A stretch of DNA of 56,659 bases. It comes from a virus. The stretch spans positions 1-56,659 of the IMG/VR virus record IMGVR_UViG_3300027648_000002. One strand, written 5' to 3'. The translations under genes were made by a program, and so were the position numbers. Of the stretch, positions 1-56,659 are shown one piece after another. Every line of letters starts with the position of its first letter. Position 1 is the first letter of the stretch. The notes under the pieces are model-generated. The model had not been told where the DNA came from, made no database searches, and saw only the letters and a list, made by a program, of their open reading frames with translations.

Positions 1-99
1 CATCGTCCACCGCAAGCTCGCCGAGTTGGTCGCAGGAGGACAGCTCACTCGAGCTATGCGCGAACGCACGCCTCGCTACCGCGTCGCTCAATCGACGCA
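1..99. repeat. Terminal overlap copy 1: bases 1-99 are identical to 56561-56659, the signature of a circularly closed contig
   Basis: Direct comparison of the first and last lines of the sequence. The match ends exactly at the contig end. Confidence 0.95.
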
Positions 100-325
100 C
101 GACGATCTGCGTCGGGAGATCGAAGATGCAACCCGTCGTCTGGCCGAGACTTATGACCCGAGTGATCCAAGCAAACTCGTCGGCATGATGTACCCCTGGA
201 AGGGGGAGCTGCGCGAGATCATCGATGCGAAGCTCGTGGACGGCCAGATGTACGCTCGATTCTCGTCATCGCCCGAGCGCATCACGATCATCTTCACAAC
301 GCCTCGGTCAACGAAGAGGGACTGA
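1..325 (+). CDS. 3-prime part of the same junction-spanning gene (bases 1-99 are the duplicated overlap)
   Basis: Base 1 is a third codon position. Stop TGA at 323-325. High GC3 and realistic composition (LTRAMRERTPRYRV...DLRREIEDATRRLAETYDP). Confidence 0.6.
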   Translation, partial: IVHRKLAELVAGGQLTRAMRERTPRYRVAQSTHDDLRREIEDATRRLAETYDPSDPSKLVGMMYPWKGELREIIDAKLVDGQMYARFSSSPERITIIFTTPRSTKRD

Positions 326-326
326 G

Positions 327-405
327 TGAGCCCCGCGAAGCAGTCGTCTGGCGTTAGGCACAAGGCCCCGTCCAAGGGCGCCCGGGGACTGCTTCGCGGG
401 ACTCA
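327..405. terminator. Large hairpin directly after the stop of the plus-strand operon; candidate terminator or structured RNA
   Basis: Perfect 14-bp inverted repeat, cccgcgaagcagtc (332-345) with gactgcttcgcggg (387-400). It extends by 4 bp after one mismatch and has a 41-nt loop. No U-tract. Confidence 0.4.
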
Positions 406-424
406 TCCGCCTGTAGGTGTACGA

Positions 425-445
425 AACATGCATTATCGCGCGTTG
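425..445. repeat. 21-nt motif AACATGCATTATCGCGCGTTG, copy 1; candidate regulatory or recombination site
   Basis: Exact 21/21 match to 3410-3430. Lies in a locally AT-richer, noncoding stretch. Confidence 0.9.
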
Positions 446-721
446 CAGAAAGCGCGTGTTTGCAGGCCAAACAGCACCCTCGTTGACATAACCGTCGGCG
501 CCCGCACGGAGACGAGTTGGTGCAGGAAAACCGTCGGATCTCAAGCTCTGGACTTTCAGCTACGATCCGACCTCACAGCGCCCCCGGCAGCGCCACAGCG
601 TCACCGGGGGCAGACACCGAAGTTCGGAGCTTCGATGCCCAGCAAGACTACTACCGCGACAACCGTCGCCACACGCCCCGTTGCACACGCAACTAACGGC
701 CCGCGTGCAACCGCGAGAGGC

Positions 722-1114
722 TCAGGCGTTGCCGAGCACGAGCCGAAGCTGGCCGACGAGGGCGCGCAAGACCCGCGGGTGCATCGTGTCGTCCACGGGC
801 TCAAGAGTGTTCACGACGCGGTCCGTCGGGAACTGCGTCTTCGCCTGGCGCAGCAGCGTGTTGTAGACCTCTGCGATCGGCATGCCGATGCTCGTCACGC
901 CATCCTCGGCGAGAAAGCGGAGATCCTCGTAGAGCTGCTGGGCATGCTCGTTCAACTGGGGCACCGGCACCATGCTACTCCGCAAGCCGAACGCGTCGAG
1001 GAAGCACTCCACCGCGGCCCTCGGGACCGGCTCCTGGTAGATCCCACGCCGACTCACCGAGAACCCGCCGAGGGTGCACAGCCTGCGCGCACGCTTGAGG
1101 TCTGCGGGTGACAC
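722..1114 (-). CDS. Hypothetical protein
   Basis: GTG start preceded by AGGAGG 5 nt upstream. Balanced composition. Diverges from the 1152 gene across only 37 bp. Confidence 0.6.
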   Translation of the reverse strand: MSPADLKRARRLCTLGGFSVSRRGIYQEPVPRAAVECFLDAFGLRSSMVPVPQLNEHAQQLYEDLRFLAEDGVTSIGMPIAEVYNTLLRQAKTQFPTDRVVNTLEPVDDTMHPRVLRALVGQLRLVLGNA

Positions 1115-1151
1115 GGATGCCTCCTATTGATCGAACGGAAAGGACTCCCAG

Positions 1152-1778
1152 ATGAAACGCCTCACGCTTCTCATAGCCGCCCTTGCGCTGCTTGCCTCAC
1201 CCACGGCCGCACTGGCCACAATCCACTACGGCAGCGTCACATTCGAACCGCCCGTGGAAGAACCCACGATCGGCCCCCAGCCACCCCCGTGCAACCCCCA
1301 GGAAACCAGCGAAGAATCTCGCGGCCATGCCGAAGGGCCGGAAGGCTACCGCTGCAAGCTCGCGACAGAGGGCCTGCACACGGTCAATGTCGCCTATAAC
1401 GACCAGGCCGGCACGCTCACGGTCAAGGTGGCCGTCTACGACCCGCAACTGTGGGGGCCGGTGCTCGCGCAGCAGGGCTTCACGCTCGTCTCACGCTGCA
1501 ACGACCTCACGCTCGCGCCATCGCTGGAAGGGAACTTCGCCGGCCAGGCGGACCGATACGCGCGGGGCGGCTATATCGAAGGGCAGGAAGAAAACTCGGT
1601 CACGCTCCAGGGCCACAACGGCAGCGTCGGCGCGACTGCGGCCTTCGGCGCGCAGGGCTACACGTTCACATGGTCTGATCGCGCGTTCGCTCACCGCGAC
1701 TGGCGCTTCCTTGAACTCAACGGCGGTGGCTGCGTGCGGCTGGGCGGCTGGCCCGCGAGCCATCGGCGACACCGCTGA
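1152..1778 (+). CDS. Secreted protein of unknown function (Sec signal peptide)
   Basis: N-terminus MKRLTLLIAALALLASPTAALA followed by TIHY. GGAAAGGA RBS. Stop overlaps the next start (TGATG). Confidence 0.7.
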   Translation: MKRLTLLIAALALLASPTAALATIHYGSVTFEPPVEEPTIGPQPPPCNPQETSEESRGHAEGPEGYRCKLATEGLHTVNVAYNDQAGTLTVKVAVYDPQLWGPVLAQQGFTLVSRCNDLTLAPSLEGNFAGQADRYARGGYIEGQEENSVTLQGHNGSVGATAAFGAQGYTFTWSDRAFAHRDWRFLELNGGGCVRLGGWPASHRRHR

Positions 1779-2266
1779 TGCGCGCGTTGATCCTCGTCCT
1801 TGGCATCCTGGCCATCATGCCTTCGGCAGCGCTCGGCGCCCAAGTGGCCCGGGAGAACCCGATAGCAGTGGCCGAGCACATCGCCGCCGGCTATTGGGGC
1901 ACGACGCCGTGCGGCGGCGCAATCACCATCACCCACGCCCCCGAAACGCCCGAACTTGAAGCAGGCTGGCTCGCACTCTACGGCCACGCGAGCCACGCTG
2001 AATCGTGGTCGTCGTGGGTATCTCCCGATGGTGCCAACAGCAAGGCCGCGCCTGCCAGCACCTTCACCAACTGCACAATCACCTTCAACTCGACACGCTG
2101 GCCCTCGGAAGCCGTCGAGGATACGTGGTTCGTCGAACTCTGCAGCGACATGGTCCACGAGTACGGCAACCTGTTGGGACTACCAGAGCTACGCAGCGGT
2201 GCACCATCGGTCATGGGCATGGGCACAAACGCGGTCGACCCGCCGCGCTGCGAAACCTTCTACTAA
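1778..2266 (+). CDS. Secreted protein of unknown function with a lone HEYGN motif
   Basis: Signal peptide MRALILVLGILAIMPSAALGA. Translationally coupled to 1152..1778. MVHEYGNLLGL looks like half of an HExxH site. Confidence 0.7.
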   Translation: MRALILVLGILAIMPSAALGAQVARENPIAVAEHIAAGYWGTTPCGGAITITHAPETPELEAGWLALYGHASHAESWSSWVSPDGANSKAAPASTFTNCTITFNSTRWPSEAVEDTWFVELCSDMVHEYGNLLGLPELRSGAPSVMGMGTNAVDPPRCETFY

Positions 2267-2949
2267 GACAAGGCCATCACGACCACCATGAACTGAGTGG
2301 CGTTCTGGACGGAGTTTTCGGGGTTCACGGTGACGACGGTGAACGCGCCTGTTTCAAGCGTCCTAACCGTAGTAACCCGGTTGGCGACGCTGAGCGCCGA
2401 CGCGGCCACAGCATATTTTGCGCTGGTCTTCGCCGTTTTCCAGTTCACTTTGTAAACTGCGGTTTCTTTCAGTTCGACGGATGAGAAATCACCGGATTGG
2501 GCTTCTATGGCACCCGCCGCACTGATCAGCGCCCACGACAGGAAACTCTGGCTCGCACCCCGCTCCAATGACACCGAGGCCGTCGGGGTGCCCGCGGTCA
2601 TAAACCAGTTGGTGCCGTCGGAGACGAACCGAGCATGCTGGTAGCCGACGAAGGTGATTGGTGTGATGCCTTCGATGAAGTCTCCGTAGATGAGTCCGGC
2701 GCCTCCACCTACTTTGACTTCATGTCCGTTGCTCAACACTTCGACTACGGCGTTTACTGATGCGGCGGGGAGTGTGATGGTGATCGCTGCGGTGCACTTG
2801 ATGAGTTCTCCGGAGGCGGCGGTGAAGCTTGAGCCGTGTTCTGAGACGAGCGTCAGGCGTTCTTTGAGGTAGGCCGTGACGCGTTCGGCGAGTTCCTGGA
2901 TGTCGGCGGCTCCCTTTTTCGCTTCTCCTGTGCTGGACGGATAGGGCAT
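2263..2949 (-). CDS. Putative tail fibre or receptor-binding (minor tail) protein
   Basis: Last virion gene downstream of the baseplate module. Beta-rich, T/S/A/V-rich sequence. No specific family recognised. Confidence 0.5.
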   Translation of the reverse strand: MPYPSSTGEAKKGAADIQELAERVTAYLKERLTLVSEHGSSFTAASGELIKCTAAITITLPAASVNAVVEVLSNGHEVKVGGGAGLIYGDFIEGITPITFVGYQHARFVSDGTNWFMTAGTPTASVSLERGASQSFLSWALISAAGAIEAQSGDFSSVELKETAVYKVNWKTAKTSAKYAVAASALSVANRVTTVRTLETGAFTVVTVNPENSVQNATQFMVVVMALS

Positions 2950-2985
2950 CGCGAACGGGGCTGCGGTGAGGTTTTCGGCTATGGG

Positions 2986-3357
2986 TCATCCCCCCGTTTC
3001 GTGATCTCGTGTAGCGTCCGGTTCGTGGGTCCGCTTGAGCAGGAAGTCATGGAGGCGCTTGGCGCCCCGGTAGCAAGCTCGCCAGGCTCGCTGTTCTACG
3101 CTGCGGGCGACACCACGCACTGGTGGGACGCTCTCACGCGCGAGCAGCGCGACGAGGTCTTCCTTTTCTCGCTCGCAGGCATCTCGGACGCTTTGCGGCG
3201 GATCGCCCGCCATATAGATGAAGTGGAGGCTGCCGCCGACAGTGCTGGCGACGACTAGCCCGTAGCCCGCGAAGAACCGAAAGAGCAGTGCCTCGCGCGT
3301 TGGCGCCCAGGGCGGCAGGTCGAACATGCGTCTGGCCTCATCGATGGTGAAGGCCAT
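2986..3357 (-). CDS. Hypothetical protein, possibly a fibre assembly or accessory protein
   Basis: Start moved to the internal ATG (MAFTIDEARRMF), which has an AAGGTG RBS. The ORF-track ATG at 3414 lies inside the 21-nt repeat. Confidence 0.5.
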   Translation of the reverse strand: MAFTIDEARRMFDLPPWAPTREALLFRFFAGYGLVVASTVGGSLHFIYMAGDPPQSVRDACEREKEDLVALLARESVPPVRGVARSVEQRAWRACYRGAKRLHDFLLKRTHEPDATRDHETGG

Positions 3358-3409
3358 CAGCCGACACCTTCTTCGCCCGTGTGGTATAGGGCACGAATCC
3401 GGTAGCAAT

Positions 3410-3430
3410 AACATGCATTATCGCGCGTTG
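3410..3430. repeat. 21-nt motif AACATGCATTATCGCGCGTTG, copy 2
   Basis: Exact match to 425-445. Intergenic, between the gp48-like gene and 2986..3357. Confidence 0.9.
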
Positions 3431-3434
3431 ACAT

Positions 3435-4046
3435 TTAGAACGTCCCTTCGGTCAGTTCTGTCCATTTGCGTCCGGCCGAGATTTCGTCCCACGCTTTGGT
3501 ACCGCTGAGCCATGCGTCGGTGGCTTCGGTGATCGTGTACCAGATGCCTGCGGGGATCACTTCGTTGATCGCGTTGTAGAGCGCCTGCGTGGCCTTCCCG
3601 GTCCCGACGATTAGAATGAAATAGTAGGCGTTGGCTTCGCCCAACGGCCCGGTGCGTTCCCGGATCGTGAAGACTTTGGTTCCGATGACCCGTTCGATGG
3701 CCTGGTTGAGCGCTTCTCGGGTGCCGCGCGAGAACCCGGCGTGTTCTTCGACGATCGCTCGCGCTTCAGCTTCGGTCGCACCGGCCGGGATGCTCACCCC
3801 CACGTACATCCCGAGATAGCCGAGGTACTTGAAGGGGCACAGGGCGGGGCTCATCAGCTTGCCCCACGCGGCGACGTAGCCGGCTTCGCCGTCGGAGCCT
3901 TCTTCTTCGGCGAGTTCCAGGACGGCTTGGAACATCACGCCGAGCGCGTTGAGGTAGCGGTCGAGGTCCGTCTTGCCGGCGACGACTGGCCCCGTGTCCC
4001 AGGGCGCCATGTTCGTCTTCGCGCGGGTGGCGAACGACACGGTCAC
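3435..4046 (-). CDS. Baseplate protein, Mu gp48 / P2 gpI (DUF2313)-like
   Basis: Sits immediately after the baseplate J gene with an ATGA overlap. The WGKLMSP...EAEARAIVEEHAGFSRGT pattern fits this family. Confidence 0.65.
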   Translation of the reverse strand: MTVSFATRAKTNMAPWDTGPVVAGKTDLDRYLNALGVMFQAVLELAEEEGSDGEAGYVAAWGKLMSPALCPFKYLGYLGMYVGVSIPAGATEAEARAIVEEHAGFSRGTREALNQAIERVIGTKVFTIRERTGPLGEANAYYFILIVGTGKATQALYNAINEVIPAGIWYTITEATDAWLSGTKAWDEISAGRKWTELTEGTF

Positions 4047-5515
4047 GCCGAGCTCACCACCACGTAGCTGTTCAGGGTTTCAGGCAGCGGCGCGGGGCCG
4101 AGCAGCGTGATGTCCACGGTCCCGGACGGCGTGGCAGCCGTCCCGGTTTTCAGACCCGTGGAACCCGAGAAGACGTAGGCGACGCCGGGCACTCGCTCAA
4201 TCAGGCCGATGAGCTGGTTGTAGCGCACCACACCATAGCCCTGGGTTGCGTTCAACCAGGAGTTGCCGCCGGTGGTGGCGGCTTCGGGGTTTCCCCATTT
4301 CAATGCGGAGAGGTAGGAGACGATCGCGGCTTTGACGTTCGCTTCGACGGATGAGGCGGTGTAGCCGGACAGAATATGGACTTGCGTCGTCACATAGATC
4401 GGGTCGTACGAGGCGGATTCTACGAAGATGACGAAGTTCAGCTCACGGTATTGTTCGAGGTAGCTTTTGATGGCCGTGCGTGCTTCGCTGCTGAGCGTTT
4501 TGCCTTCGGTGTTCGTGACGAAGACGGTGACCGTGCGCTGGTTTTCGTAGGAGCCGACGGCCGTCAGGCTCTCTTTGCCGGGTTCTGCGGTGGGTTCCGC
4601 GGAGAGTTTGAGCGTTTTCGCGCCTTCGTTGACGGACACCACGGTCGTGCCAGCCGGGATGTCCACACCTTGGATGATTGTGCCGGGGTGCGTCTGCGTG
4701 CCCGACGTTTTTTCTGGGGTGATCCCCGTGAAGGATGTGACTTCGGTGAGTTCGCCTTTGCCGCCGCCGGCTTTTTTCGGGGTGCCCTGGAAGGCGTTGC
4801 TTTCCGGGTTGTACCCGTCGATCGCGGTGGCGCGGCCCACCTCTACGCCAGCGGGCAGAATGCTCGACGGGATGTCCAGCACGAATTCGGAGTAGTTGCT
4901 GGCCGTGATCGGCCGGGGTGCCTGGAGCGCCAGCAGGGACGCGAGGCGGTTCATGTATTCTTCGTCTGATTCCTGGTTGACGCCGCCTGCGGATTCGCCG
5001 ACGATCGTGACTTCGCTCACCCAGTTCAGCGGGCTTTCAAGCTGGAGGGTGCCGGTCAGCCCGTTGAATTCCGTGCCGCGTTCCGCAGCGACGAGTTCCA
5101 CTTTGACCGTCGATGTGCCTTCTGCGATGGTGACTTCGTTGGCGACGTAGAACGCGAGTTCGCCGATGCGAAGCGCCGTGCCGGCCGGGATCGTGTGTTT
5201 GGCGTATTTGCCGCCTTCTTCCAGCAGCGTCCAGGTGGTCGTGACCGTGGCCGCTGCGCCTTCGCGGTAGGCCACTTTCAGGAGTTCGGTCCCGAACTTG
5301 CGGAAGATCGCGGGCGGCACGACTGCGGCGATCGTCGCGGCGTTGGACGCCATCAGCGACAGGACGCCGATCAGGATGATCTCAAGATCACCGTCGTTGG
5401 CTTCCCAGCCGACGACGCCGCGCGCTTCGAGTTCTTCTTTGAGCTTGGCGAGCGCTTCGTCGGCGAGCGTTTCCGGGGACGTCGTCACCTGGGCTTCTAC
5501 GAACGCTTCGCTCAC
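4043..5515 (-). CDS. Baseplate J-like protein (Mu gp47 / P2 gpJ family)
   Basis: 490 aa. Family-typical layout following a gp25-like gene, with a conserved-looking N-terminal region (ILIGVLSLMASNAATIAA...). Confidence 0.85.
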   Translation of the reverse strand: MSEAFVEAQVTTSPETLADEALAKLKEELEARGVVGWEANDGDLEIILIGVLSLMASNAATIAAVVPPAIFRKFGTELLKVAYREGAAATVTTTWTLLEEGGKYAKHTIPAGTALRIGELAFYVANEVTIAEGTSTVKVELVAAERGTEFNGLTGTLQLESPLNWVSEVTIVGESAGGVNQESDEEYMNRLASLLALQAPRPITASNYSEFVLDIPSSILPAGVEVGRATAIDGYNPESNAFQGTPKKAGGGKGELTEVTSFTGITPEKTSGTQTHPGTIIQGVDIPAGTTVVSVNEGAKTLKLSAEPTAEPGKESLTAVGSYENQRTVTVFVTNTEGKTLSSEARTAIKSYLEQYRELNFVIFVESASYDPIYVTTQVHILSGYTASSVEANVKAAIVSYLSALKWGNPEAATTGGNSWLNATQGYGVVRYNQLIGLIERVPGVAYVFSGSTGLKTGTAATPSGTVDITLLGPAPLPETLNSYVVVSSA

Positions 5516-5817
5516 TGGACGTCCACCACGATCTTCCTGTTCGCCGGGGCTAGTTCTTCGAGTTCGGCGATCGTCAGTTCAGCGCGGGGCTCCCAGCGTT
5601 CGATGGCGAGCTGGAACGGCGCGAGGTCGAGCGGGAGCGTCTGGAAGAGTGGCTGTGGCACGCCGAACGTCGTCAGGTCTGCACGGAAGCCGGGTTCGCA
5701 CAGCACGATGTTCAGCACGCACTGGCTGATCTCTTCGGCGCTGCCCTGCTCAACGGTCGCGGCCACGCCCCGGCTGTTGAAGCTCATCGGCGAGGCGAGG
5801 TGTACGGGTTCGCCCAT
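5512..5817 (-). CDS. Baseplate wedge protein, GPW/gp25 family
   Basis: 101 aa. ISQCVLNIVLCEPGFRADLTTFG matches the gp25 core pattern (IxQSIxxILxTxPGERxxxPxFG). Confidence 0.85.
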   Translation of the reverse strand: MGEPVHLASPMSFNSRGVAATVEQGSAEEISQCVLNIVLCEPGFRADLTTFGVPQPLFQTLPLDLAPFQLAIERWEPRAELTIAELEELAPANRKIVVDVQ

Positions 5818-5830
5818 TCGCCGTCCCTCC

Positions 5831-6430
5831 TCAGTCGGTCGTGAACGTCACACCGTCGATCGATGCCTGTGTCGCGCCCGAGGCGAAGTAGACCGTGACG
5901 ACACCGGCGGCACTGACCGTGATAGCCGTTGCCGAGGCCTGGGTCGTGTAGCCGCCGCTCGAGTCAAAGGTCGTACCGGTTGGCCGGAACCCGTTGGGAA
6001 GCGTGAAGGGAGAAGATCCGCTCGCGCCGCCCCACAGTGAGCCGCGTAGACGCACTTCATTGGCCTTCTTGCGGTAGGCGACCGTGAGTCGGCCGGCCTG
6101 GTTGGCCCAGGAGTTGAGGAGCGCCGGTTCGATCCAGCCCGAGTCCGAGTCACTCCAGACGCCTTCCCACCACAGCACAACGGGAACGTCTGCTTCGCCG
6201 CCCGGGAAGCCGACAACGACGCGGGCGCCCTGTGCCGGCAGGCTCGTGCCGTATTCAGCGCTCCACGAGCACGCGACGGGCGCTTCCGTGGAGTGTTCGG
6301 GCAGAATCACCCACACCGGGTCGCCGAACGCCGCCGGCGCGGCCCGGGCCGTGCTCACATAGCCGGGAACTAGCGGACGCTCGTCAATGGTCGTGCCTGG
6401 CAGCGCTAGGAGCTTCGCGGGGTTGGGCAT
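5831..6430 (-). CDS. Baseplate spike / assembly protein V-like (Mu gp45 position)
   Basis: Start set at MPNPAKLL, which makes an ATGA overlap with the upstream stop. OB-fold-like GARVVVGFPGGEADVPVVLWW. Synteny supports the call. Confidence 0.65.
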   Translation of the reverse strand: MPNPAKLLALPGTTIDERPLVPGYVSTARAAPAAFGDPVWVILPEHSTEAPVACSWSAEYGTSLPAQGARVVVGFPGGEADVPVVLWWEGVWSDSDSGWIEPALLNSWANQAGRLTVAYRKKANEVRLRGSLWGGASGSSPFTLPNGFRPTGTTFDSSGGYTTQASATAITVSAAGVVTVYFASGATQASIDGVTFTTD

Positions 6431-8508
6431 CAGCTCGGCCGGTAGTAGCCCAGAAAGCCCGATGGCCCGGTCGTCGGAGCTGGACCTTCCTCGGGGTCGC
6501 CCTGCTTGCCCATGCTGATCGCGTTCCCGTTGCCGACGTACACCGTGACGTGTGTCGTGGCGGATTCGCTTTCGCCGAAGAAGCAGAGGTCCCCGGGTTC
6601 GGGGATGCCGACCTTCTTGCACTTGGCGATCATCGTGCCCGTGTCGCCGATCGGTTTGTAGCCCAGCCCCGACGGGTCAGGCTTCCCGGCCGCCTTGTAG
6701 CACAGCGTGGCAAACGCCGAGCAGTCCATCGTGCGCGGCGACGGCCCGAACAGCGTCCCGCCGTTTTCGCGGTTGCTCGCCTCCGAATAAACGTACTTGC
6801 CCTTTTCCGCCAGCGCCTTTTTCGCGGCTTCAGCGACAGAGCTTGAGCTGCCGGAGTTCGTCGCTGCTTCGGTCGACGCGCCCGTGCTTGAGGCTTGCGG
6901 CTCTGGGAGTGGTGCGACGGGCGGCTCGAGCGTGAATGTCGTGAAGGTGTCTTTGAGGATGTTGCGGGTGGCGTCGGTCACGATCCACGGGCCGTCGAAT
7001 GGCCCGGAGTTCTGGAAGAAGAAGACCTCGCCGGCACGGTAGGCGTAGGGCGGACAGGTCAGCTCCAGCTTGATCTCCGACGGGGTGGAGGGTTTGCTGA
7101 TCCTCGACTTGCGCTGCACGCGGCCTTTGACCTTGTGTGCTTGGCGGTATTCGAAGGCGGTGTTGTCGAAGTTGCCCGTGAACGGGATGTTGATGACGCC
7201 AGTTTCCTCGACCTTGTGTCCTTGGGCGTCGTCGTGGATCACCTTGTTCGCGGGCACTTCGACGTAGAGCGAGGGCTTCTGGGCGCGTAGGTCGGGGCCG
7301 TCCATGTAGTACAGGTTGTTGCCGTTGGTAAACGCGAACCAGGTGACCTGCTGGGCGAGACGGGTGATCGCTTCCCAGGAGTCTTCATCAGGGTTTTCGG
7401 TGCTGCCCCGTTTGAGCTGAGAGACATCTGATTCGCCGGTGGACTTCTTGCCGAGCGTCACGCCGCCGTAGGCTGCGACGATCGCCTGTGCCTCCTTGAC
7501 GTTGGGGCCGTAGTTGGCTGCGCCTTTGGAGGGTTCTCCGGCACCTGAGCCCTGGGTGGCCTGTGCGACTTCGTAGGCCGGGGCGCTCGGGTGTTTCTGT
7601 GCGTATTCGATCGCGCCGCCCGTCCCCACTTCCAGGGTGCCCTTGCTGTAGGACTTCGACAGGAACGCGTCCACTTCCGATTCGACGTCGCCTTTCTTGA
7701 TGCCGAGACTGGAGGCTGTGCTTTCTTCGAACTGCAATAGGCCCGCGCCGCTGGTCGAGAAGTCGTTCTCGGTGATGCAAGCCGCGATCAACGCTTCGGT
7801 CGCGAGCACGGGGCTCTGTTTGCTGTTCGCGGTGCCCATGGCCTCGTTGATGAGCGCGCGCTGTTGGGCTGTGGGCTTCTGGCCCTTGATCGTGATCTGC
7901 GCTCCGGCGCCTACACCGCGCGACTTGTTTTCCTTCTGGAGCACCTGCGCCTGGGCTTCGTCGGTCAGTTCGCCTTCGGTCGCCGTCGCGGTTTCCTGGA
8001 TCACGTTCAACGCCGGGCAGATGAACGTGATGCGCGGCACCTTGCCGTCGATACCCACCTGGTCGACCATCTGCTTGATGAACTGTGCGCGGGTGGTGGT
8101 GCCCGGCGCGACGCTCAATGGCCCCGGCTGTTCGCGTAGCTCCGCGATGATCTTGTCCTCGAACGTCAGGATCAGCGTGGGTTCTGAGAAGTTTGTCTTC
8201 ACTTCGACGGCGCAGAACGTCCACAGCCATCCGGACTTTTCGGGGAATTCCACTTCGATCGGATCGAGGATGCCTTCTTCGTTGGTGTCAACGAATCCGC
8301 TGAGGGTGAGAACCCAGTAGGGGTCCACGACGTACACTTTGATGTAGGAGGCACCCTCGATCTGGGTCTCTAGTTCCACCTCGGTGATCGCCTGGGCGAG
8401 TTCCTCGTGTTCTGGTGTGCCTTTCTTGAAGCGTTCCGCCTCGGAGATGATGCGTGTCGCGAGGAAGCGCGGGATGCGTGTCGCTGACGGGCGCTGTTCT
8501 TCGCTCAT
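6430..8508 (-). CDS. Baseplate hub (Mu gp44 / P2 gpD position) fused to an SLT-like and an NlpC/P60 cell-wall hydrolase domain
   Basis: Central ITENDFSTSGAGLLQFEESTASSLGI fits an E...GLxQ lytic transglycosylase pattern. C-terminal MDCSAF...PGDLCFF...THVTVYVGNGNAISMG is an NlpC/P60 Cys-His core. Confidence 0.8.
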   Translation of the reverse strand: MSEEQRPSATRIPRFLATRIISEAERFKKGTPEHEELAQAITEVELETQIEGASYIKVYVVDPYWVLTLSGFVDTNEEGILDPIEVEFPEKSGWLWTFCAVEVKTNFSEPTLILTFEDKIIAELREQPGPLSVAPGTTTRAQFIKQMVDQVGIDGKVPRITFICPALNVIQETATATEGELTDEAQAQVLQKENKSRGVGAGAQITIKGQKPTAQQRALINEAMGTANSKQSPVLATEALIAACITENDFSTSGAGLLQFEESTASSLGIKKGDVESEVDAFLSKSYSKGTLEVGTGGAIEYAQKHPSAPAYEVAQATQGSGAGEPSKGAANYGPNVKEAQAIVAAYGGVTLGKKSTGESDVSQLKRGSTENPDEDSWEAITRLAQQVTWFAFTNGNNLYYMDGPDLRAQKPSLYVEVPANKVIHDDAQGHKVEETGVINIPFTGNFDNTAFEYRQAHKVKGRVQRKSRISKPSTPSEIKLELTCPPYAYRAGEVFFFQNSGPFDGPWIVTDATRNILKDTFTTFTLEPPVAPLPEPQASSTGASTEAATNSGSSSSVAEAAKKALAEKGKYVYSEASNRENGGTLFGPSPRTMDCSAFATLCYKAAGKPDPSGLGYKPIGDTGTMIAKCKKVGIPEPGDLCFFGESESATTHVTVYVGNGNAISMGKQGDPEEGPAPTTGPSGFLGYYRPS

Positions 8509-9317
8509 ATCGGCCTGATTAGCGTGCGGGGCACCTTGACCTTTGTGCCCGCCTTGAGGACCTTCAGGACGTTACTGCCGATCGCACGGTTACCGGTGTT
8601 GGCTTGAGCGAGTTCCCGGGAGACTTTGTTGTCATGGCAGTAATGAGCGCCGATGTCCGAGAGGGTGCGCCACTTGCCGTCAACTGGCACCGTCACGATG
8701 TTGATCTGGCTGCCGACGGCTTCGCGGGCCTTCGCACGGTCGGCAGCCGAGTTCAGGCCGTCATCGAACGCGGGCGCCACGTACTCGGTGAGGGTGACGA
8801 CTGCGGCCTGGCGGACGCGGTAGCCGTTCTCGTCGCGCATCACGCCTGAGCCGAGCGTTTTGTTCCATTCGATGCCGGTGATGACCCAGTACAGCGATTT
8901 GGTCTGGAACTGCAAGGGCACGAGCGGCGTTTCGCCGCGACTGTCGAACGATTCGACCTGGATCAGCGGGCTGTTGCCTTCGCCGGGTGTGCCGACGCCG
9001 CCTTCCTTCTGCGTTTTGAACTTGACGCCGCGGCCGGCCATCCATTCGAGGATCTGGATGTCGGTCTCGACGGCTTTGCTGTCCGCGACGGTTGAGGTGT
9101 CGAACAGGATCGGCACCTGTAGCGTCATCGGTTCGTAGCCTTCGAGGATCGTCAGCGACTTGCGCTGGGGCCGCTTCACGCGGGCGTAGATCGCGTAGCC
9201 TTCTGTCGGCTGGAGCGATTCGCTGTTAGCGAGGACCGCGAATTCGTAGCGTTCGACGGCCTTGCCGTTCGTCAAGAGCCCTTTGAAGCGCACTTCGCGG
9301 GACGTGAGGTTGAGCAT
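8505..9317 (-). CDS. Tail protein with a C-terminal LysM-like domain (Mu gp43 / P2 gpX-like position)
   Basis: C-terminus VTVPVDGKWRTLSDIGAHY...ELAQAN...LKAGTKVKVP fits the LysM pattern. Lies between the tape measure and the hub. Confidence 0.65.
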   Translation of the reverse strand: MLNLTSREVRFKGLLTNGKAVERYEFAVLANSESLQPTEGYAIYARVKRPQRKSLTILEGYEPMTLQVPILFDTSTVADSKAVETDIQILEWMAGRGVKFKTQKEGGVGTPGEGNSPLIQVESFDSRGETPLVPLQFQTKSLYWVITGIEWNKTLGSGVMRDENGYRVRQAAVVTLTEYVAPAFDDGLNSAADRAKAREAVGSQINIVTVPVDGKWRTLSDIGAHYCHDNKVSRELAQANTGNRAIGSNVLKVLKAGTKVKVPRTLIRPI

Positions 9318-9329
9318 TGCGGCCTCCCG

Positions 9330-11069
9330 TCAGGCGCGTGCCTGCCTTTGCAGCGTGTGCAGCGCGACCGATTCCGCGAGATGACGTTGGCTCCACGGGT
9401 CAGAGATCAGGGTTTCTGTGACCTCCCTGGCACCGAGGTGCAGGTGAATGTGCAGGTCTTTGCCGCCCGCGTGCGTGGGCGCGGCGACCCCGTAGGGTGC
9501 GGGCGCCGCTGGCGTGCTGCTGCTCTTGCCGAGTTCACCAATGGTGTTGACGTGTCCGGCGCCGAGCCCGAAGGGCAGGTGCTTCTGAACGTAGTTGTAG
9601 CCTTCGATGACCTTGTTGATCGCCTTGATGACGAGATTAATCCCCGTTTCTACGCTGCCCACAATGGCGTGGAACACGCCGCCGACGAACGAGGCGATAC
9701 CGCCGAAGACCGTTTCGACGCCCTTCTTGATCTTCGTGAAGTTTTTGATGATCTCGACGATCACGAACGCGGGCAGCGAGAGGGTGGCGAGCAGCAGTTT
9801 CCAGTGTTTGATGATGAAGCCGACGACGGTCCCGACGACCAGCTTGATCACCGCGAAGCCTGTCTGCACGATTTCGCGGAACAGCCGTATGTGCACGTAG
9901 GCCTCAGCGAGTATAGCGATCAATGCGGCGACGGCAACGATCACTATGCCGACGGGGTTGGCGTCCATGACCATGTTTAGCAATGCCCAGGCGTCTGACC
10001 AGCTGGAGATCGAGGCCGCGAGCTGCATCACCATGAGCACCTGTGAGCCCGCGGCGAAGATGGCCTCCCCGGCGGCAGCGGCGATCGTCGCCGCACGCAC
10101 GGCTAGGAACACCGCGGCGAAGGCCGCTAGGGCTGGCCACGCGACGCGTATGACGCTCGCGACGACACCGAACGCCGTCTTGAACACGGCGCCGATCTGC
10201 TTGGAGTGGTTCATCACTCCCTGGGCCATGCTCGCCAGGAAGATCCCGACCTTCGTGATCGCGGGCAGCAGCTTGCGGCCGAGGTCCTCCTCCAAGAGGT
10301 CCAGCGTGTTTTTGAAGTTGCTCATCGCGCCCGATGCCGTCTTGCTGTAGGCGGCGGTCGCGTTGCCGTATTTCTTGGCGATGACTTCGTTGATCTGCAG
10401 TGCCGTGGCCTGTTTGTCGAGCAGTTCGGCGTGCTTGAGCAGTTCGGGGTTCTGCTTCTTCTGCGCTTCGGTGAGCTTGTCGACGTAGGTCTTGACGGGC
10501 TGGATGATCCCGAGGTACTGCTGCGCTCTGCCGGCTGTGCCGGCCTGGGCGCGAGCGACGATTTTCAGGGCCGCGCTGTATTCCAAGTGGGCACCGCGGG
10601 CAAGGTTGACAGCCGCCGCATTGAGCTTGACGGCCGTGCTCGCTTTGCCCGTGACCTGGATGAGCTGTGTCAGGCCGCGGGCTTCTTCGATCGGTGAAAA
10701 GCCGCCATGCGTCGCTGAGCGCTCGACGCTTTTGTTGAGCACGTCCATCTGCTGCTTGCCGGCCTGTCCGGTGTTCTTCAGCGCGTTCTGGAGCTGGGCC
10801 TGCTGTTCCTGCCACTGTTTGCCGCCCGAGATGACGTCCTTCAAACCGAACGCCACAGTGCCCAGGCCGAGCGCGCCGACGCCGTAGCCGATCATGTTCT
10901 TCAGGCCACCGAACGCCTTTGACAGCAGGCCGGACTTCTTGCCGGTCTCATCGAGGCTGTCGCCTGTTTTGTCGGAGGACTTTTCGACGTCCTCCATCGC
11001 TTTGTTCGCGCTCTTGCTGTCGCCCGTCAACAGCCACCGGACGATGCGTGTCTCCGCTGAGCCACCCAT
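9330..11069 (-). CDS. Tail tape measure protein
   Basis: 579 aa, with an A/G/Q/K-rich helical N-half and hydrophobic segments. Position after the chaperone genes. Confidence 0.85.
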   Translation of the reverse strand: MGGSAETRIVRWLLTGDSKSANKAMEDVEKSSDKTGDSLDETGKKSGLLSKAFGGLKNMIGYGVGALGLGTVAFGLKDVISGGKQWQEQQAQLQNALKNTGQAGKQQMDVLNKSVERSATHGGFSPIEEARGLTQLIQVTGKASTAVKLNAAAVNLARGAHLEYSAALKIVARAQAGTAGRAQQYLGIIQPVKTYVDKLTEAQKKQNPELLKHAELLDKQATALQINEVIAKKYGNATAAYSKTASGAMSNFKNTLDLLEEDLGRKLLPAITKVGIFLASMAQGVMNHSKQIGAVFKTAFGVVASVIRVAWPALAAFAAVFLAVRAATIAAAAGEAIFAAGSQVLMVMQLAASISSWSDAWALLNMVMDANPVGIVIVAVAALIAILAEAYVHIRLFREIVQTGFAVIKLVVGTVVGFIIKHWKLLLATLSLPAFVIVEIIKNFTKIKKGVETVFGGIASFVGGVFHAIVGSVETGINLVIKAINKVIEGYNYVQKHLPFGLGAGHVNTIGELGKSSSTPAAPAPYGVAAPTHAGGKDLHIHLHLGAREVTETLISDPWSQRHLAESVALHTLQRQARA

Positions 11070-11575
11070 CAGACGCCCTTGTCTTTGACGATGATGTCGG
11101 TCGTCTCGTGCACGGTCTTGAGGATCTCCAGGTGCACCCGGCCGCGGGTGGCGTCATAGGCGGGTGCCATGTAGCGGTGCATTTCCTGGCTGACCCACTG
11201 TGTACGGTCGCCGAAGACGGGGTGGCGGAAGTGCCCGCCGCGTGACGCTGTGGCTGCTTTGCTGGCGCCCGTGTTCCCCAACTCAAAAAGGCCCGCGATA
11301 GCGACGCCTTTGCCGCCCGCAACTACGGCGACGGTGGCACCGGCTACACGGACCTTGGCGGTGGGCGGTATCGTTTCGCTGTGCTCTGAGGCGATCGAGC
11401 GGGCCTCCACGGCCATGATCTCGCCGGCGTTGCGCAGCCGCTTGCGTAGATCCTTGCCCATCTTCCCGCGAGCCTTGTACAGCGACCGTGCGACCTGTCG
11501 GAAGTCCCTCGTGTCGATTCCGCCCGTGCCACGGACCGTGACGGTCGAGTTGCGCATCTCGGGTCCTCGTTTCAC
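11069..11575 (-). CDS. HK97 gp10-like tail or neck component
   Basis: FRHPVFGDRTQWVSQEMHRYMAPA resembles the gp10-family C-terminal pattern. The true start may be the ATG at 11557, which has a GAGGA RBS. Confidence 0.5.
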   Translation of the reverse strand: MKRGPEMRNSTVTVRGTGGIDTRDFRQVARSLYKARGKMGKDLRKRLRNAGEIMAVEARSIASEHSETIPPTAKVRVAGATVAVVAGGKGVAIAGLFELGNTGASKAATASRGGHFRHPVFGDRTQWVSQEMHRYMAPAYDATRGRVHLEILKTVHETTDIIVKDKGV

Positions 11576-11583
11576 GTGAAACG

Positions 11584-11877
11584 TCAGCTTCGGTCGGCGA
11601 TCTCCGCTGCGGTCTCGTTCGCCATGTCGTACACCGCCCGCAGGATCGTCAGGTAGGCCGGGTCAGCGCCGACGCTCAGCTCGAGCATCCCGGAGCCCTC
11701 GCACTCGCGGCACTCGCTGGGATGCGACCACCAGCGGCGCCTCGAGCTGCCCACGCCGCGACAGGCCGCGCATGCTTCGGTGAGGACGCCGCCGAACAGA
11801 CGCCGGAAGTCGACCTGGACGCCGAGCAGGGCGCAGTTCGCAGCCAGCCGGACTAGCTGGCTGCCTCGGATTCCCCC
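11584..11877 (-). CDS. -1 frame extension of the tail chaperone (T-like domain), carrying two CxxCxGxG zinc-finger repeats
   Basis: The -1 frame opens just after a TGA at 11890-11892 and stays open to the TGA at 11584-11586. Nearly all third positions are G/C. It encodes ...TEACAACRGVGSSRRRWWSHPSECRECEGSGMLEL.... No canonical start precedes the first motif. Confidence 0.55.
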   Translation of the reverse strand, partial: GGIRGSQLVRLAANCALLGVQVDFRRLFGGVLTEACAACRGVGSSRRRWWSHPSECRECEGSGMLELSVGADPAYLTILRAVYDMANETAAEIADRS

Positions 11878-12410
11878 AACTGCTCCTCGTCAATGTCGCC
11901 GTCGACGATGCCCTGCTTGCCCATCAGCAGCCCGGCGTGGACCACCACCTGCGCCTGCTGGGGGATGATGAGGAACACGGCTTCACGGTTCGTGATCTGC
12001 GCCCCGTCGCCTGGCGTGTGCAGCCCGAGGTATTCCGCGAACGCGACATCGAGCTTGTGCGCCTCCGCGTTGAACTGTGCGGCTTCGGCCGTGGCCTGCT
12101 CGTCGGCATCGGGGCCGACCCGGATCTCGACACGCTCACAGGACGCCAAGAGAGTGTCGGCGGCGTTCAGAAGCTCCTGTGTCGCTTCGGTGTCCTCCTT
12201 GTCTTTGCCGCGCACCCTCGCGTTGCGTGCCGCGATACGCCGCTGCGTCTTGTAGTCGACGAGGTGGTAGATGCCGACGAGCCGCCCGTCATAGCCGGGT
12301 ATCGCGAGCCGCTCGAGACGGTCGCCCTGCTGTTCGGCGCGCTGGCGACGCAACTGCTCCTGCAGCGACTCCGCGGGACGCGGAAGCTCGGTCGTGACGG
12401 GTGCGTTCAT
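11853..12410 (-). CDS. Tail assembly chaperone (G-like, zero-frame product)
   Basis: 185 aa, acidic, between the tube and tape measure genes. A G5 run lies 7 codons before the stop. Confidence 0.65.
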   Translation of the reverse strand: MNAPVTTELPRPAESLQEQLRRQRAEQQGDRLERLAIPGYDGRLVGIYHLVDYKTQRRIAARNARVRGKDKEDTEATQELLNAADTLLASCERVEIRVGPDADEQATAEAAQFNAEAHKLDVAFAEYLGLHTPGDGAQITNREAVFLIIPQQAQVVVHAGLLMGKQGIVDGDIDEEQLGESEAAS

Positions 12411-12424
12411 CCGTTCCTCCTCAG

Positions 12425-12847
12425 CTAGCTGATTGGCCCATTCGGGCTAATTTTCAGTTGCAGTCTGACCTCCTCGGAGGCACCCGATTTGTAGTTCGGG
12501 CGCATGACGCCCGCCGCGACGCCCGTGTATGTGAAGACGTTGCCGGTGGATGCCTGTTCGGGGCCGAGCAGCGTGTAGCTCGCGGTGACGGCTGCCGCGA
12601 TGACCACGGAGCGCTCCATCGCCTTGTATGCCGTGACCATTGCTTCTGACCACAGCCGTTCCACGGTGATCGGCGAGCGCTTGGAGATGCCACCCAGCGC
12701 GATCTGTTCCTGCATAGCGCCGGGGAACACGATCACTTCCTCGGCTGCGATGTCGCCGCCCTCCACCATATCCCACGATTCGGCGTCGAGCGAAAGTCCG
12801 GCGATCGATACGTGGATCGAGACCTGGTCACTTCGGTATATCCGCAT
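12425..12847 (-). CDS. Tail tube protein (contractile tail)
   Basis: 140 aa, immediately downstream of the sheath gene. Confidence 0.7.
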   Translation of the reverse strand: MRIYRSDQVSIHVSIAGLSLDAESWDMVEGGDIAAEEVIVFPGAMQEQIALGGISKRSPITVERLWSEAMVTAYKAMERSVVIAAAVTASYTLLGPEQASTGNVFTYTGVAAGVMRPNYKSGASEEVRLQLKISPNGPIS

Positions 12848-12849
12848 GA

Positions 12850-14328
12850 CTACGCTCCCACAGATTCAGTTATTGGGACGGACACTATGAACTCGCTGAT
12901 CGAGTTGGCGTACGGCGAGATCCGGACTTTGAGTTCCGCGTTGAGTTCGCCCGCCTGCTCAGTGGCCGGCGTGTTGATCGGTTCACCCACATTTGCCACG
13001 CCGGCGGTCGCTGCCGATTCGCCGAAGAGGGCGTTCTCTTTCCAGTGTTCGGCGATGACGCCCTGGAGTTCGCCCTGGAGCTTTGACAGCAGGATGCCGC
13101 GCCCGTCGATCGTCCGCCCGAAATACTTTTCGAGCAGTTCTTCTGACTGTGCGATGAGGTGCATGCGCTCGCGGCTCGCGGACGCCTGCCAGAAGATGCG
13201 GTCTGTGGCATAGGTCAGCGCGGTGACGAACCCGTACAGGCACGGGATGCCTGCGGGTGTCACATACCAGGAGTTGATGCCGGCTTCGGAGAGTTCGGTC
13301 ATCTGCGCGAGCGTGAACGTGTTCGTGAAGCTCTGCACGAAGTTGCTGATGCCGCCTGCGGGCTGCCCGGGTGGTGACCAGCCTGGCCCGATCGGCGCCT
13401 GGTTGTCGTTGCCCGTCGTGGCGACCTGTGCACACAGCGCGGCGATGACGCCAGACCCGGCGATTTTCCTCGTGGTCGAGGGAGTGAGCCCCGGCACTAT
13501 GCATGAGCTGGAGTGAAAGATCATGTACCCGGCGATGCCGGCCGCGTAGGCTTCTTTGGCGGTGATCAACGTCGCCGGGTTCGACGAGTCCGCGAGGTCG
13601 CAGATCGCGAAGCGGTTGTTTTTCGACGCCTGGCAGTGTTCGCCCATCAACACGTGGATGCCTTTTTTGACGGGTTCTTTTTCGGTGGCGGGTATCCACA
13701 CCTGGCCAGGACCGTAGGTCTTGAGGATACGTTCGAGAGCTTCTTTCACTGCGGCTTCCAGGATTTCCGTCGCGGGGTTGACGCCGCCCGTGAGCGCAGC
13801 CGCCGCAACGACTTTCAGAGCTTCGCCTTTGCCCGTCGCGTATTCGCTGCCTTCTTCCACGACGATGTAGGGCGAGTTGATGCCGAGGAATTCCGAGGCT
13901 TTGGTGCCTTTGATCGTTTCGAGGACTTCGCCGGCTTCGTTCTGGATGACGAGTTCGGTGGCGTTCGCTTCGATCTTGAGCTTGTTGCCGAGCGTGCCGC
14001 GGTACTTGGCTTTGACGATCAGCGTTTTCGCCGCGCCAGCAGTGGCGAGTTCTTTGGAGGCTGCGGTCGCCGCAGATTCTTTGCCGATCCGGGTGACGTA
14101 CACCTGCGCGCCGCCGAGCGCGAAGAACGCCTGGATCTCGTCGTACATCACAGCGCTGGTCGCTGTGCGTTCGCCGAACGTGGCGACGTATGCCGAGAGG
14201 CTCTTGATGAGCGTGGTGGTGAACGGGCCGGAGTCGGTCAGGCCGAGCGGGAAGCCCGTGCCGGTGGAGATGGATGTCCCCGCCGATTGAGCGGTCTCCG
14301 TGGCGACCACTTTGATGCCGAAGGGCAT
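12850..14328 (-). CDS. Tail sheath protein
   Basis: 492 aa. Position and sheath-like N-terminus (MPFGIKVV...GFPLGLT...AQVYVTRIG). Confidence 0.85.
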   Translation of the reverse strand: MPFGIKVVATETAQSAGTSISTGTGFPLGLTDSGPFTTTLIKSLSAYVATFGERTATSAVMYDEIQAFFALGGAQVYVTRIGKESAATAASKELATAGAAKTLIVKAKYRGTLGNKLKIEANATELVIQNEAGEVLETIKGTKASEFLGINSPYIVVEEGSEYATGKGEALKVVAAAALTGGVNPATEILEAAVKEALERILKTYGPGQVWIPATEKEPVKKGIHVLMGEHCQASKNNRFAICDLADSSNPATLITAKEAYAAGIAGYMIFHSSSCIVPGLTPSTTRKIAGSGVIAALCAQVATTGNDNQAPIGPGWSPPGQPAGGISNFVQSFTNTFTLAQMTELSEAGINSWYVTPAGIPCLYGFVTALTYATDRIFWQASASRERMHLIAQSEELLEKYFGRTIDGRGILLSKLQGELQGVIAEHWKENALFGESAATAGVANVGEPINTPATEQAGELNAELKVRISPYANSISEFIVSVPITESVGA

Positions 14329-14367
14329 GGTGTTGCCTCCTGTTGGGCGGGGGTTGCGTTGCTTGCT

Positions 14368-15045
14368 CTACAGCGGTGTGCCGGTCGGCTCGCCGATGAC
14401 GGTGACCTCGCCGTCTTTGGCGGTCGGCGCGGGCTCGAATGGTTCTTCGACGCCTGTGTAGCCGGGCGATTCGGCGGGTGTCAGACCGGTCGGCCCGGCC
14501 TGCTGCTCGATGATCGGCGCGACCCAGATCGAGAAGATCGTCACGCATGCCTGCTCCCGGCGCTTTTCCGTTTCGGGGACCTCGGGCTTCGGGGCGCTCG
14601 TCATCCGGACCCACTGAAGCTGTGGGAGCTCCTGCTGTAGCTCGCCGTGCTGCAGCAGCGCCATCACGGCGGCGCCGAAGTGGGCGACCTGCTGGCGTGC
14701 TGAGTCTTCGGGCTGGGTCTGCTGGACGCCCTCATCGCCCATTCCGATGCAGTAGACGGTCACCTCGTACGCCTGGACGTAGCCGACGGACGCGCTGACC
14801 TCCGGCTCGCCGTTGGGGACGACGACGACGATCACGGCGGGCAGTTCGTCCTGTTTCCAGGCGATGGCTTCCTCGGTGCCGCCGTGGATGCTCTCGGGGG
14901 TCGGGGGACGTCCGATGCTGCCGCGCTGAAGGCCACGCTGTTCCTCGACTTCCGCGAGGTAGACGTTCAGCCAAACCTTGATCGTCTTGATGACGGCCTG
15001 CTCGACATCCCAAGTCGAGACGAGCGGCCCGATCAGCGTGGTCAT
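14368..15045 (-). CDS. Neck / tail terminator-like protein
   Basis: Position between the connector and the sheath. ELPAVIVVVVPNGEP...YEVTVYCIG resembles the terminator-family pattern. Weak call. Confidence 0.45.
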   Translation of the reverse strand: MTTLIGPLVSTWDVEQAVIKTIKVWLNVYLAEVEEQRGLQRGSIGRPPTPESIHGGTEEAIAWKQDELPAVIVVVVPNGEPEVSASVGYVQAYEVTVYCIGMGDEGVQQTQPEDSARQQVAHFGAAVMALLQHGELQQELPQLQWVRMTSAPKPEVPETEKRREQACVTIFSIWVAPIIEQQAGPTGLTPAESPGYTGVEEPFEPAPTAKDGEVTVIGEPTGTPL

Positions 15046-15995
15046 GCTATGGACGGGTGTCTGCGGGATGGCTGGAGCATCTCGCGGACGGAGTGGGGGA
15101 GTCCGACCATGGGTTTGCCGCCTTCGTCATCGGCCCGGGTCAGTGCGCCGCGGCCGACGGCTTGGGTGGTCTCATACCACCAGCGGATCGTCTCCACGGC
15201 TCCGCGGCGCACGTTGGGCGGCACGGTCGACTGGCCGGCTTCGTAGACGACGTGCACGGCGTTGCGGCCGGGCATGAACTCGATCACGCCGCCGCCCGCG
15301 GTGCGTCTGGTCAGCTCGCCGAGCTGCGGGTTGACTTCGACGCTGTAGATCGAGCCGAACACGGGGTTAGGGACGAGCGAGAGGGGATACTCGATCGGGC
15401 CGCGGAACTCCGAGACGCCGAGGATGTTCAGGAGCGGGTTGGTTCCCCAGCCGTAGGTGGGTGGGTGCAGGAGGCTGATGATGTTGCTGCCGCCGTCGAA
15501 GCGTTCGTCGTAGATCTGCGGCAGGATCGGCCCGACGACTTCTTCGATCAAGGGCCGTACGGCTTCGATTTCGCCGAGCAGCCAGTCGTCGTGCTTGTGG
15601 TTGTCCGGGTCGATGAACAGCTTCTCCTTCAGTTCGCCGAGACCGACGAGCTGCGCGGCGCTCGCGGCGAACAGGTTGGGCTGGATCTCGAGCCACAGAT
15701 AACCGGTGGTTGGGAAGCTCTGGACTTCTCCGCCGGCGAATTTGACGCGCCAGTTGACCATGTAGTTGCCGGGCGTCGCCGTGTCCGCTGCGGAGGGGGC
15801 GTAGTTCAGCTTGCCGGCGGCCGCTTCGACGATGTTGACTTTGCCCGTGAGCGGCGCGGGTTCCCTGGCGGTCAGGGAGCGTAGGATGAATTCGACGGTG
15901 GCACCTTCGAGCTTGACGGGTTCGCCGTTGGAGTAGCTGAGCTGTTCCCCGAAGACAGGCTCGGTGTCGCCTTGCACGATCTGAAAATCCGGCAT
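15042..15995 (-). CDS. Head-tail adaptor/connector protein with an N-terminal Ig-like (BppU_N-like) domain
   Basis: N-terminus IVQGDTEPVFGEQL...PVKLEGATVEFILR. The middle region LGELKEKLFIDPDN...LLGEIEAVRPLIEEVVG is gp6-like. Confidence 0.55.
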   Translation of the reverse strand: MPDFQIVQGDTEPVFGEQLSYSNGEPVKLEGATVEFILRSLTAREPAPLTGKVNIVEAAAGKLNYAPSAADTATPGNYMVNWRVKFAGGEVQSFPTTGYLWLEIQPNLFAASAAQLVGLGELKEKLFIDPDNHKHDDWLLGEIEAVRPLIEEVVGPILPQIYDERFDGGSNIISLLHPPTYGWGTNPLLNILGVSEFRGPIEYPLSLVPNPVFGSIYSVEVNPQLGELTRRTAGGGVIEFMPGRNAVHVVYEAGQSTVPPNVRRGAVETIRWWYETTQAVGRGALTRADDEGGKPMVGLPHSVREMLQPSRRHPSIA

Positions 15996-16004
15996 GGAGC
16001 ACCT

Positions 16005-17594
16005 CTACTCGCCCGTGCGCTGGGAGGGATTCGAGCAACCGAGCACTTGAGATGGGCCGCTCTTGCCTGAGCGTTGGGATGGCGACGAGAACCCCGGTAG
16101 ACCAGGGCTCGGCTGGAACGCTTTGTTGGCAGTTGCCGACACCGCGCCCGCACCATGGCCTATCGCGGTCGATGTCCTACGAATCGTCGCTATGGTCGCG
16201 AGCGCCATCCCGGCACCCGAGGTACGAACCGCAATGCTGGCCCTCTTGGTGGCGCTGGCGTTGACGACGCCTGCACCATGCACGACGGCGGTGGCTGACG
16301 GCACCATCCGTCCCGACGCGGTCGCAGAGCCCGCTCCGTGGCCGCTCCCGGTGGCTGTAGCTCGACGGCCGGCCGTAGCCTGGCAGAGACCCGCCGTGTG
16401 GCTTTCGGCGACATTCGACGAGCGTTTGCTGCTGCCTACGGTGGACGCGGATCCGGCGCCGCTGGCGTGAGCTTCGTGTGACGCCAACACGGCATTGCCG
16501 GCTGCCGACGCCCCACCCGCCCCGTGAGCCACCACGGATGCTGTAGCGACACGCGACCCCGACGCGGTCGATCTACCGGTGCCGTGGGCAACAGACGAGG
16601 CCGACGCGATCCTTCCAACGGTCGCGGTCGCCTTCCCCGCACCCGACGTGCTGGCGGTGAGCGTGCCGCGCACCCCGTACGCCTGCAGAGGCAGTTCGCC
16701 CCATTCGATGGATTCCCAGGGAACCTTTTCGATCGTGGTGTAGGTCGAAGCGACCGACCGTTCGCTGTTTGTGCCGCCAGTCGTCTTGATCTTCAGGACC
16801 CCTTCACCGGCAGGGACCAGAAACGCGAGCGACTGAAATTTGCCTGCGCCTTCCCCAATCCGCAGTTCGAGACCGGTTACCGTCACCCAGCCGCCGCCCG
16901 AAGGGGTGCCCAGGTATGTCCCTACGCCCAGCAGGGCTCCGTTGCCGTGCGCGAACAGCCCGATCTGCACCTGCGTGGCCGTAGAGCCTGCGGGCCCGAC
17001 GTACAGGCGCATCATCCTTACGATGCCGCCGCCTTTGATCGGCAAGTATTCGCTGCGATAGATCACGCCCGGCAGCGCTTCGTGTTCGTTTTTGTAGGCT
17101 TCAGCTATCCCTGTCGATGGCCCCGCCAGCAACAGCAGCCCGGTCCCTTCGGCAGCGCAGAGTCCTGCGCCGTGAACCTGGGCGCTTGCCTGGACAGCGA
17201 TACGTGAGCTCGTGGCCTGCGCTTGCCCGGCGCCGTGCACAGCCGCGGCGCCAGCAGCAACCCTGGCGCCTTCGATCCGCGCGAGACCGGCACCAGTGAC
17301 TACCGCCGCAGATGAGGCGGTGCGCTTTGTGCTGGCAGTCGCTACGCCGGCGCCGTGAACGACGGCAGCAGTGGTGGCCACGCGCGACCCTTCAGCGCGA
17401 GCGCTCCCTGCGCCGTGGACTTCACCGGCACCCATCGCTACCCGCGAGGCTGTAGCCGCCCCAACGCCCGCACCGCTCACGGCCGCGAGCGCCACGCCCG
17501 GCGTCGCGGAGCTGCGGATAGGCCCGAACTCCCAGCTCCCGCGCTCATAGGCACGAGGGCGACGGCCCATGATCCCGCGCGCTATACGGGCCAT
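16005..17594 (-). CDS. Virion-module protein with about 15 tandem 20-aa HGAG repeats flanking a globular core
   Basis: Units such as VHGAGSARAEGSRVATTAAV and VHGAGVATASTKRTASSAAV recur N- and C-terminal to a roughly 170-aa beta-rich core. Good GC3. Confidence 0.7.
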   Translation of the reverse strand: MARIARGIMGRRPRAYERGSWEFGPIRSSATPGVALAAVSGAGVGAATASRVAMGAGEVHGAGSARAEGSRVATTAAVVHGAGVATASTKRTASSAAVVTGAGLARIEGARVAAGAAAVHGAGQAQATSSRIAVQASAQVHGAGLCAAEGTGLLLLAGPSTGIAEAYKNEHEALPGVIYRSEYLPIKGGGIVRMMRLYVGPAGSTATQVQIGLFAHGNGALLGVGTYLGTPSGGGWVTVTGLELRIGEGAGKFQSLAFLVPAGEGVLKIKTTGGTNSERSVASTYTTIEKVPWESIEWGELPLQAYGVRGTLTASTSGAGKATATVGRIASASSVAHGTGRSTASGSRVATASVVAHGAGGASAAGNAVLASHEAHASGAGSASTVGSSKRSSNVAESHTAGLCQATAGRRATATGSGHGAGSATASGRMVPSATAVVHGAGVVNASATKRASIAVRTSGAGMALATIATIRRTSTAIGHGAGAVSATANKAFQPSPGLPGFSSPSQRSGKSGPSQVLGCSNPSQRTGE

Positions 17595-17595
17595 C

Positions 17596-18807
17596 TCAGA
17601 TAACCGCCGAGCGTTGCACCGCCTGGCTCGCCATCAACACCCTGGGCAGCGCACTGGCCGCCGGCCCCACCACCACATAGGCGAGCGTGATGCCGCTCCA
17701 CAGGCCTGCTTCGGAGAACTTGCCCTTCGCGGTCAGCGTCGCGCCTTCCGCCGGGGTAGAGGTGTACTCTCCGCCGAGCGACAGGCCGGTCTGGTCAGCG
17801 CCCGTGAACGCTGTCATCCCGGCGCCGGCCGTGAACGTCCCGAGCGAGCCGGTGCTCGCGAAGAACGCGAGCCCGAAGTCGCCTTTGCCGCTGTTCGTTT
17901 TCGCCGAGGTCGATGCTTCGAGTTCGGTCGTGGCGAGCGCTGTCGTACCGGTCGCAGTCCCGCTCACGTCCACGCCCCCCGCGATGATGGCGACCTCACA
18001 TGCAGCGACATCAACCAGCACCAAGGAGCCCGCGACGGCCACTTTGACTTCGGTGATGCCTGCCGCGAGTCCTTTCGCTTTCCACGCCTGGAGGGTGGGG
18101 TGCACGCCGTCGTTGACTTCACCATCTAGGGTGTACGTGCTGCCTTTGTTGTCCGTTACGGTGGTGGCCGCGGCGACCCCCACGGCCGTCGCGACCGACA
18201 CGAACAAGTCGTTGCCGACGCCGGGTTCGGTGACCGTGACTTTGACAGTGCCCCCGCCGGACGGCGATTTTTCGGCGACGTGCCCGCTGCTGCGCCTGAG
18301 CGTCGCGGTTTCCGTTTCCACTTCGACGGACAGGTAGATCTCGTAGAAGTTGATCTGCGTCGAGCCGAGGTGTTCGGCCACAAGCAGTAGTTCTTCGAGC
18401 TTGGTCTTTGTTAGTTCTTCGGCCTGCGCTCTGGTCAGGCTGACCGTGAACCAGCCCTGGGCCGTGACTGTCGATTCCGGTTCGCTGCTCACCGATGGCG
18501 TGACGGTCCCGAACCGGATCAGTTTTTTCCCGGTCGCTGTCGATTTGACGTTGATATGGACCGTCGCGTTGACGACGGTCGCACCTTCACTGGTGAGTGC
18601 GCTCGTGAGCCCCGAAGGCAGCGTTAGGTTGCCTTCGACCTTCTTGCTGGCTGTCCCGATCTTCAGGAATTTGGCTGCGCCCGGGCTCGCGGGTTCTTCG
18701 ATCTGCCTCCCGACGACTTCTAGGGCAGTGCCGCCGCCTTCGATCGTCCATTCGTTGAGCGTGACTTCTTTGAGAAAGCAGTTGTATTTCTTCGTTTCGC
18801 GGGCCAC
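17596..18807 (-). CDS. Hypothetical virion protein (403 aa)
   Basis: Long ORF in the virion array with realistic T/S/A/V/G-rich composition. Confidence 0.6.
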   Translation of the reverse strand: MARETKKYNCFLKEVTLNEWTIEGGGTALEVVGRQIEEPASPGAAKFLKIGTASKKVEGNLTLPSGLTSALTSEGATVVNATVHINVKSTATGKKLIRFGTVTPSVSSEPESTVTAQGWFTVSLTRAQAEELTKTKLEELLLVAEHLGSTQINFYEIYLSVEVETETATLRRSSGHVAEKSPSGGGTVKVTVTEPGVGNDLFVSVATAVGVAAATTVTDNKGSTYTLDGEVNDGVHPTLQAWKAKGLAAGITEVKVAVAGSLVLVDVAACEVAIIAGGVDVSGTATGTTALATTELEASTSAKTNSGKGDFGLAFFASTGSLGTFTAGAGMTAFTGADQTGLSLGGEYTSTPAEGATLTAKGKFSEAGLWSGITLAYVVVGPAASALPRVLMASQAVQRSAVI

Positions 18808-18824
18808 TCAACGCTCCCGCGTGC

Positions 18825-19322
18825 TCAGCTCGGCCCCTGAATGAACTCGATGTAGGCGATGACCTTGACTTCCTGGGCCGCTTTGCACCGAAGCCCGAGC
18901 CCGACGAACGGCGATGTCAGCGCCGGGATTTCCGGCTCGCGGCCCAGGGGCGCCTGATACAGCAGCCCCGATGTCGGCGAGACCCGCCACACCTTCAGTG
19001 GGACGAGCGCCGTCGGCTCAGACGTTGCGGCAGCGAACGCCGTCATCGTGGCGGCTATCGCCGCCGCTGCGCCAGTGTTCCCGTTGCCTCTCGACATCGC
19101 CGGGGTCACGGACGTGTTGTTGGTGCCAGGCGTCGAGTTGGTCGCGTTCGTGGACTTGACGAGTTCGATCAGCACGGGTTCGTTGGCGGAGCTGACGCCG
19201 TTGAACGACACGCCGATCTCGACCACCTGGCCACCGATCAACGCCGTGGACTGCACCATCAGCACAGTCTTCGCGGTCGCCGCCGCGAGCGTCACTTCCC
19301 CGCTATTGGCCACATACTGCAT
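18825..19322 (-). CDS. Hypothetical virion protein
   Basis: 165 aa, in the array. Confidence 0.55.
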   Translation of the reverse strand: MQYVANSGEVTLAAATAKTVLMVQSTALIGGQVVEIGVSFNGVSSANEPVLIELVKSTNATNSTPGTNNTSVTPAMSRGNGNTGAAAAIAATMTAFAAATSEPTALVPLKVWRVSPTSGLLYQAPLGREPEIPALTSPFVGLGLRCKAAQEVKVIAYIEFIQGPS

Positions 19323-19325
19323 GAG

Positions 19326-19919
19326 CTACTGCGCGCCGAGAAGGTCGAGCGTGCTTTTTTTGACTTCGAACGAGCCGGCAGCAGAGAAAACTTCGGCCGT
19401 CACTTTCGCCAGCGCATACAACGTCCCGGCCGTCAACGCGGAATGGCTGGACACCCAGTTGACGGTGCACGCGCCCGCGATGACGACGGTGGCAGCGGCT
19501 TCTGATTCGGTCAAGGACTGTGCCGCCGCTTTCATCGTGACCGCTGCCCGCGTGTCGGACACCTCGGCGGCCTTGTGCACCGTGGCTGAGGACACGTTCG
19601 TGGTCCATGTGGCCTGCGCGAAGCTGGCCGTCTCAGAGAGTTCGATTTCGGTGGTGGAGACTTCTTTGACGAAGAACAGGCGTTCTGTGGCCGTCGTCCC
19701 TGTCAGTGACGCAAAGAGCGCGCCCGCGGTAGGACCAGCGAGTGCCGAGAAGTAGATCAGCATGCCGGTCGTCAGCCCGTGGGCTGTGTTGGATTTCAGG
19801 ATCGCGCCGGTACTCGTCCAGGTCTGCGCGAGCGTGGTGTCTTCATAGCAGCCGAGGTCTTTGACTTTGGCGACCATTTCGGCGAGCATCGCGTTCTTCG
19901 CATCCCCGGTGTACGGCAT
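19326..19919 (-). CDS. Hypothetical virion protein
   Basis: 197 aa, in the array. Confidence 0.55.
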   Translation of the reverse strand: MPYTGDAKNAMLAEMVAKVKDLGCYEDTTLAQTWTSTGAILKSNTAHGLTTGMLIYFSALAGPTAGALFASLTGTTATERLFFVKEVSTTEIELSETASFAQATWTTNVSSATVHKAAEVSDTRAAVTMKAAAQSLTESEAAATVVIAGACTVNWVSSHSALTAGTLYALAKVTAEVFSAAGSFEVKKSTLDLLGAQ

Positions 19920-19923
19920 CGCT

Positions 19924-20205
19924 CTACACCTGGCCTACGCTGATCGTGATGTGGTCTTTGACGGCACCCTCGTGGGGTGCGTGGCCGTCGTTGCCGTGGC
20001 CTTTCAGGCTCGCGGTCAAGGGCTCTGTGCCGAGCGCCCCGCTCGCGGCGAGAGAGACGCACGCTGCTTGGGCCGCCTTCACCTGCTCGGCCTCCTCGAC
20101 GGTCAGCTCGCGCTCGGGATTGCCCGACGGGACCACCGGCGCGTCCTCGGCTGCCTGCGCGAAATCCTCACCCGCGGTCGCGGGTACAACTGCTTCCCAG
20201 CTCAT
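19924..20205 (-). CDS. Hypothetical protein
   Basis: 93 aa, acidic, in the array. Confidence 0.5.
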   Translation of the reverse strand: MSWEAVVPATAGEDFAQAAEDAPVVPSGNPERELTVEEAEQVKAAQAACVSLAASGALGTEPLTASLKGHGNDGHAPHEGAVKDHITISVGQV

Positions 20206-20214
20206 AGGACGCTC

Positions 20215-20571
20215 CTAGATGTAGACGATGGTGAGCGGCGATGAGACCGCCGCGCTTGCGTGGATGATCAGCGACGTGGGGATCGCCGCTGGCAGCGAGT
20301 AGACCGTCGGGTTGGCCGGGCTGATGAGCAGACCCGTGTCTGCTTCGTTGGCGCTCGTGCGTAGCTTGAGTTCGGCTGTGCTCGCCGTGGGTGGGATGAT
20401 CAGGGCCGCCACCGTCCCTGCGGGCACGGTGAAGCGGTTGTCGCCGATGGTGAGCGGGGTGGCGAGCGTCTCGCCGATCACGACCGTGCCCTGGATGGTT
20501 ATCGGTCCGATCTGCCGGGAGCCGGCGGGCTCGGTCGCCGAGAGGCCCGTGATGTTCAGCGTGCCCGCCAT
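20215..20571 (-). CDS. Hypothetical small beta-rich protein
   Basis: 118 aa. ATGA-type junction with the upstream gene. Confidence 0.55.
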   Translation of the reverse strand: MAGTLNITGLSATEPAGSRQIGPITIQGTVVIGETLATPLTIGDNRFTVPAGTVAALIIPPTASTAELKLRTSANEADTGLLISPANPTVYSLPAAIPTSLIIHASAAVSSPLTIVYI

Positions 20572-21368
20572 TAGGCGAGCATGACCAGCGGCGCGATCGT
20601 CTTGCTCGTGACGGTCGTTTCCAGTTTGGCCTGTGCTTTTTCGCCGCCTTCGGATGCGGGCGCGGTCGTGAACGACAGGCCGATCGGGCCTTCACGGGTG
20701 CCCTGGGTGCCTTTCTGCTGAAAGCCCGCTTTGTAGTTCGTCTTGGCTTCTGGGGCCGTGACGGTCCAGCACGTCGGCGCGCCCGAGGTCACGATCGCGA
20801 ACATGACATAGATGAAGCCGTTGGGGCAGTTCGCTTCGGTCGCTTCGACGGTCCCTTTCAGCTTGAACCACGTCATCGTGTGCGCAACCCATGCCGTGCT
20901 GCCGCGGTTCGGTGATTCCTGGATCAGGACAGGCGCGGCGCTCTTGCCTTCATAGAGCGCGGCGACACCCCCCGTGGTGGTCCCGGCGGTTTCCCCGGTG
21001 AACACTCCGACTTCGGAGAAGATGTCGCCGAGTCGCACTGGCACCGCGACGACGTTCTGGACGGTCGTGGCACCGGGCGGCGCTTCGTCTTTCAAGCTCC
21101 CAAGCCCCATGTAGTCGCCGTTGGAGCGGCCCAGCCGGGACGGGAGCGCGACCTGTCTGACGTTGCCGTACAGGACCGCTGTCTCGCCCAGCGCCGAGCT
21201 TTCAGCGCCAGCGGCCGCCGAGACCTCTGAGGACGGCCCGAGGCTCAGGTTCGCGAGCGTGGCTATGACCGTGCTCACGGGGATCGCGAGCACGTTGGCG
21301 ACTTCGGCGACGCCCATCCTGGCGCCATAGGCCAGGTCGAAGATGCGTTCGTTCTGCGTGATAGCCAT
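20571..21368 (-). CDS. Hypothetical virion protein, paralog of 21976..22599
   Basis: Shares VAVPV..GD, (A)PNG(F/Y), PTC..VT and a C-terminal ...PL..L. pattern with the 207-aa protein. Confidence 0.6.
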   Translation of the reverse strand: MAITQNERIFDLAYGARMGVAEVANVLAIPVSTVIATLANLSLGPSSEVSAAAGAESSALGETAVLYGNVRQVALPSRLGRSNGDYMGLGSLKDEAPPGATTVQNVVAVPVRLGDIFSEVGVFTGETAGTTTGGVAALYEGKSAAPVLIQESPNRGSTAWVAHTMTWFKLKGTVEATEANCPNGFIYVMFAIVTSGAPTCWTVTAPEAKTNYKAGFQQKGTQGTREGPIGLSFTTAPASEGGEKAQAKLETTVTSKTIAPLVMLA

Positions 21369-21379
21369 GCTCGCTCCCT

Positions 21380-21676
21380 TCAGATGATCTTTGCGAGGAT
21401 CTCCGAGGACTTGAGGACCACGAGGTCTTCGCCGTTGAACCGGATCTCTGTGCCGCCGTACTTGCTGTAGAGGACTTCGTGCCCGGCGGCGATCTCCGGC
21501 TCGATACGGACGCCTCGGTCTGTGAGGGCGCCGGGGCCTGTCGCGATCACGGTCCCGATCTGTGGCTTCTCGGCCGCGACAGCGGGAAGGATGAGGCCGC
21601 TCGCGCGCTCGAGGTCCTCCGGGGTGGGCCTGATGACTACCCGGTCAGCGAGCGGGCGGAGTTCCTGCTGGTGCAT
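21380..21676 (-). CDS. groES: GroES / Cpn10 co-chaperonin homologue
   Basis: 98 aa with an AGGAGG RBS. LRPLADRVVIRP, ASGLILP, AEKPQIGTVIATGPG and VLYSKYGGTEIRFNGEDLVVLKSSEILAKI are near-canonical actinobacterial GroES motifs. Confidence 0.9.
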   Translation of the reverse strand: MHQQELRPLADRVVIRPTPEDLERASGLILPAVAAEKPQIGTVIATGPGALTDRGVRIEPEIAAGHEVLYSKYGGTEIRFNGEDLVVLKSSEILAKII

Positions 21677-21711
21677 GCGTGGCCTCCTGGCGCATAGGGT
21701 TTCACTGAAAC

Positions 21712-21975
21712 CTATCCCGTCTTGAGGTCCGCCTCGGGATTGCAGGTCGGGCAGCGGTCGGCGAGCTGGTCGTGCTCGCAGCGCGGGCGCGGTGGCCGCC
21801 CGCGACGCGGGCGCGGCGGAACGGCCGTCTCCATCGCCTCGGGCGTCGCTGTCTCCAGCGGCGCGTCGAGCCGGGCAAGCTCCACGTCCATGCAGTGCAC
21901 CATGCTCGCGTCCCCCCGCGCCCGGGCGTTCGCCCGGGCCTCGCGGAAGGACTGGATGCGCTCGGCTCGCCCCAT
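21712..21975 (-). CDS. Hypothetical small protein
   Basis: 87 aa, directly abutting the flanking genes. Confidence 0.45.
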   Translation of the reverse strand: MGRAERIQSFREARANARARGDASMVHCMDVELARLDAPLETATPEAMETAVPPRPRRGRPPRPRCEHDQLADRCPTCNPEADLKTG

Positions 21976-22599
21976 CTACGTGAGGAAGATGAGCGGCACT
22001 TTTTCGAGGCCGACCTGGGCTTTGATCGTCAGGGCGGCTGCGGCGAGCGTCGCGCTTTTCTGTGCGGTGGTCACAGCGAAGCACGTCGGCGTGGTGGCGA
22101 ACCAGTTGTACTGCACTTTCGGTTTCATTTCGAAGCCGACCTGCGTGCCGGGTGTGGCCGCTTCGAGGTTCACGCCGGCGAACAGGTAGCCGTTTGGTGC
22201 GTTCGCGTTGTTGACGTACAGCGGGCTTTCCAGGGTGTAGGCGATGGCGGCGTATTCCGTCAGTTCGGTCGTGCCGCCCGCTTTGCTCTGCCCCAGCAGT
22301 TTCGGTTCGTTGGTGCCCGTGAGGCCCGAGTAGACCGCCGCGAACTGGTTCGTGATGGAGCTGCCGACAGCGGCCTGCAACATCGTGACCTTCGTGATGA
22401 CGTCGCCTTCCTGGACGGGGACCGCGACGAACGTGCCTTCTTTCGTCGTGATCATCGCCGCTGCGAGCAGCGAGTTGAGCCCCACGCCATACAGGTTGGA
22501 GCGTGCGGCGTTCTGCGAGTTGGTGACGTTGCTGGGGCGCCCCAGCAGCTTCCAGATCGGGTCTTCCTGGTGGTAGTGCCCGCCTGCGAGATCGGTCAT
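21976..22599 (-). CDS. Hypothetical virion protein, paralog of 20571..21368
   Basis: 207 aa, the first gene after the capsid-gene terminator. See the paralogy motifs listed for 20571..21368. Confidence 0.6.
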   Translation of the reverse strand: MTDLAGGHYHQEDPIWKLLGRPSNVTNSQNAARSNLYGVGLNSLLAAAMITTKEGTFVAVPVQEGDVITKVTMLQAAVGSSITNQFAAVYSGLTGTNEPKLLGQSKAGGTTELTEYAAIAYTLESPLYVNNANAPNGYLFAGVNLEAATPGTQVGFEMKPKVQYNWFATTPTCFAVTTAQKSATLAAAALTIKAQVGLEKVPLIFLT

Positions 22600-22628
22600 G
22601 ACTGTGTTCCTTTCGAGCGAAGTTGGTC

Positions 22629-22661
22629 GGGGCGACCCCCCTGGAGGGAAGGGGCCGCCCC
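22629..22661 (-). terminator. GC-rich stem-loop after capsid gene 1 (attenuator or terminator, no U-tract)
   Basis: GGGGCG (22629-34) pairs with CGCCCC (22656-61), and 4 further inner bp follow a bulge. Lies between the stop at 22675 and the next start at 22599. Confidence 0.4.
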
Positions 22662-22674
22662 GTGCGTGTGCTGC

Positions 22675-24387
22675 TTAGACCGCCGGCGGGTACGCCGTGG
22701 AGGTGTATTTGATCGAGCCGCCGCCGAGCGCCCCAAGGGGAGGTTCGAAGCCCGTCCCGGACGCGATGGCCAACGACTGGCCGTAGCGCATCAGGAACGC
22801 GTAATACTCGAACACCTGGAAGCGGATCTCCAGGGTGCCCGAGAGCACCTCGGAAAGCGCGCGGGTGCGGAGCAGCCCCTCGAACAGCCACGCGTCGTCG
22901 AACTTCGCGGCGAGCGCGATGTCCGCCGTGCCAGCACCGGGGGTGCCGCTGGTGTCCTTGGTCGGGATGTTCGCGTCGATGTAGACGTTGTGCGGCCCGA
23001 ACGGCAACGACCCGACCAGACCCTCTGCGGGCTCTTCGCCGGCGCCGTACAGGGCGCTGACGTTGTATGGCCCGAAGTCCGAACGGTTGGCCACCAGACG
23101 CCCAGACTTGCCTTCGGCACCGTCGAGGCCTGTCCCGAACCAGTACCAGCGGCGCGGGTGCATGACGAGATGAACGTTCTGCACAGCGAAACGCGACGCG
23201 GCGATCTGGGAGATCATCGCGCCCATCACCATGTTGAACGCGGTCACCAGCGGCGCCGCTTCGGTCCAGGTGACGGTGTTCGCCGACCAGTTCGTAGACG
23301 GGTACATGCCCTTGATCAGCCCGGCGTTCAGCGCGGTGGTGTTCGTGCCCGGCGCGGAGATCACCTGCCGGTCGAGGAACCTGTTGAGGTCCGCGATGAG
23401 GTCTTCCATGATCACCTCGTCGAGGTGATACGGGGACTGCTCGAGCAGTTGGATCGCGATGTCGGACTGGCCGGCTGCGGTCTTGACGTTCGCCGTCACC
23501 GCTTCGTCCGTCCAGTCTTTGTCAGCGACCGGGGCTGAGTCCTGGGTCTGGGCCGCGACTTCTGTGGGTTCTTTGATCTTCGGCAGGTTGATGCTGTCGG
23601 TGCCCTCGGGGAGCGGCATGCGACGGCACAGATCGGCCGTGGTGCGGCCCGCACGCAGGTAGGGGATGAACTCCGGCAGCCACAGCGGGGGGACGAAGAA
23701 CCCCCCCTGGCCGTCCAACCTGTTTGGGTTGACTCGCTTCTCTTCCAGCCGGGTGATGCCGAGCTGGCTGCGGACGAATGGGTCGTCGATCAGCCCTCGG
23801 GCACGGATGTTCAGCGGCCCGTGCAGTTCCCGGGTGATCTGGTGCTCGGCCGCGTCCGCCTCAGCACGGGCGCGCCGCTCGGATTCAGCGGCGATCTTCG
23901 GGAACTCGACGCGCATCTCTTTGATGTGGCTTTCGATGCGTTCGTCACCGGAGTTCCCGAGCTGCGCCCGTGCCCCTGGGAGGTCTTTCGCTGCGAGGTC
24001 ACGGAAGAACGAGAAGCCGTTCCCTCGTTCGTAGGTCAGCGGGTTGCTGATGACTTCCAGGCTTGCGGTGCCGCGTGAGGCCTCCTGCGCGTCCTGCGCA
24101 CGGCGTGCCAGCAGCTCCTCCTCGTCGATGCGGCGATCCAGTGCGTGGATCGCCGCGGTGCGCTGGTCGTGTGCGGCACCGAAGGCGCCCTCGTCCAGGT
24201 CGAACTGCGTGCGCTCCTCGTCGGTCACCTCTTTGGTGTCGCGTGCCTCAAACGCCGTGCGCTGCTCGCGGCGCTGAGTGATCGCGACAGCGGCCGCGTC
24301 GATCAGCTCCTTGCGCTGGTCCTGGAGCTGCTCGAGGATCGAACGCTCGTCGGTCGGCGCCTCTTTCTCTTTGGTTTCAGGGGGCAT
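22675..24387 (-). CDS. Major capsid protein, HK97 fold, with a long N-terminal coiled-coil (delta/scaffold-like) region
   Basis: Start at MPPETKEKE with an AGGAGG RBS. RVNPNRLDGQGGFFVPPLW and SDIAIQLLEQSP...ADLNRFLDRQV are Phage_capsid-type motifs. Confidence 0.9.
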   Translation of the reverse strand: MPPETKEKEAPTDERSILEQLQDQRKELIDAAAVAITQRREQRTAFEARDTKEVTDEERTQFDLDEGAFGAAHDQRTAAIHALDRRIDEEELLARRAQDAQEASRGTASLEVISNPLTYERGNGFSFFRDLAAKDLPGARAQLGNSGDERIESHIKEMRVEFPKIAAESERRARAEADAAEHQITRELHGPLNIRARGLIDDPFVRSQLGITRLEEKRVNPNRLDGQGGFFVPPLWLPEFIPYLRAGRTTADLCRRMPLPEGTDSINLPKIKEPTEVAAQTQDSAPVADKDWTDEAVTANVKTAAGQSDIAIQLLEQSPYHLDEVIMEDLIADLNRFLDRQVISAPGTNTTALNAGLIKGMYPSTNWSANTVTWTEAAPLVTAFNMVMGAMISQIAASRFAVQNVHLVMHPRRWYWFGTGLDGAEGKSGRLVANRSDFGPYNVSALYGAGEEPAEGLVGSLPFGPHNVYIDANIPTKDTSGTPGAGTADIALAAKFDDAWLFEGLLRTRALSEVLSGTLEIRFQVFEYYAFLMRYGQSLAIASGTGFEPPLGALGGGSIKYTSTAYPPAV

Positions 24388-24534
24388 TGGCCCCTCCTTT
24401 CGGGAGAACACCCTCGCGGGTGCTGGTGTGGTCTCTCCCGGGCGATACTCGACCTGCTCGGCCGGCACACGCGCGATTGCAAGGGGCGCGTGAAGGCGGC
24501 GAGGGCGGAGCCCAACGCGGGGTCACTGCAAGAT

Positions 24535-25815
24535 TTAGTAGCCCGACTGAACTTCCAGCGCTTTTCCGGTCAAATACGCCAGTCCCGTCGGGTAGCGGAA
24601 CAGCGCGGCGGCGTAACCGTGGAGCATGAAGCGCGCCTGCAGGGTGCCCGACAGGGTCTCCTTGTCCACCATCGTGCTCTTCGCTGTCTCGAACAGCATC
24701 GAGTCGGTGGGGCGGGCGCAGACGATGACGTCCTGGTTGCCGTTGATATTCACCGGGATCGCATCCGACAGGTAGGTCGGCCAGCCCAGGATCGGCGGTG
24801 CCACGGCAGGGCGCGTGTCGTCGAACGTGTACGGGACGGGCGGCAGCGCCTGGTGGCCCGGCACCGCGAGAGGAAGTTTCTCTTCGTCCTCTTCCGAGCC
24901 AATGTACGCCCAGCGGGCCGTCCGCATCAGCCAGACCTCGGGCGACACTTTGCGGGCGTCGCCGAGCTGTCCTGCGACCTTCCCGAGTTCCTTGAAGATT
25001 TCATAGCCTTTGGTGCCGGTCGCGGTTACTACCGACACGCCGCCGGCGCCTGTCGTGAGGTTCAAGATGCCTGCGATCTGCTGGTGGGATTTGCCGGTGC
25101 CGTTGAACAGCGCCGCCTCTAGAGCTTCGTCGTAGTCCTCCAGCAGGTCCTTGAGGATCGAGTGGTCCAGGTGCGCTCCGGCCGGGGACTGTTCGAGTAG
25201 TTGCATCGAACAGCCGGAGTTGCCGCTGAACGTCTCCACCCACGATTCGGCTGCGGCGTCGGTGAAGTCCTGGTCGGGGACCGGCGAGACATCCTGCGTC
25301 GCTTCAGCAGCGGTGCCGGGCGCCAGGATGCGCGGCAGCTTGATTTCCGAGACTTTGGCTGTCAGCGGGAAGGTGGGGATCAGGCTCGCGAGGACACGCT
25401 TGGCGCGCGGCGCCGTGGCGAAGGCCTCGTTGGCCCACAGCGGCGGCGAGAAGTAGCCGCCTTGGCCATCGATGCGGCTCGGGTTCACGCGCGTCTCAAG
25501 GCCCTCGGGGGCGCTGCGGTACACACGCTCCAGAAACCGCGGCATCTCGATGTCCATCTCGGCTGCGTGGCGTTGCAGGCGCCCGCTGGCCTCCTGGTCG
25601 CCGTTGATCTCGGCGAGCGCTCGGTCACGGAAGTAGCTGGTCGGGGTGTGCCGTTCGTAGGTCAGGGGTTCGCGGGTGGTGCGCACCTCGGGCCGGCGCA
25701 CGCGCTCTTCGGCGAGCACAACGTCGCGCAGCTCCGGCGGGATCGCCTCCCATGTCGCGCGGACCTCGTCGATCGCCGCGCGTGCCTGCTCCGCCGTGCG
25801 GGTCTCGTCAGTCAT
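24535..25815 (-). CDS. Second HK97-fold capsid protein, paralog of 22675..24387
   Basis: PLTYERHTPTSYFRD, RVNPSRIDGQGGYFSPPLW and CSMQLLEQSP...LEDYDEALEAALF align with capsid gene 1. Confidence 0.85.
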   Translation of the reverse strand: MTDETRTAEQARAAIDEVRATWEAIPPELRDVVLAEERVRRPEVRTTREPLTYERHTPTSYFRDRALAEINGDQEASGRLQRHAAEMDIEMPRFLERVYRSAPEGLETRVNPSRIDGQGGYFSPPLWANEAFATAPRAKRVLASLIPTFPLTAKVSEIKLPRILAPGTAAEATQDVSPVPDQDFTDAAAESWVETFSGNSGCSMQLLEQSPAGAHLDHSILKDLLEDYDEALEAALFNGTGKSHQQIAGILNLTTGAGGVSVVTATGTKGYEIFKELGKVAGQLGDARKVSPEVWLMRTARWAYIGSEEDEEKLPLAVPGHQALPPVPYTFDDTRPAVAPPILGWPTYLSDAIPVNINGNQDVIVCARPTDSMLFETAKSTMVDKETLSGTLQARFMLHGYAAALFRYPTGLAYLTGKALEVQSGY

Positions 25816-27314
25816 CGTGCGCCCCTCAACGCGAGCAGCTCAAGCTCCTGCTCAGCGCGCGTGGTGAGATCCGGCACACGTGCCCGCGCTGGCTCAGGCT
25901 CAGGCTCGGGCTTGTCGGGGTTCTCGACGCCGAGCACCTTCGCGAGTTCGGGGAGTGCCTGGTCGAGCTGGTCGTCGGCTTTGGCGATCCGGTCCAGCAC
26001 GGCGGTCAACAGCGTTTCGCGGGCGGTGGAGATCGGTTTGCCGACGCGCAGCTCGACTTCGCCATCGGCGGAGCGGATGCTTGTCGTCTTGCCTGTGGAG
26101 GGGCTTGCACCGAACGTGACGGCGCTGACGTCCCCGCCGTGCAAGGTGACGCTGCGGACTTTGCGGTCGGTCCAGTCCTCGTTCCACGCGTCGTCGGTGC
26201 AGCGGAACGCGAAGCTCATTTCGTCGACCAGGCCGCGTTCCATCTTCAGCTTCAACCGTTGTGCGTCGGGGTCCTCTGTGTCGAACTTGGCGTCGACCTT
26301 CAGGCCGCGCTCGGTCTCCTCGAGCATGAGGGTGCCGGGGATCTGCGAGTCCGGGCGCTCGGTGCGCGCGAGCGGCAGGCCTTCGTGTTCGACGCGGAAC
26401 ACCACGTCGGGGTTCTCCTTCAGAGTGCGCCTGAAGGCCCCGCGTTCGATCGTCTCTGTGAACCCGCCGACGCTGTAGGGCACGTTCGTCAGCGACGCGT
26501 AGCCCTCGAAGTGCATCATGCCGTCCTCGTCTACGCCACGGAACTCGCACTCGCGGACCGAGAACTGACGGTGCTCCAGGCTCTTGCCGTTACGCAGGCT
26601 TTCCGCACGTTGGCGGCGGCGCTCCAGCGCCCGCTGGCCGCTGCGGGAGTCCTTCGCGATTTCGCCGCTGCCGTCACAGTCAGGGCATTCCGTTGAGCCG
26701 CCCTTGACTTTGCCGGAGCCTTCGCAGGTCGGGCATTCTTCCATGTCCTCGGTGCTGTTTTCGACGGCGCGCTGGTTCGCCTCATACGTCGTGACGCGGC
26801 GCACCTTCTCGGGGTCGCCGAGGGTCACGCCGTCATCGTCGGCGATCGTGTACGTCACCTGCCACAGGTCGCCTTCGTATTCGTAGACGGCCCACTGTTC
26901 GGTCATGTCCGTGACGTAGGGGCCGTAGATCGCTTCGCCCTTCTTCTTTTTCGGCAGCGAGTCTGAGATGGCCGATTCGACGAGCTGGCGGCGGTCGTTG
27001 AAGGTTTCGCGTTCCTCAAGCGTTGACCAGACGCCCTTGGTTTCTTTCAGAGACCCGTCCGAGTTCCAGTTGTCGGGGATCAGGCTGGACAGTTTCAGCG
27101 CCTTGGCGCGCTTGATGACGTGAGCACGGATTGAGTCGTGGTCGGCGTTGCCGCGCCCGACGGCTTTGATCGCTTTCTTGAGGTCGTCTTCGTCGGCGAT
27201 CGGGTATGACCCGTCGGCCATCGCTTCGCCGTTCTTGGCCATTTCATCGCGGTCGGCCTGTTTGTACTTCGCGCGCCACTCGCGCGTCAGCGAGCGCTCA
27301 ATCGTCAAGGACAT
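25812..27314 (-). CDS. Prohead maturation protease (HK97 / S78 family) with a long N-terminal extension carrying a DnaJ-type zinc finger
   Basis: C-half: FEGYASLTNVPYS...GAFRRTL...VVFRVEHEG...DEMSFAF. N-half: YPIADEDDLKKAIKAVGRG and CPTCEGSGKVKGGSTECPDCDGSG. Confidence 0.9.
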   Translation of the reverse strand: MSLTIERSLTREWRAKYKQADRDEMAKNGEAMADGSYPIADEDDLKKAIKAVGRGNADHDSIRAHVIKRAKALKLSSLIPDNWNSDGSLKETKGVWSTLEERETFNDRRQLVESAISDSLPKKKKGEAIYGPYVTDMTEQWAVYEYEGDLWQVTYTIADDDGVTLGDPEKVRRVTTYEANQRAVENSTEDMEECPTCEGSGKVKGGSTECPDCDGSGEIAKDSRSGQRALERRRQRAESLRNGKSLEHRQFSVRECEFRGVDEDGMMHFEGYASLTNVPYSVGGFTETIERGAFRRTLKENPDVVFRVEHEGLPLARTERPDSQIPGTLMLEETERGLKVDAKFDTEDPDAQRLKLKMERGLVDEMSFAFRCTDDAWNEDWTDRKVRSVTLHGGDVSAVTFGASPSTGKTTSIRSADGEVELRVGKPISTARETLLTAVLDRIAKADDQLDQALPELAKVLGVENPDKPEPEPEPARARVPDLTTRAEQELELLALRGAR

Positions 27315-27323
27315 GCTGTCTCC

Positions 27324-28643
27324 TTACTTGCCGATCATCGCCGGGTCGCCCTTGCCGTTCGGCGGGACGGGTTCCTCCGTCGGCTCTGGTGCGTACTTCG
27401 CTTCGATGGCCTCTTCCGCTTCGGCCATGACTTTTTCGAGCAGCGTCGTGTTGATCGGCGAATTCAGTTTGTCGCCGTCCTGCTCGGGCGGCAGGTCGAA
27501 CAGGGCGCGTGCATCGTTCGGTGTGAAGAACCCGCCCAGGGTGCCCAGCGAGCCGGCCTGCGCGCGCTCTAGCGTGTCGCCTCGCAGCCGGTGGCTCATG
27601 TCGATCGAGACGTACTCGCCGGGCGGGTGGACGGCGGTCATCGCGGCTTCGTAGCGGCCCGTGTAGTCCTGCAACGTGTTTTTCGTGAAGCCCAGCTCCA
27701 TCTGCTCGATGCCGCGTCCCCAGGCCGTCGTCTTTTCGGTCATGCCGAGCATGTGCGGCGGGCAGCGGAAGATCGTCCCGGCGATTTCTTCGCCGGAGAA
27801 CCGCATCGATTCGAGGAACTGCGAGTCCTGCGGGGTGATCGAGATCGGCTTGACTTCGGTGTCGCCTGTCACGATCGCCGGGAGGTGCGCCTGGCCGAGG
27901 CCCTGGTGGGCGGCCATGAACGACCGGACCATTTTCTTCGTCTGGTCGGGGCTCAGGTCGCCCTTGACCTGGATCACCAGCGACGGGTTAGCGCTGTTGG
28001 AGAAGTAGCGGGCGCCGTAGGTGCTCTGCGCGAGCGACTTGCTCAGCGACAAGCGCAATGACTGGATCGGGTTGACGCCCTGAAGCATCCCCGGCATCGT
28101 CAACAGCCGCACGTGAAAGACGTCTTTGAGCGGGACTTTCTTGTTGAAGAACTGGTATTCCAGTTCGCCGTTCTGTAGCCGTCGGACGGTTGCGTTGTCG
28201 GCGGGGATCGGCTTGATCTGCGTCGGGTACAGCGTCGCTTTGTCGCGGCTGATGACCTGCCCGAAGAACTCGCCGCGCAACGCCAGCGACGCGACGAACT
28301 GCACCATCCAGTCGAACAGGCTTATCTCGCAGTACGGTTCCGTCAACAGCGGCCCGGGCTTGAGTTCTTTGGCCTTGCGCAGCACCTTGCTGTTCAGCAG
28401 CAGCAGCGGCGAGTTCGCGATCGACGAGGACAGCAGGTTCGAGCAGCCATACACCGCCGCGATCTGCAACGCGGACTCCTGGCTGACGGCGATCCCGGCA
28501 GCCGACCCGTAGCCGCCGGCTTCTGCGTTGGTTGGCGGTGTGGAGTTGCCCCATTCAGATCCAGGCTGTGCCGCTCGGGCGTCCTGTGCGCCGTCGCTGC
28601 GGAGGTCAAGCGCGTTCGCGACCGCTTTCGTGAGCAGCGACAT
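27324..28643 (-). CDS. Portal protein (HK97-type Phage_portal)
   Basis: Start at MSLLTKAV. Family-typical region ...GVNPIQSLRLSLSKSLAQSTYGARYFSNSANPS...AHLPAIVTGD...QFLESMRFSGEEIA. Confidence 0.9.
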   Translation of the reverse strand: MSLLTKAVANALDLRSDGAQDARAAQPGSEWGNSTPPTNAEAGGYGSAAGIAVSQESALQIAAVYGCSNLLSSSIANSPLLLLNSKVLRKAKELKPGPLLTEPYCEISLFDWMVQFVASLALRGEFFGQVISRDKATLYPTQIKPIPADNATVRRLQNGELEYQFFNKKVPLKDVFHVRLLTMPGMLQGVNPIQSLRLSLSKSLAQSTYGARYFSNSANPSLVIQVKGDLSPDQTKKMVRSFMAAHQGLGQAHLPAIVTGDTEVKPISITPQDSQFLESMRFSGEEIAGTIFRCPPHMLGMTEKTTAWGRGIEQMELGFTKNTLQDYTGRYEAAMTAVHPPGEYVSIDMSHRLRGDTLERAQAGSLGTLGGFFTPNDARALFDLPPEQDGDKLNSPINTTLLEKVMAEAEEAIEAKYAPEPTEEPVPPNGKGDPAMIGK

Positions 28644-28656
28644 GCGGCAGCCCCTC

Positions 28657-28905
28657 TCAGACGGTCTTGGCGGCCCGGCGCGTCCTACGTTCCGCCTTTC
28701 GCTCCGCGCGCCACAGCGTGAGCTTGACGCGCACATCGTGCACGGCGGCGAGCGTCAGCTTGATCGGGTTCAGCCCCTCGACCGCGAGCGCGAGCAGCCC
28801 GAGCACAACGCTCGCGCCGATCAGCGCCCAGCCGCGCCCCGCCAGTTCGTAGACGCCGGCGACGAACACGCTGCCGGACAGCCCGTAGAGCGCGTTGGCG
28901 AACAT
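28657..28905 (-). CDS. Small membrane protein (2 predicted TM segments)
   Basis: Hydrophobic stretches LYGLSGSVFVAGVY and GWALIGASVVLGLLALAV, with a basic tail. Confidence 0.5.
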   Translation of the reverse strand: MFANALYGLSGSVFVAGVYELAGRGWALIGASVVLGLLALAVEGLNPIKLTLAAVHDVRVKLTLWRAERKAERRTRRAAKTV

Positions 28906-29174
28906 CAGCCGCGCGAGGCCAGCTCGTCGGCTCTGCGCCGCTCGGCGATGGGATCAAGGCCCCAGACGGACCTGCCGATCACCGGACCCGCGACCTCGCG
29001 TCTGGCATCGTCTGGCAGCTCGTCGGTCTCGTCCAAATAGAGCGTCACCGTCTTGTAGTCAGCGGCTGCGTTCCATGTGCGGTAGACCACGTTGCCGTCG
29101 TCGTCGGTGACGGTCACGTGCAGTTTGGGCTCGCCGGCGACGTCCCCCCTGGTGAGCCCGGCGATTCCGGCCAT
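28905..29174 (-). CDS. Hypothetical protein
   Basis: 89 aa, acidic, coupled to its neighbours. Confidence 0.5.
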   Translation of the reverse strand: MAGIAGLTRGDVAGEPKLHVTVTDDDGNVVYRTWNAAADYKTVTLYLDETDELPDDARREVAGPVIGRSVWGLDPIAERRRADELASRG

Positions 29175-29480
29175 CTACTCGTACAGCGCGATCTCTGCGA
29201 CGAGCACGTGGAATTCGCGGCCACCGGGATCTTCGAGCGTCAGCGTGCCGGTCGTGCCGAATGCGTCGGCGACGGCTGCGATGTCGACGACATCCTTGGT
29301 CAGGCCGCAGTGGAGCGTGATGCGTCCCGACTGCGTGACGGGCGGTTCGACAGCTGGAGTGTCGGGCTCGGGTGTCTCGTCCGTCGACTCGGGCTGCTGC
29401 CCCGGTACCTCGTACGCGACGGGTGGCTGAGCCTCGGCCGGCTCGGTCTGCTGGGTCTGCTCTGCGACTGATGCCTCCAT
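29175..29480 (-). CDS. Hypothetical protein
   Basis: Start moved to the internal ATG (MEASVAEQTQ). The upstream part of the ORF-track ORF is R/H-rich junk. Confidence 0.5.
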   Translation of the reverse strand: MEASVAEQTQQTEPAEAQPPVAYEVPGQQPESTDETPEPDTPAVEPPVTQSGRITLHCGLTKDVVDIAAVADAFGTTGTLTLEDPGGREFHVLVAEIALYE

Positions 29481-29504
29481 TAGCGTGTCCTTTCTCTGGT
29501 TACG

Positions 29505-29960
29505 ATGATGGTCTTGCGACTCCCGCGATGGATTCGACGCCACCAACAGTCCGAGGCGCTGCCCGAGGGGTCGATCGTGGTCAACGCGCCAGTCCTCAAC
29601 TTCGGGGTGCGTGCACCGGCCGACCCGTTCCCTGCTCGGATCACGATGGAGCTGGCGACGACCCCGCATCCGGCGAGCGTTGACGGCCGGTGGGAGCGCT
29701 TTGCTCCCGAGGCCCTGGACGATCTTGCCATGCAGCTACCAGGGCTGCCCGTGCTGGTCGACTTCGCCGGGCCGCCCGTCGGGTACGTCCTCTCCGCATG
29801 CCGGCACCAGGACGGCGTCGAGGTCACGATGTCAGCCGAGCCGCATATCTCCGGCTACCTGGAAGGACTCACGGCGGGACCGGGCTTCAACATCGATGAG
29901 CTTGAGGGCGGCGTCGTCAAGAAGGCGACCGTCGGAGTGGTCGGGCTCTCACGCGATTAG
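29505..29960 (+). CDS. Hypothetical protein on the opposite strand (start uncertain)
   Basis: High GC3 throughout and realistic composition (FAPEALDDLAMQLPGLPVLVDFAGPPVGYV...GVVGLSRD). The minus-strand alternatives are R/S-rich junk. Confidence 0.5.
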   Translation: MMVLRLPRWIRRHQQSEALPEGSIVVNAPVLNFGVRAPADPFPARITMELATTPHPASVDGRWERFAPEALDDLAMQLPGLPVLVDFAGPPVGYVLSACRHQDGVEVTMSAEPHISGYLEGLTAGPGFNIDELEGGVVKKATVGVVGLSRD

Positions 29961-29969
29961 CATGGACGA

Positions 29970-30137
29970 GTGACGCCCGAGCAGCGCAAGGCGCTAATCA
30001 AGCGGATCTACCGCGAAGGTGAGCAGCCGAACTGCTGGCATGTGTTCGTGGGCGACAAGCAGTGGGACGTGATAGGGAATGCCGACGACGCCCGAGAGCA
30101 AGCGCGGTTGGAGAGGGCGCTCCAGGAAGAAGGCTAG
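29970..30137 (+). CDS. Small hypothetical protein (55 aa, below the ORF-track cutoff)
   Basis: GTG at 29970. VTPEQRKALIKRIYREGEQPNCWHVFVGDKQWDVIGNADDAREQARLERALQEEG. Its TAG overlaps the TerL stop in a convergent arrangement. Confidence 0.4.
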   Translation: MTPEQRKALIKRIYREGEQPNCWHVFVGDKQWDVIGNADDAREQARLERALQEEG

Positions 30138-31678
30138 GCGTAGGGGTCTGAGAGGTCCTCTCCGGCCTCGAGCATTTCCCGGTAGACCTCGTTCATGTCG
30201 ATGATCTGAGAGTCGGCGGGTGTGGGGAGGCTGCGCAGGCCCCACAGCGCCAGGGTGACGGCCACGAGCACGCTGATGTCGATGCTGCTGTTGATTCTGC
30301 TCCAGAGCCATGCCTCGCCGAGCGGTCGCTTGACGGCGCCTTTGATGGCGTCTGTCAGGTCGGGCTCGCCGAGGTGACGCAGCGCGGTCTGTTTGACGAG
30401 GTCGAAGATCGCCGCGCACGCTTGGGCGTGCTCTTTGGCGCTGATCGGCGTGAACTCGATGTGCAGCGCTTCGAGCTGCGCGGGCACGGGGCCGGCGAGC
30501 GTCTCGTCGAGGACCGTGCCGATGACCTTGTGGTCCTCTTTGAGCTTTTCGACACGTTGGGCGACCCAGCTCGTGCTGCGCTTGTGTTCGATGATCTCCA
30601 GGTGGGGCAGGCCGTCGGCCCGGTAGCCCGCGACGCATATCGCGCTGAACGAGCGGTCCGGGGTCGTGTCGCAGCCAAGGCAGACCGGACCCACGATCTG
30701 GGAGTCCGCGTCGATGCACTTCGCCCATTGGTCGGGGTCAATCACGGGCGCCACGTTTCCGTCGGTTCTCGGCCATGCTCCGACTCCCAGCCGCTGCACG
30801 GCGAACGTGCGACGGTCCATCGAGCGCTTCTCAAGCGCGATGTGCTCCGGGTCGATGCGCTTGCCCAGGCCGGGGTTCGCCAGCGCCCACATGCGCGGGT
30901 CGCCCGCGACCTTGTCCGGGACACCGTCGGGATCGTCAAACGGCAGCGACCACTCCATGTAGGCCAGGGCCGGGTCGTCGCCTTTGATGCCGCGCTCGCG
31001 GACCCTGGCGAACACGATCCCGTCATGCGACGGGTTCTCCTCGTCGACTGCCGAGCCGGTGTACCAGACCTGGATGTTCGGCATGGCCGACAAGGTCGGC
31101 AGCAGCGCGCCGTGCATCGCCATCGAGATGATCATGGCCTCGTCGAAGATCAGGCAGTCGATCGAGAAGCCCAGGCCGCCGCTGCCGGTGCGGGTGCGGA
31201 ATTGGATGGTCGGCGCGACCCCCGTTTTGCGGTTGCGCAGCAGCGTGATCGACTCGTTGCCGTGGCCGCGCAGAATTTTGTCTACACGCCGGTCAAGCTC
31301 CGGGTCGTTTTCGATCAGCGTCGCTACCCGCAGGAAGTGCTGCGCTGAGGTGTCGAACTGGTGTGCGGTGTGGACGATCAGGCTCTCTTCGAGCAGGAAC
31401 AGTCCGGTGATCTCCCGTGCCTCTAGGATCGAGCCCTTGCCGTTCTGGCGCGAGAGCATCTCGCCGACCTCGCGGGCCGCCCAGCGGCCGTCGGCGCGTT
31501 CGCCGAGCGCGTGCCCCAGCGAGAACTGCTGCCAGTCGTCGAGGTGCAGCCCCGCTTTGGCGGTGAGGTCGACCGCTTCTTCACCGGTCGATGTCGCGTA
31601 GGCCGGGTAGGTGCAGATCCTAGGTCGCTGCGCGCCGACGAGCGGTCCGGCGTTTGGCGCGACGATCGTTGAGCTCAT
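30134..31678 (-). CDS. Terminase large subunit
   Basis: 514 aa. SRQNGKGS (Walker A-like), CLIFDEA (Walker B) and a nuclease-half pattern. Upstream of the portal. Confidence 0.9.
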   Translation of the reverse strand: MSSTIVAPNAGPLVGAQRPRICTYPAYATSTGEEAVDLTAKAGLHLDDWQQFSLGHALGERADGRWAAREVGEMLSRQNGKGSILEAREITGLFLLEESLIVHTAHQFDTSAQHFLRVATLIENDPELDRRVDKILRGHGNESITLLRNRKTGVAPTIQFRTRTGSGGLGFSIDCLIFDEAMIISMAMHGALLPTLSAMPNIQVWYTGSAVDEENPSHDGIVFARVRERGIKGDDPALAYMEWSLPFDDPDGVPDKVAGDPRMWALANPGLGKRIDPEHIALEKRSMDRRTFAVQRLGVGAWPRTDGNVAPVIDPDQWAKCIDADSQIVGPVCLGCDTTPDRSFSAICVAGYRADGLPHLEIIEHKRSTSWVAQRVEKLKEDHKVIGTVLDETLAGPVPAQLEALHIEFTPISAKEHAQACAAIFDLVKQTALRHLGEPDLTDAIKGAVKRPLGEAWLWSRINSSIDISVLVAVTLALWGLRSLPTPADSQIIDMNEVYREMLEAGEDLSDPYA

Positions 31679-31925
31679 CGACGCCGTCCTCTTTCTGCTC
31701 CGGCGGCGCGAGCTGACGCAGCCGATCTAGAGTCTCACGAAGCTCTTTCGCCCTCACCAAGGTCTTGGAGTCCATCTCGCGGGCGAGTGCCAAGGCCGAC
31801 GCGGCGAGCGCCGACTCGGCAAGCTCCGGGTCGCGGCGGCGGATCGCCTCCAGGTCCCGCTTGACCGCGGCGGTAACGGCTCCCGCGCGTTTCGCTGCCG
31901 GTTTGGACGCCTTAGTCGTCGGCAT
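31620..31925 (-). CDS. Putative terminase small subunit
   Basis: Basic N-terminus (MPTTKASKPAAKRAG) and a helical body. Position immediately upstream of TerL, with a 59-nt overlap. Confidence 0.45.
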   Translation of the reverse strand: MPTTKASKPAAKRAGAVTAAVKRDLEAIRRRDPELAESALAASALALAREMDSKTLVRAKELRETLDRLRQLAPPEQKEDGVDELNDRRAKRRTARRRAAT

Positions 31926-32091
31926 CGCGCAGCCACGGCGCGATCCATATGGCGACGCGCTCACGCGACCGGATCGCCCGCACGCGCAGCCTGACCTCGG
32001 GTATCTTGATCGCCATCGTTCCCTCCGGCAGCTCGCGCCGAGGCTCGCCGCGGAGTTCCCTAATCAGCTCCGTCTCAAAGTCAAAGGCCAA
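31912..32091 (-). CDS. Small hypothetical protein (59 aa; TTG start, alternatively ATG at 32016 with a GGAGGG RBS)
   Basis: Open frame between the HNH gene and the TerS-like gene. Not in the ORF track because it is under 60 aa. Confidence 0.3.
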   Translation of the reverse strand: MAFDFETELIRELRGEPRRELPEGTMAIKIPEVRLRVRAIRSRERVAIWIAPWLRDADD

Positions 32092-32094
32092 CGA

Positions 32095-32391
32095 TCACCA
32101 CTCCCTTGATTTACGCGCCCGCAGCCGCCGGCGTCCCCGTCCTCGGTTCGCCGCCGCCACGTTGCACGGCTCATGCTCGGGTCCATGCGTGACGGATCGA
32201 TCGAGATCGTCATGGCCGAGATGCCACGGTTCGCCGGGCACGATCGGATGCCCGCAACGCCAGCAGCACACTTCGCCGCGCGCGACGGCCGGCGCCCACT
32301 TGGCGCGCAGACGCCGATGTTCCTTGCCATATCCCCGAGCGGCCGTCGGGGCTCTACGCCGGCCAGCTTCACGAGCCCGATTGCGCGGCAT
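32095..32391 (-). CDS. HNH endonuclease (terminase-associated type)
   Basis: GYGKEHRRLRAKW...CCWRCGHPI...WHLGHDD...HEPCN is a canonical HNH core. Start moved to MPRNRAREAG. Confidence 0.8.
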   Translation of the reverse strand: MPRNRAREAGRRRAPTAARGYGKEHRRLRAKWAPAVARGEVCCWRCGHPIVPGEPWHLGHDDLDRSVTHGPEHEPCNVAAANRGRGRRRLRARKSREW

Positions 32392-32557
32392 TCGACTTCG
32401 GGCCGAGCCAGTCGGCTTCGCGGAAGTTGATCTCTCCTGGCAGTGGGGGGACCGGCTCGTCGCGTACGAGTAGCCCGATGAAGGTCTCGCGAACATAGCC
32501 CGGCAATTGGCGTGCCTCGGCGATGGCGATGGCCCGCTCACGATCCACGTTCGACAC
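32369..32557 (-). CDS. Hypothetical protein
   Basis: 62 aa with realistic composition. First gene after the AT-richer gap at 32558-32661. Confidence 0.5.
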   Translation of the reverse strand: MSNVDRERAIAIAEARQLPGYVRETFIGLLVRDEPVPPLPGEINFREADWLGPKSNAAQSGS

Positions 32558-32661
32558 CTTACCAGTTTTGGCTCTAGAACGCCGTTTTCAGCGTTCGGTA
32601 GGAAATTTGCTGACCTGGGCGGGTCGCCTAGAGCAAACGCACACTTTTGAGGGTGGCGCGG

Positions 32662-32967
32662 CTACTGACCGCGAGCGCGCAACTGGTCGAGCGGGATCGC
32701 CGGCATGCCACCGTTGCCTTGGCCTCCTGCCAGTAGCTGGCGGCTGCGTGCTTCGCGGATCTCGCGTTCGCGCTTTGCTCGCAGCTCAGCGTTGGTCATC
32801 GACATCTCCTTGACCAGTTCCGTGACGAGACTCGCGTCCATCGGCACGCTGTACAGCGCATTAGGGCCACAGACGATCGTGATCTGCTTGTGCCCAGCCT
32901 CGTCTGCCTCGTCGCCATCGCCAATCGGGTAGACCTGAACTTGGCCTTGGAGCTCGTGAGTCACCAT
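32662..32967 (-). CDS. Hypothetical protein
   Basis: ATG at 32967 with AGGAGG 6 nt upstream. Confidence 0.55.
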   Translation of the reverse strand: MVTHELQGQVQVYPIGDGDEADEAGHKQITIVCGPNALYSVPMDASLVTELVKEMSMTNAELRAKREREIREARSRQLLAGGQGNGGMPAIPLDQLRARGQ

Positions 32968-33142
32968 ATACGCCCTCCTGGACAAGCTCTTGGATAGTGC
33001 TTCCGCAACCTGCACAGAGCAACTTCTGCGCGTAGACCATCGGTATCTCATGCCGACAGGCCGAGAGACCTCGAGCACGCCCACGGCGACGCAGCTCAAG
33101 GGCGAACCGCTCCCACCACAAGCTGCAGAGATCCGTAGTCAC
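32861..33142 (-). CDS. Possible Cys-rich small protein whose 3-prime 106 nt overlap the next gene
   Basis: Good GC3 only in the non-overlapping part (MTTDLCSLWWERFALELRR...CRHE...CAGCGSTIQELVQEG). The tail looks non-coding. Confidence 0.3.
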   Translation of the reverse strand: MTTDLCSLWWERFALELRRRGRARGLSACRHEIPMVYAQKLLCAGCGSTIQELVQEGVYGDSRAPRPSSGLPDWRWRRGRRGWAQADHDRLWP

Positions 33143-33267
33143 GTCACCATTGGGCTTATCGCACGGGTGCTGGCGTGTCGGCGCCCCGCGTCGCCTGGCT
33201 CGCGACCTGCTGGTGGTCCAATTTGCCTGCCTTGTTCGTCCGGGAATGTAGGCCCATGCAGTGGATC

Positions 33268-33594
33268 CTATCTCAGCAGGCTGAGCGACCTGCTGGGCTC
33301 AGTGCGCTTCTGGAACGCCGGGAGCCGGTCGGCCAAGAACTCGCGGACGCGTGCCTGGTCAAGCACGAGTTTGGACGGCCCGAAGGTCAGCACGATCCGG
33401 CCACGGTAGCTTGATTTGCCGGTCTTGTCGAAGTGGGCGAACAGCACTGCGGCGGACTCCTCGAGCAACGGCTTGAGCCGGTCCATTTCCTGGCGGCACG
33501 TGATCCACTGGTCGCCGGCCTCGGCGAGCGTCAGGCTTCGCTTGGAGACACGCGGCGGGGCTTGGAGGGTCGCGGTCGCCATCCCGACTACCAT
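33268..33594 (-). CDS. Hypothetical protein
   Basis: 108 aa with realistic composition. Confidence 0.55.
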   Translation of the reverse strand: MVVGMATATLQAPPRVSKRSLTLAEAGDQWITCRQEMDRLKPLLEESAAVLFAHFDKTGKSSYRGRIVLTFGPSKLVLDQARVREFLADRLPAFQKRTEPSRSLSLLR

Positions 33595-33643
33595 TCTAAC
33601 CGTCGTCCCGCAAATTGCGGAGGTTTTCGTCCCCCGTGAACCG

Positions 33644-33865
33644 ATGAGCCGAACGGCGAGCTATCCAGCCTCAACCACCGGCTATGGAGTCGTGCGGCTG
33701 AAGAACGGCAACACCTACGTGGGCTGGACGGTCTACGACGGTCGCGCGGTCACAGTCGACGGGCGCTTGCGCGTGATCGTGAACGGTGTCGTCGAGTACC
33801 GACCACGGCCACGGCGCACCGTTCCGCTGCATCTCATCCGCGAGGTTCTCTGGGACGAGCAGTGA
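33644..33865 (+). CDS. Small hypothetical protein on the plus strand
   Basis: Internal ATG of ORF 33416..33865 (MSRTASYPASTTGYGVVRLKNGNTYVGW...). No clear RBS. Confidence 0.35.
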   Translation: MSRTASYPASTTGYGVVRLKNGNTYVGWTVYDGRAVTVDGRLRVIVNGVVEYRPRPRRTVPLHLIREVLWDEQ

Positions 33866-33869
33866 TGTC

Positions 33870-34094
33870 CTACGCGCGTCGTGATCTCGCGGGCCGTGGC
33901 TCCCATGGCTGGCGCACGGCTTTCGCTGAGATGGCGACCGCCGGCGGCTCGGGGTCGCCATAGGACGCCAAGATGCGCTTCGGCTTGGGCGCCGGGTAGC
34001 ACCGGTTGAGGATCGCGATCATTCGGAGGTTCGACGCGGTCATCGTCTTGTGCGGCAGCCCGGACTCGCAGTTGAGGCATCTGCACACGGGCAC
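33870..34094 (-). CDS. Small Cys-containing hypothetical protein
   Basis: MPVCRCLNCESGLPHK.... Only the N-half looks protein-like. Confidence 0.3.
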   Translation of the reverse strand: MPVCRCLNCESGLPHKTMTASNLRMIAILNRCYPAPKPKRILASYGDPEPPAVAISAKAVRQPWEPRPARSRRA

Positions 34095-34166
34095 CTCACC
34101 TGTTGACTGCCTGCTCTCCGTAGCTCGCGCCAGAGTACAGAGTGGTGGCCATCGTAGCGCCGCTGG

Positions 34167-34610
34167 TCAAGCAGCGCGATAGCGAGCACGAATTCGGTCG
34201 ACGTAGGTGCGTCCCACGTTGTAGATGCGGGCGATCTCGCGCGCCGGCAACTCGCTGTCTGCGACCCATCGCTTCCACTGCGGCGACGAAAGTTCGGGTC
34301 GGTCGGATGGTGGAGGCTGACGCCGATGAGCCTCAAGCGCTGCCTTGGCGTCGCGCAGGATCAGCTCGAGCGTTCGCTGACTGTGCGCCTTGGCGAGTCG
34401 GCTTCGGAAGTGGTCGACCGATTTCAGTGCGAAGTCGTGCTCGCGGTCATCCTTGCGGTCGACGCCGCCCCGTGGTCGCTTGCCGCCCGGCGAACGCTCA
34501 TCCGCCACGCTGCCCTCGTTCTTCGACGCGTAATCCAGGGCCGGGACCTGGCTGATGAGCTCCAGTTCGGCTAGAACCTGGTGCAGCTCCCGGAGCGTGG
34601 CTGGGCTCAC
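34167..34610 (-). CDS. DNA-binding protein with a C-terminal HTH
   Basis: C-terminus ELPAREIARIYNVGRTYVDRIRARY is a typical HTH. Confidence 0.6.
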   Translation of the reverse strand: MSPATLRELHQVLAELELISQVPALDYASKNEGSVADERSPGGKRPRGGVDRKDDREHDFALKSVDHFRSRLAKAHSQRTLELILRDAKAALEAHRRQPPPSDRPELSSPQWKRWVADSELPAREIARIYNVGRTYVDRIRARYRAA

Positions 34611-34765
34611 CGTGTCCGGCGCTTCGCGGCCTTGCGTTGCTTGCGCGCTCTGGCAGTCTCCCGTTTACGCACGCGCTTGGCCTGGCGCTTGCTCAGCTTC
34701 CATTGGCGCCTGAACATGGCAGCGGATGGTAGCGCCGCCGCGCAGGCACGGCAAGCAACGCCAGC

Positions 34766-35101
34766 TCAGTTGCTCGTGGCCTCCTCCGTTGTAGCTGCGA
34801 GGGTTGGCAATGGAGGCCCGTCCTCGATGGCTGTGAGTGGGAAGTGGTTGCCGTTGGGCTTGCCGACCAGATACAGGCGCGGTGGTCCACCTTCGGGTGA
34901 CGTGAGACGCACGCGCTCGCCCTCACGCAAATCGAACAACGGCTCGCGTGCCTCGTGGATGGCGATAGCGACAGCCTCAGCCGTTGAGCGCCAGTACCCG
35001 TCAGGCTCGCGTTTCGGCTCGGACTGCATCGCCTGCTCCACGTCGAACAGCACTCGCTCGGCGGCGTCTATTTCCTGGGTTGACGGCTTCCAGTCGCTCA
35101 C
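34766..35101 (-). CDS. Hypothetical protein
   Basis: 111 aa. GTGA overlap with the upstream gene. Confidence 0.55.
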   Translation of the reverse strand: MSDWKPSTQEIDAAERVLFDVEQAMQSEPKREPDGYWRSTAEAVAIAIHEAREPLFDLREGERVRLTSPEGGPPRLYLVGKPNGNHFPLTAIEDGPPLPTLAATTEEATSN

Positions 35102-35565
35102 TGCGGGTCCTCCGTTGTAGCTGCGAGCGCGTCGTCGATGAGTCTCAACGCTTCGGCAATGTTGTCGTCCGTCTGGATTCCGTCCTCGATGGCCACGCGA
35201 AGCTCTTTGAGCGCCGCTCTCAGCTTGGCCTGCTGCTGCTCGGCGATGGCAAGACGAGACTCGGGGTTGGCCGTGTAGCGATCAAGCTGCTCTGGCGTCG
35301 GGTTCTCGACCTCGGCAAGGAATACCCATGGGATCGCGTCCAGCGCATCGCGGAAGTGCAGCCAGTCCTCCCAGGCAAAGACGAGATGGCCAGCGCCGCC
35401 TTTGTGGTAGGTGGGATCGCGTCCGGGACCGCTCGCATGCTGGCGCCCCGTCGAGACTTCCATGTGCGCGTGGTCGCCGAGCCGCAGGACCTCGAAGCAG
35501 ACGACGCGGCCTTCGTAGTCGGCCGGCGGCGGCGCATTGAGACGGACGATCCGCTCGGCAGGCAT
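35098..35565 (-). CDS. Hypothetical protein
   Basis: 155 aa, coupled. Confidence 0.55.
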   Translation of the reverse strand: MPAERIVRLNAPPPADYEGRVVCFEVLRLGDHAHMEVSTGRQHASGPGRDPTYHKGGAGHLVFAWEDWLHFRDALDAIPWVFLAEVENPTPEQLDRYTANPESRLAIAEQQQAKLRAALKELRVAIEDGIQTDDNIAEALRLIDDALAATTEDPQ

Positions 35566-35795
35566 CAGACGACCATCGGCTCTGGCTCGATTCTCAGGAA
35601 ACTGTGCAGGTCACAGCGAGAACACGACACCGAAGGAAACACTTCGAGGCCATTCTCGGCACGCCAGGTCGGCCAAGGGAGAATGGTCTCGACCTCGATA
35701 TCGGTCCCGTCCAAGTCCACGCAACGGTGCGCCAACCACACGTGCTTGCCGTCCTCGTCAAGCCACGCGTGCGCCCACATAAAACGGATGTTCAT
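35565..35795 (-). CDS. Hypothetical protein
   Basis: 76 aa, W/C/D-rich. Confidence 0.5.
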   Translation of the reverse strand: MNIRFMWAHAWLDEDGKHVWLAHRCVDLDGTDIEVETILPWPTWRAENGLEVFPSVSCSRCDLHSFLRIEPEPMVV

Positions 35796-35817
35796 GGCGA
35801 TAGCTCCCGGTCGTCGC

Positions 35818-35982
35818 TCACGAGTCCCTCCAGTTCGTCCAGTAGGCGGCGAAGGCTGCGCCGATGGCCTGGCGGCGCGACATCCCGAAGCTGCGCCGGC
35901 AGCCCAGATAGTGGCTAATCCAGCCGTACCGCCCGAGGGCGTGGAGAAGGCCCCTCGTCCAGTGCTCCCGGTCCTCGCTCAT
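35818..35982 (-). CDS. Small hypothetical protein (54 aa) starting MSEDREH
   Basis: ATGA overlap with the stop of 35979..36260. Shares its start-region sequence with the two upstream genes. Confidence 0.4.
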   Translation of the reverse strand: MSEDREHWTRGLLHALGRYGWISHYLGCRRSFGMSRRQAIGAAFAAYWTNWRDS

Positions 35983-36260
35983 GGTGTCGCAATCCTGTCA
36001 CCACTGGCAGCGATCACCTGCGCGTGGATACCGTTGATGATCGCCGAGCCCCCGATGGGCACCCACACGCGCCAGCGGTGACAGCCCTCGCAGCGCATCT
36101 GCTTATGCGTCTTGGCCAGCTCTCTCGCCCACTCATCGAAGGGGAGCGGACCCGGCCAATGCTGCGCTCGCAACGGGCAGTCCTCGTCCTCCAACCGCAG
36201 CCAGCCCCCGGCCGGAACGCGCGTCACAACCCGCGATAGCTCCTGGTCCTCGCTAGCCAT
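35979..36260 (-). CDS. Hypothetical protein starting MASEDQE (contains a CEGCH motif)
   Basis: Internal ATG with a GGAGG RBS. Confidence 0.5.
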   Translation of the reverse strand: MASEDQELSRVVTRVPAGGWLRLEDEDCPLRAQHWPGPLPFDEWARELAKTHKQMRCEGCHRWRVWVPIGGSAIINGIHAQVIAASGDRIATP

Positions 36261-36435
36261 CACGGGCCTCCGCAGCCCAACGTTCGGCCTCGCACAGCAC
36301 ACAGATCTCGAGGCCACCGCCAGCGTCTCGCCATTCATGGCCAGCGAACTCGCACGGTGCATTCGAGGGCCTGTCCTCGATCGTGCCGCCATCCCGAGGC
36401 GATCGAAATGCGCACTCCCGGTCCTCGCTAGCCAC
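36253..36435 (-). CDS. Small zinc-finger-like protein starting MASEDRE
   Basis: GTG start with a GGAGG RBS. CEFAGHEWRDAGGGLEICVLCEAER; paralog of 39476..39673. Confidence 0.5.
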   Translation of the reverse strand: MASEDRECAFRSPRDGGTIEDRPSNAPCEFAGHEWRDAGGGLEICVLCEAERWAAEARDG

Positions 36436-36721
36436 GGTCGGCCTCCGGAGCTACAAAGAGCCGATCAACGCGGGTAACACCGGCCGCTTCTCGGCCAGCA
36501 CGGGTCAGAGCAAAGGGCTGCTGGCCTCGCTTGATCTGCCGCGACAACAGCCCCCGGCGCTCCATCGCTTCGGCGCAACGCCACTCGCCCGCGTTCTCAG
36601 GACGCCAAAAGGCTTCCCCGTCGGGATTGGCGACCCCGGCCAGCTCCGACAGGTGGCGCCTCATGGCACCTGTCAAGGTGATCGTGCGTGGCCGCTCCTC
36701 GGTCTGTGGGGTGTCGGTCAC
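36428..36721 (-). CDS. Hypothetical protein starting (V)TDTPQTEE
   Basis: 97 aa, GTG start. Confidence 0.5.
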   Translation of the reverse strand: MTDTPQTEERPRTITLTGAMRRHLSELAGVANPDGEAFWRPENAGEWRCAEAMERRGLLSRQIKRGQQPFALTRAGREAAGVTRVDRLFVAPEADRG

Positions 36722-36942
36722 GACTCCGCCTCGAATAGGGATGGCCAGTCAGCGAGCACGCCGAGCCACGAACAGTGCTCGTACTGTTGCTTGGCGGCAA
36801 TGCGCTCTTCCTGTTCCGGACTAAGGGAGGCGCGCAGAGCAGCGATAGTGCCCGCTGGCAGCCCTTCCTCGCGTCGCAGCGCTTCGCTTGCCTCGCGAGC
36901 CGTGAGCGGCAAATTGGCCTGTGGGGTGTCGTGGTCGGTCAC
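36718..36942 (-). CDS. Hypothetical protein starting (V)TDHDTPQ
   Basis: GTG at 36942 in a GTGA overlap with the XRE gene stop. Confidence 0.45.
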   Translation of the reverse strand: MTDHDTPQANLPLTAREASEALRREEGLPAGTIAALRASLSPEQEERIAAKQQYEHCSWLGVLADWPSLFEAES

Positions 36943-37202
36943 GACTCTTCCTCTACCAAGCGTGCGATGTCGCTCACGCTGGTCCCGAGTGCTCGGGCGA
37001 GCCGGCAGACCGTCGTCCATGTCGGGTTGGCGGTGCCGCGCTCGATCCGGGCGTAGGCCGCGACGGTAAGCCCCGCCTTGTGCGCCAAGCCCTCCTGGGT
37101 TTCGTGGCGCAGACGCCGCACCTGGCGCAGCGTCTTGGCGAGGGTCTGGTCGGGTGCGCTCACAACACGCGGGATGCTAGCGGCCCGCTGCCGGTATGTC
37201 AA
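36939..37202 (-). CDS. XRE-family (Cro/CI-type) HTH transcriptional regulator
   Basis: LRQVRRLRHETQEGLAHKAGLTVAAYARIERGTANPTWTTVCRLARALG is a canonical HTH_XRE pattern. Confidence 0.8.
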   Translation of the reverse strand: MTYRQRAASIPRVVSAPDQTLAKTLRQVRRLRHETQEGLAHKAGLTVAAYARIERGTANPTWTTVCRLARALGTSVSDIARLVEEES

Positions 37203-37267
37203 GGCTCAGTTGTCCTCGAGCGCAGCGCGGACGCGATCGGGGCTTGACATCGCATAGCGCATCGACA

Positions 37268-37798
37268 TCATGGCCGTGGTGTGACCGAGGATCTGCTGGG
37301 TCGGCGAGGGCGCCGATTTTGGGCCTGTTCCTTCGGCGTCGCCCACCGACAGTTGCCAGGTTCGTAGTTGCCGTCGTTGTCGATGCGCTCGATGCTGTGT
37401 CCATCCGGCCGCTCGCCCATGTCGGCGAGGAAGTTCTCGAAGACCTGCCAGCGCTCGCAGACGGTGATGCCGCGGCCGCCGTAATGCTCGTAGTCCGGTG
37501 CCCTTGGGTTCGTCGTGCAGCGTTCTCGCATCGCCTGCCACGATTTGTAGGTAGGCGATCTGCTGGCTTTGCGTGAGTGACCGTGTCGGGTGTTTCGATC
37601 CCGCATCCGCTCAGCGGGGATACAGCCGCAGCTTCGTGTATGGCCGCAGCGCAGGTTGCTGACGCTCACGATGGTCTTGTTGCCGCAGTCGCAGAGGCAG
37701 AGCCAGTGAGCGCCCTTAGCTGTGCTCGCCGCAGGCGTCAGCACCTTCAAGCGCTCGAACTGCTGGCCCGTCAAGTCGAGCCGGTTGTGGCCGCCCAT
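37268..37798 (-). CDS. Phage DNA-binding or homing-endonuclease-associated protein (zinc ribbon plus a GRGI...NCRWAT..EQ..N module)
   Basis: WLCLCDCGN...CGHTRSCGC, YKSWQAMRERC, YGGRGITVCERW, DGNYEPGNCRWATPKEQAQN. Confidence 0.55.
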   Translation of the reverse strand: MGGHNRLDLTGQQFERLKVLTPAASTAKGAHWLCLCDCGNKTIVSVSNLRCGHTRSCGCIPAERMRDRNTRHGHSRKASRSPTYKSWQAMRERCTTNPRAPDYEHYGGRGITVCERWQVFENFLADMGERPDGHSIERIDNDGNYEPGNCRWATPKEQAQNRRPRRPSRSSVTPRP

Positions 37799-37868
37799 CT
37801 GGGCATCCTCCCATACGCTGGGGTTCGGATGCGTAGCCCGTAGTTACGGGGGCCGACAACCCGTTGCG

Positions 37869-37961
37869 TTGCGTATGGGCTTACGCAAAGGGTCGCCGTG
37901 CAGGCATCTCGTGGTGATGCAGGCTACTTTGTTTGCTGCGTACAGACAGGCCCTTTGCGTA
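37869..37961. promoter_or_regulatory. Cluster of TTGCGTA half-sites upstream of the recombinase gene (operator or res-like site)
   Basis: TTGCGTA-6 nt-TACGCAA palindrome at 37869-37888. An 11-bp inverted pair, TACGCAAAGGG (37882-92) and CCCTTTGCGTA (37951-61). An extra CTGCGTA at 37936-42. Confidence 0.4.
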
Positions 37962-37989
37962 GAAACCGGATTCCTGCCACACTGAAGCG

Positions 37990-38670
37990 ATGGCCCTCCA
38001 GTTGATCGGCTACGCCCGCGTCTCCACCGATGAGCAGGCGCTCTACGGTTACGGCCTGGACGCCCAGGAGTCAAAGTGCCGCGAGCACGCCCGGCGCGTC
38101 GGCGCGGAGATGGTGGTGATCCGCGATGAGGGAATCAGCGGCAAGGCACTCGACCGCCCAGGGCTGATGCGTGCACTCACGCGGATCGCCGCTGGAGAGG
38201 CCGACGGCCTGGTGGTCGCGAAGCTGGACCGGCTCACGCGCTCAGTGATCGACTTCGCGATGCTCTTGGAGTGGTTCACGGTCGCGGACGCGCTGCTCGT
38301 CGCGCTCGACTTCGACTTGGACACCTCGACCCCGTCCGGCCGGCTCGTCGCGACGATCATGTCAGCGGTCGCGGAGTGGGAGCGTGGCGTCATCGCCCAG
38401 CGCACGCGCGAGGGCCTGGCCGCAGCCCGCGCGCAAGGGCGCCCGGTCGGCCGCCCAGCAGTCCCCGATGAGCTGGCACACCGCATCCGCAAGCAGCGCG
38501 AGGACGGCGCGACGCTGCAGCAGATTTGCGACTCGCTGAACGCCGACAGGGTGCCGACCGCGCGCGGTGCGATTGCTTGGCGGCCATCCGCGATTCAGCG
38601 CGCACTCGGCTACGAGCGTCAGCCTCGACGCCGCAAGATCGCCACGCTCCCCGAGATCCGCCGACGCTAG
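37990..38670 (+). CDS. Small serine recombinase (resolvase/invertase family)
   Basis: LIGYARVSTDEQ (catalytic Ser), GLVVAKLDRLTRS, and a C-terminal HTH (ATLQQICDSLNADRVPTARG). 226 aa. Confidence 0.9.
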   Translation: MALQLIGYARVSTDEQALYGYGLDAQESKCREHARRVGAEMVVIRDEGISGKALDRPGLMRALTRIAAGEADGLVVAKLDRLTRSVIDFAMLLEWFTVADALLVALDFDLDTSTPSGRLVATIMSAVAEWERGVIAQRTREGLAAARAQGRPVGRPAVPDELAHRIRKQREDGATLQQICDSLNADRVPTARGAIAWRPSAIQRALGYERQPRRRKIATLPEIRRR

Positions 38671-38776
38671 TGCGACGCCTATTTGCAGGGCTTTTTACCA
38701 TAAATGGACCAACGACAGCGCGCTTCGCAGGCCCCGCGAAACTAATGGACCAGCTAGCGGAGTTGCCGGCAAGCGC

Positions 38777-39118
38777 TCACCGGAGCACCTCGAACTCGAC
38801 GCGCCAGACCCGCGCGAAGACATCAAAGCAGCCGTTGATCTCCGACCATGCGGCGATGAATGCCGAGACGCTCGTGAAGCCCTCTCGCTTGGCCTCTGCG
38901 CTCGACATTTTGCCGAGAATCATTCTCGAGCACAGGACGACGCACGCGGTGCCGACGCGCGGCTTGCCGCGCCCCGGCTGTACCGAGAACTCTTTGCCCG
39001 GCACGTAGATGCACCGGTCATGCCACCACGGCGACTTCGGGTTGTCCGAGCACAGGCGACGCGTGACCGTCTTCTCGCCAGCCATCACCTTCGCTGCCAG
39101 CTCGGCGCGGAAGATCAT
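38777..39118 (-). CDS. ASCH (PUA-like) domain protein
   Basis: MIFRAELAAKVMAGEKTVTRR...GFTSVSAFIAAWSEI fits the ASCH pattern. Confidence 0.65.
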   Translation of the reverse strand: MIFRAELAAKVMAGEKTVTRRLCSDNPKSPWWHDRCIYVPGKEFSVQPGRGKPRVGTACVVLCSRMILGKMSSAEAKREGFTSVSAFIAAWSEINGCFDVFARVWRVEFEVLR

Positions 39119-39483
39119 CCGCCTGCCTCCTGGGCAGCCTCGAGAGCGGCACGCGCGTGGTCGATGATCTGCGTCAGCGTGATCGTGCGTCGTGTGGCCG
39201 AGCCCGGCTCATCCATCGCCACAAGCCATTCGGCGAGCCCTCGGAGACGCTTGTTCTGCTCGGCTGTCGGGTCGGCTGGGGCACGAACCACACGCAGGAC
39301 GTGGCCGTCGGGCCGCATGTACGACGAGTCCCATCCTTCCCCTTTCCACCGGAGCCATTCCACCGGGTCTCCCTGCTCAATCTTCTCGATATCCACGAAC
39401 CGGCCAAGCGAGGGCTCCAACACTCGGTCGCCCACGGCAAGCTCGTCGGCTCTTACGACCTCGACCTGTAGACGCTCACTCAC
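39115..39483 (-). CDS. Hypothetical protein
   Basis: 122 aa, coupled. Confidence 0.55.
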   Translation of the reverse strand: MSERLQVEVVRADELAVGDRVLEPSLGRFVDIEKIEQGDPVEWLRWKGEGWDSSYMRPDGHVLRVVRAPADPTAEQNKRLRGLAEWLVAMDEPGSATRRTITLTQIIDHARAALEAAQEAGG

Positions 39484-39673
39484 GCGGTGCCTCGCGTTCG
39501 GTCAAGCAGGCGGAACAGATCTCCATGCCGCCGCCCATGTCCTCCCATTCGTGGCCCACCCAGTCGCAAAGACCCTCATCTGGGGCGTAGCCGTCGTCAT
39601 CTTCGGGACCGCCTGGGCCAGCGGGCGTACCGAAGAATCCCCTGTCGTGTCTCGCGCCAGGATCGATGCTCAC
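39476..39673 (-). CDS. Small zinc-finger-like protein, paralog of 36253..36435
   Basis: CDWVGHEWEDMGGGMEICSACLTERE. Confidence 0.5.
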   Translation of the reverse strand: MSIDPGARHDRGFFGTPAGPGGPEDDDGYAPDEGLCDWVGHEWEDMGGGMEICSACLTEREAPRE

Positions 39674-39682
39674 GCCGCACGC

Positions 39683-39964
39683 TCACTCATCGGAGTCGGC
39701 TTTCAGACGGCCGCAATCCTTGAGCAACGCGTCAATATCTCTCCACAGTTGCTCAGGCAGCTTCCACTCGTGACGCCAGCAGCGCTGCAATAGCTCAAGC
39801 ACCGGCTCCTTCTCGATGACTGGCACCACCTCGTCGCAGAAGACCACGTCGTCCGCGACGGCCTTTTTGTCGCCCGTTGGCGGCTCGACCTTGCTCGCTA
39901 TGCACCACGCCTCATCCCCTACAAGCCGGACCAGCGTCCATGTCCGGGGTGTGCCCTCAGCCAT
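39683..39964 (-). CDS. Hypothetical protein
   Basis: Internal ATG (MAEGTPRTW) with a GGAGGTGG RBS. The upstream part of the ORF is junk. Confidence 0.5.
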   Translation of the reverse strand: MAEGTPRTWTLVRLVGDEAWCIASKVEPPTGDKKAVADDVVFCDEVVPVIEKEPVLELLQRCWRHEWKLPEQLWRDIDALLKDCGRLKADSDE

Positions 39965-40313
39965 CTTCCACCTCCGAGAACACGGCAGCGAGGGCGAGCC
40001 GGGCCTGCTTACGCGCCGTTGAGCGCTGCCGTTCGAGGGCTTTGCGGTCGCCTCGTTGAAATTTGCGGTAGCTCGCCATGATCGCCTCCGTCGCGGCCTC
40101 GACGTCGGCTGCGGTCGCACGGTCCTCACGCAGCCGGGCGATCTCGCCGCGCAGCGATTCGTAGGTGTCGATGCGGGCGAGCGAGAACTTCGGGCAGTCG
40201 CATTTGTCGCAGCGGCCTTGGCCTTGCGTCTCGAGGTGGGCATGAGCGTCGCCAGGGTAATGCCAGTAGGCGCTATGCCCGCAGGTGCAGAGAATCGCGG
40301 CGAGGCCGGTCAT
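39957..40313 (-). CDS. Cys/His-rich hypothetical protein; its C-half is paralogous to 40870..41184
   Basis: CTCGHSAYWH...CDKCDCP, then LREDRATAADVEAATEAI...AAVFSEVEDG. Confidence 0.55.
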   Translation of the reverse strand: MTGLAAILCTCGHSAYWHYPGDAHAHLETQGQGRCDKCDCPKFSLARIDTYESLRGEIARLREDRATAADVEAATEAIMASYRKFQRGDRKALERQRSTARKQARLALAAVFSEVEDG

Positions 40314-40873
40314 GCGAGCCTCTCGTACGCCAGCAGCTCATCAAGTCGCGCCTCGGCCTCAGCGCGGGTGATCTCGCGTCCCTCGTACTTCGCTGCGTAG
40401 TGTCCAGCTGCGTAGACCTTGAACCAGTCGGAGTGCTCGAATGGATAGAGCTGCTCCATGTTGACCTTCCCTTGAATCTCAAGATGGCATCGCTGGCAAA
40501 GGGCCACGAGCTGATGCCAGCGGCAGTCGAACTTGCGCGTCGGGCCGCCGAGGTGGTGGACGGTGAGGATGCGCCACTGGGCCTCGCGCGTCCAGAGACC
40601 GTGGACGAAGACATGCACGTGCCAGTTGGGTTGCCCGTTCGCGATTGACGCGACCAGCGCGCCGTCCTCGTTGCGGACGCGCATCGGTCCTTCATGCTTG
40701 CACCGCTTGTCGCACGCTGACCACTCGCCGTCGCCGGACGCGTACGGATGCAGGCAGCGAACGCAGCGATCACCGGCGAGCACTCGGGCTTCGTGCTTGA
40801 TCCGCTTGTGCCACTCGGGCGGGTAGCCGTCGGGGCCAAGCTCGTCCGGCTCGTAGACGCGAAAGACGCTCAC
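40310..40873 (-). CDS. HNH nuclease
   Basis: CVRC...RILTVHHLGG...WHQLVALCQRCHLEIQ. GTG start in a GTGA overlap. Confidence 0.7.
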   Translation of the reverse strand: MSVFRVYEPDELGPDGYPPEWHKRIKHEARVLAGDRCVRCLHPYASGDGEWSACDKRCKHEGPMRVRNEDGALVASIANGQPNWHVHVFVHGLWTREAQWRILTVHHLGGPTRKFDCRWHQLVALCQRCHLEIQGKVNMEQLYPFEHSDWFKVYAAGHYAAKYEGREITRAEAEARLDELLAYERLA

Positions 40874-41184
40874 GCCTCCACCTCTGAGAACACGGCACCG
40901 AGGGCGGCACGGGCTAGGTCTTCCCAATGCTCCCGATGGCCCTCGACATTGGGCCACTGTTCGCCCCCGAGTCGCCCGTGGATGGCCTTGGCTGCGGCCT
41001 CGATGTCGGCTGCGATCGCCCGGTCCTCGCGCAGCCCCTTGGCCTGATCCAGTGCTCGCCAGTAGGCACTGATCTCGATGTATTCAACCATCTCGCCGCG
41101 CCGCGGCACCTCACCGTAGACGGGGTTCAGCACGTTTGGGACGCCGAAGTTCGCGGTCCCCTCTAGCGTGATGCGCCGACTCAT
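40870..41184 (-). CDS. Hypothetical protein, paralogous C-half to 39957..40313
   Basis: LREDRAIAADIEAAAKAI...GAVFSEVEA. ATGA overlap at the start. Confidence 0.5.
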   Translation of the reverse strand: MSRRITLEGTANFGVPNVLNPVYGEVPRRGEMVEYIEISAYWRALDQAKGLREDRAIAADIEAAAKAIHGRLGGEQWPNVEGHREHWEDLARAALGAVFSEVEA

Positions 41185-41597
41185 ACTCGCTCCCCGTAGA
41201 CGCGCGTCAGCCACCACTCAAGCCCATTCTCAGCCGCCCACAGCTCTGTCTCTACCGGGATCGCCTCACGGGGTATCCGCAGCGTCTTGGCTTGGTCGAG
41301 CTGGCCGTGGTGGGCGTGGCAGGCCCAGCGACAGACGGCGCTGCTCCACACCACTCGCTCGTCGCGGCTGACCTCCTTGCGGATCACCTGCGCGCGGATC
41401 AGGTGCGCGAGTTCGAGCCGGCCTGCGCACGGCGCCTGCGAGAACTGCGCGAGAAAGCAGGTCGGAGTCTCTCCCGGCAGGAACCCGTAGGTGTAGAGCG
41501 CCGGTCGCTCGCGGTCGCGTCGGCCCTTGGGTTGGCGCTCGGGCTTCGGGATCGGCCTGACGCCGGCCTTCGCCGTGTGGGAAGGTGCGATGCTCAC
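41181..41597 (-). CDS. Cys/His-rich protein, possibly a nuclease (family not resolved)
   Basis: IPKPERQPKGRRD...PCAGRLELAHLI...CRWACHAHH. Confidence 0.45.
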   Translation of the reverse strand: MSIAPSHTAKAGVRPIPKPERQPKGRRDRERPALYTYGFLPGETPTCFLAQFSQAPCAGRLELAHLIRAQVIRKEVSRDERVVWSSAVCRWACHAHHGQLDQAKTLRIPREAIPVETELWAAENGLEWWLTRVYGERV

Positions 41598-41613
41598 GCT
41601 GTCGCCTTCGCCA

Positions 41614-42306
41614 TCAGGTATTCCCCGGCGAGCCGTCCGAGCTGCACTTGAACTCCATCGCCGAGAGCGGACAGTCGGGATCGCTCCACCCGGCGGGCGC
41701 GCCGATCATCCACTCGACGAACGAGGGGCTCAGGCGCCAGTCCCTGAACCTGCTCCCAGCGTCGGATTGCGGGCTCGTACTCGCCCCACGGGAACGCAGC
41801 AGCCGGTCCAGCCCCGGCCGGATCGCCGCTCCCTCGCTCGGGCTCTTGTTGTAGCCGCCCTCCGTCGCCGCCGGCGTCGGCAGTAGCGACATCACCTCGG
41901 CGCGCAGCTCCCCCCAGTTGCCCTCGCGCGGCAGGCCCTGCTTCGATCCCTGGCGCGCCGCTCGGCCACGCTTGTTCTCGATGAGGACGAATCGGGGTCG
42001 AAGCTCGCCAACGGCCCGGGCCATCTCTCGCCAGAGCCGGGTCTCTGGGTGTGCGAGGCCCGTGCGCTTGCCCGCAGTGCTCGCGCCCTTGCAGGGGAAG
42101 CCGCCGGCGATGAGTTCGACTCGGGGAACAGAGTCAGCTCCGACGGCTCGCACATCTCCGACGATGGGCACTCCGGGCCATCGGATGCCGAGCAGTTCTC
42201 GCCGCCACTGGTCGACCTCGCACAGCCAGGAGTGCTTCCATCCTGCGAGCGTGAGCCCGTAGGCGAGCAGCCCGCATCCGTCGAAGAGTCCTCCGACCGT
42301 GGGCAT
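41614..42306 (-). CDS. DNA (cytosine-5) methyltransferase, compact form
   Basis: GLFDGCGLL (motif I), GGFPCKGAS (motif IV), LIENKRG (motif VI-like), LLPTPAA, FVEWMIGAPAGW. Only 230 aa, so the TRD/IX-X region is short or absent. Confidence 0.7.
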   Translation of the reverse strand: MPTVGGLFDGCGLLAYGLTLAGWKHSWLCEVDQWRRELLGIRWPGVPIVGDVRAVGADSVPRVELIAGGFPCKGASTAGKRTGLAHPETRLWREMARAVGELRPRFVLIENKRGRAARQGSKQGLPREGNWGELRAEVMSLLPTPAATEGGYNKSPSEGAAIRPGLDRLLRSRGASTSPQSDAGSRFRDWRLSPSFVEWMIGAPAGWSDPDCPLSAMEFKCSSDGSPGNT

Positions 42307-42307
42307 C

Positions 42308-42391
42308 TCACCAGACGTCCTTCCCCGGTTGGCGCTCGGGCTTGGGCACCGGCAGGACGCCGCTCTTGGCCGTGGAGGATGCGATGGTCAT
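42308..42391 (-). pseudogene. 27-codon orphan ORF duplicating the N-terminus of 41181..41597
   Basis: MTIASSTAKSGVLPVPKPERQPGKDVW versus MSIAPSHTAKAGVRPIPKPERQPKGRRD. ATGA overlap upstream, and its stop is 2 nt from the methyltransferase ATG. Confidence 0.35.
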
Positions 42392-42591
42392 GAGATCAGC
42401 TTCGCCTTGTTCAGCTCGCGGATGATGTTGCAGCACTTGCCCACGACGCGTATGCGTTCGGCTTGGCTAACAGGCTGTGCTGGTGAAGTGGGCAGACCGT
42501 CCGGGCCTTGCAGCGTCGCCACGATCAGCCTCGCTTCCGCGTGTAGCTGCTCTCTCAGCGAGGGGCTGCTCCCTGCCGCCGCTGCGGTCAT
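42388..42591 (-). CDS. Hypothetical protein
   Basis: Start at MTAAAAGSS in an ATGA overlap. Confidence 0.45.
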   Translation of the reverse strand: MTAAAAGSSPSLREQLHAEARLIVATLQGPDGLPTSPAQPVSQAERIRVVGKCCNIIRELNKAKLIS

Positions 42592-42812
42592 TGGAGGCTC
42601 TCCCACTCGTTCGCAGCGGCGTTCAGTGCGGCTGCGATCTCACGCGCCTCCGAGGACGTGATGTCATATGGGTCGCCGTCCAGATGCAAGGACAAGCCGT
42701 TCGTCGCTCCTCCCGCGCCACGGTCGCCGAAGTCGATCTGCACACAGAACGCGCGGTCGATCCTCACGACCGACGCGTCGGCCTTGGCGGCTGCGGAGTC
42801 AGTCGGAGTCAT
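42588..42812 (-). CDS. Hypothetical protein
   Basis: ATG at 42812 with GGAGG 6 nt upstream. Confidence 0.45.
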   Translation of the reverse strand: MTPTDSAAAKADASVVRIDRAFCVQIDFGDRGAGGATNGLSLHLDGDPYDITSSEAREIAAALNAAANEWESLQ

Positions 42813-42987
42813 CGCCATCCTCCACGACATGCCCCTCGGCGTCGAACTCCATGCCGAGCCGCTCGCCTATCGAACGCATCGCCTCACCGCGAATCTCACG
42901 GATGCGGTCCTCGTCGCCGTGCGCCAGAGCTTCGTTCCAGTCCGCCGCCCGTTCCGTCAGCGATCGATAGCGAGGCGCGTCGGTCAC
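42799..42987 (-). CDS. Hypothetical acidic protein
   Basis: GTG at 42987. The upstream ORF part is R-rich junk. Confidence 0.4.
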   Translation of the reverse strand: MTDAPRYRSLTERAADWNEALAHGDEDRIREIRGEAMRSIGERLGMEFDAEGHVVEDGDDSD

Positions 42988-43033
42988 GCGCCCAGCTCCG
43001 TGGCGTTGGCTTCGTGGGAGGGGGAGCCCGGCA

Positions 43034-43267
43034 TCACCAATCGCAATCCTCGACGACCTGGCAGTTCTCCCAGTCAAGGTCAGCCACATGCGCGTCGCCG
43101 AAGGTTTCGCGTATCAGTCGTTCCGCGAACTGCTGCGGAGTCTCGTCGTCATGGTAGGCGTGATCGAAATGGAAGCCACGTTTTCTCGGCGGCTGATCGC
43201 ACTCTACCCAGTGCCCACAACAGCCCGTGTCGCACCCGTACCCGCCATGCTGGACGATGATCTTCAT
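43034..43267 (-). CDS. Cys-rich hypothetical protein
   Basis: MKIIVQHGGYGCDTGCCGHW..., with a strong AGGAGG RBS. Confidence 0.55.
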   Translation of the reverse strand: MKIIVQHGGYGCDTGCCGHWVECDQPPRKRGFHFDHAYHDDETPQQFAERLIRETFGDAHVADLDWENCQVVEDCDW

Positions 43268-43314
43268 AGCAGCCTCCTGTGGGCTTCGTGGGAAGGGGAG
43301 ACGGTCACGCGGGT

Positions 43315-43530
43315 TCACTCGTCGCGGAAGCCGTTGACTATGTAGTTGACGAGGATGCGGTAGGGGTTGCCTGGCATCGGCACCCAGGACCAGAAGAGCA
43401 GGAAGCAAACCTCATCGAAGCCGATCCACCGCGCAGGCGACATTGCGAGCAGCGCGAACAGCAGAAAGAGCACAGTAAGGGTGGCGTGGACGCCTGCCAT
43501 CCATACCGCTTGCCGCTCCCTTTTGTTCAT
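43315..43530 (-). CDS. Small membrane protein (2 TM)
   Basis: MNKRERQAVWMAGVHATLTVLFLLFALLAM...VCFLLFWSWV. Confidence 0.5.
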   Translation of the reverse strand: MNKRERQAVWMAGVHATLTVLFLLFALLAMSPARWIGFDEVCFLLFWSWVPMPGNPYRILVNYIVNGFRDE

Positions 43531-43651
43531 CGGCCGGCGCTTGCGCTTGCGGGCTCTGACGCGCGGCAGCGCTACGGAATCGGCGCTCACCAGCTCAGCC
43601 CCACCCAAAAGAGACCAGCGAGGACAGCGAAAGCGAGCATTGCGAGAGGGG

Positions 43652-43858
43652 TCACGCGAAGCCCTCGCTGATCCTGGCGAACTGCTCAGTGATGTGCTTG
43701 AGGCGCAGGGCCTCGCAGCGTTTGCACCACAGGAGCGCGGCGTTGGCGTCGGCTGGGTTCGAGCAGCCTGGGCCGTCCTTACGGCGATTGTCGAACTCCC
43801 CGAAGCCGATGCAGCGGGGCAATAGCCCATGGCCGGCCTTTGTCGGCTGGTCGCTCAC
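43652..43858 (-). CDS. Small Cys-containing protein
   Basis: 68 aa with CIGFG...CSNP...CKRCE. Confidence 0.5.
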   Translation of the reverse strand: MSDQPTKAGHGLLPRCIGFGEFDNRRKDGPGCSNPADANAALLWCKRCEALRLKHITEQFARISEGFA

Positions 43859-44181
43859 GCCCGCGCCTGCCTCTCGGCTCGGTCGAGGAATGCGGCCGCG
43901 TCATCTTCGAGTGCGGCCCTCAGGTCATCGCGTGTCTGCCGCCATGCAGGTGCGCGAGTGGCCAGGGCGCGCTCGCAGTAGTCCCGGTTCATGCCGGGCT
44001 GCGCATCTCCGTCTTCGGTCGCCCATAGTGCCCACTCGAGGCCCTCGGTCGCCACAGCGAAGCGACGGCCGGCCTCCGCGATGCGTAGCCCGGTGGCGCG
44101 CATGTGCTCGAACTCGTCTGCAACTTGCGCGCGCTCACCCTTCGTCAGCGGCACGTTCGCCAACTCCTCCTCCGCGCTCAC
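43855..44181 (-). CDS. Hypothetical protein
   Basis: GTG at 44181 in a GTGA overlap. Confidence 0.5.
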   Translation of the reverse strand: MSAEEELANVPLTKGERAQVADEFEHMRATGLRIAEAGRRFAVATEGLEWALWATEDGDAQPGMNRDYCERALATRAPAWRQTRDDLRAALEDDAAAFLDRAERQARA

Positions 44182-44450
44182 GTCCTCACCGCCCGCTCCG
44201 GATCGGCGAACAGGCACTCAGGCGGGGGCGTCGGGATCGTGACGATCGCCCTGCTCGCCCATGCTTTGCGAAACGCGGTCTGCGCCTCTGGGTCGTCGAT
44301 GAGGCAATAGACACCGCGAGCACGGTGGCCGACATATGCCTTGAGCGAGCCGTCGGGGCCGTCCTCAATGCCGACCAGATAGGTCATCTCGCCGGACATC
44401 AGCGATGTAAGTCCTTCGCCTGCAACGTGCCTAACCTCGACGCTCGTCAC
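44178..44450 (-). CDS. Hypothetical protein (C-terminus ...PERAVRT)
   Basis: 90 aa. Confidence 0.55.
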   Translation of the reverse strand: MTSVEVRHVAGEGLTSLMSGEMTYLVGIEDGPDGSLKAYVGHRARGVYCLIDDPEAQTAFRKAWASRAIVTIPTPPPECLFADPERAVRT

Positions 44451-44650
44451 GTCCTCACCGCCCGGTTACGCGACTCGGCTTCGGCCTTCTCGCGGTCGCG
44501 CCTGACGTGCTTGCGCACTTCGTGGTAGCAGCTGAGCGACATGAGCAAACCGAAGACCGCGCTGAAATAGACCAGCAGGACACCCCCGCCCGCCAGCCCG
44601 CACGTCATGCCATGCGCCTTGTAGTGGCACGCGAGGATCGCCGCGCTCAT
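44447..44650 (-). CDS. Small membrane protein (C-terminus ...ESRNRAVRT)
   Basis: TM segment GVLLVYFSAVFGLLMSLSC. Confidence 0.5.
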   Translation of the reverse strand: MSAAILACHYKAHGMTCGLAGGGVLLVYFSAVFGLLMSLSCYHEVRKHVRRDREKAEAESRNRAVRT

Positions 44651-45765
44651 CCTCGCACCGCCCGGTTACGCGACTCGGGGGCGTTCAGCGAACCGCCGAC
44701 GGACGCTCGGGTGATGAGCCCTGCGTCGTCATGCGCTCCTAGAGCCTTACGCGATGTGGGTCGCTGCTCCCCATCGGGCGAGACCGATGTTGGCCGGGCA
44801 GCGCGTGCTTCTGCGCCGGCGGTTCGCTCAACGTCCTCAAGTTCAGTCCTCGCCCGGTCAGCTTTGCGTTGAGCGGCCATCGCCGCGTTGACGTTCTTGC
44901 GCGCGCGAAAGACATGCACCAGCGCCGCGCAGTCCTCGGCTGTCGCTGCGCAGTCCTCGATCTCGACGTTCCCGGCGTCATCGATCGCGACGATCACGAT
45001 CCGGTCCGGTGGCTCGATCGAGCACGGCTCGAACGCCTCGGCGTACAGTCTCGTTTGCCAGTGGGCCTGCTCGAAGATGCGGCCCTTGGCCGAGGTCTTC
45101 CAGTCGACGAGCGTCCGCTGCCCGCGCGACCAGCACAGCAGGTCTGGGCGTCCCGCATAGCCCATCGCCGGGTTGCAGACCGTGAACTCCACGAACCGCG
45201 AGGGGTCGTCCGGGTCGATCGGCTCCGGCCGCAGTTTTAGCCACGCCTTCGCGCAGCCCTGCACCCAGGGGTGCCACGCCTCCGGGTAGTCCGAGAAGCG
45301 CGGCGGCTTGCCCGTCTCGGCGAGCGTCTGGAACGCCTGATGGATCTCCTTGCCACGGTCGGCGGCCTCGTCCCTCACAGCGGTCGCGCCAAGGCCGAGC
45401 GAGCGGATACGCTTCACAACCTGATCGAGCGCTACCCCCTCAAGCTCGCCCGCCAGCATCGCTTCGACCGCGCCGCGCGCCCCGTGATCTTCATGCCAAT
45501 AGTACAGCGCCTCCTTTGAAAGCAGCCCGACGATCGAGGACACCGAGTCCAGTTCCTCACCGTCGAGCAGGTAGCGGCGGCGGGTCGTCTTCGCGGGCTC
45601 GCCGCGCTGCGTCAGCCACGCTCCAGCCGGCAGGTCTTCAAACCGCAGCAACCCGACGCCATCGATCCACCGCTCGAGCACATCGCCATCGACCACCAGC
45701 GTCTGCTCCATCGCGCCGGGAACGAGCGACAGGTCCTCGACGATGGCGAGGTCGCTAGGCGGCAT
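44647..45765 (-). CDS. PD-(D/E)XK (RecB/Cas4-like) exonuclease (C-terminus ...ESRNRAVRG)
   Basis: GYAGRPDLL...TLVDWKTS...HWQTRLYAEA gives the D, D/ExK and QxxxY motifs. Confidence 0.7.
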   Translation of the reverse strand: MPPSDLAIVEDLSLVPGAMEQTLVVDGDVLERWIDGVGLLRFEDLPAGAWLTQRGEPAKTTRRRYLLDGEELDSVSSIVGLLSKEALYYWHEDHGARGAVEAMLAGELEGVALDQVVKRIRSLGLGATAVRDEAADRGKEIHQAFQTLAETGKPPRFSDYPEAWHPWVQGCAKAWLKLRPEPIDPDDPSRFVEFTVCNPAMGYAGRPDLLCWSRGQRTLVDWKTSAKGRIFEQAHWQTRLYAEAFEPCSIEPPDRIVIVAIDDAGNVEIEDCAATAEDCAALVHVFRARKNVNAAMAAQRKADRARTELEDVERTAGAEARAARPTSVSPDGEQRPTSRKALGAHDDAGLITRASVGGSLNAPESRNRAVRG

Positions 45766-46099
45766 TGCTCGCCGCCTTCTTTCGGGCGGCGCGTCGCGCG
45801 TACGATTCGGCCTGCACCTTCGTTTTGCAGCGGCGGCAAATGCGTGTGCCTCTATATGGCTCCCAGTAGGTGTTCTCGGGTGTCATCTCGTGCCCGTGCT
45901 TGCAGTGGGTCTTGCGATGCAGACCTTTATGCTCCGCGGGCGTCAGGAGTTCGAGATGCTCGTCATAGCCCGGAGGGATGCTGCCATGCGCGTCTTCCCA
46001 AGCGGCGCGATGCGCGAGGCGCACACCGCGTTTATGGATGTGCACCTTGCCGTAACCATCCTTACTGAGGCAGCCTGCAAACTCAACGCAGTCGGTCAT
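45755..46099 (-). CDS. HNH_3-type homing-endonuclease-like protein with a shortened core and a C-terminal zinc ribbon
   Basis: KDGYGKV...LAHRAAWE, then THCKHGHEMTPENTY...ICRRC. Parallels 50639..51199 but lacks the HLCxNxxCxNPxHL segment. Confidence 0.6.
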   Translation of the reverse strand: MTDCVEFAGCLSKDGYGKVHIHKRGVRLAHRAAWEDAHGSIPPGYDEHLELLTPAEHKGLHRKTHCKHGHEMTPENTYWEPYRGTRICRRCKTKVQAESYARRAARKKAASNAA

Positions 46100-46563
46100 C
46101 TGGCTGGCTCGAATTCGTCGTCCTCGACGGCCTCAAGCACGCCGCCCTCCCACCGAACGGTCGGCAAGTCCAGGTCAGGATCATGCCCGACGACCACGCC
46201 TCGCGCCCACCGGCGGTGGCCGTCCCCATCGCACACGCTGCGCTTCCGCGACTCCACTCGGGTGCCGACAGCTACACGGCGACGTATCCCCAAGGCTGAG
46301 ACCGGGGGCGTCTCGGAGCACCGCTCGCTCTGGACGGGGGCGCTCACGACTCCGACTCCTGCGCTGCGGCCATGAACACCGACTGCGGCAAGCAGCTCTG
46401 GCAGCGCGTCGAGTGAGTCGGCGAGGAAGTACACGCGAAAAGGTGTGTCCCCGTGCCCGGAACAGGACTCCACAGTGCGGATGCCAGGGACCGCGTTCAT
46501 CGCTTCGCAGAGCAGGCGACACTCAGGATCAAGGTCGGCCGGTGGCTTCCACCCGTCGCTCAT
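46096..46563 (-). CDS. Hypothetical protein
   Basis: Start at MSDGWKPP in an ATGA overlap. Confidence 0.5.
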   Translation of the reverse strand: MSDGWKPPADLDPECRLLCEAMNAVPGIRTVESCSGHGDTPFRVYFLADSLDALPELLAAVGVHGRSAGVGVVSAPVQSERCSETPPVSALGIRRRVAVGTRVESRKRSVCDGDGHRRWARGVVVGHDPDLDLPTVRWEGGVLEAVEDDEFEPAR

Positions 46564-47018
46564 GCCCGCTCCACCTGCTCCATGTACCCAGCCAAAGCCT
46601 CCCGAAACGCCGGGAGAGTGGCCTGGGTCAAAGCCTCGATCGAGTCCACGCCGGCGGCGAGGCACAGCATCGCGAGTGCGTTCTCGTCGAGAAATTCGAT
46701 ATTGGTGGAGAGGTCAACGGCCTGTTTCTGGGTGAGCGGCTTCGTGACTCTCGGTTTGGTGGCCTTCTTCCGTCTCGCTGGGGCAGCTGGCGTTTTCCAC
46801 TGCCACGCGTCCACATGCGATCCGGGTACGGTCCAAACGGAAGATGCTCCGGTTGCCCAGTCTCGTTTCCAAAGCCTAAAGTCCGTCCGGTTCTCGACGG
46901 CCCGCTCGAATTCAGCCCGGTTGACCGCGCCATAGAGGTAGCTCCCCGACGACACCAGCACGCGGATCGCCGCGCGTGGCCCAACCCTTCGCCGCGGGGC
47001 TCTGCCGTTCGTCGTCAC
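46560..47018 (-). CDS. Hypothetical protein
   Basis: 152 aa. Confidence 0.5.
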   Translation of the reverse strand: MTTNGRAPRRRVGPRAAIRVLVSSGSYLYGAVNRAEFERAVENRTDFRLWKRDWATGASSVWTVPGSHVDAWQWKTPAAPARRKKATKPRVTKPLTQKQAVDLSTNIEFLDENALAMLCLAAGVDSIEALTQATLPAFREALAGYMEQVERA

Positions 47019-47635
47019 GAGGTGCTCCGTGCGGCCCTTGCGGCCTTAGCGTCGGATGAGAACGGCATCCGCTCTGCACGCCAGGCTTTGGCTGCGGCGT
47101 CGGCTTCCTCGGGCGTGTCGTAGTTGCCGAGGTGGTGCTTCTTGCCAGCGAGCTGCGCGTGCGCTGCCCACTTCCGCCTGTGCTTGTGCCAGGACACACC
47201 GCGAAACCCAGAGGTGCTGTTCGCGGGAGTACCGACGTTCTGTTTGTTGTCGGCGTCGCCGCGCTCGGCGATACGCAAGTTCTCGCGCCGGTTGTTGAGC
47301 GGATTGCGATCCTCATGCTCGCCCATACGGGGGTCGCCCGGCTCAAGGCGGAGGATCTGGCGGTGTATGGGGATCGTGCACAGCCGCCCGTTGCGACGCT
47401 CGCCTCTGACAACGTAGCCTTTGGTGCTCAGACGCCAGCGCCACTGGTTGAGCCACTCGAAGTCGGCGTCATCGACGAGTGCGTAGGCGCCGACGCTGCC
47501 GTCGGGGGCTCGAAGAGGGATCTCCTTCGTGGTGCAGTCCTCGTCGGGCTCGCCGTAGATGTCAGCGTCTCCCCAACCGTCTCGAAGCACGTCCGTCAGG
47601 CTCGCTGGTCCGTCGTGGTCTTGGAGCGGGGGCAT
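47015..47635 (-). CDS. HNH endonuclease fused to an AP2 DNA-binding domain
   Basis: GEHEDRNPLNNRRENLRIA...NKQN (HNH_3), then SGFRGVSWHKHRRKWAAHAQLAGKKHHLGNYDTPEEA (AP2). Confidence 0.8.
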   Translation of the reverse strand: MPPLQDHDGPASLTDVLRDGWGDADIYGEPDEDCTTKEIPLRAPDGSVGAYALVDDADFEWLNQWRWRLSTKGYVVRGERRNGRLCTIPIHRQILRLEPGDPRMGEHEDRNPLNNRRENLRIAERGDADNKQNVGTPANSTSGFRGVSWHKHRRKWAAHAQLAGKKHHLGNYDTPEEADAAAKAWRAERMPFSSDAKAARAARSTS

Positions 47636-47913
47636 CAGGCGACCTTCGTTTCAAGGAATACGGGACTCGTCTCGTCGATAACCACGAGGCCGTGGTGCAT
47701 GCCGCTAGCCGACGGCCCGCTCTCGGAGACGCCATGCTTTTCCATCGCTGCCCGGATGGCGTCGAGTCCCCAATGCGCGCCGAGCAGGCCGGCTGCGCTC
47801 TGGCGGAAGGTGTGGACGCAAGGCCGCGGCCCGTTGCCGTCGTCGTAGTCCGCAATGACAGCGAGCCGCGAGAGCGCGTCCTCGACGCTGACCTCAACCC
47901 GCTCGTCGCTCAC
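47635..47913 (-). CDS. Hypothetical protein
   Basis: 92 aa, GTG start. Confidence 0.5.
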   Translation of the reverse strand: MSDERVEVSVEDALSRLAVIADYDDGNGPRPCVHTFRQSAAGLLGAHWGLDAIRAAMEKHGVSESGPSASGMHHGLVVIDETSPVFLETKVA

Positions 47914-48014
47914 TTGTCATCGTCCTTCGCAGCGCGAGCCAGCGCGAGTGCGAGGAGCCCGGCTAGCACGAGGACGATGCCGATGCCGATGCCGATGGCA
48001 AGCAGGAGGCTCAT
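47910..48014 (-). CDS. 34-aa single-TM peptide (below the ORF-track cutoff)
   Basis: MSLLLAIGIGIGIVLVLAGLLALALARAAKDDDK. ATGA and GTGA overlaps on both sides. Confidence 0.35.
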   Translation of the reverse strand: MSLLLAIGIGIGIVLVLAGLLALALARAAKDDDK

Positions 48015-48190
48015 GCGCGGGGCCTAGGCTCGGGAGGCCAGAGGCTCTTGATGCTCACCCGGAGCGTTTTGGCGATCGTCTTGCGGTGGCGGAGCGGCAC
48101 TCTTTGCTTCCCGGTCTTCCACCTGGAAACCATGCTCTGGCTCACGCCGCACGCATCAGCGATCTGCCTGCCGCTGCCGATCTCGTACAT
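48011..48190 (-). CDS. Cro/YdaS-like HTH protein
   Basis: MYEIGSGRQIADACGVSQSMVSRWKTGKQRVP. Confidence 0.6.
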   Translation of the reverse strand: MYEIGSGRQIADACGVSQSMVSRWKTGKQRVPLRHRKTIAKTLRVSIKSLWPPEPRPRA

Positions 48191-48222
48191 TGCTTCTGCG
48201 AGCGGCGTGCGCGTGCGGCGGC

Positions 48223-48663
48223 TCACGCGACGGCGTCGGGGTCCGGGGTGATGCCGTGCTCTGCGAGATAGCCGGGATGCTTGCTCGCCATGTGCCGACG
48301 GATCTGCACGAACGACCGTCCGCAGCATGGGCAGAGCGCCGCTGCGGCACGCTTGCGTGCCTTCGTCGCGACACCCCTGTATGCGCGGGCGGAGGCGTCG
48401 GCCTGTTCGCGTTCGGCAAGTAGGCGTGCTGCGTACTCGCGCTCATCTGCCAGATCGCGCTCCAGCTTAGCCGCAGCGCCCTCGCCAGCCCTGACGTGCG
48501 CGTGCCCGTGCGGACAGTAGATCCTCGTCTGCGCGCGGCCGTCCCGGTGCTGTTGAGCCTGGAACTTGGCAAGCTCCGAGGGCACGGCGTGGTGTGTCCC
48601 GCACCAGCACACGACGCCGGTCAAGGTGCCCTCGTAGATCAGGGTATCCATGGCACTCATCAT
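48223..48663 (-). CDS. Zinc-finger / coiled-coil protein
   Basis: CWCGTHH...CPHGH...CPCCGRSF. First gene after the AT-richer gap at 48664-48724. Confidence 0.55.
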   Translation of the reverse strand: MMSAMDTLIYEGTLTGVVCWCGTHHAVPSELAKFQAQQHRDGRAQTRIYCPHGHAHVRAGEGAAAKLERDLADEREYAARLLAEREQADASARAYRGVATKARKRAAAALCPCCGRSFVQIRRHMASKHPGYLAEHGITPDPDAVA

Positions 48664-48724
48664 AGGCACCCCGTCGGCACCATGCAAGACCTGAACGTCA
48701 AGACTATGATGCTATTTGCGGGTT

Positions 48725-49162
48725 CTAGCCGCCGCATGCCGGGACCGACTCCGGCCACGCCCCCGGATCTCGCGCCTCCCAATAGTCAAAGATGATCGTC
48801 TGATGCTCGGGGCTCGCTGAGGACGCCGAGCCGTAGCGGCCCCCGCCAGCGGCGTCCCAGGTTGAAGGCATCCATTGGTAGGCGCCTTCATAGGGCGGAT
48901 CTACGATGTGCCAGTCTACGGTGCTCGCTGACTCGGAGCCGGGTTCTCCGGCCTCGTGGTTAGCCACACAGAGGTTGAAGGCGTCGAAGACGCTACGCCT
49001 TCGCCTATAGGCCCCAGCGACAGTCTTGGCAGTAGTACTCGCAGCAGTCGCCGTCGATGCTCTCGGCGATCTGGCACATGTTCGCTGGATGGCCTTCGAC
49101 GCCGCACATGAGGCAGGCGACCTTGCTGGTTCGTGCGTCGGCTGGCTGAACGGCGCCAGCAT
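48725..49162 (-). CDS. Rpf-like transglycosylase domain protein; the true start is unresolved
   Basis: FDAFNLCVANHEAG...YEGAYQWMPSTWDAAGGGRYG...EHQTIIFDYWEARDPGAWPESVPACG fits the Rpf/Transglycosylas domain. The only start codon (49162) forces a 158-nt overlap with a better-coding frame. Confidence 0.6.
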   Translation of the reverse strand: MLAPFSQPTHEPARSPASCAASKAIQRTCARSPRASTATAASTTAKTVAGAYRRRRSVFDAFNLCVANHEAGEPGSESASTVDWHIVDPPYEGAYQWMPSTWDAAGGGRYGSASSASPEHQTIIFDYWEARDPGAWPESVPACGG

Positions 49163-49193
49163 CGCGATCAGGGAGACGAGTGTGGGAATCCAA
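49005..49193 (-). CDS. Small CCHC zinc-knuckle protein
   Basis: TTG start with GGAGG 5 nt upstream. CLMCGVEGHPANMC matches CX2CX4HX4C. GC3 is higher than in the overlapping Rpf frame. Confidence 0.5.
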   Translation of the reverse strand: MDSHTRLPDRDAGAVQPADARTSKVACLMCGVEGHPANMCQIAESIDGDCCEYYCQDCRWGL

Positions 49194-49282
49194 CCGGACC
49201 TCCTTCTCGGAAAGCCCCAGCGTTAGGCCGAGGCCGGGCACACGCGCAACGCGCTGTGTCTTCGCCCGATGGGCGGACGCCG

Positions 49283-49312
49283 ACCGTATCCGCGCCTGCG
49301 GCGGCGTGTCAA
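49283..49312 (-). promoter_or_regulatory. Candidate promoter (minus strand): TTGACA, 18 nt, TACGGT
   Basis: Reverse complement of tgtcaa at 49307-12 and accgta at 49283-88. About 85 nt upstream of the zinc-knuckle start. Confidence 0.35.
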
Positions 49313-49337
49313 CCCCGCGAGTCCGCACGATGGAACG

Positions 49338-49362
49338 AAAAAAGAGCCCCACCCAGCTCTCG
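49338..49362 (-). terminator. Candidate intrinsic terminator (minus strand): 5-6 bp stem followed by a T6 run
   Basis: On the minus strand, AGAGC-TGGGTGGG-GCTCT followed by TTTTTT. Confidence 0.4.
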
Positions 49363-49531
49363 CCAGATGAGGCTCGTCCAACGGGTGCACCCTTGAGTGT
49401 CCACCACGATAGCCACACCTCAAGGCATCGGCCCGTCCCGTCGATACCCAGTGCATGGAGACGATGATGCGGAGCGGTCAGGTCACTGCCGAGCTACTGC
49501 TGGTGTTGCGGGCTGTGGAGGAACGACGCGC

Positions 49532-49816
49532 TCAGGGCAGCGGGAAGGTGAACCGGCAGCGTTGGTTGGGGCAGACGAGGACGCGCCAGCGCGGCATCGT
49601 CCACTCGCAGCCGCACATCGGGCAGCACCATGGCGTGGCACCCTTGCGATAGGCGATCACAGCCTCGATCGGAGTGCGGCCATTCATATGGCTCAGCCTA
49701 CCAGCGCCCTTAACGACGAACGCCCCGCCGGCCGAAGCCAATGGCGGGGCGCTCATGAGGGACCGGAGAGGGTCAGCCGGGATCTTACGCTTGCGCCCGG
49801 AGACGCATAGCGCCAT
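49532..49816 (-). CDS. Possible small zinc-ribbon protein (start uncertain)
   Basis: CCPMCGCEW...CPNQRC. No clear RBS at either ATG. Confidence 0.35.
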   Translation of the reverse strand: MALCVSGRKRKIPADPLRSLMSAPPLASAGGAFVVKGAGRLSHMNGRTPIEAVIAYRKGATPWCCPMCGCEWTMPRWRVLVCPNQRCRFTFPLP

Positions 49817-49907
49817 GCAGGCTTAGGCGCGGGCGCTCGGCGAACCGGAGGCGCCTTGCATCGGCGCAGGTCAGCGGCGAGCAGCCTGCCTGGGTAGGGG
49901 AGAGGTA

Positions 49908-50639
49908 TCAGACCCGAGCGAGGTCCGCTTGCAATGCCGCGAGGTCCAGGCCGAGCGAGTCGCCGCGTGCCTGCACCATCTGCTCGGGCAGGATGACCCA
50001 CGCCTCCTCAAGATAGTGAGCGAGGAAGCTGGCCTCGAGCACCGCGATGCCTCCCCACGTCGCGCAGTGCAAGCCGCCGTTGGGGCCGTAGCCGAGTGCG
50101 ACGACACAGTGCCCGTCTTCGGTCTGTTCCCCTTCGTAGACCCACGGCACCGTCTCGCCCGTCTGGAGCTGACGCTGGAAAGCGCGCTGCGCTGATTCGG
50201 GGCAGTAGATCCCGAGGTACAAGCCGCCGTAGAACGCGACCGCCTGATGCCACTCAAGCAGGCTCGTCGTCGAGACGGGCGCGTAGCCCGCGATCTTCTC
50301 GCCGAATAGGCCGGTTGTGTGCCACGCCTTGAGCACGTCGGCCTCAACGAGTCCTTCTTCGGTGTCGCCGTTCAGGCTGCGCCACTCGGCGAGCACTTCG
50401 GCTTCGTTGGGCACCGGGAAGTACTTCGTGAGCGACATCTCCGTGTCCCAGGCGGTGATCAGGTGAGCGACTCCAGCCATCGTGCAGTCGCCGTACCGAT
50501 CATTGCCGTCGATCGCGTAGCTCGCCTTCGGAACTTCACGGGTCGGCGGCGGCGTCGGGAGCGGCCCCGTGGCGTAGACGCTCAGATCCTTGAGTGCCGC
50601 CGGTCGGACAGCGGGCTTGCGGCCGGTCTTGTAGGGCAT
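49908..50639 (-). CDS. Papain-like cysteine peptidase (possible lysin or processing protease)
   Basis: NDRYGDCTMAGVAHLI (Cys) and EDGHCVVALGYG (His). ATGA overlap with the HNH stop. Confidence 0.6.
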   Translation of the reverse strand: MPYKTGRKPAVRPAALKDLSVYATGPLPTPPPTREVPKASYAIDGNDRYGDCTMAGVAHLITAWDTEMSLTKYFPVPNEAEVLAEWRSLNGDTEEGLVEADVLKAWHTTGLFGEKIAGYAPVSTTSLLEWHQAVAFYGGLYLGIYCPESAQRAFQRQLQTGETVPWVYEGEQTEDGHCVVALGYGPNGGLHCATWGGIAVLEASFLAHYLEEAWVILPEQMVQARGDSLGLDLAALQADLARV

Positions 50640-51199
50640 CACGGTCTCCTTGCTTTCGCATGTTCGCGGCGGCAGGTGCGGCAATGGCGCTTGCCGATGC
50701 GAAGGTAGGTGTTCTCCGGCGTGAACTCGTGGCCGTGCTTGCAGTGGGTCTGCTCGCTGCGCCAGCCCATGTCCCCGCGCCGTAGGTTCTCCTCGTGTGT
50801 CACGGGCTCGAGGTGCGCCGGATTACAGCAGAGCCGGTTGAAGCAAAGATGGTCCAGCTCGCGTCCGTCGGGGACCGTCCCAACCATCTCTTCGTAGGCG
50901 AAGCGGTGGGCTAGCGCGCTGCGGCCATGGCGTCGGAGTACACGCCCGTAACCTTTGCGGTCGCTCCCTGCGGTCCAGGGCCAGCATGGCCCCAAGTCAG
51001 GGCGTTGCTCGGGGATCGGGCCGTTCGTATCGACCTTGCGCCAGAATAGATCCGACACAGATAGTGGCGATGCCAGCAGCAGCGGGTCGCCATTACGCTT
51101 CCATCGCGCGTAGTGCATGGGGCACCAGCCGCGCGCGTCGGCGTCCCGCTCACATCCCTCGACGCTGCAAGTACCCTTCGCCATGCCTGCACGCTCCAA
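50639..51199 (-). CDS. HNH_3 homing endonuclease with a zinc ribbon
   Basis: RKGYGRV...LAHRFAYE...ELDHLCFNRLCCNPAHLEPVTHEENLRR, then THCKHGHEFTPENTY...CRTC. Confidence 0.8.
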   Translation of the reverse strand: MERAGMAKGTCSVEGCERDADARGWCPMHYARWKRNGDPLLLASPLSVSDLFWRKVDTNGPIPEQRPDLGPCWPWTAGSDRKGYGRVLRRHGRSALAHRFAYEEMVGTVPDGRELDHLCFNRLCCNPAHLEPVTHEENLRRGDMGWRSEQTHCKHGHEFTPENTYLRIGKRHCRTCRREHAKARRP

Positions 51200-51260
51200 T
51201 CGTGTGGACCATGCTCCCGGCTGATGGCTCAGCGCGGGAGCGCTTTCTTCCTATTTTACG

Positions 51261-51467
51261 CTAGCGAGAGGCGTCCTTGCTCGTCGCTCGCGAGACCCCC
51301 GAGTGGATCACTGCGTTGGCGAGCACGAAGATCCCGGCGATCACGCCGACGATCGTGGACTCCAGGGTCGTCGCCTGTTCGACCCCGATCACTCCGAGGG
51401 CGACGACGGCGTTGCCGATACCGACGATGAGCGCCGCGAGTGCGGCCTCGATACTTGAGAGAGGCAC
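51261..51467 (-). CDS. Holin-like small membrane protein (2 TM)
   Basis: 68 aa with two hydrophobic helices and a charged C-tail. Lies in the lysis block. Confidence 0.55.
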   Translation of the reverse strand: MPLSSIEAALAALIVGIGNAVVALGVIGVEQATTLESTIVGVIAGIFVLANAVIHSGVSRATSKDASR

Positions 51468-51513
51468 GTCAGTCTCCTTTGGTTGTGGTCATGGGCCGCA
51501 GTCTACTCGCGCT

Positions 51514-51675
51514 TCAAGCCCTCGATCTGCTCACCGATCGTGCCCGTGCCCTCAGTTTCCGCCGGTTCTCGTGGGCGATCAACGCTGCGATGACTGCGCC
51601 TGTCGCGCCGATGATGGCCGCGAGCAGGGTTGAGGCCGCGACGATCCAGACACCGAGTTCCACGGTCGCGAGCAT
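51514..51675 (-). CDS. 53-aa membrane protein (below the ORF-track cutoff)
   Basis: MLATVELGVWIVAASTLLAAIIGATGAVIAALIAHENRRKLRARARS.... ATGA overlap upstream. Confidence 0.4.
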   Translation of the reverse strand: MLATVELGVWIVAASTLLAAIIGATGAVIAALIAHENRRKLRARARSVSRSRA

Positions 51676-52166
51676 CAGATGACGCCCGCCGCTCGGAGGA
51701 ATGCCAGTGCCGCGATCGCCGCTATGCCCAGCGACACCTGATTGGCTCGTGCCACCGCTCGCTCAGCGCGCGTGAGGCGTTCGCGCTCAAGCAGTTCGCT
51801 GGTGCCAAGCTTCTCGCCGCCGACGCCAGCGCCGCCCCGCTCGATCGCGCCGAGCCGCGCGTCGGTCGTCTCACGCGACGATTTCAGTTCAGTCGCCAGC
51901 GCCGACGCGGTGTCTGCCGCTGATTTCTCGGCCTTCGTGGTCGCCTCTTTCTGCGCCGTGTCTTTCGTGCCCATCTCCTGACGCACCGAGGCGATCTTCT
52001 CGACGAACAACTCTCCCTGAGCCTTCTGCGCCTCGGTCACGCTCTCAACGAGCGCCTTCAGCGTGGCCTCCATCGTGGCCATCCGTTCGCCGAGCGAGAA
52101 CTCTGGTTGGGTGCGGCCGTAGCCGAACTCCGTGTCACGCTCGTCGTTTCCGTTTGGCTTCGCCAT
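51675..52166 (-). CDS. Coiled-coil protein with a C-terminal TM anchor
   Basis: K/E/A-rich helical body. C-terminus VSLGIAAIAALAFLRAAGVI. Confidence 0.55.
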   Translation of the reverse strand: MAKPNGNDERDTEFGYGRTQPEFSLGERMATMEATLKALVESVTEAQKAQGELFVEKIASVRQEMGTKDTAQKEATTKAEKSAADTASALATELKSSRETTDARLGAIERGGAGVGGEKLGTSELLERERLTRAERAVARANQVSLGIAAIAALAFLRAAGVI

Positions 52167-52169
52167 CTG

Positions 52170-52568
52170 TCACGTCCTGTAGGTCCGGGCTGAGCCGGGC
52201 AGTGGCGAGATCGCCTTCACTGCAGCGAGTACGTCTGTCAGGCCACCTGGGGTGCTGACGTCCAGGCGGTCGCGTACATCAGCGACAGCGGCCGTGACGT
52301 CGGCGATCCCGCCGTCCGTGTCGGGGTCCAGCGCGTCGAGGATTCGCTTCATGTGCTCAGCGTGGACATCAGCGCGCTTGGCCGCCGCGTCGAGCTTGCG
52401 GTGCATCTCTTCGACGGCGCCCTTGTGCCACAGCCATCCCGCGCCTGCCAGCAACGCAAGCGGGATGACGGCTACTACGTTGCCCCAGACTGCACGCTCA
52501 TACCAGACGGGCTGGCCTGGGCCGAAGAAGAAGAAGTGGACGAAGTGATCGGTGAAGAACGCCATCAT
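52170..52568 (-). CDS. N-terminally anchored membrane protein
   Basis: VWGNVVAVIPLALLAGAGWLW followed by a helical domain. Confidence 0.55.
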   Translation of the reverse strand: MMAFFTDHFVHFFFFGPGQPVWYERAVWGNVVAVIPLALLAGAGWLWHKGAVEEMHRKLDAAAKRADVHAEHMKRILDALDPDTDGGIADVTAAVADVRDRLDVSTPGGLTDVLAAVKAISPLPGSARTYRT

Positions 52569-52754
52569 CTGCTCCTTTGGGGGTAGGATCGCGGCTGCGC
52601 GGCGAGCGGAGGACCACGGCTGCGAAGGGAAGCTGGGCCTGCCCCGCCGTGGGAAACGACCAGGCAGGCGCCGCGCTTCGTATACGAGCCGTCCTCCCCG
52701 GGCGCTACTCAGGGCGTAGTGCGCCGCACCGCATGCAGCGGGTGCTCTTGCCCA

Positions 52755-53783
52755 TCAGGCAGGCGCCCGCCTCAGCTCGTGTTCGAGGCCGACGATCTGC
52801 TTGTCCGTGCTCCTGCCTTGCGGGACCCACACGCCGTAGCAGGCGTGCCGGTAGCCGGCCGTGTCGGGTAGGGGACGGTGGAAGGGTGGGTTGCGGCAGT
52901 CGTGCTTGGCCTCGAGCGCGCGGAGTGTCGTGCGCGTCGCGAGGTCGCTGTGGAGCTGCCGCTTGAGCTGGCCACGGCTTGGCGGTTTGGGCTTCGGCTT
53001 TGGCTTGGGGGGTTTCTCGTTGAGTTCGATCAGCCCCCGGTTCTGGTCGAGGTCTGTCGTCACGCCGAACCGTGAGCAGGTGCCGCAGGATTGCCACAGC
53101 ACGATTGCCGACGCGGGGTAGCCGCCGAACGGCGACGGCCCCGAGACGCCCCACTCGCTCGCCCATAGATAGCCCGCGCAATGCCCACCGCCGCCGGCCG
53201 CATACCCGCCGGGGTAGGAGAACACGCCGAAGATCGGGATGCCGAGATCTTGAGCCTCGCTGGTGAACTCGCAGGAGCGCCAGAACACGCCGGCCACCTC
53301 GGCGTCGAACCAGTAGCCCAACGGGGCGTGAGGCACGAGCTCGTGCGTGAACGCCATCTCTGAGGCGCCGGAGAAGCCGGGCTCCCCGAAGTCATAGACG
53401 CCGTAGGGGAGGCCGTGGTCGCGTGCGTCGCGGATCTGTTCGCGGAGGGAGGGCTCTTGGTTCAGCCCGAACGCGGCCTGGATGATGACGCAATGCAAGC
53501 CGGCCGTCTGGGGATACCAGCCTTGCCATTGCGACCAGTCAGCGCACTGCGACTCCGTGGCCGTGAGCGGCGAGACGAGACCGAGCTTGCCTTCGGCCTG
53601 CATCGCCTGGCGGACGCATTCGCCGGCAGACGGAGGCACGCGGGTGACGCACTTCGGGCCGCTCGGCTCAGAGAACGTGATCGTACTCGCGGGCCTGGAG
53701 GGAAGGCGCGAGGGGTGCGCGCCGCAGCCCGCGAGCACGGTGATGGCCGCCAAGGCGGCGAAGATCGACAGGCGCGCGCGCAT
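52755..53783 (-). CDS. GH25-type muramidase (endolysin) with a lipoprotein signal peptide and a C-terminal extension
   Basis: MRARLSIFAALAAITVLAGC (lipobox). ADWSQWQG, CVIIQAAFG, GLPYGVYDF, GYWFDAE and VLWQSCG...TTDLDQN fit GH25. A (KP)n linker follows. Confidence 0.75.
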   Translation of the reverse strand: MRARLSIFAALAAITVLAGCGAHPSRLPSRPASTITFSEPSGPKCVTRVPPSAGECVRQAMQAEGKLGLVSPLTATESQCADWSQWQGWYPQTAGLHCVIIQAAFGLNQEPSLREQIRDARDHGLPYGVYDFGEPGFSGASEMAFTHELVPHAPLGYWFDAEVAGVFWRSCEFTSEAQDLGIPIFGVFSYPGGYAAGGGGHCAGYLWASEWGVSGPSPFGGYPASAIVLWQSCGTCSRFGVTTDLDQNRGLIELNEKPPKPKPKPKPPSRGQLKRQLHSDLATRTTLRALEAKHDCRNPPFHRPLPDTAGYRHACYGVWVPQGRSTDKQIVGLEHELRRAPA

Positions 53784-54142
53784 CAGTCGCCGGCCCCGAG
53801 CCAGAGGTTCGGCAGTTTGCCCTCGTCATCGGGGTCGATTTTCTCCGCGAGGCGCTCCAAATTCTCGCCCCATTGACGCCGCGGCGCGGGCGGCTCATCC
53901 TCGATGCGTGCGGATCGGATCAGCGCGGGCACCGTCACGATGTCGCCGTCCCCCTTCTCGCCGCTCACCTCAACGATCAGCAGGCCGCTGGACACGTCGC
54001 CGATGCAGTTGAGGATTTCGTCGCTGACGCTCGTCTCGGAACTGCCGTGGTCGCGGATGATCTCTGGCAGGTCGTCCACGTTCATCTCGGGCAGTTCGAC
54101 CTCAAGCACCAACCGTCTCGCCAGCTTCGTCGTCTCGCTCAT
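53783..54142 (-). CDS. Hypothetical acidic protein
   Basis: 119 aa, coupled. Confidence 0.55.
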   Translation of the reverse strand: MSETTKLARRLVLEVELPEMNVDDLPEIIRDHGSSETSVSDEILNCIGDVSSGLLIVEVSGEKGDGDIVTVPALIRSARIEDEPPAPRRQWGENLERLAEKIDPDDEGKLPNLWLGAGD

Positions 54143-54363
54143 CGCTTCCTCCCTGGTAGCGGCTGCCCGCAGCCTTCACCGGTGTGACAGCCGTGCCATG
54201 ATTTGTCTCGCAACCCTTGGCAGACGCTGGCGCCCGTGTACCCGCATTCCTCGTGCCGTTCGATGGTGTGGACGAGCCACAAGCCACCCCAGACGACAGC
54301 CGCCGCCGCCATGAGGCCGAGAAGTAGCGCGAGCGTGCAGGCTATCGCTTCGCCACGGGTCAC
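54139..54363 (-). CDS. Small TM plus Cys-rich protein
   Basis: GTG start (VTRGEAIACTLALLLGLMAAAAVVWGGLWLV...CGYTGASVCQG...HGCHTGEGCG). The upstream ORF part is junk. Confidence 0.45.
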   Translation of the reverse strand: MTRGEAIACTLALLLGLMAAAAVVWGGLWLVHTIERHEECGYTGASVCQGLRDKSWHGCHTGEGCGQPLPGRKR

Positions 54364-54545
54364 GAACCCCAGCGTAGGGGAAGTGGCGCGCGCTCTCAGC
54401 CCCAGGTCCGATATCCCCCAGCTCGCGGGGATCAGCCGATAGAAGGCGGCGGGGCCAAGAACGCGCGTAGAAGGCGGGTCCCGCTTTGCCGTGCCGTCAC
54501 CTGACAGAGCCACTCCAGTACACCGGCCAGCGCGGCGGATGATAG

Positions 54546-54576
54546 TCGCCCGCGCCCCATCAAGAGGCGCGGGCGA
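54546..54576 (-). terminator. Perfect 11-bp stem-loop 15 nt after the stop of 54591..55034
   Basis: tcgcccgcgcc (54546-56), a 9-nt loop, then ggcgcgggcga (54566-76). No U-tract. Confidence 0.45.
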
Positions 54577-54590
54577 GCGCCAGACGTTTG

Positions 54591-55034
54591 CTACGCCGCG
54601 ATCGAGATGACCACGCTCTCGGTCGTCTCGGGCGTGGCCGAGACGATGGTCAGCGTGGTCGCGGGCGGCGAGGCTTCCGCGACTTCCGTGAGCGACGCCG
54701 TGCCGCTTTCCGGCTGGGTGGTGATCGTGACCTGCGCCACCGGGTGCGGGATCTGGATGCTGCCTTCGCCGTTCGCGGCGATCGGCACGGAGACGGTTTC
54801 GCTGGTCGGCTCGGCTGGCGCCGCTTCGGGCTTGAGCGCGGCGAGAGCCTCGACAGCCGGGTCCAGCGTGGCCACGGCCGCGGTCAGGTTGGCGAGGTTT
54901 GGCTGTTCGCCCGCGTTGATCTGCGCCTGCAAGGTGTTGAGCTCGTCCTGCAAGGTGCTGCGTGTGGTCGCGAGGTCCTCGCCGACTTTGGCGACGGCGG
55001 TTTCGAGCGCGCCGACCTGTTCCTGCTCTGACAT
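54591..55034 (-). CDS. Coiled-coil / PT-rich / beta-domain protein, the first gene of the leftward array
   Basis: Start at MSEQEQV with an AAGGAG RBS. Confidence 0.6.
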   Translation of the reverse strand: MSEQEQVGALETAVAKVGEDLATTRSTLQDELNTLQAQINAGEQPNLANLTAAVATLDPAVEALAALKPEAAPAEPTSETVSVPIAANGEGSIQIPHPVAQVTITTQPESGTASLTEVAEASPPATTLTIVSATPETTESVVISIAA

Positions 55035-55059
55035 CTGGTTCTCCTTGATCGAATGTATC

Positions 55060-55077
55060 TCGCGCCAAATAGCGCGA
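55060..55077. promoter_or_regulatory. Palindrome TCGCGC-caaata-GCGCGA in the divergent control region (candidate operator)
   Basis: 6-bp arms. Lies 26 nt upstream of the 55034 start. Confidence 0.3.
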
Positions 55078-55181
55078 ACGCTGTGCTCGAGCTCGTGTAC
55101 TCGCTCGGGCTGCAAGGTGACTCGTGTGGTCGTTCGGTCCATGCGTTGCAGGCTACCGACATCGAGTCGTTGCGCACGCAA

Positions 55182-55210
55182 TTGACATCTTGCCTGGGTC
55201 GGAGTAGTAT
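55182..55210 (+). promoter_or_regulatory. Strong sigma-70/SigA-type promoter: TTGACA, 17 nt, TAGTAT
   Basis: TTGACA at 55182-87 and TAGTAT at 55205-10. About 70 nt upstream of the ATG at 55281, which has an AGGAAGGG RBS. Confidence 0.6.
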
Positions 55211-55280
55211 CGCGAGAGAAGACGAAATAAGGGCGCCCGTTTCTGAGGCGGACGCCCGGCCACCAGGAAGGGTAGTCCTG

Positions 55281-55607
55281 ATGACAGCAACCAGCCTAAC
55301 CGAAGCGCGCGACAAGATTCTCGCCAGTGTCGCGAGAGAGACGGGCGTCCCCGTGAGCGAGATCAGCGATCCGCGTGCGCGCGGGCGGCGAGCCGTCGAT
55401 GCTCGACACGTCGCAATGTGGGTGGTGCGGGAAGTAGGCGAGCAGGGTTATGAGGGTGACGAGACTGAGGTCTACGCGCTGTTCGGCACGAGACTGAGGA
55501 CGATCGATAAGGCATGCTCACGGGTCTACGAGACACCCTCGTTGCGCGGTCTAGCGAAACGCCTTCTCAACGAGCACCGGCCAGCCACAAGCCTCGGGGT
55601 CGGGTAG
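55281..55607 (+). CDS. DnaA domain-IV-like (Bac_DnaA_C) HTH DNA-binding protein
   Basis: ILASVARETGVPVSEISDPRARGRRAVDARHVAMWVVRE...ALFGTRLRTIDKACSRV parallels the DnaA C-terminal pattern. Confidence 0.65.
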   Translation: MTATSLTEARDKILASVARETGVPVSEISDPRARGRRAVDARHVAMWVVREVGEQGYEGDETEVYALFGTRLRTIDKACSRVYETPSLRGLAKRLLNEHRPATSLGVG

Positions 55608-55624
55608 CGATCTGTGGATCTACC

Positions 55625-55920
55625 ATGGCACGCCAATCCGCAGTTTGCGAGCGCCGTGGCCGGAAGATGCGGAAATGGCTCAAAGATCCACACCCCTATG
55701 ACTACAAGCTCTACACAGAGAATGGGTGGAGCAGTGGAACGAGCGACTACGGAGACCCACCGGGGGGGTGTCGGGGGGGTTTCGCAAACTGCGGAAACGC
55801 GCCCGCGGCGCCGAGCCCCGGCCTGCCACGATCAACACTCTCGAAGGAGGACACGCCCCATGTGCCGCCGCATTCGCCCCAGCGAGATCCGCCAAGCCAA
55901 ACGCTTCGGCCACGAACTGA
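55625..55920 (+). CDS. Possible gene needing a -1 shift at a G7 tract (frame B 55625 to about 55768, then frame C to 55920)
   Basis: Frame B has the best GC3 up to the G-runs but no stop until 56272. Frame C has high GC3 after them. Confidence 0.3.
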
Positions 55921-56078
55921 TCGATCCCGCCGTCGTGCAGCGCTACCGAGAGCAGGACCAACGACCAAGCTCGGCTGCGGTCGACGACTACGGAGCGACG
56001 CTCGACGCGCTCGCGGCCGACATGCGCGAGCACATCGACACCGCCTTCGACCGCGCCCTCGGTCAGGGGCGTCGCTAG
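55860..56078 (+). CDS. Hypothetical protein
   Basis: ATG with a GGAGGA RBS and very high GC3 (MCRRIRPSEIRQAKRFGHELIDPAVVQRY...). Confidence 0.55.
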   Translation: MCRRIRPSEIRQAKRFGHELIDPAVVQRYREQDQRPSSAAVDDYGATLDALAADMREHIDTAFDRALGQGRR

Positions 56079-56080
56079 CG

Positions 56081-56272
56081 ATGACCGCAGATGACGCACA
56101 TGACAAGCTCGTGCGGGCGCTCGAGCACTATGTGACACTCGGAGAACGAGCCGAGACCGATCGCCAGCTGCAAGTCGCGGAGCGGCTCGTGCAGCCCCTC
56201 GCACTCGTCTCGATCGCGTTCGAGCTGCGAGAGATCCGGGCCGCGCTACAGCCCATCAGCGTGCCGCGATGA
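56081..56272 (+). CDS. Hypothetical protein
   Basis: MTADDAHDKLVRALEHYVTLGERAETDRQL.... Confidence 0.5.
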   Translation: MTADDAHDKLVRALEHYVTLGERAETDRQLQVAERLVQPLALVSIAFELREIRAALQPISVPR

Positions 56273-56448
56273 CGAGCACCCGCAAGATCACCGTGGAACT
56301 GCACGCCGACACGCTCGAGAAGTGGCGGTCAGCGATCCAAGCCTTCGACGAGGCGCGCCCGTTGGCACGAGAGACCTACTCCGACGCTGACGTGCTCACG
56401 CGCTGCGCCTTCCGCGGCGCAGGCGAGTACGAAGACGAAAGCCGATGA
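56269..56448 (+). CDS. Hypothetical protein (59 aa)
   Basis: ATGA overlaps on both sides (MTSTRKITVELHADTLEKWRSAIQAFDEARP...). Confidence 0.45.
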   Translation: MTSTRKITVELHADTLEKWRSAIQAFDEARPLARETYSDADVLTRCAFRGAGEYEDESR

Positions 56449-56659
56449 CGGTCCAAGACTCAGCCGTCCTCGACGCTGTTGAGGCCGCCGCACGCGAGCC
56501 CGGCGGGGACTGGCCGACCGCGCGACAGATCTGCCGGCAGATGCCAGGCGTGAGCCCCAACATCGTCCACCGCAAGCTCGCCGAGTTGGTCGCAGGAGGA
56601 CAGCTCACTCGAGCTATGCGCGAACGCACGCCTCGCTACCGCGTCGCTCAATCGACGCA
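56445..56659 (+). CDS. 5-prime part of a junction-spanning gene for a hypothetical, possibly winged-helix DNA-binding protein; it continues at base 100
   Basis: ATG at 56445 overlaps the stop of the preceding ORF (ATGA). The frame stays open to the contig end and matches ORF-track 26..325. The joined product is 146 aa. Confidence 0.6.
   Translation, partial: MTVQDSAVLDAVEAAAREPGGDWPTARQICRQMPGVSPNIVHRKLAELVAGGQLTRAMRERTPRYRVAQST
56561..56659. repeat. Terminal overlap copy 2
   Basis: Identical to bases 1-99. Confidence 0.95.

Follow-up and report, generated by a model that had tools for sequence, protein, structure and literature searches.

A probable G/GT-type tail assembly chaperone locus with a predicted -1 frameshift at GGGGGAA and a lineage-specific, putative zinc-knuckle insertion in an uncultured phage

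The two overlapping reading frames found upstream of the tape measure gene in an uncultured, contractile-tailed phage of high G+C content very probably encode a tail assembly chaperone of the G/GT type (probability about 0.88), in which a -1 frameshift at G GGG GAA would add to the G-like protein a T-like extension that carries a lineage-specific, putative zinc-knuckle insertion. Chaperones of this kind are already known: tail assembly requires G and GT, which are made at a fixed ratio and do not occur in virions, and the partners of G and T are the tape measure protein and the tube protein, respectively. Xu, Hendrix and Duda are said to have described, in 2004, a frameshift conserved in the tail assembly chaperones of long-tailed phages. 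What stands out in the present locus is the insertion. The initial annotation of the window (the whole stretch of 56,659 nucleotides analysed here) had proposed that -1 slippage at the G run yields a G-T-type fusion, and this proposal was supported in 12 lineages by a conserved slip site, a conserved hairpin, a conserved -1 frame and the lack of a conserved start.

The genes follow the order sheath, putative tube, G, -1 ORF, 162-aa gene and tape measure, and the same order was found in all related loci (Table 1). The overlapping G/-1 ORF pair is flanked by the sheath (phrog_23) and tape measure (phrog_3981/58) genes, and is thus placed between tube and tape measure, the tube gene being assigned by position only. 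The putative tube gene encodes 140-141 aa at every related locus, and no family match to its product was found in Pfam, PHROG and other family searches. A homologue of the 162-aa gene, of 160-173 aa, was likewise found at every related locus; in lambda no such extra conserved gene stands between T and the tape measure gene. The tape measure homologue in L015 carries PF10145. No known RNA family was detected by Rfam within positions 11400-12500.

Table 1. Features of the chaperone locus and its neighbours in the window
Feature	Position	Strand	Basis or remark
Tail sheath gene, 492 aa	12850..14328	-	phrog_23, E 8e-20
Putative tail tube gene, 140 aa	12425..12847	-	By position only, adjoins sheath gene
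G-like tail assembly chaperone ORF, 185 aa, frame-0 product	11853..12410	-	ORF confirmed
Shine-Dalgarno-like GAGGAG, candidate stimulator	11883..11888	-	5 nt upstream of heptamer
Slippery heptamer G GGG GAA, X XXY YYZ register of frame 0	11871..11877	-	Conserved column; known motif
Spacer TCCGAG, 6 nt	11865..11870	-	Equal length in 12/12 lineages
Putative stimulatory hairpin, 10-bp stem and 5-nt loop	11840..11864	-	Covariation, RNAalifold
-1 frame extension (T-like domain), 96 codons and TGA	11584..11874	-	GC3 switch, amino acid conservation
Lineage-specific insertion, 39-40 codons	11674..11793	-	Loop between 'RLF' and 'DPxYL' of T-like domain
CxxCxGxG motif 1, CAACRGVG	11749..11772	-	Pfam DnaJ_CXXCXGXG, sub-threshold
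CxxCxGxG motif 2, CRECEGSG	11689..11712	-	Pfam DnaJ_CXXCXGXG, sub-threshold
Conserved 162-aa gene, chaperone/tape measure interval	11069..11557	-	phrog_11991, E 7e-13
Tail length tape measure gene, 579 aa	9330..11069	-	phrog_3981, phrog_58, others; E down to 2e-20

The comparison of homologous chaperone loci that had been suggested as a check was made with 12 lineages from metagenomes, the window's own lineage included, and the slip site, hairpin and -1 frame were conserved in all of them. IMGVR_UViG_3300044714_000062 and Logan SRR29078169_48931 are examples of the relatives' contigs. Three other metagenome contigs (L009-L011) were identical to the window over the compared 3.1-6.6 kb around the locus. 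Neither a megablast of positions 11000-13000 nor a tblastn of the GT fusion produced a match among GenBank phages, and no prophage relative was recovered in two scans of 185,579 reference genomes. Single-protein G and T-extension alignment searches of IMG/VR added no new locus, and scans of metagenomes and IMG/VR with a 7-sequence G alignment yielded one further lineage only (L012/L013); a 93-sequence G alignment was too diverse for locus searching.

The 185-aa frame-0 ORF ends, on the minus strand, with GAG GAG CAG TTG GGG GAA TCC GAG GCA GCC AGC TAG, and the G5 run noticed at first (11877-11873) indeed lies inside it, shortly before the stop codon. The end of the protein, E-x-x-A-A-S-stop, was conserved in the 12 lineages. 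The AlphaFold2 model of G had a mean pLDDT of 90 and was matched by Foldseek to the tail assembly chaperone of Brevibacterium phage Cantare (E 5.4e-4, TM about 0.5); several of the further, weaker matches were also tail assembly chaperones, and the best match in the PDB, the HK97 chaperone 2ob9, was weak (E 0.29). No Pfam, PHROG or NCBIfam match was found for the G protein itself, and phrog_344 matched 1 of 93 G-family members. Sequence ties between G and known chaperones are weak. Clustered at 50% identity, the G proteins form at least 238 clusters, which make up a putative chaperone family that had gone unannotated, and G-[E/N/K], used as a family-wide proxy, was present in the final 14 residues of 122 of the 160 G-family proteins.

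The -1 frame opens four codons before the G run, after the TGA at 11892-11890, and closes at the TGA at 11586-11584, 96 codons past the GGG codon, the predicted GT fusion being 275 aa long. It encodes ...TEACAACRGVGSSRRRWWSHPSECRECEGSGMLEL... and is rich in G and C at third codon positions, with GC3 rising from 0.23-0.5 to 0.80-0.97; the limits of the frame, its encoded sequence and its G/C-rich third positions agreed with the initial annotation. In frame 0, GC3 is 0.83-0.97 up to about 11880 and 0.6-0.7 thereafter, and the switch between frames falls at about 11880-11850. The extension is conserved at the amino acid level in the 12 lineages, with the version of the relatives, 55-60 aa long, aligning throughout, and between L001 and L003 its codons differ by 21 synonymous vs 4 non-synonymous changes. 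This pattern and the GC3 values indicate protein-coding selection on the -1 frame. At 65% G+C long spurious ORFs are common, many overlapping ORFs are present in the window, and the +1 frame is also partly open at the site, so it might be argued that a homopolymer sequencing error has split a single ORF or that the -1 frame is open by chance and not translated. Such an artefact is essentially refuted by the GC3 values, by the pattern of codon changes and by the recurrence of the two-frame layout and of the conserved frame-0 tail in 12 lineages from different metagenomes, to which the identical contigs L009-L011 can be added. The extension alone had no homologue among 5.8 billion predicted proteins, a result explained by gene callers not calling it, and searches of PHROG and Pfam with the T part returned zinc-motif matches only.

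The -1 ORF lacks initiation signals of its own. Its first ATG, GTG or TTG in the window is the GTG at 11754, within the first zinc motif, as had been pointed out, and no position of these codons is conserved among the lineages, L001 and L002 being entirely without them. No Shine-Dalgarno sequence was found before the candidate starts, save weak 4-5-nt matches at non-conserved positions. A separate small gene whose translation begins independently, or through termination-reinitiation at the G stop, at a non-canonical or lineage-specific start would fit the 34-, 40-, 48- or 56-aa fragments of the -1 ORF listed by public gene callers and the GTG and TTG of L006 (codons 7 and 9, at the G stop codon), and within the overlap the conservation of the -1 frame is inseparable from the frame-0 constraint. 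However, translation from the window's first start would halve motif 1, no start or ribosome-binding signal is shared, and both the in-phase heptamer in 12/12 lineages and a covarying hairpin at a fixed spacing of 6 nt would be left unexplained; we regard a separate gene as very improbable.

The slippery heptamer is found in phase near the 3' end of the G gene (155-185 aa) in each of the 12 lineages. The form G GGG GAA, in the context TG GGG GAA, was invariant in 8 lineages (60-100% G identity), and G GGA AAC or G GGA AAG occupied the same alignment column and codon phase in 4 distant lineages (30-37% G identity). When both strands of the 56.6-kb window were searched, GGGGGAA was found once, vs 5.8 +/- 2.7 occurrences expected from dinucleotide-preserving shuffles. 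The site had been described as not being a textbook X XXY YYZ heptamer. It does lie in that register within the overlap and is non-canonical at YYZ, but GGGGGAA is documented and very common in actinobacteriophage chaperone frameshifts: it is the 'fivetwo' slippery motif reported for about a thousand SEA-PHAGES chaperone frameshifts (PMC10885494) and also the slippery motif of the corynephage phi16 frameshift (PMC5506516).

As the distant relatives carry G GGA AAC/G in the identical register, the P site would be expected to hold GGG, and the A site GAA, at the moment of slippage. Tandem slippage from these sites would give the junction ...LG-E-IRGSQ... in place of the ...LG-G-IRGSQ... put forward initially, so that the sequence predicts ...EEQLGEIR... 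for the tandem mode and ...EEQLGGIR... for slippage in the P site. For tRNA-Glu to re-pair on GGGGGAA, a G:U pair must form at the middle codon position, and the slip may therefore be either tandem or P-site-only. The presence of GGGGGAA and of GGGAAAC/G at the identical position in relatives provides a natural comparison that favours tandem P/A-site slippage with G:U re-pairing, an idea already raised for GGGGGAA in the PRFect paper.

A search for downstream RNA structure, also suggested in the initial annotation, revealed a 10-bp covarying hairpin that starts 6 nt after the heptamer, within the 5-9 nt at which a structure is a frequent, non-obligatory feature of G/GT genes. Its arms (11864-11855 and 11849-11840) pair so that the G stop TAG (11855-11853) falls in the stem top and the loop. 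The minimum free energy of -20.2 kcal/mol calculated for the window sequence is by itself unexceptional in a G+C-rich context (z = -1.38; 16/200 shuffles fold equally well), and the case for the hairpin rests on covariation and synonymous-site conservation, not on folding energy. Across the 12 lineages, 98.3% of the alignment cells were paired and compensatory changes were found at 3 pairs; the covariation score of 0.33 was equalled by 0/500 shuffles, vs 0.008-0.056 in slid controls, and RNAalifold predicted the identical helix. In the 7 lineages of the window's clade, the third-codon positions of the 3' arm of the stem (3/3) were invariant, and the next 15/15 codons varied. Rare codons were retained in the stem, namely CTA and GCT, which make up 3% of the Leu codons and 6% of the Ala codons, respectively. 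Since the stem lies in doubly coding sequence, protein constraint could account for part of its conservation, and a conserved pseudoknot pairing of the loop with downstream sequence is unlikely because the loops differ among lineages. Most of the compensatory changes divide only two clades.

In frameshift signals of the dnaX type, an upstream Shine-Dalgarno sequence at about 10 nt is combined with a heptamer and a hairpin. In the present loci, GGAG or AGGA was detected 4-5 nt upstream of the heptamer in 11/12 lineages, being missing in L006; this spacing is shorter than that of dnaX, and the motif doubles as codons for conserved Glu residues.

Trans-frame products of bacteria and phages are also known to arise by transcriptional slippage, although the runs known to be prone to it are longer than G5 and usually consist of A or T. 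With a homopolymer run at the site in the window's clade, RNA polymerase could slip on G5 so that some mRNAs would gain one G. Nevertheless, this run is short compared with those known to slip, the GGGAAAC and GGGAAAG of the distant relatives give the same frame arrangement without a long run, and a hairpin 6 nt downstream is a signature of ribosomal frameshifting, not of polymerase slippage. Slippage during transcription is accordingly a highly unlikely source of the fusion.

For ribosomal frameshifting, we infer the following course. Translation would in most cases end at the TAG at 11855-11853 and yield the 185-aa G protein. The G+C-rich 10-bp hairpin, possibly assisted by the upstream GAGGAG sequence, would make a smaller share of the ribosomes pause on the heptamer (11877-11871), with GGG and GAA occupying the P and A sites, respectively. 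After a backward step of one base, these ribosomes would read the -1 frame as far as the TGA at 11586-11584, and the product would be the GT fusion of 275 aa. If the parts work as in lambda, the tape measure protein would be coated by the G part, tube subunits would be recruited by the T-like part of about 56 aa, and the virion would contain neither G nor GT.

The arrangement resembles that of lambda gpG/gpGT in the overlapping ORFs between tube (major tail) and tape measure genes, in a second ORF that lies in the -1 frame and is without a start, and in a heptamer located a few codons before the first stop; the heptamer of lambda itself, G GGA AAG, is used by distant relatives of the window. 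In contrast to lambda, the tail here is contractile, no sequence similarity was detectable, and the locus has an extra 160-173-aa gene, GGGGGAA as the slip site and a zinc-knuckle insertion in the T part. Among contractile-tailed phages, P2 has a tail chaperone frameshift in gpE/gpE+E', to which the present pair can be likened by synteny, both being found after sheath and tube and before the tape measure gene with a -1 extension; no sequence similarity to gpE/gpE+E' was found. The SEA-PHAGES chaperone frameshifts share the identical GGGGGAA motif and a high-GC genome, with a mean heptamer-to-stop distance of 26 nt vs 15 nt here (PMC10885494). Corynephage phi16 gp14A also has an upstream Shine-Dalgarno-like GAGG and a downstream RNA structure, proposed there to be an H-type pseudoknot, whereas a simple conserved hairpin is found here (PMC5506516). 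Unlike these phages, the window has no GenBank phage sequence match and its G family is not represented by a Pfam or PHROG model. In the 12 loci of this family for which DNA was available, slip site, spacer and hairpin are conserved, the hairpin with covariation. All public calls on these contigs missed or fragmented the pair, and the corrected annotation would be a join at GGGGGAA giving the 275-aa GT.

The two CxxCxGxG repeats initially recognised in the -1 frame, CAACRGVG and CRECEGSG, were both found, 12 residues apart. The accompanying description of a zinc-finger T-domain was right as to the zinc-type motifs, but the finger is an insertion of 39-40 aa within a conserved T-like domain of about 56 aa, and is carried by the window's lineage only. 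It was missing from the other 11 of the 12 lineages and was identical in L009-L011, which derive from the same phage. It spans about codons 28-67 of the extension, with boundaries that are ambiguous by a few codons, and its GC3 in the -1 frame is 0.87-0.97.

The central cysteine-rich domain of DnaJ (PF00684) contains four CxxCxGxG repeats that form two zinc centres. The insertion was rejected as a member of this family, as it has two repeats instead of four and its score with DnaJ_CXXCXGXG was under the threshold (20.4 bits, E 6e-4, cut-off 32.7 bits); a weak match to anti-TRAP PF15777 (E 0.05) was also below the curated cut-off. The insertion shares with both families the CxxCxGxG motif present twice, which is enough for one Cys4 site, and differs from them in being a loop insertion in a chaperone extension. 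Judging from the motifs, the pair would most likely form a single Cys4 zinc knuckle, like anti-TRAP or half a DnaJ zinc centre, and this knuckle may be a self-contained protruding module that lends the T-like domain stability or an additional binding surface. AlphaFold2 modelling of the GT fusion from a single sequence gave a model (pLDDT 45) too poor for use. As an example of a central T-part loop able to accommodate a folded module, the insertion is a small curiosity unless a function emerges.

In a six-frame translation of the whole window, C..C.G.G occurred 4 times, always in coding frames and arranged as two pairs. The second pair belongs to the prohead protease, in its N-terminal extension. 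The suggestion that the T-domain finger mirrors that of the protease held at the level of the motif but not at that of the DNA, where the best alignment covered 27 nt over the motif itself; an origin of the insertion as a recent duplicate of the protease zinc finger was therefore discarded. A tblastn of the insertion against GenBank phages returned only motif-level matches (E >= 1), in Xanthomonas phages. It is a rather unlikely possibility that both knuckles are functional additions and not neutral decorations, whether in DnaJ-like client holding or recruitment of host Hsp70, or in redox- or zinc-sensitive assembly. By analogy with characterised phages, the knuckle-bearing chaperone and protease would both be assembly-only proteins absent from the virion, and as the tail knuckle is encoded after the slip site, its dose would follow the efficiency of frameshifting.

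The 185-residue ORF G ends in ...GAG GAG CAG TTG GGG GAA TCC GAG GCA GCC AGC TAG, with its G5 run at 11877-11873 (-). These positions were as described in the initial annotation, as were the limits of the -1 frame, which follows a TGA at 11892-11890 and stays open to the TGA at 11586-11584 (minus-strand product ...GIRGSQLVRLAANCALLGVQVDFRRLFGGVLTEACAACRGVGSSRRRWWSHPSECRECEGSGMLELSVGADPAYLTILRAVYDMANETAAEIADRS). This frame contains two CxxCxGxG repeats, and its first canonical start, a GTG at 11754, falls within the first of them. In frame 0, GC3 was 0.83-0.97 as far as about 11880 and fell thereafter, whereas past the same point the -1 frame rose from 0.23-0.5 to 0.80-0.97, in keeping with the G/C-rich third positions reported for it. 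Therefore, the coding frame truly switches near 11880.

Tail genes of the window around the chaperone locus
Feature	Position	Strand	Match or basis
Tail sheath gene, 492 aa	12850-14328	-	phrog_23, E 8e-20
Putative tail tube gene, 140 aa	12425-12847	-	position only
G-like ORF, 185 aa	11853-12410	-	
-1 ORF, 96 codons	11584-11874	-	
Gene without assigned function, 162 aa	11069-11557	-	phrog_11991
Tape measure gene, 579 aa	9330-11069	-	many tape measure PHROGs
Gene without assigned function, 270 aa	8505-9317	-	
NlpC/P60 tail protein gene, 692 aa	6430-8508	-	

Seven homologues of G were recovered at 60-100% identity, four more at 30-37% by a profile search and one extra locus from the metagenome and IMG/VR collections, giving 12 distinct lineages in total. 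All 12 have the same gene order, and the comparison of homologous loci called for earlier revealed a -1 frame open from the slip site to the next gene start in every one. The -1 peptides were alignable over 55-60 aa as (S/G)(Q/E)L(V/I)(R/K/E)LAA.C.LLGVPVD..RLF...DP.YL..L.A... and, of the 48 codons beyond the G stop, 25 differ between the related contigs L001 and L003, 21 of them synonymously. A sequencing artefact or a chance ORF is extremely improbable given the GC3 switch, the same layout in relatives, these mostly synonymous changes and three contigs of other metagenome samples that match the window exactly over 3.1-6.6 kb. The extension alone had no protein homologue in a search of predicted proteins, because public gene calls overlooked the -1 ORF or gave only 34-56-aa pieces. 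Its translation by independent initiation or reinitiation is very unlikely, as no start codon is conserved across the 12 lineages (L001 and L002 have no ATG, GTG or TTG in this ORF), no conserved Shine-Dalgarno motif was found before candidate starts, and it is the recoding signals that are conserved.

Among these signals, NTG GGG GAA is kept in eight lineages, with TTG, ATG, CTG or GTG ahead of GGG, and the four distant lineages have G GGA AAC or G GGA AAG in the same alignment column and codon phase. Both of the latter are canonical X XXY YYZ heptamers, and G GGA AAG is the heptamer of lambda. The site had been regarded as no textbook heptamer; GGGGGAA does differ from the canonical form, but it is an already reported motif with canonical versions in relatives. 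For GGGGGAA, tRNA-Glu has been proposed to re-pair with GGA via a G:U pair (PMC10885494), and corynephage phi16 has been reported to have GAGG and GGGGGAA, together with a pseudoknot, at its tail chaperone genes (PMC5506516). Counting both strands, the motif occurs once in the window against 5.8 +/- 2.7 expected, which fits its avoidance elsewhere in the genome. Transcriptional slippage on G5 could hardly account for the shift, since the run is short and relatives have GGGAAAC instead. The substitution of GGGAAAC/G in register argues for GGG as the P-site codon and GAA as the A-site codon, so that classical tandem slippage would yield ...EEQLG-E-IRGSQ...; a P-site-only slip would instead yield the ...LG-G-IRGSQ... 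junction first proposed. The predicted fusion is 275 aa long with either junction.

The search for a downstream RNA structure, also suggested earlier, revealed a hairpin 6 nt past the heptamer in all 12 lineages, with a loop of 5-7 nt on a stem of ~10 bp (range 9-11 bp). In the window, its arms are at 11864-11855 and 11849-11840 (MFE -20.2 kcal/mol), with the G stop codon at the top of the stem. Standard pairs fill 98.3% of the cells of the 12-lineage alignment, and three stem pairs have changed on both sides (A-U to G-C to U-A; G-C to C-G; C-G to G-C, A-U or G-U), most compensatory changes distinguishing just two clades. The covariation score was matched by 0 of 500 shuffles, pairing fell to 16-45% when the partner strand was slid, and RNAalifold independently gave the same helix. 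In the seven lineages compared within the window's clade, 3/3 third-codon positions of the 3' arm are invariant and the next 15/15 codons vary, and the stem retains two rare codons, CTA (3% of the codons for Leu) and GCT (6% of those for Ala). The stem is, however, doubly coding sequence, the folding energy by itself is ordinary for such G+C-rich sequence (z = -1.38), and no Rfam family matched the locus. A Shine-Dalgarno-like GGAG/AGGA lies 4-5 nt 5' of the heptamer in 11 of the 12 lineages (11883-11888 in the window and the same place in relatives), the contig L006 having GAAGAA. This element, which doubles as codons for conserved glutamates, is retained although the encoded residues differ; it may be a frameshift stimulator of unusually short spacing, nearer to the heptamer than that of dnaX.

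The conserved slip site, hairpin and -1 frame and the lack of a conserved start back the proposal of a G-T fusion by -1 slippage at the G run. With a probability of about 0.88, the hairpin would stimulate ribosomes to shift -1 at G GGG GAA, giving G (185 aa) and, as the minor product, a 275-aa GT fusion, both of which would act as their counterparts do in lambda, the putative zinc knuckle being a loop insertion of one lineage that is structural or adds an interaction. In all likelihood, the frameshift is real but ordinary: the locus is a previously unannotated G/GT member with a standard actinophage slippery motif, and only the putative zinc knuckle inserted in its T part departs from the standard.

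G was matched by none of the models in Pfam, PHROG or NCBIfam. An exhaustive profile search (E <= 0.001) gave a family of 238 clusters at 50% identity, and phrog_344, 'tail assembly chaperone', was matched by 1 of 93 members. The confident AlphaFold2 model of G (93-sequence alignment; pLDDT 90.3, pTM 0.79) was compared with viral models by Foldseek, which matched it to an uncharacterised Caudovirales protein (E 8.7e-7, TM 0.60), to the Brevibacterium phage Cantare protein annotated as a tail assembly chaperone (E 5.4e-4, TM about 0.5) and, more weakly, to several actinophage tail assembly chaperones; the best PDB match was the HK97 tail assembly chaperone 2ob9 (E 0.29). Chaperone membership therefore rests on synteny and recoding architecture, the fold evidence being supportive but modest. 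The dipeptide that the slip site encodes was found in the last 14 residues of 122 of 160 family proteins (99 G-E, 17 G-N and 6 G-K). The other 38 lack it and many end in ...D-F-x(2-4), which suggests that part of the family uses another slip site or direction.

The T domain had been described as a zinc finger. The zinc motif is there, but the alignment of the 12 extensions places it in an insertion within the T part, of 39-40 residues unique to the window lineage (GGVLTEACAACRGVGSSRRRWWSHPSECRECEGSGMLELS, about 11674-11793), between the conserved 'RLF' and 'DPxYL', where relatives carry a four-residue turn (VDGE, EDGD or TTDD) and 0 of 11 have a cysteine pair. An assembly artefact was ruled out here by the three identical contigs of other samples; GC3 of the insertion is the same as in the rest of the gene. 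A single Cys4 site, of the sort present in anti-TRAP or in one half of a DnaJ zinc centre, needs no more than two CxxCxGxG motifs. The insertion resembles the DnaJ domain in its presumed way of working, yet lies outside that family, because Pfam scores stay below the curated thresholds (20.4 bits for DnaJ_CXXCXGXG, where 32.7 are required). Six-frame translation of the window gives only four matches to C..C.G.G, two here and two in the prohead protease gene (25812-27314, -). This protease has Peptidase_S78 at residues 257-412 and an N-terminal extension of ~250 aa, in which CPTCEGSG-8 residues-CPDCDGSG (26664-26735; anti-TRAP-like, E 9e-6) lies upstream of the S78 domain. The claim that the insertion mirrors the protease thus holds for the motifs; the DNA alignment covers just 27 nt, at motif level, and so gives no sign of recent duplication. 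No open-access title or abstract linking zinc fingers with tail assembly chaperones was found, which is absence of evidence only.

Positions 1-99 of the window are identical to its last 99 nt (56561-56659), a terminal assembly overlap, and therefore the window represents a closed phage genome, either circular or terminally redundant, of 56,560 bp. No tRNA genes were found in it, and no similarity of the locus to GenBank phages. The portal gene, S78 prohead protease gene and HK97-type capsid gene are located upstream of the tail genes. Portal residues 32-338 match positions 4001-4900 of L022 (IMGVR_UViG_3300031754_000002, a 105.9-kb viral contig) at 71% identity (tblastn), where a 702-aa ORF lies at 4133-6241; the protease of the window has no homologue after this ORF, which suggests that head genes are mosaically exchanged.

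All 12 lineages have a conserved phrog_11991 gene of 160-173 aa (5698-6180 in L001) that separates the chaperone pair from the tape measure gene. Its start overlaps or directly adjoins the stop of the frameshifted frame in most relatives (TAATG, TGATG), an arrangement that would make its translation depend on the minority of ribosomes producing GT, unless ribosomes can enter at this gene independently. In the window, a perfect 16-bp palindrome, CGTTTCACGTGAAACG, lies at 11568-11583, directly past the extension stop and ahead of the Shine-Dalgarno and ATG (11557) of this gene; it occurs once in the window, is not present in relatives, and could serve to bind a protein or fold into a small hairpin.

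Follow-up and report, generated by a model that had tools for sequence, protein, structure and literature searches.

A 529-residue protein with two arrays of HGAG repeats beside the head-tail adaptor gene of a phage: a candidate accessory fibre

In the viral record IMGVR_UViG_3300027648_000002, analysed here over positions 1 to 56,659 (the window, by which this whole stretch of DNA is meant), a strongly repetitive reading frame lies beside the head-tail adaptor gene, raising the questions of whether it is a gene, to which family its product belongs and where on the virion this product could act. Phage fibre cassettes determine host recognition, and much of their content is unannotated. The initial annotation, made from the letters of the DNA, had read the frame as a fibrous or solenoid fibre attached to head or neck, with a binding domain at its centre.

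16005 to 17594, minus strand: ORF of the HGAG-repeat protein, 529 aa plus stop, ATG start

This ORF occupies the interval between the stop of the upstream gene (17596-17598) and the start of the adaptor gene (15995). In every segment its frame had the top codon log-likelihood of the six frames, and that of the region between the repeats (+0.38) was on par with trusted genes. When the repeat units were compared with each other, nucleotide identity at codon positions 1, 2 and 3 was 0.47, 0.47 and 0.29, respectively; different codons were used for 69% of the residues identical between units, and all the synonymous codons of the G-A-G motif occurred across them. Conservation between units is thus seen in the first two codon positions and not in the third, which shows that the HGAG frame is under selection at the protein level. 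An untranslated frame, the first doubt attached to the initial annotation, is thus contradicted by the codon-position pattern and the six-frame score, and the codon-position and synonymous-codon evidence rules out that 16005 to 17594 is not a gene: the ORF is a real phage gene. Its GC3 (0.72) is lower than that of the neighbouring genes (0.79-0.86). Inspection of the other frames at its 3' end revealed no hidden LYPS-type motif and no alternative reading.

The protein is built from six x[H/T/S]GAG units, a globular core, nine further units and a Ser/Pro tail, as follows.

17484 to 17594, minus strand: N-terminal segment (aa 1-37), basic (net charge +5), non-repetitive, pLDDT ~30
17121 to 17483, minus strand: N-terminal array (aa 38-158), six units of 20-21 aa, consensus VHGAGxAxAxGxR[VI]AxxxAV
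16653 to 17120, minus strand: central globular core (aa 159-314), of ordinary composition and codon usage
16104 to 16652, minus strand: C-terminal array (aa 315-497), nine units of 19-22 aa, from the lag-20 period and the unit HMM
16005 to 16103, minus strand: Ser/Pro/Gly-rich C-terminal tail (aa 498-529), '..QPSPGLPGFSSPSQRSG..SNPSQRTGE', then the stop

An HMM built from the repeats counted exactly 15 units, starting at aa 39, 59, 79, 99, 119 and 140 in the N-terminal array and at aa 316, 336, 356, 377, 399, 418, 438, 458 and 479 in the C-terminal one, so that the earlier count of about 15 tandem 20-residue HGAG repeats (six plus nine) was right. Two boundaries had to be moved: the C-terminal array begins at about aa 315 (nt 16652) and not at nt 16607, and the core measures ~155 aa instead of ~170. 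The lag-20 BLOSUM autocorrelation, evaluated against composition-preserving shuffles, gave z = 7.4 in the six-unit array and 5.8 in the nine-unit one, and the same analysis showed no 20-residue period in the core. Tandem Repeats Finder detected no repeats in the DNA, and two units shared, on average, 31% of their amino acids and 41% of their nucleotides. Therefore, the repeats are old and diverged, as had been proposed from their DNA. The residue preceding GAG is His in ten of the 15 units, Ser in four and Thr in one. Ala, Gly, Ser and Thr make up 64-67% of the arrays, which contain no aromatic residues and just 5-7% Leu/Ile/Met. The tail bears a marginal likeness to that of a relative described below ('GLPGRSNPTS', from phage L077), with 17 of 1000 shuffles scoring equally well.

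To which family this protein belongs was addressed by sequence searches at several depths. Neither Pfam-A (E<=0.1), nor PHROGs v4 (E<=0.1), nor NCBIfam 20 (E<=0.05) contained a family match, and the best match among PDB sequences (phmmer, E 0.049) was irrelevant; so far as sequence comparison goes, the HGAG repeat matches no described family, and the initial annotation, which had not recognised it, was right in this respect. An exhaustive search of 1.8 billion proteins, the cluster representatives of ~15 billion, returned two partial relatives only: P0001 (E 3.8e-11), with another globular domain and then 8 HGAG units, and P0002, which shares only the core (35% identity over 123 aa, E 1.7e-5 in the 1.8 billion proteins). 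Word-indexed searches with the full protein and with the repeat blocks found no relative among the 8000 candidates listed, because low-complexity words filled the candidates, and with the core profile they recovered P0002 alone. The DNA pattern VHGAG-N45-VHGAG had 1 match among viral sequences, 41 in metagenomes and 28 in genomes, all of them chance or out-of-frame occurrences according to six-frame translation and the unit HMM. The search of metagenomic phages suggested earlier thus yielded spurious loci at the DNA level and, at the protein level, P0001, and across the exhaustive protein search and the viral, metagenome and genome pattern scans the HGAG repeat type was confined to two proteins. 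GenBank phages (tblastn, megablast) contained nothing similar to the 529-aa protein, its 20-kb neighbourhood or its L077 relative, and a sheath-based search of GTDB genomes gave no prophage relative.

Two uncultured phages, L075 and L077, also encode proteins made of a core plus 20-aa repeats, the repeat sequences being different from HGAG (lag-20 z of 10.0 and 5.3, respectively). The N-terminal domain of the 333-aa protein of L075 is 31% identical to the core of the 529-aa protein by direct comparison, and the 441-aa protein of L077 is linked to the core via L075 (41% identity, E 1e-21). An alignment of the four members of the core family has 14 invariant columns. The HGAG unit HMM matches the 529-aa protein and P0001 only, and neither the repeats of L075, L077 and a further phage, L004, nor gp79 of phage GP4; the shortness of the profiles left a comparison of the HGAG units with the AAAG units of L004 by hhalign uninformative. 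Two other candidate relationships were discarded, since identity of the N-terminal domain of P0001 with the domain shared by L004 and the gene upstream of ours (403 aa, see below) was not supported (probability 0.4%) and the downstream gene of L001 showed no similarity to the adaptor gene. By their homologous core, P0002 and the L075 and L077 proteins constitute, together with the 529-aa protein, a small, previously undescribed family, and we regard the sequence family as new but the kind of system to which it belongs as already known.

The genes around the ORF were then considered for what they suggest about its role.

15042 to 15995, minus strand: head-tail adaptor gene (phrog_442, E 2e-8, aa 110-315), with an extra N-terminal domain of ~105 aa
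17596 to 18807, minus strand: 403-aa cassette protein, immediately upstream of the 529-aa gene
18825 to 19322, minus strand: 165-aa cassette protein, no relatives detected in Pfam or PHROGs
19326 to 19919, minus strand: 197-aa cassette protein, distantly and transitively linked to the Gp80 family
19924 to 20205, minus strand: 93-aa ORF that closes the variable cassette on its head-proximal side

The downstream phrog_442 match confirms that in transcription order the gene lies just upstream of the head-tail adaptor, as originally stated. The N-terminal part of the adaptor matches phrog_1084 and phrog_1627 and, below threshold, BppU_N (E 0.17; 0.0025 for the orthologue of L077), and its sequence makes a collar-like anchoring domain possible. 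In L004 the cassette (~16005-20205) has been replaced, and in L077 it flanks the adaptor gene on the opposite side; conservation with both phages ends at about window position 20215. The L077 cassette includes a bona fide tail-fibre protein (phrog_454, E 6e-51) and a 634-aa ORF that looks beta-helix-like by eye. All flanking genes are virion genes, encoding two major-capsid-like proteins, adaptor, sheath, tape measure and baseplate.

The fibres known as neck whiskers or Fiber-1, which are mounted at the adaptor on an Ig-like collar, consist of proteins of the Gp80 family (PF23140; PMC12609058). The family cut-off of 27 bits is passed by a 138-aa protein of L004 (56 bits) and a 157-aa protein of L075 (30.1 bits). 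The 197-aa protein of the window has no direct Pfam match and resembles a 201-aa protein of L077 (BLASTP E 9e-10), whose score against PF23140 is 16.4 bits, below that cut-off; this purely transitive connection to the family counts against reading the 529-aa protein as an accessory fibre. In L075 and L077 the gene for the core plus repeats directly follows the Gp80-like gene. A relationship of the 165-aa protein to the GP4 cement protein gp1 was rejected, the similarity not being significant. Overall, the proposal of a head or neck fibre gained from this neighbourhood a variable fibre cassette beside the adaptor gene and a distant relative of the GP4 Fiber-1/Bas63 type.

The 403-aa gene bears on whether the 529-aa ORF is complete. 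Residues 170-377 of its product, the C-terminal half, align with residues 5-208 of a 543-aa protein of L004 (41% identity, E 7e-31), in which this homologue is fused to a 21-aa repeat array, and P0001 also consists of a globular domain followed by HGAG units. Such fusions would fit a single gene of ~930 aa, split here by a sequencing indel or joined in vivo by a frameshift, as would the junction TGAGATG, in which stop and start are one base apart and no clear ribosome-binding site is seen, and the odd, basic first 37 residues. However, upstream of its ATG the 529-aa frame stays open for just 13 codons, which contain neither a homopolymer nor a slippery site, and both ORFs score as coding, each in its own frame. 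Moreover, phages often couple stops and starts in their late operons. Hence, we give a single gene only a very slight chance.

The location of the product on the virion can be approached from the contexts of the core relatives: in L002 the relative follows a tail-fibre gene, in L075 it is placed between the genes for portal and capsid, and in L077 it follows the adaptor gene. The three contexts being different, the attachment site is not fixed by synteny. The protein might act next to or on the tail fibre, as a distal adhesin or assembly factor, and not at neck or head: P0002 begins where a tail-fibre gene (phrog_454 and phrog_2631) stops, with a 755-aa protein next, and in L077 the gene right after that of the 441-aa relative encodes a tail-fibre protein of 1087 aa. 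In the window, the place where tail fibres are canonically encoded, past the gpJ-like and gpI-like genes, is occupied by ORFs of just 142 and 228 aa, so that fibres may be encoded in the cassette. Nevertheless, ~10 kb separate the cassette, which directly adjoins the adaptor gene, from the baseplate genes, portal and capsid genes flank the relative in L075, and no family of tail fibres or their chaperones in Pfam, PHROGs or NCBIfam was matched, which makes a tail-fibre role improbable.

That same position in L075, between the portal and the scaffold and capsid genes, would also suit a fibre or decoration attached to capsid vertices or hexamers, and in the window the gene comes after the capsid genes and before those of the neck. 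Capsid fibres of unknown protein identity exist on myophage 7-7-1 (PMC12796354). On the other hand, no capsid-binding domain was recognised, the likeness of the 165-aa neighbour to the GP4 cement protein falls short of significance, and the rest of the cassette points to a collar or whisker system instead of decoration proteins; a capsid attachment is accordingly judged very unlikely.

The shape of the protein was examined with AlphaFold2 models, which are monomers derived from 3-sequence alignments. The arrays were modelled as all-beta with moderate confidence (pLDDT 70-80; 60-80 for the N-terminal array, with two strands per unit), the C-terminal array modelled alone reached pLDDT 75.4 and pTM 0.72, and DSSP assigned to each 20-aa unit two strands of 7-9 residues. 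The Foldseek neighbours of the arrays, all of them weak, were beta-solenoids, namely tapirin, LpxD/GlmU, ice-binding proteins and 3lyc (TM 0.5), and no solved structure in the PDB matched significantly (best E 0.069, tapirin; TM <= 0.54). In BFVD, the best match was an uncharacterised phage protein (E 1.9e-4), and phage proteins labelled 'curlin associated' were also returned. The core was modelled with pLDDT below 50, and this model had weak lectin-type and CBM6 neighbours, the latter at E 0.03-0.1 and with TM 0.43-0.48 (normalised to the target). With a core-family profile, no convincing match emerged from Pfam or the PDB, and fibre-shaft structures were absent from the Foldseek and PDB sequence matches. 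Thus, of the solenoid fibre expected initially, the all-beta arrays, the two strands per unit and the weak solenoid likeness were recovered, whereas a significant match to a solved structure was not; for the core, the predicted structure stayed at low confidence and Foldseek offered CBM6-like neighbours short of significance. A solenoid of 15 coils would measure only ~7 nm.

As the arrays are free of aromatics and poor in Leu, Ile and Met, they would provide a poor core for a solenoid folding by itself, and a partner-dependent or oligomeric structure fits at least equally well. In GP4 Fiber-1 and in the Bas63 whisker, dimers wrap an extended rope, five dimers per rope in GP4 and two in Bas63 (PMC12609058). 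The 20-residue units could accordingly be periodic docking strands, each completing the incomplete beta-sandwich of one Gp80-family whisker subunit, so that the subunits would be strung as beads, as on the GP4 rope protein and the Bas63 collar extension, the number of repeats would set the length of the fibre and the central domain would be its joint or tip. A composition of this kind is what a strand in need of a partner is expected to show, and the succession of a Gp80-like gene and a protein of 20-aa period recurs in L075, L077 and GP4. In GP4, gp80 is followed by gp79, annotated as 'virion-associated', with a GxG at intervals of 10 aa and, across ~218 aa, periodicities at 10, 20 and 40 (z ~5), that is, ~11 units against 10 Fiber-1 subunits; the order adaptor, Gp80-like gene, repeat protein is shared by GP4 and L077, with gp81 intervening between adaptor and gp80 in GP4. 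Nevertheless, PDB entry 8JOU contains gp80 and gp77, whereas gp79, gp78 and gp83 were not found among PDB chains, the HGAG HMM matches neither gp79 nor the repeats of L075, L077 and L004, in the window two further genes intervene between the Gp80-like gene and that of the 529-aa protein, and AlphaFold2 folds the lone array (pLDDT 75). We consider docking strands, the main rival of the accessory fibre favoured below, unlikely. With similar doubt, the array proteins encoded beside Gp80 genes (gp79, those of L075 and L077, the 543-aa protein of L004 and the HGAG protein) can be imagined as molecular rulers for the length of neck fibres, among which the HGAG protein would take the form of a rope with two arms and, between them, a lectin-like joint. 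If so, periodic fibre scaffolds divergent in sequence would be widespread and previously unrecognised, overlooked by sequence searches because only their period is conserved, and ropes or rulers of this kind would give a handle for engineering fibre length.

The reading that we favour, tentatively and at a little below an even chance, is that of an accessory fibre or adhesin encoded by an exchangeable neck or head fibre module beside the adaptor gene. The two HGAG arrays would form thin all-beta rods, in which each 20-residue unit, with two short strands and Gly turns, would be one rung of a two-sheet beta-solenoid, a fold taken from the moderate-confidence model. The rods would flank a beta-rich globular domain, probably the conserved and function-bearing part of the family that includes P0002 and the L075 and L077 proteins. 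From the gene context we infer that the protein is displayed on the virion at neck, collar or head, together with the Gp80-like whisker protein, and it may bind host surface polymers reversibly as an auxiliary adhesin. The low GC3 relative to the neighbours and the lack of a significant match to a solved structure (best E 0.03-0.07) speak against this accessory fibre. The analysis also exposes the small family of cores with 20-aa repeats as travelling with Gp80-type whisker genes. Should the protein be just an accessory adhesin, it would add another orphan to the known fibre proteins, but its conserved ladder of His and Gly and its beta arrays devoid of aromatics would still make it a good structural target.

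Among known systems, the curlin-type two-sheet beta-solenoids (CsgA repeats of ~20 aa) are similar in having ~20 residues per unit, a predicted strand-turn-strand and Gly at the turns, and solenoids, including the DUF4097-like 3lyc/3ljy, are the neighbours of the model. However, Pfam Curlin_rpt was not matched, the Ser/Gln/Asn ladders typical of curlin are absent, the solved-structure matches are not significant (E >= 0.07) and the core positions of the HGAG units would be almost only Ala, Val and Thr. The shafts of viral fibres, such as the triple beta-spiral of adenovirus and reovirus or the triple beta-helix of T4 gp5 and gp12, share short beta repeats with Gly turns, the combination of shaft and globular domain and a virion fibre gene neighbourhood, but their period is ~15 or 8 instead of 20 aa, no PDB sequence or fold match to them was obtained, and the globular domain of the HGAG protein is central, not terminal. 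With CBM6 or galactose-binding-like jelly-roll modules, the core has in common its size (~150 aa), its beta-rich character and its best, albeit weak, fold neighbours, although these come at E 0.03-0.1 from a model with pLDDT below 50 and the core-family profile gives no convincing Pfam or PDB match.

Finally, compared with the collar and whisker systems of GP4 and Bas63, the HGAG protein has no detectable sequence homology to any GP4 protein, and it combines a central globular domain with two arrays. GP4 is a Ralstonia podophage with a SU10_adaptor, whereas the phage of the window is contractile-tailed with a phrog_442 adaptor. As in GP4 Fiber-1 and the Bas63 collar-whisker, the fibre genes cluster at the adaptor gene; the adaptor of the window carries an extra N-terminal beta domain, a possible collar; Gp80-family genes occur in the related cassettes, passing the cut-off in L004 and L075 and being weak or transitive in L077 and the window; and, as in GP4, where gp79 (period 10/20) is a candidate rope, a Gly/Ala-rich protein of 20-aa period is encoded beside a Gp80 gene.

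The initial annotation had described the product of this ORF as about 15 tandem 20-residue HGAG repeats, about six before and about nine after a globular core. When units were anchored on x-G-A-G, 15 of 19-22 residues were delimited, distributed as follows:

Layout of the HGAG protein.
16005-17594, minus strand: ORF of 529 aa with an ATG start
aa 38-158: N-terminal array, six units
aa 159-314: core
aa 315-497: C-terminal array, nine units

An HMM built from these units and those of P0001, a partial relative of the protein, detected exactly 15 domains (149 bits), six plus nine, confirming the estimate, and had zero matches in all other ORFs of the 65%-GC window. Lag-20 autocorrelation exceeded that of composition-matched shuffles in both the N-terminal (z = 7.4) and the C-terminal array (z = 5.8), and by the same comparison the 20-residue period was absent from the core. 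The unit consensus is V-H-G-A-G-x-A-x-A-x-G-x-R-[VI]-A-x-x-x-A-V, and the arrays are 64-67% Ala/Gly/Ser/Thr, contain no aromatic residues and carry a basic net charge.

In each segment, the annotated frame outscored the other five in codon log-likelihood, with +0.38 for the core (+0.36 to +0.73 in trusted genes) and -0.14 and -0.21 for the two arrays; GC3 was 0.72, below the 0.79-0.86 of the neighbouring genes. The decisive evidence that the frame is translated came from comparing the units with one another. Across the 15 units, codon positions 1, 2 and 3 had nucleotide identities of 0.47, 0.47 and 0.29, the codons differed at 69% of the residues identical between units, and all synonymous codons were in use at the invariant Gly/Ala positions. 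Therefore, the repeat is conserved as protein in the annotated frame. Both the codon scores and the codon-position identities speak against the possibility, raised initially, that the frame is not translated, and the divergence then claimed at the DNA level is borne out by TRF, which found no DNA tandem repeat.

Searches of Pfam, PHROGs, NCBIfam, PDB sequences and GenBank phages gave no match to the protein, in line with the initial remark that the repeat was not recognised as a known family. An exhaustive phmmer search over 1.84 billion cluster representatives matched two proteins: P0001 (437 aa), which has a different N-terminal domain, then eight [HT]GAG repeats and finally a tail that closes with GLYPGDALFPSDALFPH, and P0002 (155 aa), which covers the core alone and is 35% identical to it. 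The P0002 gene lies directly after a tail-fibre gene on a phage contig; that the HGAG protein is itself a tail-fibre accessory is a lesser and rather improbable alternative. The proposed search of metagenomic phages for the repeat, run as pattern scans for two VHGAG motifs spaced 20 residues in viral, metagenome and genome collections, gave chance matches only, marking the HGAG repeat as extremely rare. An unrelated 551-aa ORF (2144-3799 of locus L003, IMGVR_UViG_2508501067_000003) with about 18 near-identical 20-aa units (VVRANATFTAPVLAEVSGS) surfaced in the pattern search solely via its antisense strand. A search with the core yielded two further uncultured-phage proteins, from loci L075 (333 aa) and L077 (441 aa), in which a core-like N-terminal domain is followed by arrays of 20-aa period (z 10.0 and 5.3, respectively) whose repeat sequences are unlike HGAG.

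The window is that of a contractile-tailed phage. On the minus strand, large terminase, portal, protease, two major-capsid-like genes and small unknown genes precede an exchangeable fibre-gene cassette, which is followed by the adaptor, a 225-aa neck protein, sheath, tape measure and baseplate J-like and I-like genes.

Virion genes around the cassette.
24535-25815, minus strand: major-capsid-like gene (426 aa; phrog_2263, E 7e-25)
22675-24468, minus strand: adjacent major-capsid-like gene (597 aa; phrog_2263, E 1e-32)
15042-15995, minus strand: head-tail adaptor (phrog_442 over aa 110-315)
4043-5515: gpJ-like baseplate gene
3435-4046: P2 gpI-like baseplate gene
2263-3414, minus strand: canonical tail-fibre slot after the gpJ-like and gpI-like genes, with only 142-aa and 228-aa ORFs

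Both members of the capsid-like pair match phrog_2263, a major head protein family; the pair may have arisen by duplication of a capsid gene, or one member may be the capsid gene and the other encode a capsid-like vertex or auxiliary protein. A role of the HGAG protein as capsid fibre or decoration, another lesser alternative, is improbable. As the tail-fibre slot holds only two small ORFs, the main host-recognition fibres may be encoded elsewhere. The HGAG ORF is tightly packed between the stop of a 403-aa gene (17596-17598) and the adaptor gene start (15995), just upstream of the adaptor as first reported. The adaptor has an additional N-terminal domain of about 105 aa matching phrog_1084 and phrog_1627, with a sub-threshold likeness to BppU_N; this domain may serve as an integral collar or as an anchor for fibres. 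The L077 adaptor (6196-7149) was also noted for such a domain.

The flanks of the cassette are shared with two relatives, L077 and L004 (L004 sheath 83% identical; L077 capsid about 80%, adaptor 66%), and the block 16005-20205 is shared by neither. The cassettes span 16005-20205 in the window, 3100-8140 in L004 and 7300-14280 in L077; they precede the adaptor gene in the first two and follow it in L077, with collinear flanking head and tail genes. Directly upstream of its adaptor, L004 encodes a 543-aa protein (6511-8142). The C-terminal half of the window 403-aa protein shares homology with its N-terminal domain (41% identity, E 7e-31); after this domain come about 13 units of a 21-aa AAAG repeat (xxLxAAAGxSxGSLxxTAxxx), with two interruptions, LYPGEELYPG and LYPSEELYPG. 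The end of P0001, GLYPGDALFPSDALFPH, is similar, and this may be a terminal or docking motif common to these repeat proteins. Because relatives carry the homologous domain fused directly to a repeat array, the point where the 403-aa ORF meets the 529-aa ORF (17595-17640; stop-start TGAGATG, no clear ribosome-binding site) could reflect gene fission or one indel splitting a single gene; that the two ORFs are in fact one split gene is very improbable. Alongside a Gp80-like gene and the 441-aa core-plus-repeats gene, the L077 cassette carries a 1087-aa tail-fibre protein (9250-12513; phrog_454, E 6e-51) and a 634-aa ORF (12287-14191). In the 1087-aa protein, six LASPxLTGTPxAPT...ATTAF repeats lie on both sides of a middle domain resembling a glycoside hydrolase; the 634-aa ORF looks beta-helix-like by eye, and both proteins are probably depolymerases.

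The full-length AlphaFold2 model of the HGAG protein, from a 3-sequence alignment, had a mean pLDDT of 57, with all-beta arrays of two strands per unit at 70-80 and the core and both tails below 50; the array alone reached pLDDT 75.4 and pTM 0.72. In Foldseek, the neighbours of the array were all weak and all beta-solenoids, broadly in keeping with the beta-helix or beta-roll expected initially; no solved structure matched the array significantly (best E 0.069). In BFVD, its top match was to a phage protein without characterisation (E 1.9e-4), and the next ones were likewise from uncultured phages, several of them bearing the name 'curlin associated'. For the core, the proposed Foldseek comparison gave only weak, non-significant CBM6 modules (E 0.03-0.1).

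The protein is best, if tentatively, read as a virion accessory protein of an adaptor-linked fibre module, in which thin beta rods would flank on each side a beta domain that is probably ligand-binding. The main rival, which we consider unlikely, is that it is the rope of a neck whisker. Subunits of Gp80 type (PF23140) build the GP4 Fiber-1 and Bas63 neck whiskers, their dimers sitting 'like beads on a string' along a rope polypeptide anchored to an Ig-like collar at the adaptor (PMC12609058). L004 (56 bits) and L075 (30.1 bits) have members above the Pfam cut-off; at 16.4 bits the L077 protein falls below threshold, and it alone links the window 197-aa protein (E 9e-10 to the L077 protein) to PF23140. 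In favour of a rope, the pairing of a Gp80 gene with a repeat-protein gene recurs, and aromatic residues are absent from the arrays. In addition, the gene adjoining Fiber-1 gp80 in Ralstonia phage GP4, gp79 (8948-9925 of locus L079, MH638294 57947-58924), annotated 'virion-associated', has GxG each 10 residues with periods 10, 20 and 40 (z about 5) across about 218 aa, against 10 Fiber-1 subunits on each GP4 rope, and is a candidate rope only. It has no Pfam family or PDB chain, and its homologues in GP4-like and Bcep22-like podophages are annotated as virion structural proteins.

As an accessory protein of a fibre module, the HGAG protein would belong to a kind of system already known, that of phage proteins combining short beta repeats with a globular domain; what is new, and nearly without parallel in public data, is its sequence family, together with the HGAG repeat and the arrangement in two arrays.

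Follow-up and report, generated by a model that had tools for sequence, protein, structure and literature searches.

The DNA that we analyzed, 56,659 nucleotides at its full length (hereafter, the window), begins and ends with the same 99 bp, indicating a circularly closed assembly of ∼56,560 bp (∼56.56 kb). Its GC content is 65.4 %, nearly all of its genes lie on the minus strand, and neither tRNAs nor Rfam families that might help to assign a host were detected in it. The gene order is terminase, portal, S78 prohead protease, capsid 1, capsid 2, then ten unannotated genes including a GroES gene, followed by a head–tail adaptor, tail sheath, tape measure, and baseplate J; the presence of a tail sheath gene identifies the phage as contractile-tailed. 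Among cultured phages, the terminase and capsid match almost only actinobacteriophages (Rhodococcus REQ1 at 40 %, Mycobacterium phages at ∼30 %). The window is a contractile-tailed, high-GC, uncultivated soil phage related to actinobacteriophages, and the features on which the analysis depends are these:

30134..31678, minus strand: terminase large subunit (PHROG-type annotation and comparison with cultured phages)
27324..28736, minus strand: portal protein (annotation search)
25812..27314, minus strand: prohead serine protease (S78), whose N-terminal extension carries a DnaJ-type CXXCXGXG motif
24535..25815, minus strand: capsid gene 1, HK97 family, 426 aa (PF05065; paralogue of capsid gene 2)
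22675..24468, minus strand: capsid gene 2, HK97 family, 597 aa from the first start codon (570 aa by other gene callers; PF05065)
21976..22599, minus strand: g207, conserved, found after capsid gene 2 in every relative
21712..21975, minus strand: g87, 87 aa, conserved, with a C-terminal CEH..C..C motif; upstream boundary of the insertion site
21677..21711, minus strand: 35-nt spacer separating GroES from the stop of g87; the insertion's upstream edge (from the sequence)
21683..21688, minus strand: ribosome-binding site AGGAGG, 6 nt before the GroES ATG (direct sequence reading)
21380..21676, minus strand: GroES/Cpn10 coding sequence, 98 aa, 297 nt (ORF, PF00166, PHROG 3188, AF2, Foldseek)
21572..21628, minus strand: mobile loop, residues 17–35, PTPEDLERASGLILPAVAA (translation, alignment, pLDDT)
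21587–21598, minus strand: Gly plus hydrophobic tripeptide G27-L28-I29-L30, the GroEL-docking motif (alignment)
21497..21538, minus strand: roof hairpin region, residues 47–60, GPGALTDRGVRIEP (translation, alignment)
20571..21368, minus strand: g265, a g207 paralogue with an N-terminal extension; downstream boundary of the insertion
20215..20571, minus strand: g118, conserved, downstream of the variable slot
12850..14328, minus strand: tail sheath, at the far end of the same late gene block

The GroES ORF reads from ATG (21676–21674) to TGA. A sequence-only reading of this DNA had described a 98-aa ORF with a perfect AGGAGG ribosome-binding site, placed downstream of two capsid genes and flanked by two paralogous genes of unknown function. 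The AGGAGG is present at 21688–21683, and both upstream genes belong to the PF05065 capsid family and are paralogues of one another (31 % identity, E 2e-45). The description of the flanks also holds, as g207 and g265 show weak paralogy (29 % identity over 124 aa, E 9e-10); one detail it left out is g87, which lies between g207 and GroES. The g207/g265 family had no match in Pfam, PHROGs, or NCBIfam, a nine-sequence profile of it found nothing among PDB sequences at E ≤ 1, and its single-sequence AF2 model (pLDDT 32.7) was too poor for use.

The gene is closely packed, 35 nt from its upstream and 11 nt from its downstream neighbor, and the upstream spacer contains a 13-bp palindrome, GTTTCAGTGAAAC, at 21699–21711, which occurs once in the genome. 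Scanning 19.8–25 kb, we found no sigma-70-like promoter on either strand, in a scan that covers actinobacterial promoter types poorly, and no terminator-like site on the coding (minus) strand. The GC content (66 %), GC3 (0.86), and codon usage of the GroES gene are those of the adjoining phage genes. Contigs from at least three independent samples (ENA ERZ27256038, JGI 3300001593, and JGI 3300001084) carry the gene in the same context, identical to the window at the DNA level (100 %), flanks included; there is zero DNA variation in the gene among the contigs carrying it, which leaves no variants for a dN/dS test of purifying selection. A tblastn search of the window with a GroEL returned nothing better than E 0.026, in agreement with the earlier statement that no GroEL-like ORF is present, and since the window is circularly closed, this absence applies to the whole genome. 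The Cpn10 HMM matched the GroES ORF alone, revealing no second Cpn10 in the window.

Family membership, fold, and affinity of the phage GroES

The Pfam Cpn10 profile (PF00166) gave a significant, full-length match to the ORF (E 1.1e-25; 89.9 bits against a gathering cut-off of 21.1 bits; profile positions 2–93 of 93), and PHROG 3188, "co-chaperonin GroES", also matched significantly (E 7e-19). All of the GroES motifs listed in the sequence-only reading (LRPLADRVVIRP, ASGLILP, EKPQIGTVIATGPG, and YSKYGGTEIRFNGEDLVVL) were found in the translation. When aligned with 29 of its best database homologues (30 sequences in all), the phage protein keeps 14 of 14 invariant columns and differs at just two near-invariant positions, 24 (R in place of T) and 66 (H in place of D). 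It scores below every NCBIfam GroES equivalog cut-off (best, NF001530, 108.5 versus 136) and barely reaches the subfamily model NF001531 (96.1 versus a cut-off of 96). The AF2 model has a pLDDT of 83.7, with low confidence confined to the mobile loop, as expected of a flexible loop; Foldseek superposed it on bacterial GroES structures 1P3H, 1WNR, 4V4O, 5OPX, and 1AON (the GroES of M. tuberculosis, Thermus, Hydrogenophilus, and E. coli) at TM 0.76–0.84, and there is no extra domain. Judged by profiles, alignment, and the predicted structure, the product of 21380–21676 is a full-length, bona fide but divergent Cpn10/GroES with the GroES fold.

The two elements most relevant to chaperonin function were compared with those of other GroES proteins, and both are intact and of ordinary cellular length. 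In the mobile loop, G27-L28-I29-L30 aligns with E. coli G24-I25-V26-L27, G27 is invariant in all 30 aligned homologues, and Marine et al. 2017 (PMC5649160) took a Gly followed by three hydrophobic residues as their criterion. The protein also has a roof hairpin, which differs in length by no more than 1–2 residues from that of the 29 homologues (cellular GroES). Thus, neither of the findings that the sequence-only reading had named as fatal to its own proposal, the lack of a Cpn10 profile match or a broken mobile loop, was encountered. The stretch following the tripeptide reads PAVAAEKP in the phage GroES versus PDTAKEKP in its relatives, and either this altered segment or the long branch described below could mean a changed or weakened GroEL interaction.

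The phage protein is of the same family, length, and fold as cellular Cpn10, especially that of Actinomycetota (M. tuberculosis, PDB 1HX5 and 1P3H; TM 0.76 and 43 % identity with 1P3H), and shares with it the mobile-loop motif, the roof hairpin, and the invariant residues. It differs from cellular GroES in having no adjacent groEL, in falling below the equivalog cut-offs, in carrying the longest branch, in having AVAA for DTAK after the tripeptide, and in its changed residues R24 and H66.

The sequence-only reading had considered the gene recently host-derived and a good marker for tracing the host, and our data do not bear out either view. Among the 5.8 billion protein clusters searched, the sole close match was the phage's own protein, and the next best showed 57 % identity. 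In a neighbor-joining (NJ) tree, the phage GroES had the longest terminal branch (0.254 versus a median of 0.091), and its nearest cellular relatives were 11–12 identity points closer to any third GroES than the phage protein was, in 24–26 of 26 comparisons. The 57 % ceiling, the longest branch, and the phage-like composition, together with scores below the equivalog cut-offs, indicate a gene that evolved fast in phages or came from an unsampled donor, not a fresh copy, and a maximum identity of 57 % to anything known makes it a weak host marker. The NJ tree paired the phage GroES with another protein, P0009, and we rejected this pairing as probable long-branch attraction: P0009 is 64.5 % identical to a cellular GroES versus 53 % to the phage GroES. 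A scan of GTDB for a donor, using overly strict exact-peptide patterns, returned only one irrelevant Cytophagales locus.

The designation "actinobacterial-type" fared somewhat better. Among solved structures, M. tuberculosis GroES matches best (85 bits, versus 40 bits for E. coli GroES), and the three homologues nearest to the phage GroES all come from cells, with groEL following in each case. One of them, P0003 (57 % identity to the phage GroES; contig 63–68 % GC), lies beside a GroEL that is 84–87 % identical to the GroEL of Solirubrobacterales and Solirubrobacteraceae MAGs, and we assign it to a Solirubrobacterales-like actinobacterium because of that GroEL. Against the designation, P0005, on a contig of 47 % GC, is equally close to the phage GroES (55–57 %), and other phyla reach 50–53 % (Chloroflexota and Clostridia-type GroES span 46–53 %). 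An Actinomycetota affinity is plausible from these identities, and it is too weak to point to a host.

The insertion site among related phages

Homologues of capsid 2 gave 303 matches at 40–80 % identity, revealing a large family of uncultivated phages, while an IMG/VR scan with the capsid-1 query found nothing and megablast of 18–26 kb against GenBank phages gave no match. We examined seven relatives (L014/15, L016, L017/18, L019, L020, L021, and L023/24), of which L017 is part of a 122-kb contig. The protease, capsid 1, capsid 2, and g207 are kept in all seven, g87 and g118 are also kept in all six relatives whose contigs reach beyond g207, and g87 orthologues show 38–67 % identity in every relative covering the site. 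Cpn10 was absent from 7/7 of these relatives, both by tblastn (E ≤ 10) and by an HMM scan with all filters off, in which the window served as the positive control (124 bits). It is thus found in one of the eight lineages examined, and the retention of the same head genes in seven relatives devoid of Cpn10 indicates that GroES is accessory and not required by the two-capsid head.

The closest relative, L024 (identity to the window: protease 74 %, capsid 2 80 %, adaptor 66 %), allowed us to delimit the insertion. Its genes are ordered g207, g87, g265, g118, and g265 follows g87 after 12 nt. A multi-sequence DNA alignment told us little about the junction, but the pairwise alignment with L024 was informative: the ribosome-binding site and start of g265 are conserved (AAGGAGACACGA-ATGGCGATCACGCAGAACGAACG in L024, AGGGAGCGAGC-ATGGCTATCACGCAGAACGAACG in the window), and the sole difference at the site is a 35-nt spacer (the 13-bp palindrome plus AGGAGG) and the 297-nt GroES ORF. 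This survey of related phages, with seven relatives that have no Cpn10 and a clean insertion relative to L024, establishes that the insertion between g87 and g265 is moron-like, comprises the single gene GroES, and is specific to this lineage. A search for insertion scars found short repeats at chance level only.

The slot occupied by GroES varies among relatives, as L014 and L020 have unrelated ORFs of 81 aa and 97 aa there. We considered whether ORFs of similar size might be cryptic Cpn10s (97 aa in the same slot of L020, 98 aa in L014, 97 aa in L021, and 99 aa in L024) and rejected them, as none gave an HMM or tblastn signal with filters off; the 99-aa gene of L024 is the g87 orthologue. 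In phage morons and late-operon auxiliary viral genes, there is likewise an extra gene, with its own ribosome-binding site and spacer, between genes that are adjacent in a sister phage. Classical lambda-type morons have a dedicated promoter and terminator; in the 19.8–25 kb scan, which covers actinobacterial promoter types poorly, neither was detected around the phage GroES.

Proposed function and other phage co-chaperonins

GroEL and GroES were themselves discovered through phage morphogenesis, and T4 gp31 and RB49 CocO are phage co-chaperonins that work with host GroEL on the capsid protein gp23. We consider it probable that the gene described here also encodes a functional co-chaperonin acting on host GroEL, acquired by a single phage lineage as a one-gene moron-type insertion. 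An intact mobile loop, a position in the head and late operon, and the lack of a phage GroEL make action on host GroEL the most economical mechanism. We infer late expression, heptamer formation, host GroEL binding, and client identity as follows. GroES would be translated from its own strong AGGAGG on a late transcript common to the capsid and other virion genes; it would form the usual heptameric lid and dock on host GroEL via G27-L28-I29-L30 of its mobile loop; and host chaperonin capacity would thereby be raised or retuned when many virion proteins must fold. The two capsid paralogues are obvious, albeit unproven, candidate clients.

The sequence-only reading had likewise proposed a co-chaperonin for host GroEL, and the intact Cpn10, the late head operon, and the absence of a phage GroEL agree with it, but a capsid-specific, gp31-like requirement is weakened by our data. 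In T4, too, the capsid proteins form a paralogous pair, gp23 and gp24, and the job proposed for the phage GroES, providing host GroEL with a phage-made lid while heads are assembled, is that of gp31 and CocO. The resemblance does not extend to the protein itself: gp31 (1G31) superposes on the phage GroES with a TM of 0.61 at 15 % identity, ranks 34th, behind all cellular GroES, and is not of the same family. In gp31, the mobile loop is longer and the roof hairpin is missing, which makes for a larger cage (Bakkes et al. 2005, as cited in PMC5649160), whereas the phage GroES has loop and roof of ordinary length and neither gp31 specialization. Moreover, gp31 is essential for T4, whereas relatives of the window phage have no Cpn10 gene. 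Because cage-enlarging features are missing and the relatives manage with no Cpn10, we give a role specifically for the capsid proteins less than an even chance.

GroES genes without GroEL are well documented in other tailed phages (PHROG 3188; 0305phi8-36 ORF041; vB_FspM_immuto; Vibrio D71–D93; the contigs of Marine et al. 2017). In that study, 165 of 2178 GenBank phage genomes carried GroES or gp31, most of them without GroEL, and in virioplankton GroES-only contigs predominated among viral chaperonin genes, frequently close to a head gene (PMC5649160). As in the window, these phages have a true Cpn10 with a conserved mobile-loop motif, no GroEL, often a neighboring head gene, and host GroEL as the presumed partner, which is the partnership we propose. 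The window phage differs from them in host range and ecosystem, being a high-GC soil phage related to actinobacteriophages, and in that its insertion is delimited to the nucleotide against a sister phage. Genuine phage matches by tblastn came from Flavobacterium phages, Bacillus 0305phi8-36, and Vibrio phages at 31–37 % identity; no actinobacteriophage Cpn10 was found in GenBank at E ≤ 1e-5 (tblastn, 50,697 phage records), and an IMG/VR scan with the GroES query found just three distant loci at 38–40 % identity. We also identified an unrelated phage fragment (L022, 64.9 % GC) with a Cpn10 inside its structural module, immediately upstream of its genes for the tail assembly chaperone and tape measure. 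With 64.5 % identity to a cellular GroES but 53 % to the window GroES, that Cpn10 seems to have been captured separately, again into a structural module, which argues for recurrent selection and not accident.

We weighed several other explanations for the gene. It could act as a generic chaperonin booster, topping up or replacing host GroES (for instance, once the host's transcription has been shut down, or during heat or drought stress in soil) with no special tie to the capsid. The ordinary, cellular lengths of its loop and roof with no gp31-like cage enlargement, the relatives that use the same capsid genes and no Cpn10, the L022 Cpn10 that adjoins tail and not capsid genes, and the inclusion of GroES in a list of soil-enriched auxiliary viral genes (CheckAMG preprint, bioRxiv 10.64898/2026.09.23.753886) would all fit such a role. 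Yet the location of GroES immediately behind the head genes of the late structural operon ties its dosage to virion protein synthesis, and a divergence from all cellular GroES of this size (≤57 % identity, longest branch) exceeds what a spare copy needs; we regard the booster role as a real but minority prospect. The opposite emphasis, a fast-evolving, specialized co-chaperonin that perhaps redirects one GroEL paralogue (Actinomycetota usually have two) toward the two large HK97-type capsid proteins, seems to us unlikely.

A neutral passenger, that is, a captured cellular gene sitting in a permissive late-operon slot with no benefit to the phage, would explain why the slot is variable in relatives, with unrelated ORFs in L014 and L020, and why GroES is confined to one of eight lineages. 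It would not explain an ORF that is intact and retains all invariant GroES residues and the docking tripeptide even though it differs from its nearest relative by ∼43 %, nor a consensus ribosome-binding site, a composition fully ameliorated to that of the phage, or the independent capture of a Cpn10 by a second phage; useless genes are, in addition, seldom retained in compact phage genomes, and we judge this explanation quite improbable. More improbable still is a repurposed Cpn10 fold, serving as a GroEL antagonist or decoy (in host takeover or antidefense) or as a virion or assembly component. The location of GroES among unannotated putative virion genes, its long branch, and the replacement of charged residues adjoining the tripeptide (D/T/K to A/V/A) are compatible with this; however, the whole set of GroES-invariant residues is conserved, including the subunit-interface strands (LRPLADR and EILA) and the flexible loop motif, which is unexpected for a decoy or structural role, no domain has been added, and the predicted fold is indistinguishable from that of functional GroES. 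Finally, a chimeric assembly or host contamination that placed a bacterial groES in a phage contig is scarcely credible: we found nothing in its favor, and contigs from independent ENA and JGI samples carry identical DNA and flanks, the junctions are tight and in operon register with the downstream ribosome-binding site conserved, the composition equals the phage's, and there are no cellular genes nearby. We continue to favor a functional co-chaperonin for host GroEL.

The locus reveals no new mechanism or kind of gene; since phage GroES genes without GroEL are already documented, soil viromes included, it is an ordinary but clearly delimited example. What is new is a true Cpn10 in a soil phage related to actinobacteriophages, given that none was detected in GenBank actinobacteriophages (tblastn, E ≤ 1e-5). 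The sister phage with the same head genes and no insertion constitutes an unusually clean natural experiment, and the case offers a way to test whether chaperonin capacity limits virion assembly in high-GC Gram-positive hosts. If the reading of a specialized co-chaperonin were true, the recurrent captures in the window phage and L022 would mark an unrecognized chaperonin dependence of actinobacteriophage virion assembly, and L022 adds to the survey a second, unrelated high-GC phage with what appears to be its own capture of a Cpn10.

Flanks of the GroES insertion and a probable second Cpn10 capture

Directly before the GroES ribosome-binding site, the 35-nt spacer contains a perfect 13-bp palindrome, GTTTCAGTGAAAC (window 21699-21711), which occurs only once in the genome. 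Because it is too short to form a hairpin loop, it may instead bind a protein or be a remnant of the junction. On the other flank, g265 (window 20571-21368, minus strand) carries an N-terminal extension (MAITQNERIFDLAYGA...) which it has in common with its orthologue in L024, the closest related contig, and which is absent from its paralogue g207. One member of the g207/g265 alignment (A2) returned helix-turn-helix Pfam matches, and these were weak (E 0.003-0.09).

Cpn10 was also found in a phage fragment unrelated to the window (L022, a Logan SRR26275510 contig of 4450 bp and 64.9 % GC), at the following position.

L022 2846-3130: Cpn10 (P0009), between an unannotated 340-aa gene and genes for a tail assembly chaperone and a tape measure protein

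P0009 shares 64.5 % identity with a cellular GroES (locus L009) and 53 % with the window Cpn10, and this closer relationship to the cellular protein suggests that L022 acquired its Cpn10 by an independent capture into a structural module.

Tandem capsid genes and the prohead protease

The window encodes two HK97-family capsid proteins from tandem paralogous genes (22675-25815, minus strand) that are 31 % identical, an arrangement which resembles the gp23/gp24 pair of T4. The tandem pair is also kept throughout a family of uncultivated high-GC phages that includes L014, L016, L017, L019, L020, L021, and L024, and capsid 2 has 303 homologues in metagenomes.

In L024 (a JGI 3300031754 contig of 105,858 bp), the capsid-2 orthologue at 8478-11002 lies in two pieces (8478-9137 and 9983-11002), separated by ∼850 bp with a 150-aa ORF on the reverse strand; an intron or a mobile insertion may account for this interruption. 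The same contig has ∼5 kb of additional genes between capsid 1 and capsid 2. Three of the relatives have a conserved gene of 97-99 aa (…VWTGSV.AIA…) after capsid 1, which is missing from the window and which we considered and rejected as a Cpn10.

L014 9577-9873: 97-99-aa gene after capsid 1
L021 4056-4349: 97-99-aa gene after capsid 1
L024 3144-3443: 97-99-aa gene after capsid 1

The S78 prohead protease (window 25812-27314, minus strand) has an N-terminal extension of ∼250 aa, and at residues ∼186-228 we recognized a DnaJ-type CXXCXGXG zinc-finger motif (CPTCEGSGKV...CPDCDGSGE). Against Pfam, the extension scored 23.2 bits for DnaJ_CXXCXGXG (threshold 32.7) and 26 bits for Anti-TRAP (threshold 32), in both cases below threshold. 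Precomputed annotations of the related proteases include a weak Anti-TRAP match in L020 and faint or weak CHP02642 matches in L020 and L023/24. The motif adds a second chaperone-like element to the head module.

Repeat protein, recombinase, early region, and genome ends

A 529-aa protein (window 16005-17594, minus strand) carries many degenerate repeat units of ∼17-18 aa containing "HGAG" or "GAG," which flank a central non-repetitive domain. It had no Pfam or PHROG match, and Tandem Repeats Finder saw no DNA-level repeats in its gene. A role as a head fibre or as a decoration protein is conceivable.

Other genes noted in the window are listed below.

37990-38670, plus strand: serine recombinase, 226 aa (Resolvase N-terminal domain, E 5e-40)
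44647-45765, minus strand: PD-(D/E)XK nuclease, early or replication region
47015-47635, minus strand: AP2-domain protein (AP2 match below threshold), early or replication region
50639-51199, minus strand: HNH endonuclease, early or replication region

The recombinase gene is on the strand opposite to nearly all other window genes and is overlapped in another frame by a 408-aa ORF (38567-39793) with no Pfam match; it may encode a small resolvase or invertase, or it may be a frameshifted large serine integrase. Searches of the genome for tRNAs and Rfam families found none. The two ends of the window (positions 1-99 and 56561-56659) overlap exactly over 99 bp, a sign that the assembly is circularly closed and that the true genome length is ∼56,560 bp.

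Follow-up and report, generated by a model that had tools for sequence, protein, structure and literature searches.

The DNA analysed here (the window) is positions 1–56,659 of the IMG/VR virus record IMGVR_UViG_3300027648_000002, a myovirus-like genome of about 57 kb. An earlier note on this DNA, made from the letters alone, had described two tandem capsid genes. Both open reading frames are present at the coordinates of Table 1, on the minus strand. They are called cap1 (upstream) and cap2 (downstream) here; a portal gene and one S78 protease gene precede them. Seven independent contigs are assemblies of this phage and have identical gene calls, and the capsid arrangement is therefore not an assembly artefact. 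Introns went unreported by Rfam at the gathering threshold and were visible only at a relaxed threshold.

Table 1. Head-module features of the window, in the order of transcription of the capsid genes.
Feature	Position	Strand	Basis
Terminase large subunit gene, farther upstream than the portal gene	30134–31678		
Portal protein gene, start of the head module	27324–28736	−	Pfam PF04860, E = 1.8e-62
Prohead protease gene, single, 500 aa	25812–27314	−	Pfam PF04586, E = 1.5e-20; PHROG head maturation protease
cap1, smaller HK97-fold paralogue, 426 aa	24535–25815	−	Pfam PF05065; phrog_2263
Spacer between cap1 and cap2, 147 nt	24388–24534	−	Sequence; AGGAGG at its end
cap2, larger HK97-fold paralogue, 570 aa	22675–24387	−	Pfam PF05065; phrog_2263
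GC-rich hairpin, 14-bp stem, 7-nt loop	22628–22662	−	Folding, centroid −29.9 kcal/mol
207-aa gene, next after cap2	21976–22599	−	tblastn synteny in relatives

The ATG of cap1 overlaps the stop codon of the protease gene as ATGA. The ATG of cap2 is preceded, at a distance of 6 nt, by the ribosome-binding site AGGAGG. A longer open reading frame with a GTG start reaches position 24468, while public gene calls give the 570-aa protein. Folding of the spacer revealed no strong single hairpin. In the protease, the S78 domain corresponds to residues 257–412, with an N-terminal extension before it and a tail of ~90 aa behind it. The extension contains a CxxCxGxG zinc-ribbon (residues 186–228) with weak Pfam matches to DnaJ_CXXCXGXG and Anti-TRAP.

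No separate scaffold gene lies between the protease gene and the capsid genes, and a GC-rich stem-loop follows the second capsid gene only, both as the earlier note had said. The stem-loop (about −30 kcal/mol) begins 13 nt beyond the cap2 stop codon and is conserved in relatives. Since it has no T-tail, it was missed by the scan of the coding strand for consensus promoters and terminators, which returned nothing, and it was examined by folding. In 23 of 29 related loci, cap2 is followed by a stronger hairpin than cap1 is, with means of −28.5 and −21.5 kcal/mol, respectively (Wilcoxon p = 2.6e-4). It is probably a terminator, an attenuator or an mRNA-stabilising element that ends the capsid transcription unit. 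The 207-aa gene has no match in Pfam or PHROG and is paralogous to a 265-aa gene at 20571–21368. By tblastn, it is also seen 3′ of cap2 in the two-capsid-gene loci L001, L002, L025, L031, L033, L037, L059, L066 and L070. It is a candidate for an additional head component.

The two capsid proteins are homologous over their full length. The motifs PLTYER..FRD, RVNPxRxDGQGGxFxPPLW and QLLEQSP, on which the paralogy had originally been proposed, are all present and collinear in both proteins, and the similarity is not limited to them. Residues 50–421 of cap1 align with residues 116–548 of cap2 at 31% identity (BLASTP, E = 7e-45), and profile-profile comparison of the two family alignments by hhalign gives a probability of 100% over 388 columns (E = 5.6e-87). 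Pfam PF05065 (Phage_capsid; gathering cut-off 24.2) matches cap1 with 36.7 bits and cap2 with 47.7 bits, and phrog_2263 "major head protein" matches both. The identity between the family consensus sequences of the paralogues is 0.70 in the N-arm (the highest), 0.58 in the proximal delta segment and 0.33 in the A-domain (the lowest). Such a pattern agrees with contacts between capsomers and with the scaffold that are common to both proteins, and with contacts within a capsomer that have diverged.

AlphaFold models (AF2 pLDDT 79.7 for cap1 and 73.4 for cap2) predict the HK97 fold for both proteins. The N-arm, E-loop, spine helix and P-/A-domains are present in each, and neither copy is degenerate. 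Ordinary HK97 capsid proteins, too, often diverge more strongly in the A-domain. In Foldseek, the best PDB match of both models is HK97 gp5 (E = 1.5e-12 for cap1 and 6e-13 for cap2), with TM-scores normalised by target of 0.65–0.79. cap1 and cap2 are not set apart by the chain matched, be it one of the HK97 hexamer chains or the pentamer chain G. Searches of PDB sequences with both family profiles yielded zero matches, and thus this capsid family has no solved structure. An encapsulin identity was rejected, the pair being flanked by genes for portal, terminase and tail.

The two proteins differ at their termini. The N-terminal region of cap2 is ~225 aa long, with helices at 17–48, 56–104 and 147–189 and a disordered, low-confidence linker at 195–226 in the model. 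Its core starts at ~228, and a C-terminal extension of 17–18 aa passes the aligned end of cap1. In cap1, about 115 helical and disordered residues (helices 8–24, 27–40, 61–70 and 74–101 in the model) and a low-confidence linker (104–119) precede a core starting at around residue 120; the C-terminal extension is absent. The proximal half of the cap1 region is homologous to that of cap2, and cap2 has in addition ~95 aa of long helices (17–48, 56–104) and an insertion of ~45 aa. A long coiled-coil N-terminus had been ascribed to the downstream copy only. This is right in that the region of cap2 is much longer, but cap1 has its own helical/disordered region. In relatives, the segment ahead of the PLTY motif has a median length of ~34 aa in cap1 and 99 aa in cap2; these lengths are approximate, being based on a bounded search for start codons and Shine-Dalgarno (SD) sequences.

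Both copies are kept in related genomes. For cap1, 109 homologues were found, and by alignment query of IMG/VR the order protease-cap1-cap2 is seen in 42 cap1-seeded loci. cap1 lies directly upstream in 30 of the 31 cap2-seeded loci, the sole exception (L123) being a cap2-type gene without cap1. Conversely, 11 loci contain a cap1-type gene without cap2, some of them satellite-like, and 46 loci carry one capsid gene only, of a "single" type. This asymmetric linkage fits an inability of cap2 to close a shell alone. The synteny terL-portal-protease-cap1-cap2, with one protease, is retained in the relatives, and the order of the pair is kept down to ~40% identity. The same protease-cap1-cap2 order is found in a prophage within a MAG contig of 1.34 Mb. 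None of 50,697 phage records was matched by the head module in a megablast search, so that relatives are recognised at the protein level only; a single-protein pattern scan of IMG/VR with cap1 alone returned nothing. Related single-copy capsid genes are found in genomes of Acidimicrobiia, Solirubrobacterales and Paraconexibacter, and cap2 is nearer than cap1 to single-copy actinobacterial capsid proteins (36–42% identity). The data point to a large and uncultured lineage, made up of high-GC phages and prophages, with a stably inherited two-gene solution.

In the neighbour-joining tree, calculated without support values, cap1 and cap2 each form one clade with matching sub-clades, indicating parallel divergence; its midpoint rooting does not separate a tandem duplication from the capture of a foreign capsid gene. 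Based on the sequences, the duplication is old, and the split between cap1 and cap2 is anciently established and co-inherited.

The contractile-tailed phage T4 has the paralogous HK97-fold proteins gp23 (hexons) and gp24 (pentons), whose genes lie in a single head module. The major protein has the longer propeptide, and one prohead protease processes both. The present locus likewise combines two paralogous HK97-fold genes with one head module and one protease. Unlike T4 with its 169 kb, the window is a genome of ~57 kb, and it has no separate gp22-like scaffold gene. Searches of Pfam and PHROG with cap1 and cap2 returned only PF05065 and phrog_2263/10/617, and no T4-type Gp23/Gp24 model. The likeness to T4 is therefore one of functional analogy and not of family membership, and the two duplications seem to have arisen independently.

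A second comparison is offered by the Mycobacterium abscessus phage Jabs, a T=9 siphovirus with a disulfide-stabilised capsid and adjacent HK97-fold genes for MCPh (ORF72) and MCPp (ORF73), which are 18% identical (bioRxiv 10.64898/2026.07.24.740622). MCPh, of 594 aa, is shortened by ~266 N-terminal residues and bears a C-terminal turret extension of 17 residues; MCPp, of 257 aa, has neither an N-terminal domain nor a C-terminal extension (bioRxiv 10.64898/2026.07.24.740622). Compared with this published description, cap2 mirrors MCPh in its length of 570 aa, its ~225-aa N-terminal region and its 17–18-aa C-terminal extension. The differences are the 31% identity of the pair, the 426 aa and delta-like region of cap1, and the myovirus-like genome. 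The ~115-aa N-terminal region kept by cap1 distinguishes it from both T4 gp24 and MCPp.

Two divergent HK97-fold capsid genes in one viral genome are also reported, from metagenomes, for the Ekchuahviridae, head-tailed viruses of ANME-1 archaea (PMC9894754). In those viruses, a separate protease accompanies each capsid gene, and one of the copies was apparently acquired horizontally (PMC9894754). The present lineage differs in that one S78 protease precedes two tandem genes, which co-diverge across a large clade. The closest fold is that of HK97 gp5, and the closest cultured sequence relatives are the single phrog_2263 capsid proteins (28–40% identity) of M. abscessus prophages and of mycobacteriophages in clusters J/Y; Bipper, Omega-like and prophiT37-1 are the nearest cultured phages. 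The portal-protease-capsid order and the scaffold fused as an N-terminal domain are common to all. In those relatives, each record gave a single match and the annotation likewise shows one capsid gene, whereas this lineage has two.

Because the pair is anciently diverged and occurs also in dozens of related uncultured phages, the head is probably built of two specialised proteins, one for faces and one for corners. Such a head is uncommon, not unprecedented. The best reading of the analysis, to which somewhat better than an even chance is given, is a two-component shell in which cap2 would provide the hexons and the scaffold and cap1 the pentons. Among the functions that had been suggested for the pair, the hexon/penton division is the best supported, though indirectly, by the near-obligate linkage of cap2 to cap1, by differences in size and extensions that parallel T4 and Jabs, and by expression signals. 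Division into capsid and cement is unlikely, each protein having a complete HK97 fold that includes N-arm, E-loop and P-/A-domains.

The expression signals (SD sequence and conserved hairpin after cap2) seem to favour cap2. In the window, the SD duplex has an energy of −15.2 kcal/mol at cap2 and −6.9 kcal/mol at cap1. Over 27 loci, the trend favouring cap2 is weak (p = 0.048), and several loci have a strong cap1 SD; owing to this marginal result, SD strength is given little weight as a proxy for stoichiometry.

The two-component shell could be assembled as follows. cap2 would be made in bulk and, with its ~225-residue helical delta-like domain, would act as its own scaffold and form the hexamers that constitute most of the shell. 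cap1, presumably coupled in translation to the protease and equipped with a short delta-like region only, would join the same lattice through the proximal delta-like part and the N-arm motif that it has in common with cap2. Its pentamers would occupy the eleven non-portal vertices. The protease would remove the N-terminal regions of both proteins. The virion would thus contain cap2 as the major subunit and cap1 as the minor vertex subunit, with one portal and one S78 protease serving both.

Both proteins might be in the shell without being divided between hexons and pentons, either in mixed capsomers or with cap1 in a subset of hexamers, such as prolate caps or a portal-proximal ring. Co-inheritance and lattice-compatible motifs fit this equally well, and cap1 retains a delta-like region as normal capsid proteins do. 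Moreover, the cap1 lineage is not intrinsically restricted to pentons, since a cap1-type gene is the only capsid gene in L003 and L101/L020, where its product is presumably able to form hexamers. Against mixed capsomers, T4 and Jabs, the two structurally solved cases cited here, both split hexon from penton, and the A-domain, which makes the axial contacts within a capsomer, is the most diverged region of the pair. We know of no mixed capsomers of HK97-fold capsid proteins. An arrangement of this kind is considered unlikely.

It is less probable still, with a small chance of being correct, that the two are alternative or conditional capsid proteins used one per particle, depending on head size or host, or as a decoy against capsid-sensing immunity. 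cap1-type genes, and once a cap2-type gene, do occur alone in some elements, and the roles of the two capsid proteins of the archaeal ekchuahviruses are still open (PMC9894754). Interchangeable proteins would not be expected to give cap1 in 30 of 31 cap2 loci, however, and joint selection is indicated by their parallel divergence. Besides, there is one protease, one portal and one operon, in which the spacer is the only regulatory break.

Could cap1 be an assembly factor that nucleates or templates the assembly of cap2 and is then degraded or expelled? It occupies the usual position of a scaffold gene, in the gap between protease and capsid, with translational coupling to the protease, and a separate scaffold gene is absent. 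Yet no element of a shell subunit is missing from its model, which is of good confidence, it keeps the conserved lattice motifs of the family, and a long delta-like domain is already present on cap2. In satellite-like elements, a cap1-type gene is paired with a separate coiled-coil scaffold-like protein, as though cap1 were the shell protein there. A role outside the virion is thus quite improbable. Finally, a recent redundant duplication, which the earlier note had entertained, or the degeneration of one copy is suggested by the tandem position only and is almost certainly wrong, given the 31% identity, the separate clades with parallel sub-clades, and the persistence of the pair on dozens of divergent contigs; both open reading frames are intact and conserved within their own large families. 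A pseudogene was rejected as well.

The satellite-like integrative elements L101/L020 encode cap1 (59% identical to that of the window), an S78 protease (72% identical) and the coiled-coil scaffold-like protein, together with an integrase, HTH regulators and replication genes; portal and terminase genes are absent from them. It can be speculated, although the chance is slight, that cap2 is obligately hexamer-only and cap1 a portable "capsid-closing" module, and that cap1-only elements are satellites of phages with two capsid proteins, re-sizing or hijacking the capsids of their helpers. If this is true, such satellites would come with a scaffold and a vertex or shell protein of their own, a form of piracy unlike Sid, CpmB, TcaP and the capsid-forming PICIs.

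HK97-type icosahedral heads are the classic example of a single protein that adopts both hexamer and pentamer environments. Two specialised paralogues had been known mainly from T4-like phages, joined by Jabs since a 2026 preprint. The pair described here would add a new example, widespread and apparently of independent origin, to the rare two-protein shells. Its usefulness lies in the apparently independent duplication, in the asymmetric dependence by which cap2 is almost never found without cap1, and in the 31% identity, which allows changed residues to be mapped. Annotation pipelines could gain a rule by which capsid genes of the cap1/cap2 family are labelled "hexamer" or "pentamer". The evolution from quasi-equivalence to specialisation is directly testable in this lineage.

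All relevant head genes of the window lie on its minus strand (see the table). The protease stop overlaps the cap1 ATG as ATGA, and 147 nt separate the cap1 stop from the cap2 start, whose ATG is preceded by AGGAGG. The sizes of protease, cap1 and cap2 (500, 426 and 570 aa) also appear in public gene calls for the same contig. The motifs PLTYER..FRD, RVNPxRxDGQGGxFxPPLW and QLLEQSP, reported in the earlier note, are present and collinear in both capsid ORFs. By BLASTP the two proteins share 31% identity (E=7e-45) over nearly the whole of cap1, and profile-profile comparison of their families gives a probability of 100% and E=5.6e-87 over 388 columns. The likeness is global by both methods, and the possibility that it is confined to short motifs does not hold. 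Both proteins pass the Pfam Phage_capsid threshold, and the best PHROG match of each is phrog_2263, "major head protein". The tandem paralogous capsid genes are confirmed.

Genes of the window's head module and features of related loci (L numbers denote loci fetched from databases)
Feature	Position	Strand	Remark
Terminase large subunit (terL)	30134-31678	-	first in head-gene order
Portal	27324-28736	-	after terL
S78 prohead protease, 500 aa	25812-27314	-	between portal and cap1
cap1, 426 aa	24535-25815	-	after protease
cap2, 570 aa	22675-24387	-	after cap1
Ala/Thr/Gly-rich gene, 207 aa (o207)	21976-22599	-	no Pfam or PHROG match
GroES/Cpn10 co-chaperonin homologue	21380-21721	-	Pfam E=1.8e-25; phrog_3188
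Ala/Thr/Gly-rich gene, 265 aa	20571-21368	-	no Pfam or PHROG match
cap2 insertion	L002 8662-9503		Rfam group I intron, E=4.7e-6, under gathering score
cap2 insertion	L022 12805-13691		Rfam group I intron, E=1.7e-10, under gathering score
cap2 insertions	L169 ~4864-6000 and 6256-7035		GQGG|FF; second one at LLEQSP motif
Satellite-like integrative element	L101 10001-12779 (context 5430-21167)		cap1-type, scaffold-like, protease genes
Satellite-like integrative element	L020 1385-4310		cap1-type, scaffold-like, protease genes
Compact chromosomal element L003	Paraconexibacter antarcticus NZ_CP098502.1, 2565977-2587152		

The phage is assembled on seven independent public contigs, each with the same ~56.7-kb sequence. 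In ERZ27256038 k141_1212334 (56,701 bp) positions 7519-10799 hold the capsid genes, in the opposite orientation, and this shift and inversion suggest a circularly permuted or circular assembly, i.e., a complete genome.

The protease is unusually long, with an N-terminal extension of ~250 aa that contains a DnaJ-type CxxCxGxG zinc-ribbon at aa 186-228. The GroES/Cpn10 gene sits ~950 bp past cap2, within the head module, and tblastn detected no equivalent in those related loci that were inspected. This gene recalls T4 gp31, which is needed for the folding of gp23. The 207-aa and 265-aa genes are mutual paralogues. Because the former is directly 3' of cap2 in every inspected dual-capsid-gene locus, their products may be candidate decoration or cement proteins. 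Between cap2 and the head-tail adaptor (15042-15995) there are ~6.5 kb of unannotated genes.

AlphaFold2 modelling of cap1 and cap2 used alignments of 40 and 45 sequences and gave mean pLDDT of 79.7 and 73.4, respectively. HK97 gp5 chains are the best PDB matches of both (E ~1e-12, target-normalised TM-score <=0.79); PDB sequence searches with both family profiles matched no solved structure for the capsid family. The common layout is an N-terminal helical region, a PLTYER..FRD..RH..EM segment, a low-confidence linker and a core, which begins near residue 120 in cap1 and near 228 in cap2. The core consists of the N-arm with RVNPxRxDGQGGxFxPPLW, the E-loop, LLEQSP with the spine helix, and the A- and P-domains. 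Relative to cap1, cap2 has additional long helices (~95 aa) at its very N-terminal end, ~45 inserted residues ahead of the N-arm, small insertions in the A-domain, and a C-terminal extension of 17-18 residues. The delta-like region, the scaffold-type N-terminal region as in HK97, is about HK97 size in cap1 and about twice that in cap2. The earlier statement that only the downstream copy has a long N-terminal coiled coil therefore needs softening: that of cap2 is longer, but cap1 has a delta-like region too. Between the family consensuses, the A-domain is the least conserved part (identity 0.33), whereas the N-arm (0.70) and the proximal delta segment (0.58) are the most alike.

For cap1, 109 homologues were retrieved from the databases, and for cap2, 190. 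They form three groups: the cap1 family (mostly 380-430 aa), the cap2 family (513-602 aa), and a broader "single" set from actinobacterial prophages and mycobacteriophages, which is nearer cap2 (36-42% identity versus 30-35% to cap1). In a cap1-seeded survey, with family HMMs run over 97 fetched loci and the window, cap1 is followed by cap2 in 42 loci. A cap1-type gene stands alone in 11 further loci, each extending at least 2.5 kb beyond that gene, and four have a cap1-like and then a "single"-like gene in the order portal-cap1-protease-capsid gene. In the reciprocal cap2-seeded search, cap1 is directly upstream of the cap2-family gene in 30 of 31 loci, the exception being L123. All 46 "single"-family loci have one capsid gene. 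In a neighbour-joining tree, cap1 and cap2 form separate clades with matching sub-clades, e.g., {window, L002, L001}, {L044, L045, L047, L061} and {L059, L064, L070, L071}. The wider order terL-portal-protease-cap1-cap2-o207-...-o118-...-adaptor-...-sheath is conserved, and a prophage copy of the module is present on a 1.34-Mb MAG contig. The nearest cultured relatives, Mycobacterium phages Bipper, Typha and Omega-like cluster J, and prophiT37-1, have one match per genome, with an annotated portal-protease-capsid gene order. Judged from these families, paired loci, parallel sub-clades and conserved synteny, the duplication is ancient and maintained by selection.

Variant arrangements are seen in more distant relatives (L075, L078, L081, L083, L074, L086 and L123). 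L075 and L078 have portal, a cap1-like gene, protease and then a cap2-like "single" gene; L074 shows the reverse order. Two "single"-type genes lie ~5 kb apart in L086, and in L123 a cap2-type gene directly follows the protease without cap1. In L002, a 105.9-kb relative, ~5.3 kb (2662-8000) separate cap1 from cap2, so the two need not strictly adjoin. This stretch contains four ORFs (522, 350, 423 and 237 aa) without Pfam matches and a tRNA gene (7774-7845).

The satellite-like elements L101 and L020 have just three head genes, which encode an S78 protease, a cap1-type protein and a charged, scaffold-like coiled-coil protein of 224 aa. The two elements are 89-93% identical in amino acids over three shared genes compared, and their cap1-type protein and protease are 59% and 72% identical to those of the window. 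No portal or terminase gene is found in the 21 kb of the locus. The flanks carry HTH regulators, replication-initiator, helicase-loader and topoisomerase-like genes, an integrase, a TrwC relaxase and a T4SS coupling protein; a further gene, L101 8056-8373, is 64% identical to window 33271-33552. In their protease, the counterpart of the first ~96 residues of the window protease is found C-terminal to the protease domain, which makes for a permuted domain order. L003 has protease, a cap1-type gene (462 aa) and two small genes, followed by homologues of window genes 8505-9317 and 6430-8508, the latter with tail-protein PHROG matches. Since it has neither cap2 nor the sheath region, L003 may represent a reduced prophage or some other element with a capsid gene.

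In several relatives, insertions of 0.8-1.1 kb interrupt cap2 precisely within the motifs that are most conserved. Those of L002 and L022 (~0.85 kb) lie inside GQGG|(F/Y)F. At their inferred splice sites, U ends the 5' exon and G ends the intron, restoring motif and reading frame. The L002 insertion carries an antisense LAGLIDADG ORF (8907-9467). The window cap2 has no intron.

Downstream of the cap2 stop, the window has a GC-rich hairpin with a 14-bp stem (22628-22662). The best hairpin within 100 nt downstream is stronger for cap2 than for cap1 in 23 of 29 non-redundant related loci (mean -28.5 versus -21.5 kcal/mol, p=2.6e-4). Shine-Dalgarno pairing in the window is -15.2 kcal/mol for cap2 versus -6.9 for cap1; in 27 loci compared, the two differ little (-10.2 versus -8.7 kcal/mol, p=0.048), and this evidence is therefore given little weight.

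A review describes dual HK97-fold capsid proteins as rare, and three known cases came up: T4 gp23/gp24, Jabs MCPh/MCPp and archaeal ekchuahviruses. Pfam and PHROG scans place the window pair outside the T4 sequence family. Ekchuahviruses have two capsid genes with a protease for each (PMC9894754), whereas the window pair has one protease. A July 2026 preprint presents Jabs as the first dual-capsid-protein phage with T=9 (bioRxiv 10.64898/2026.07.24.740622). By description, cap1 is smaller, like MCPp, and cap2 has a long N-terminal domain and a C-terminal extension, like MCPh. However, the window cap1 keeps its N-terminal region, and the paralogues are 31% identical, versus 18% in Jabs.

Very probably, cap1 and cap2 are both shell subunits of one capsid. 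The best-supported model, which we favour by a modest degree, is a two-component HK97 shell. Here cap2 would be the abundant hexon subunit, its long delta-like domain also supplying the scaffold, and cap1 would be the minor subunit closing the shell at the five-fold vertices. We infer this hexon/penton assignment, as well as processing and stoichiometry. The model is supported by an asymmetry, in that cap2 almost never occurs without an adjacent cap1 whereas cap1-type genes are also found alone, and by the differences in size and termini, which match those of MCPp and MCPh. The consensus identities also fit two proteins that share their lattice and scaffold interface but have diverged in the contacts within capsomers. 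From the ATGA overlap, cap1 is predicted to be translationally coupled to the prohead protease, likewise a low-copy head protein, which supports a minor role. Between the division of labour and the recent duplication proposed earlier, the linkage of cap2 to cap1 and the Jabs-like differences make the former likely. Another partition of the two proteins within the shell is unlikely, an alternative use of them quite unlikely, and a role of cap1 as a non-virion assembly factor very improbable. A recent or degenerate duplication has a nearly negligible probability; recent origin is refuted by the separate families, the matching sub-clades and the retention of the pair across loci.

The window pair appears to be independent of the known dual-capsid cases, and it is widespread in metagenomes. 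For phage structural biology it is of note and open to direct testing, although it has precedents.
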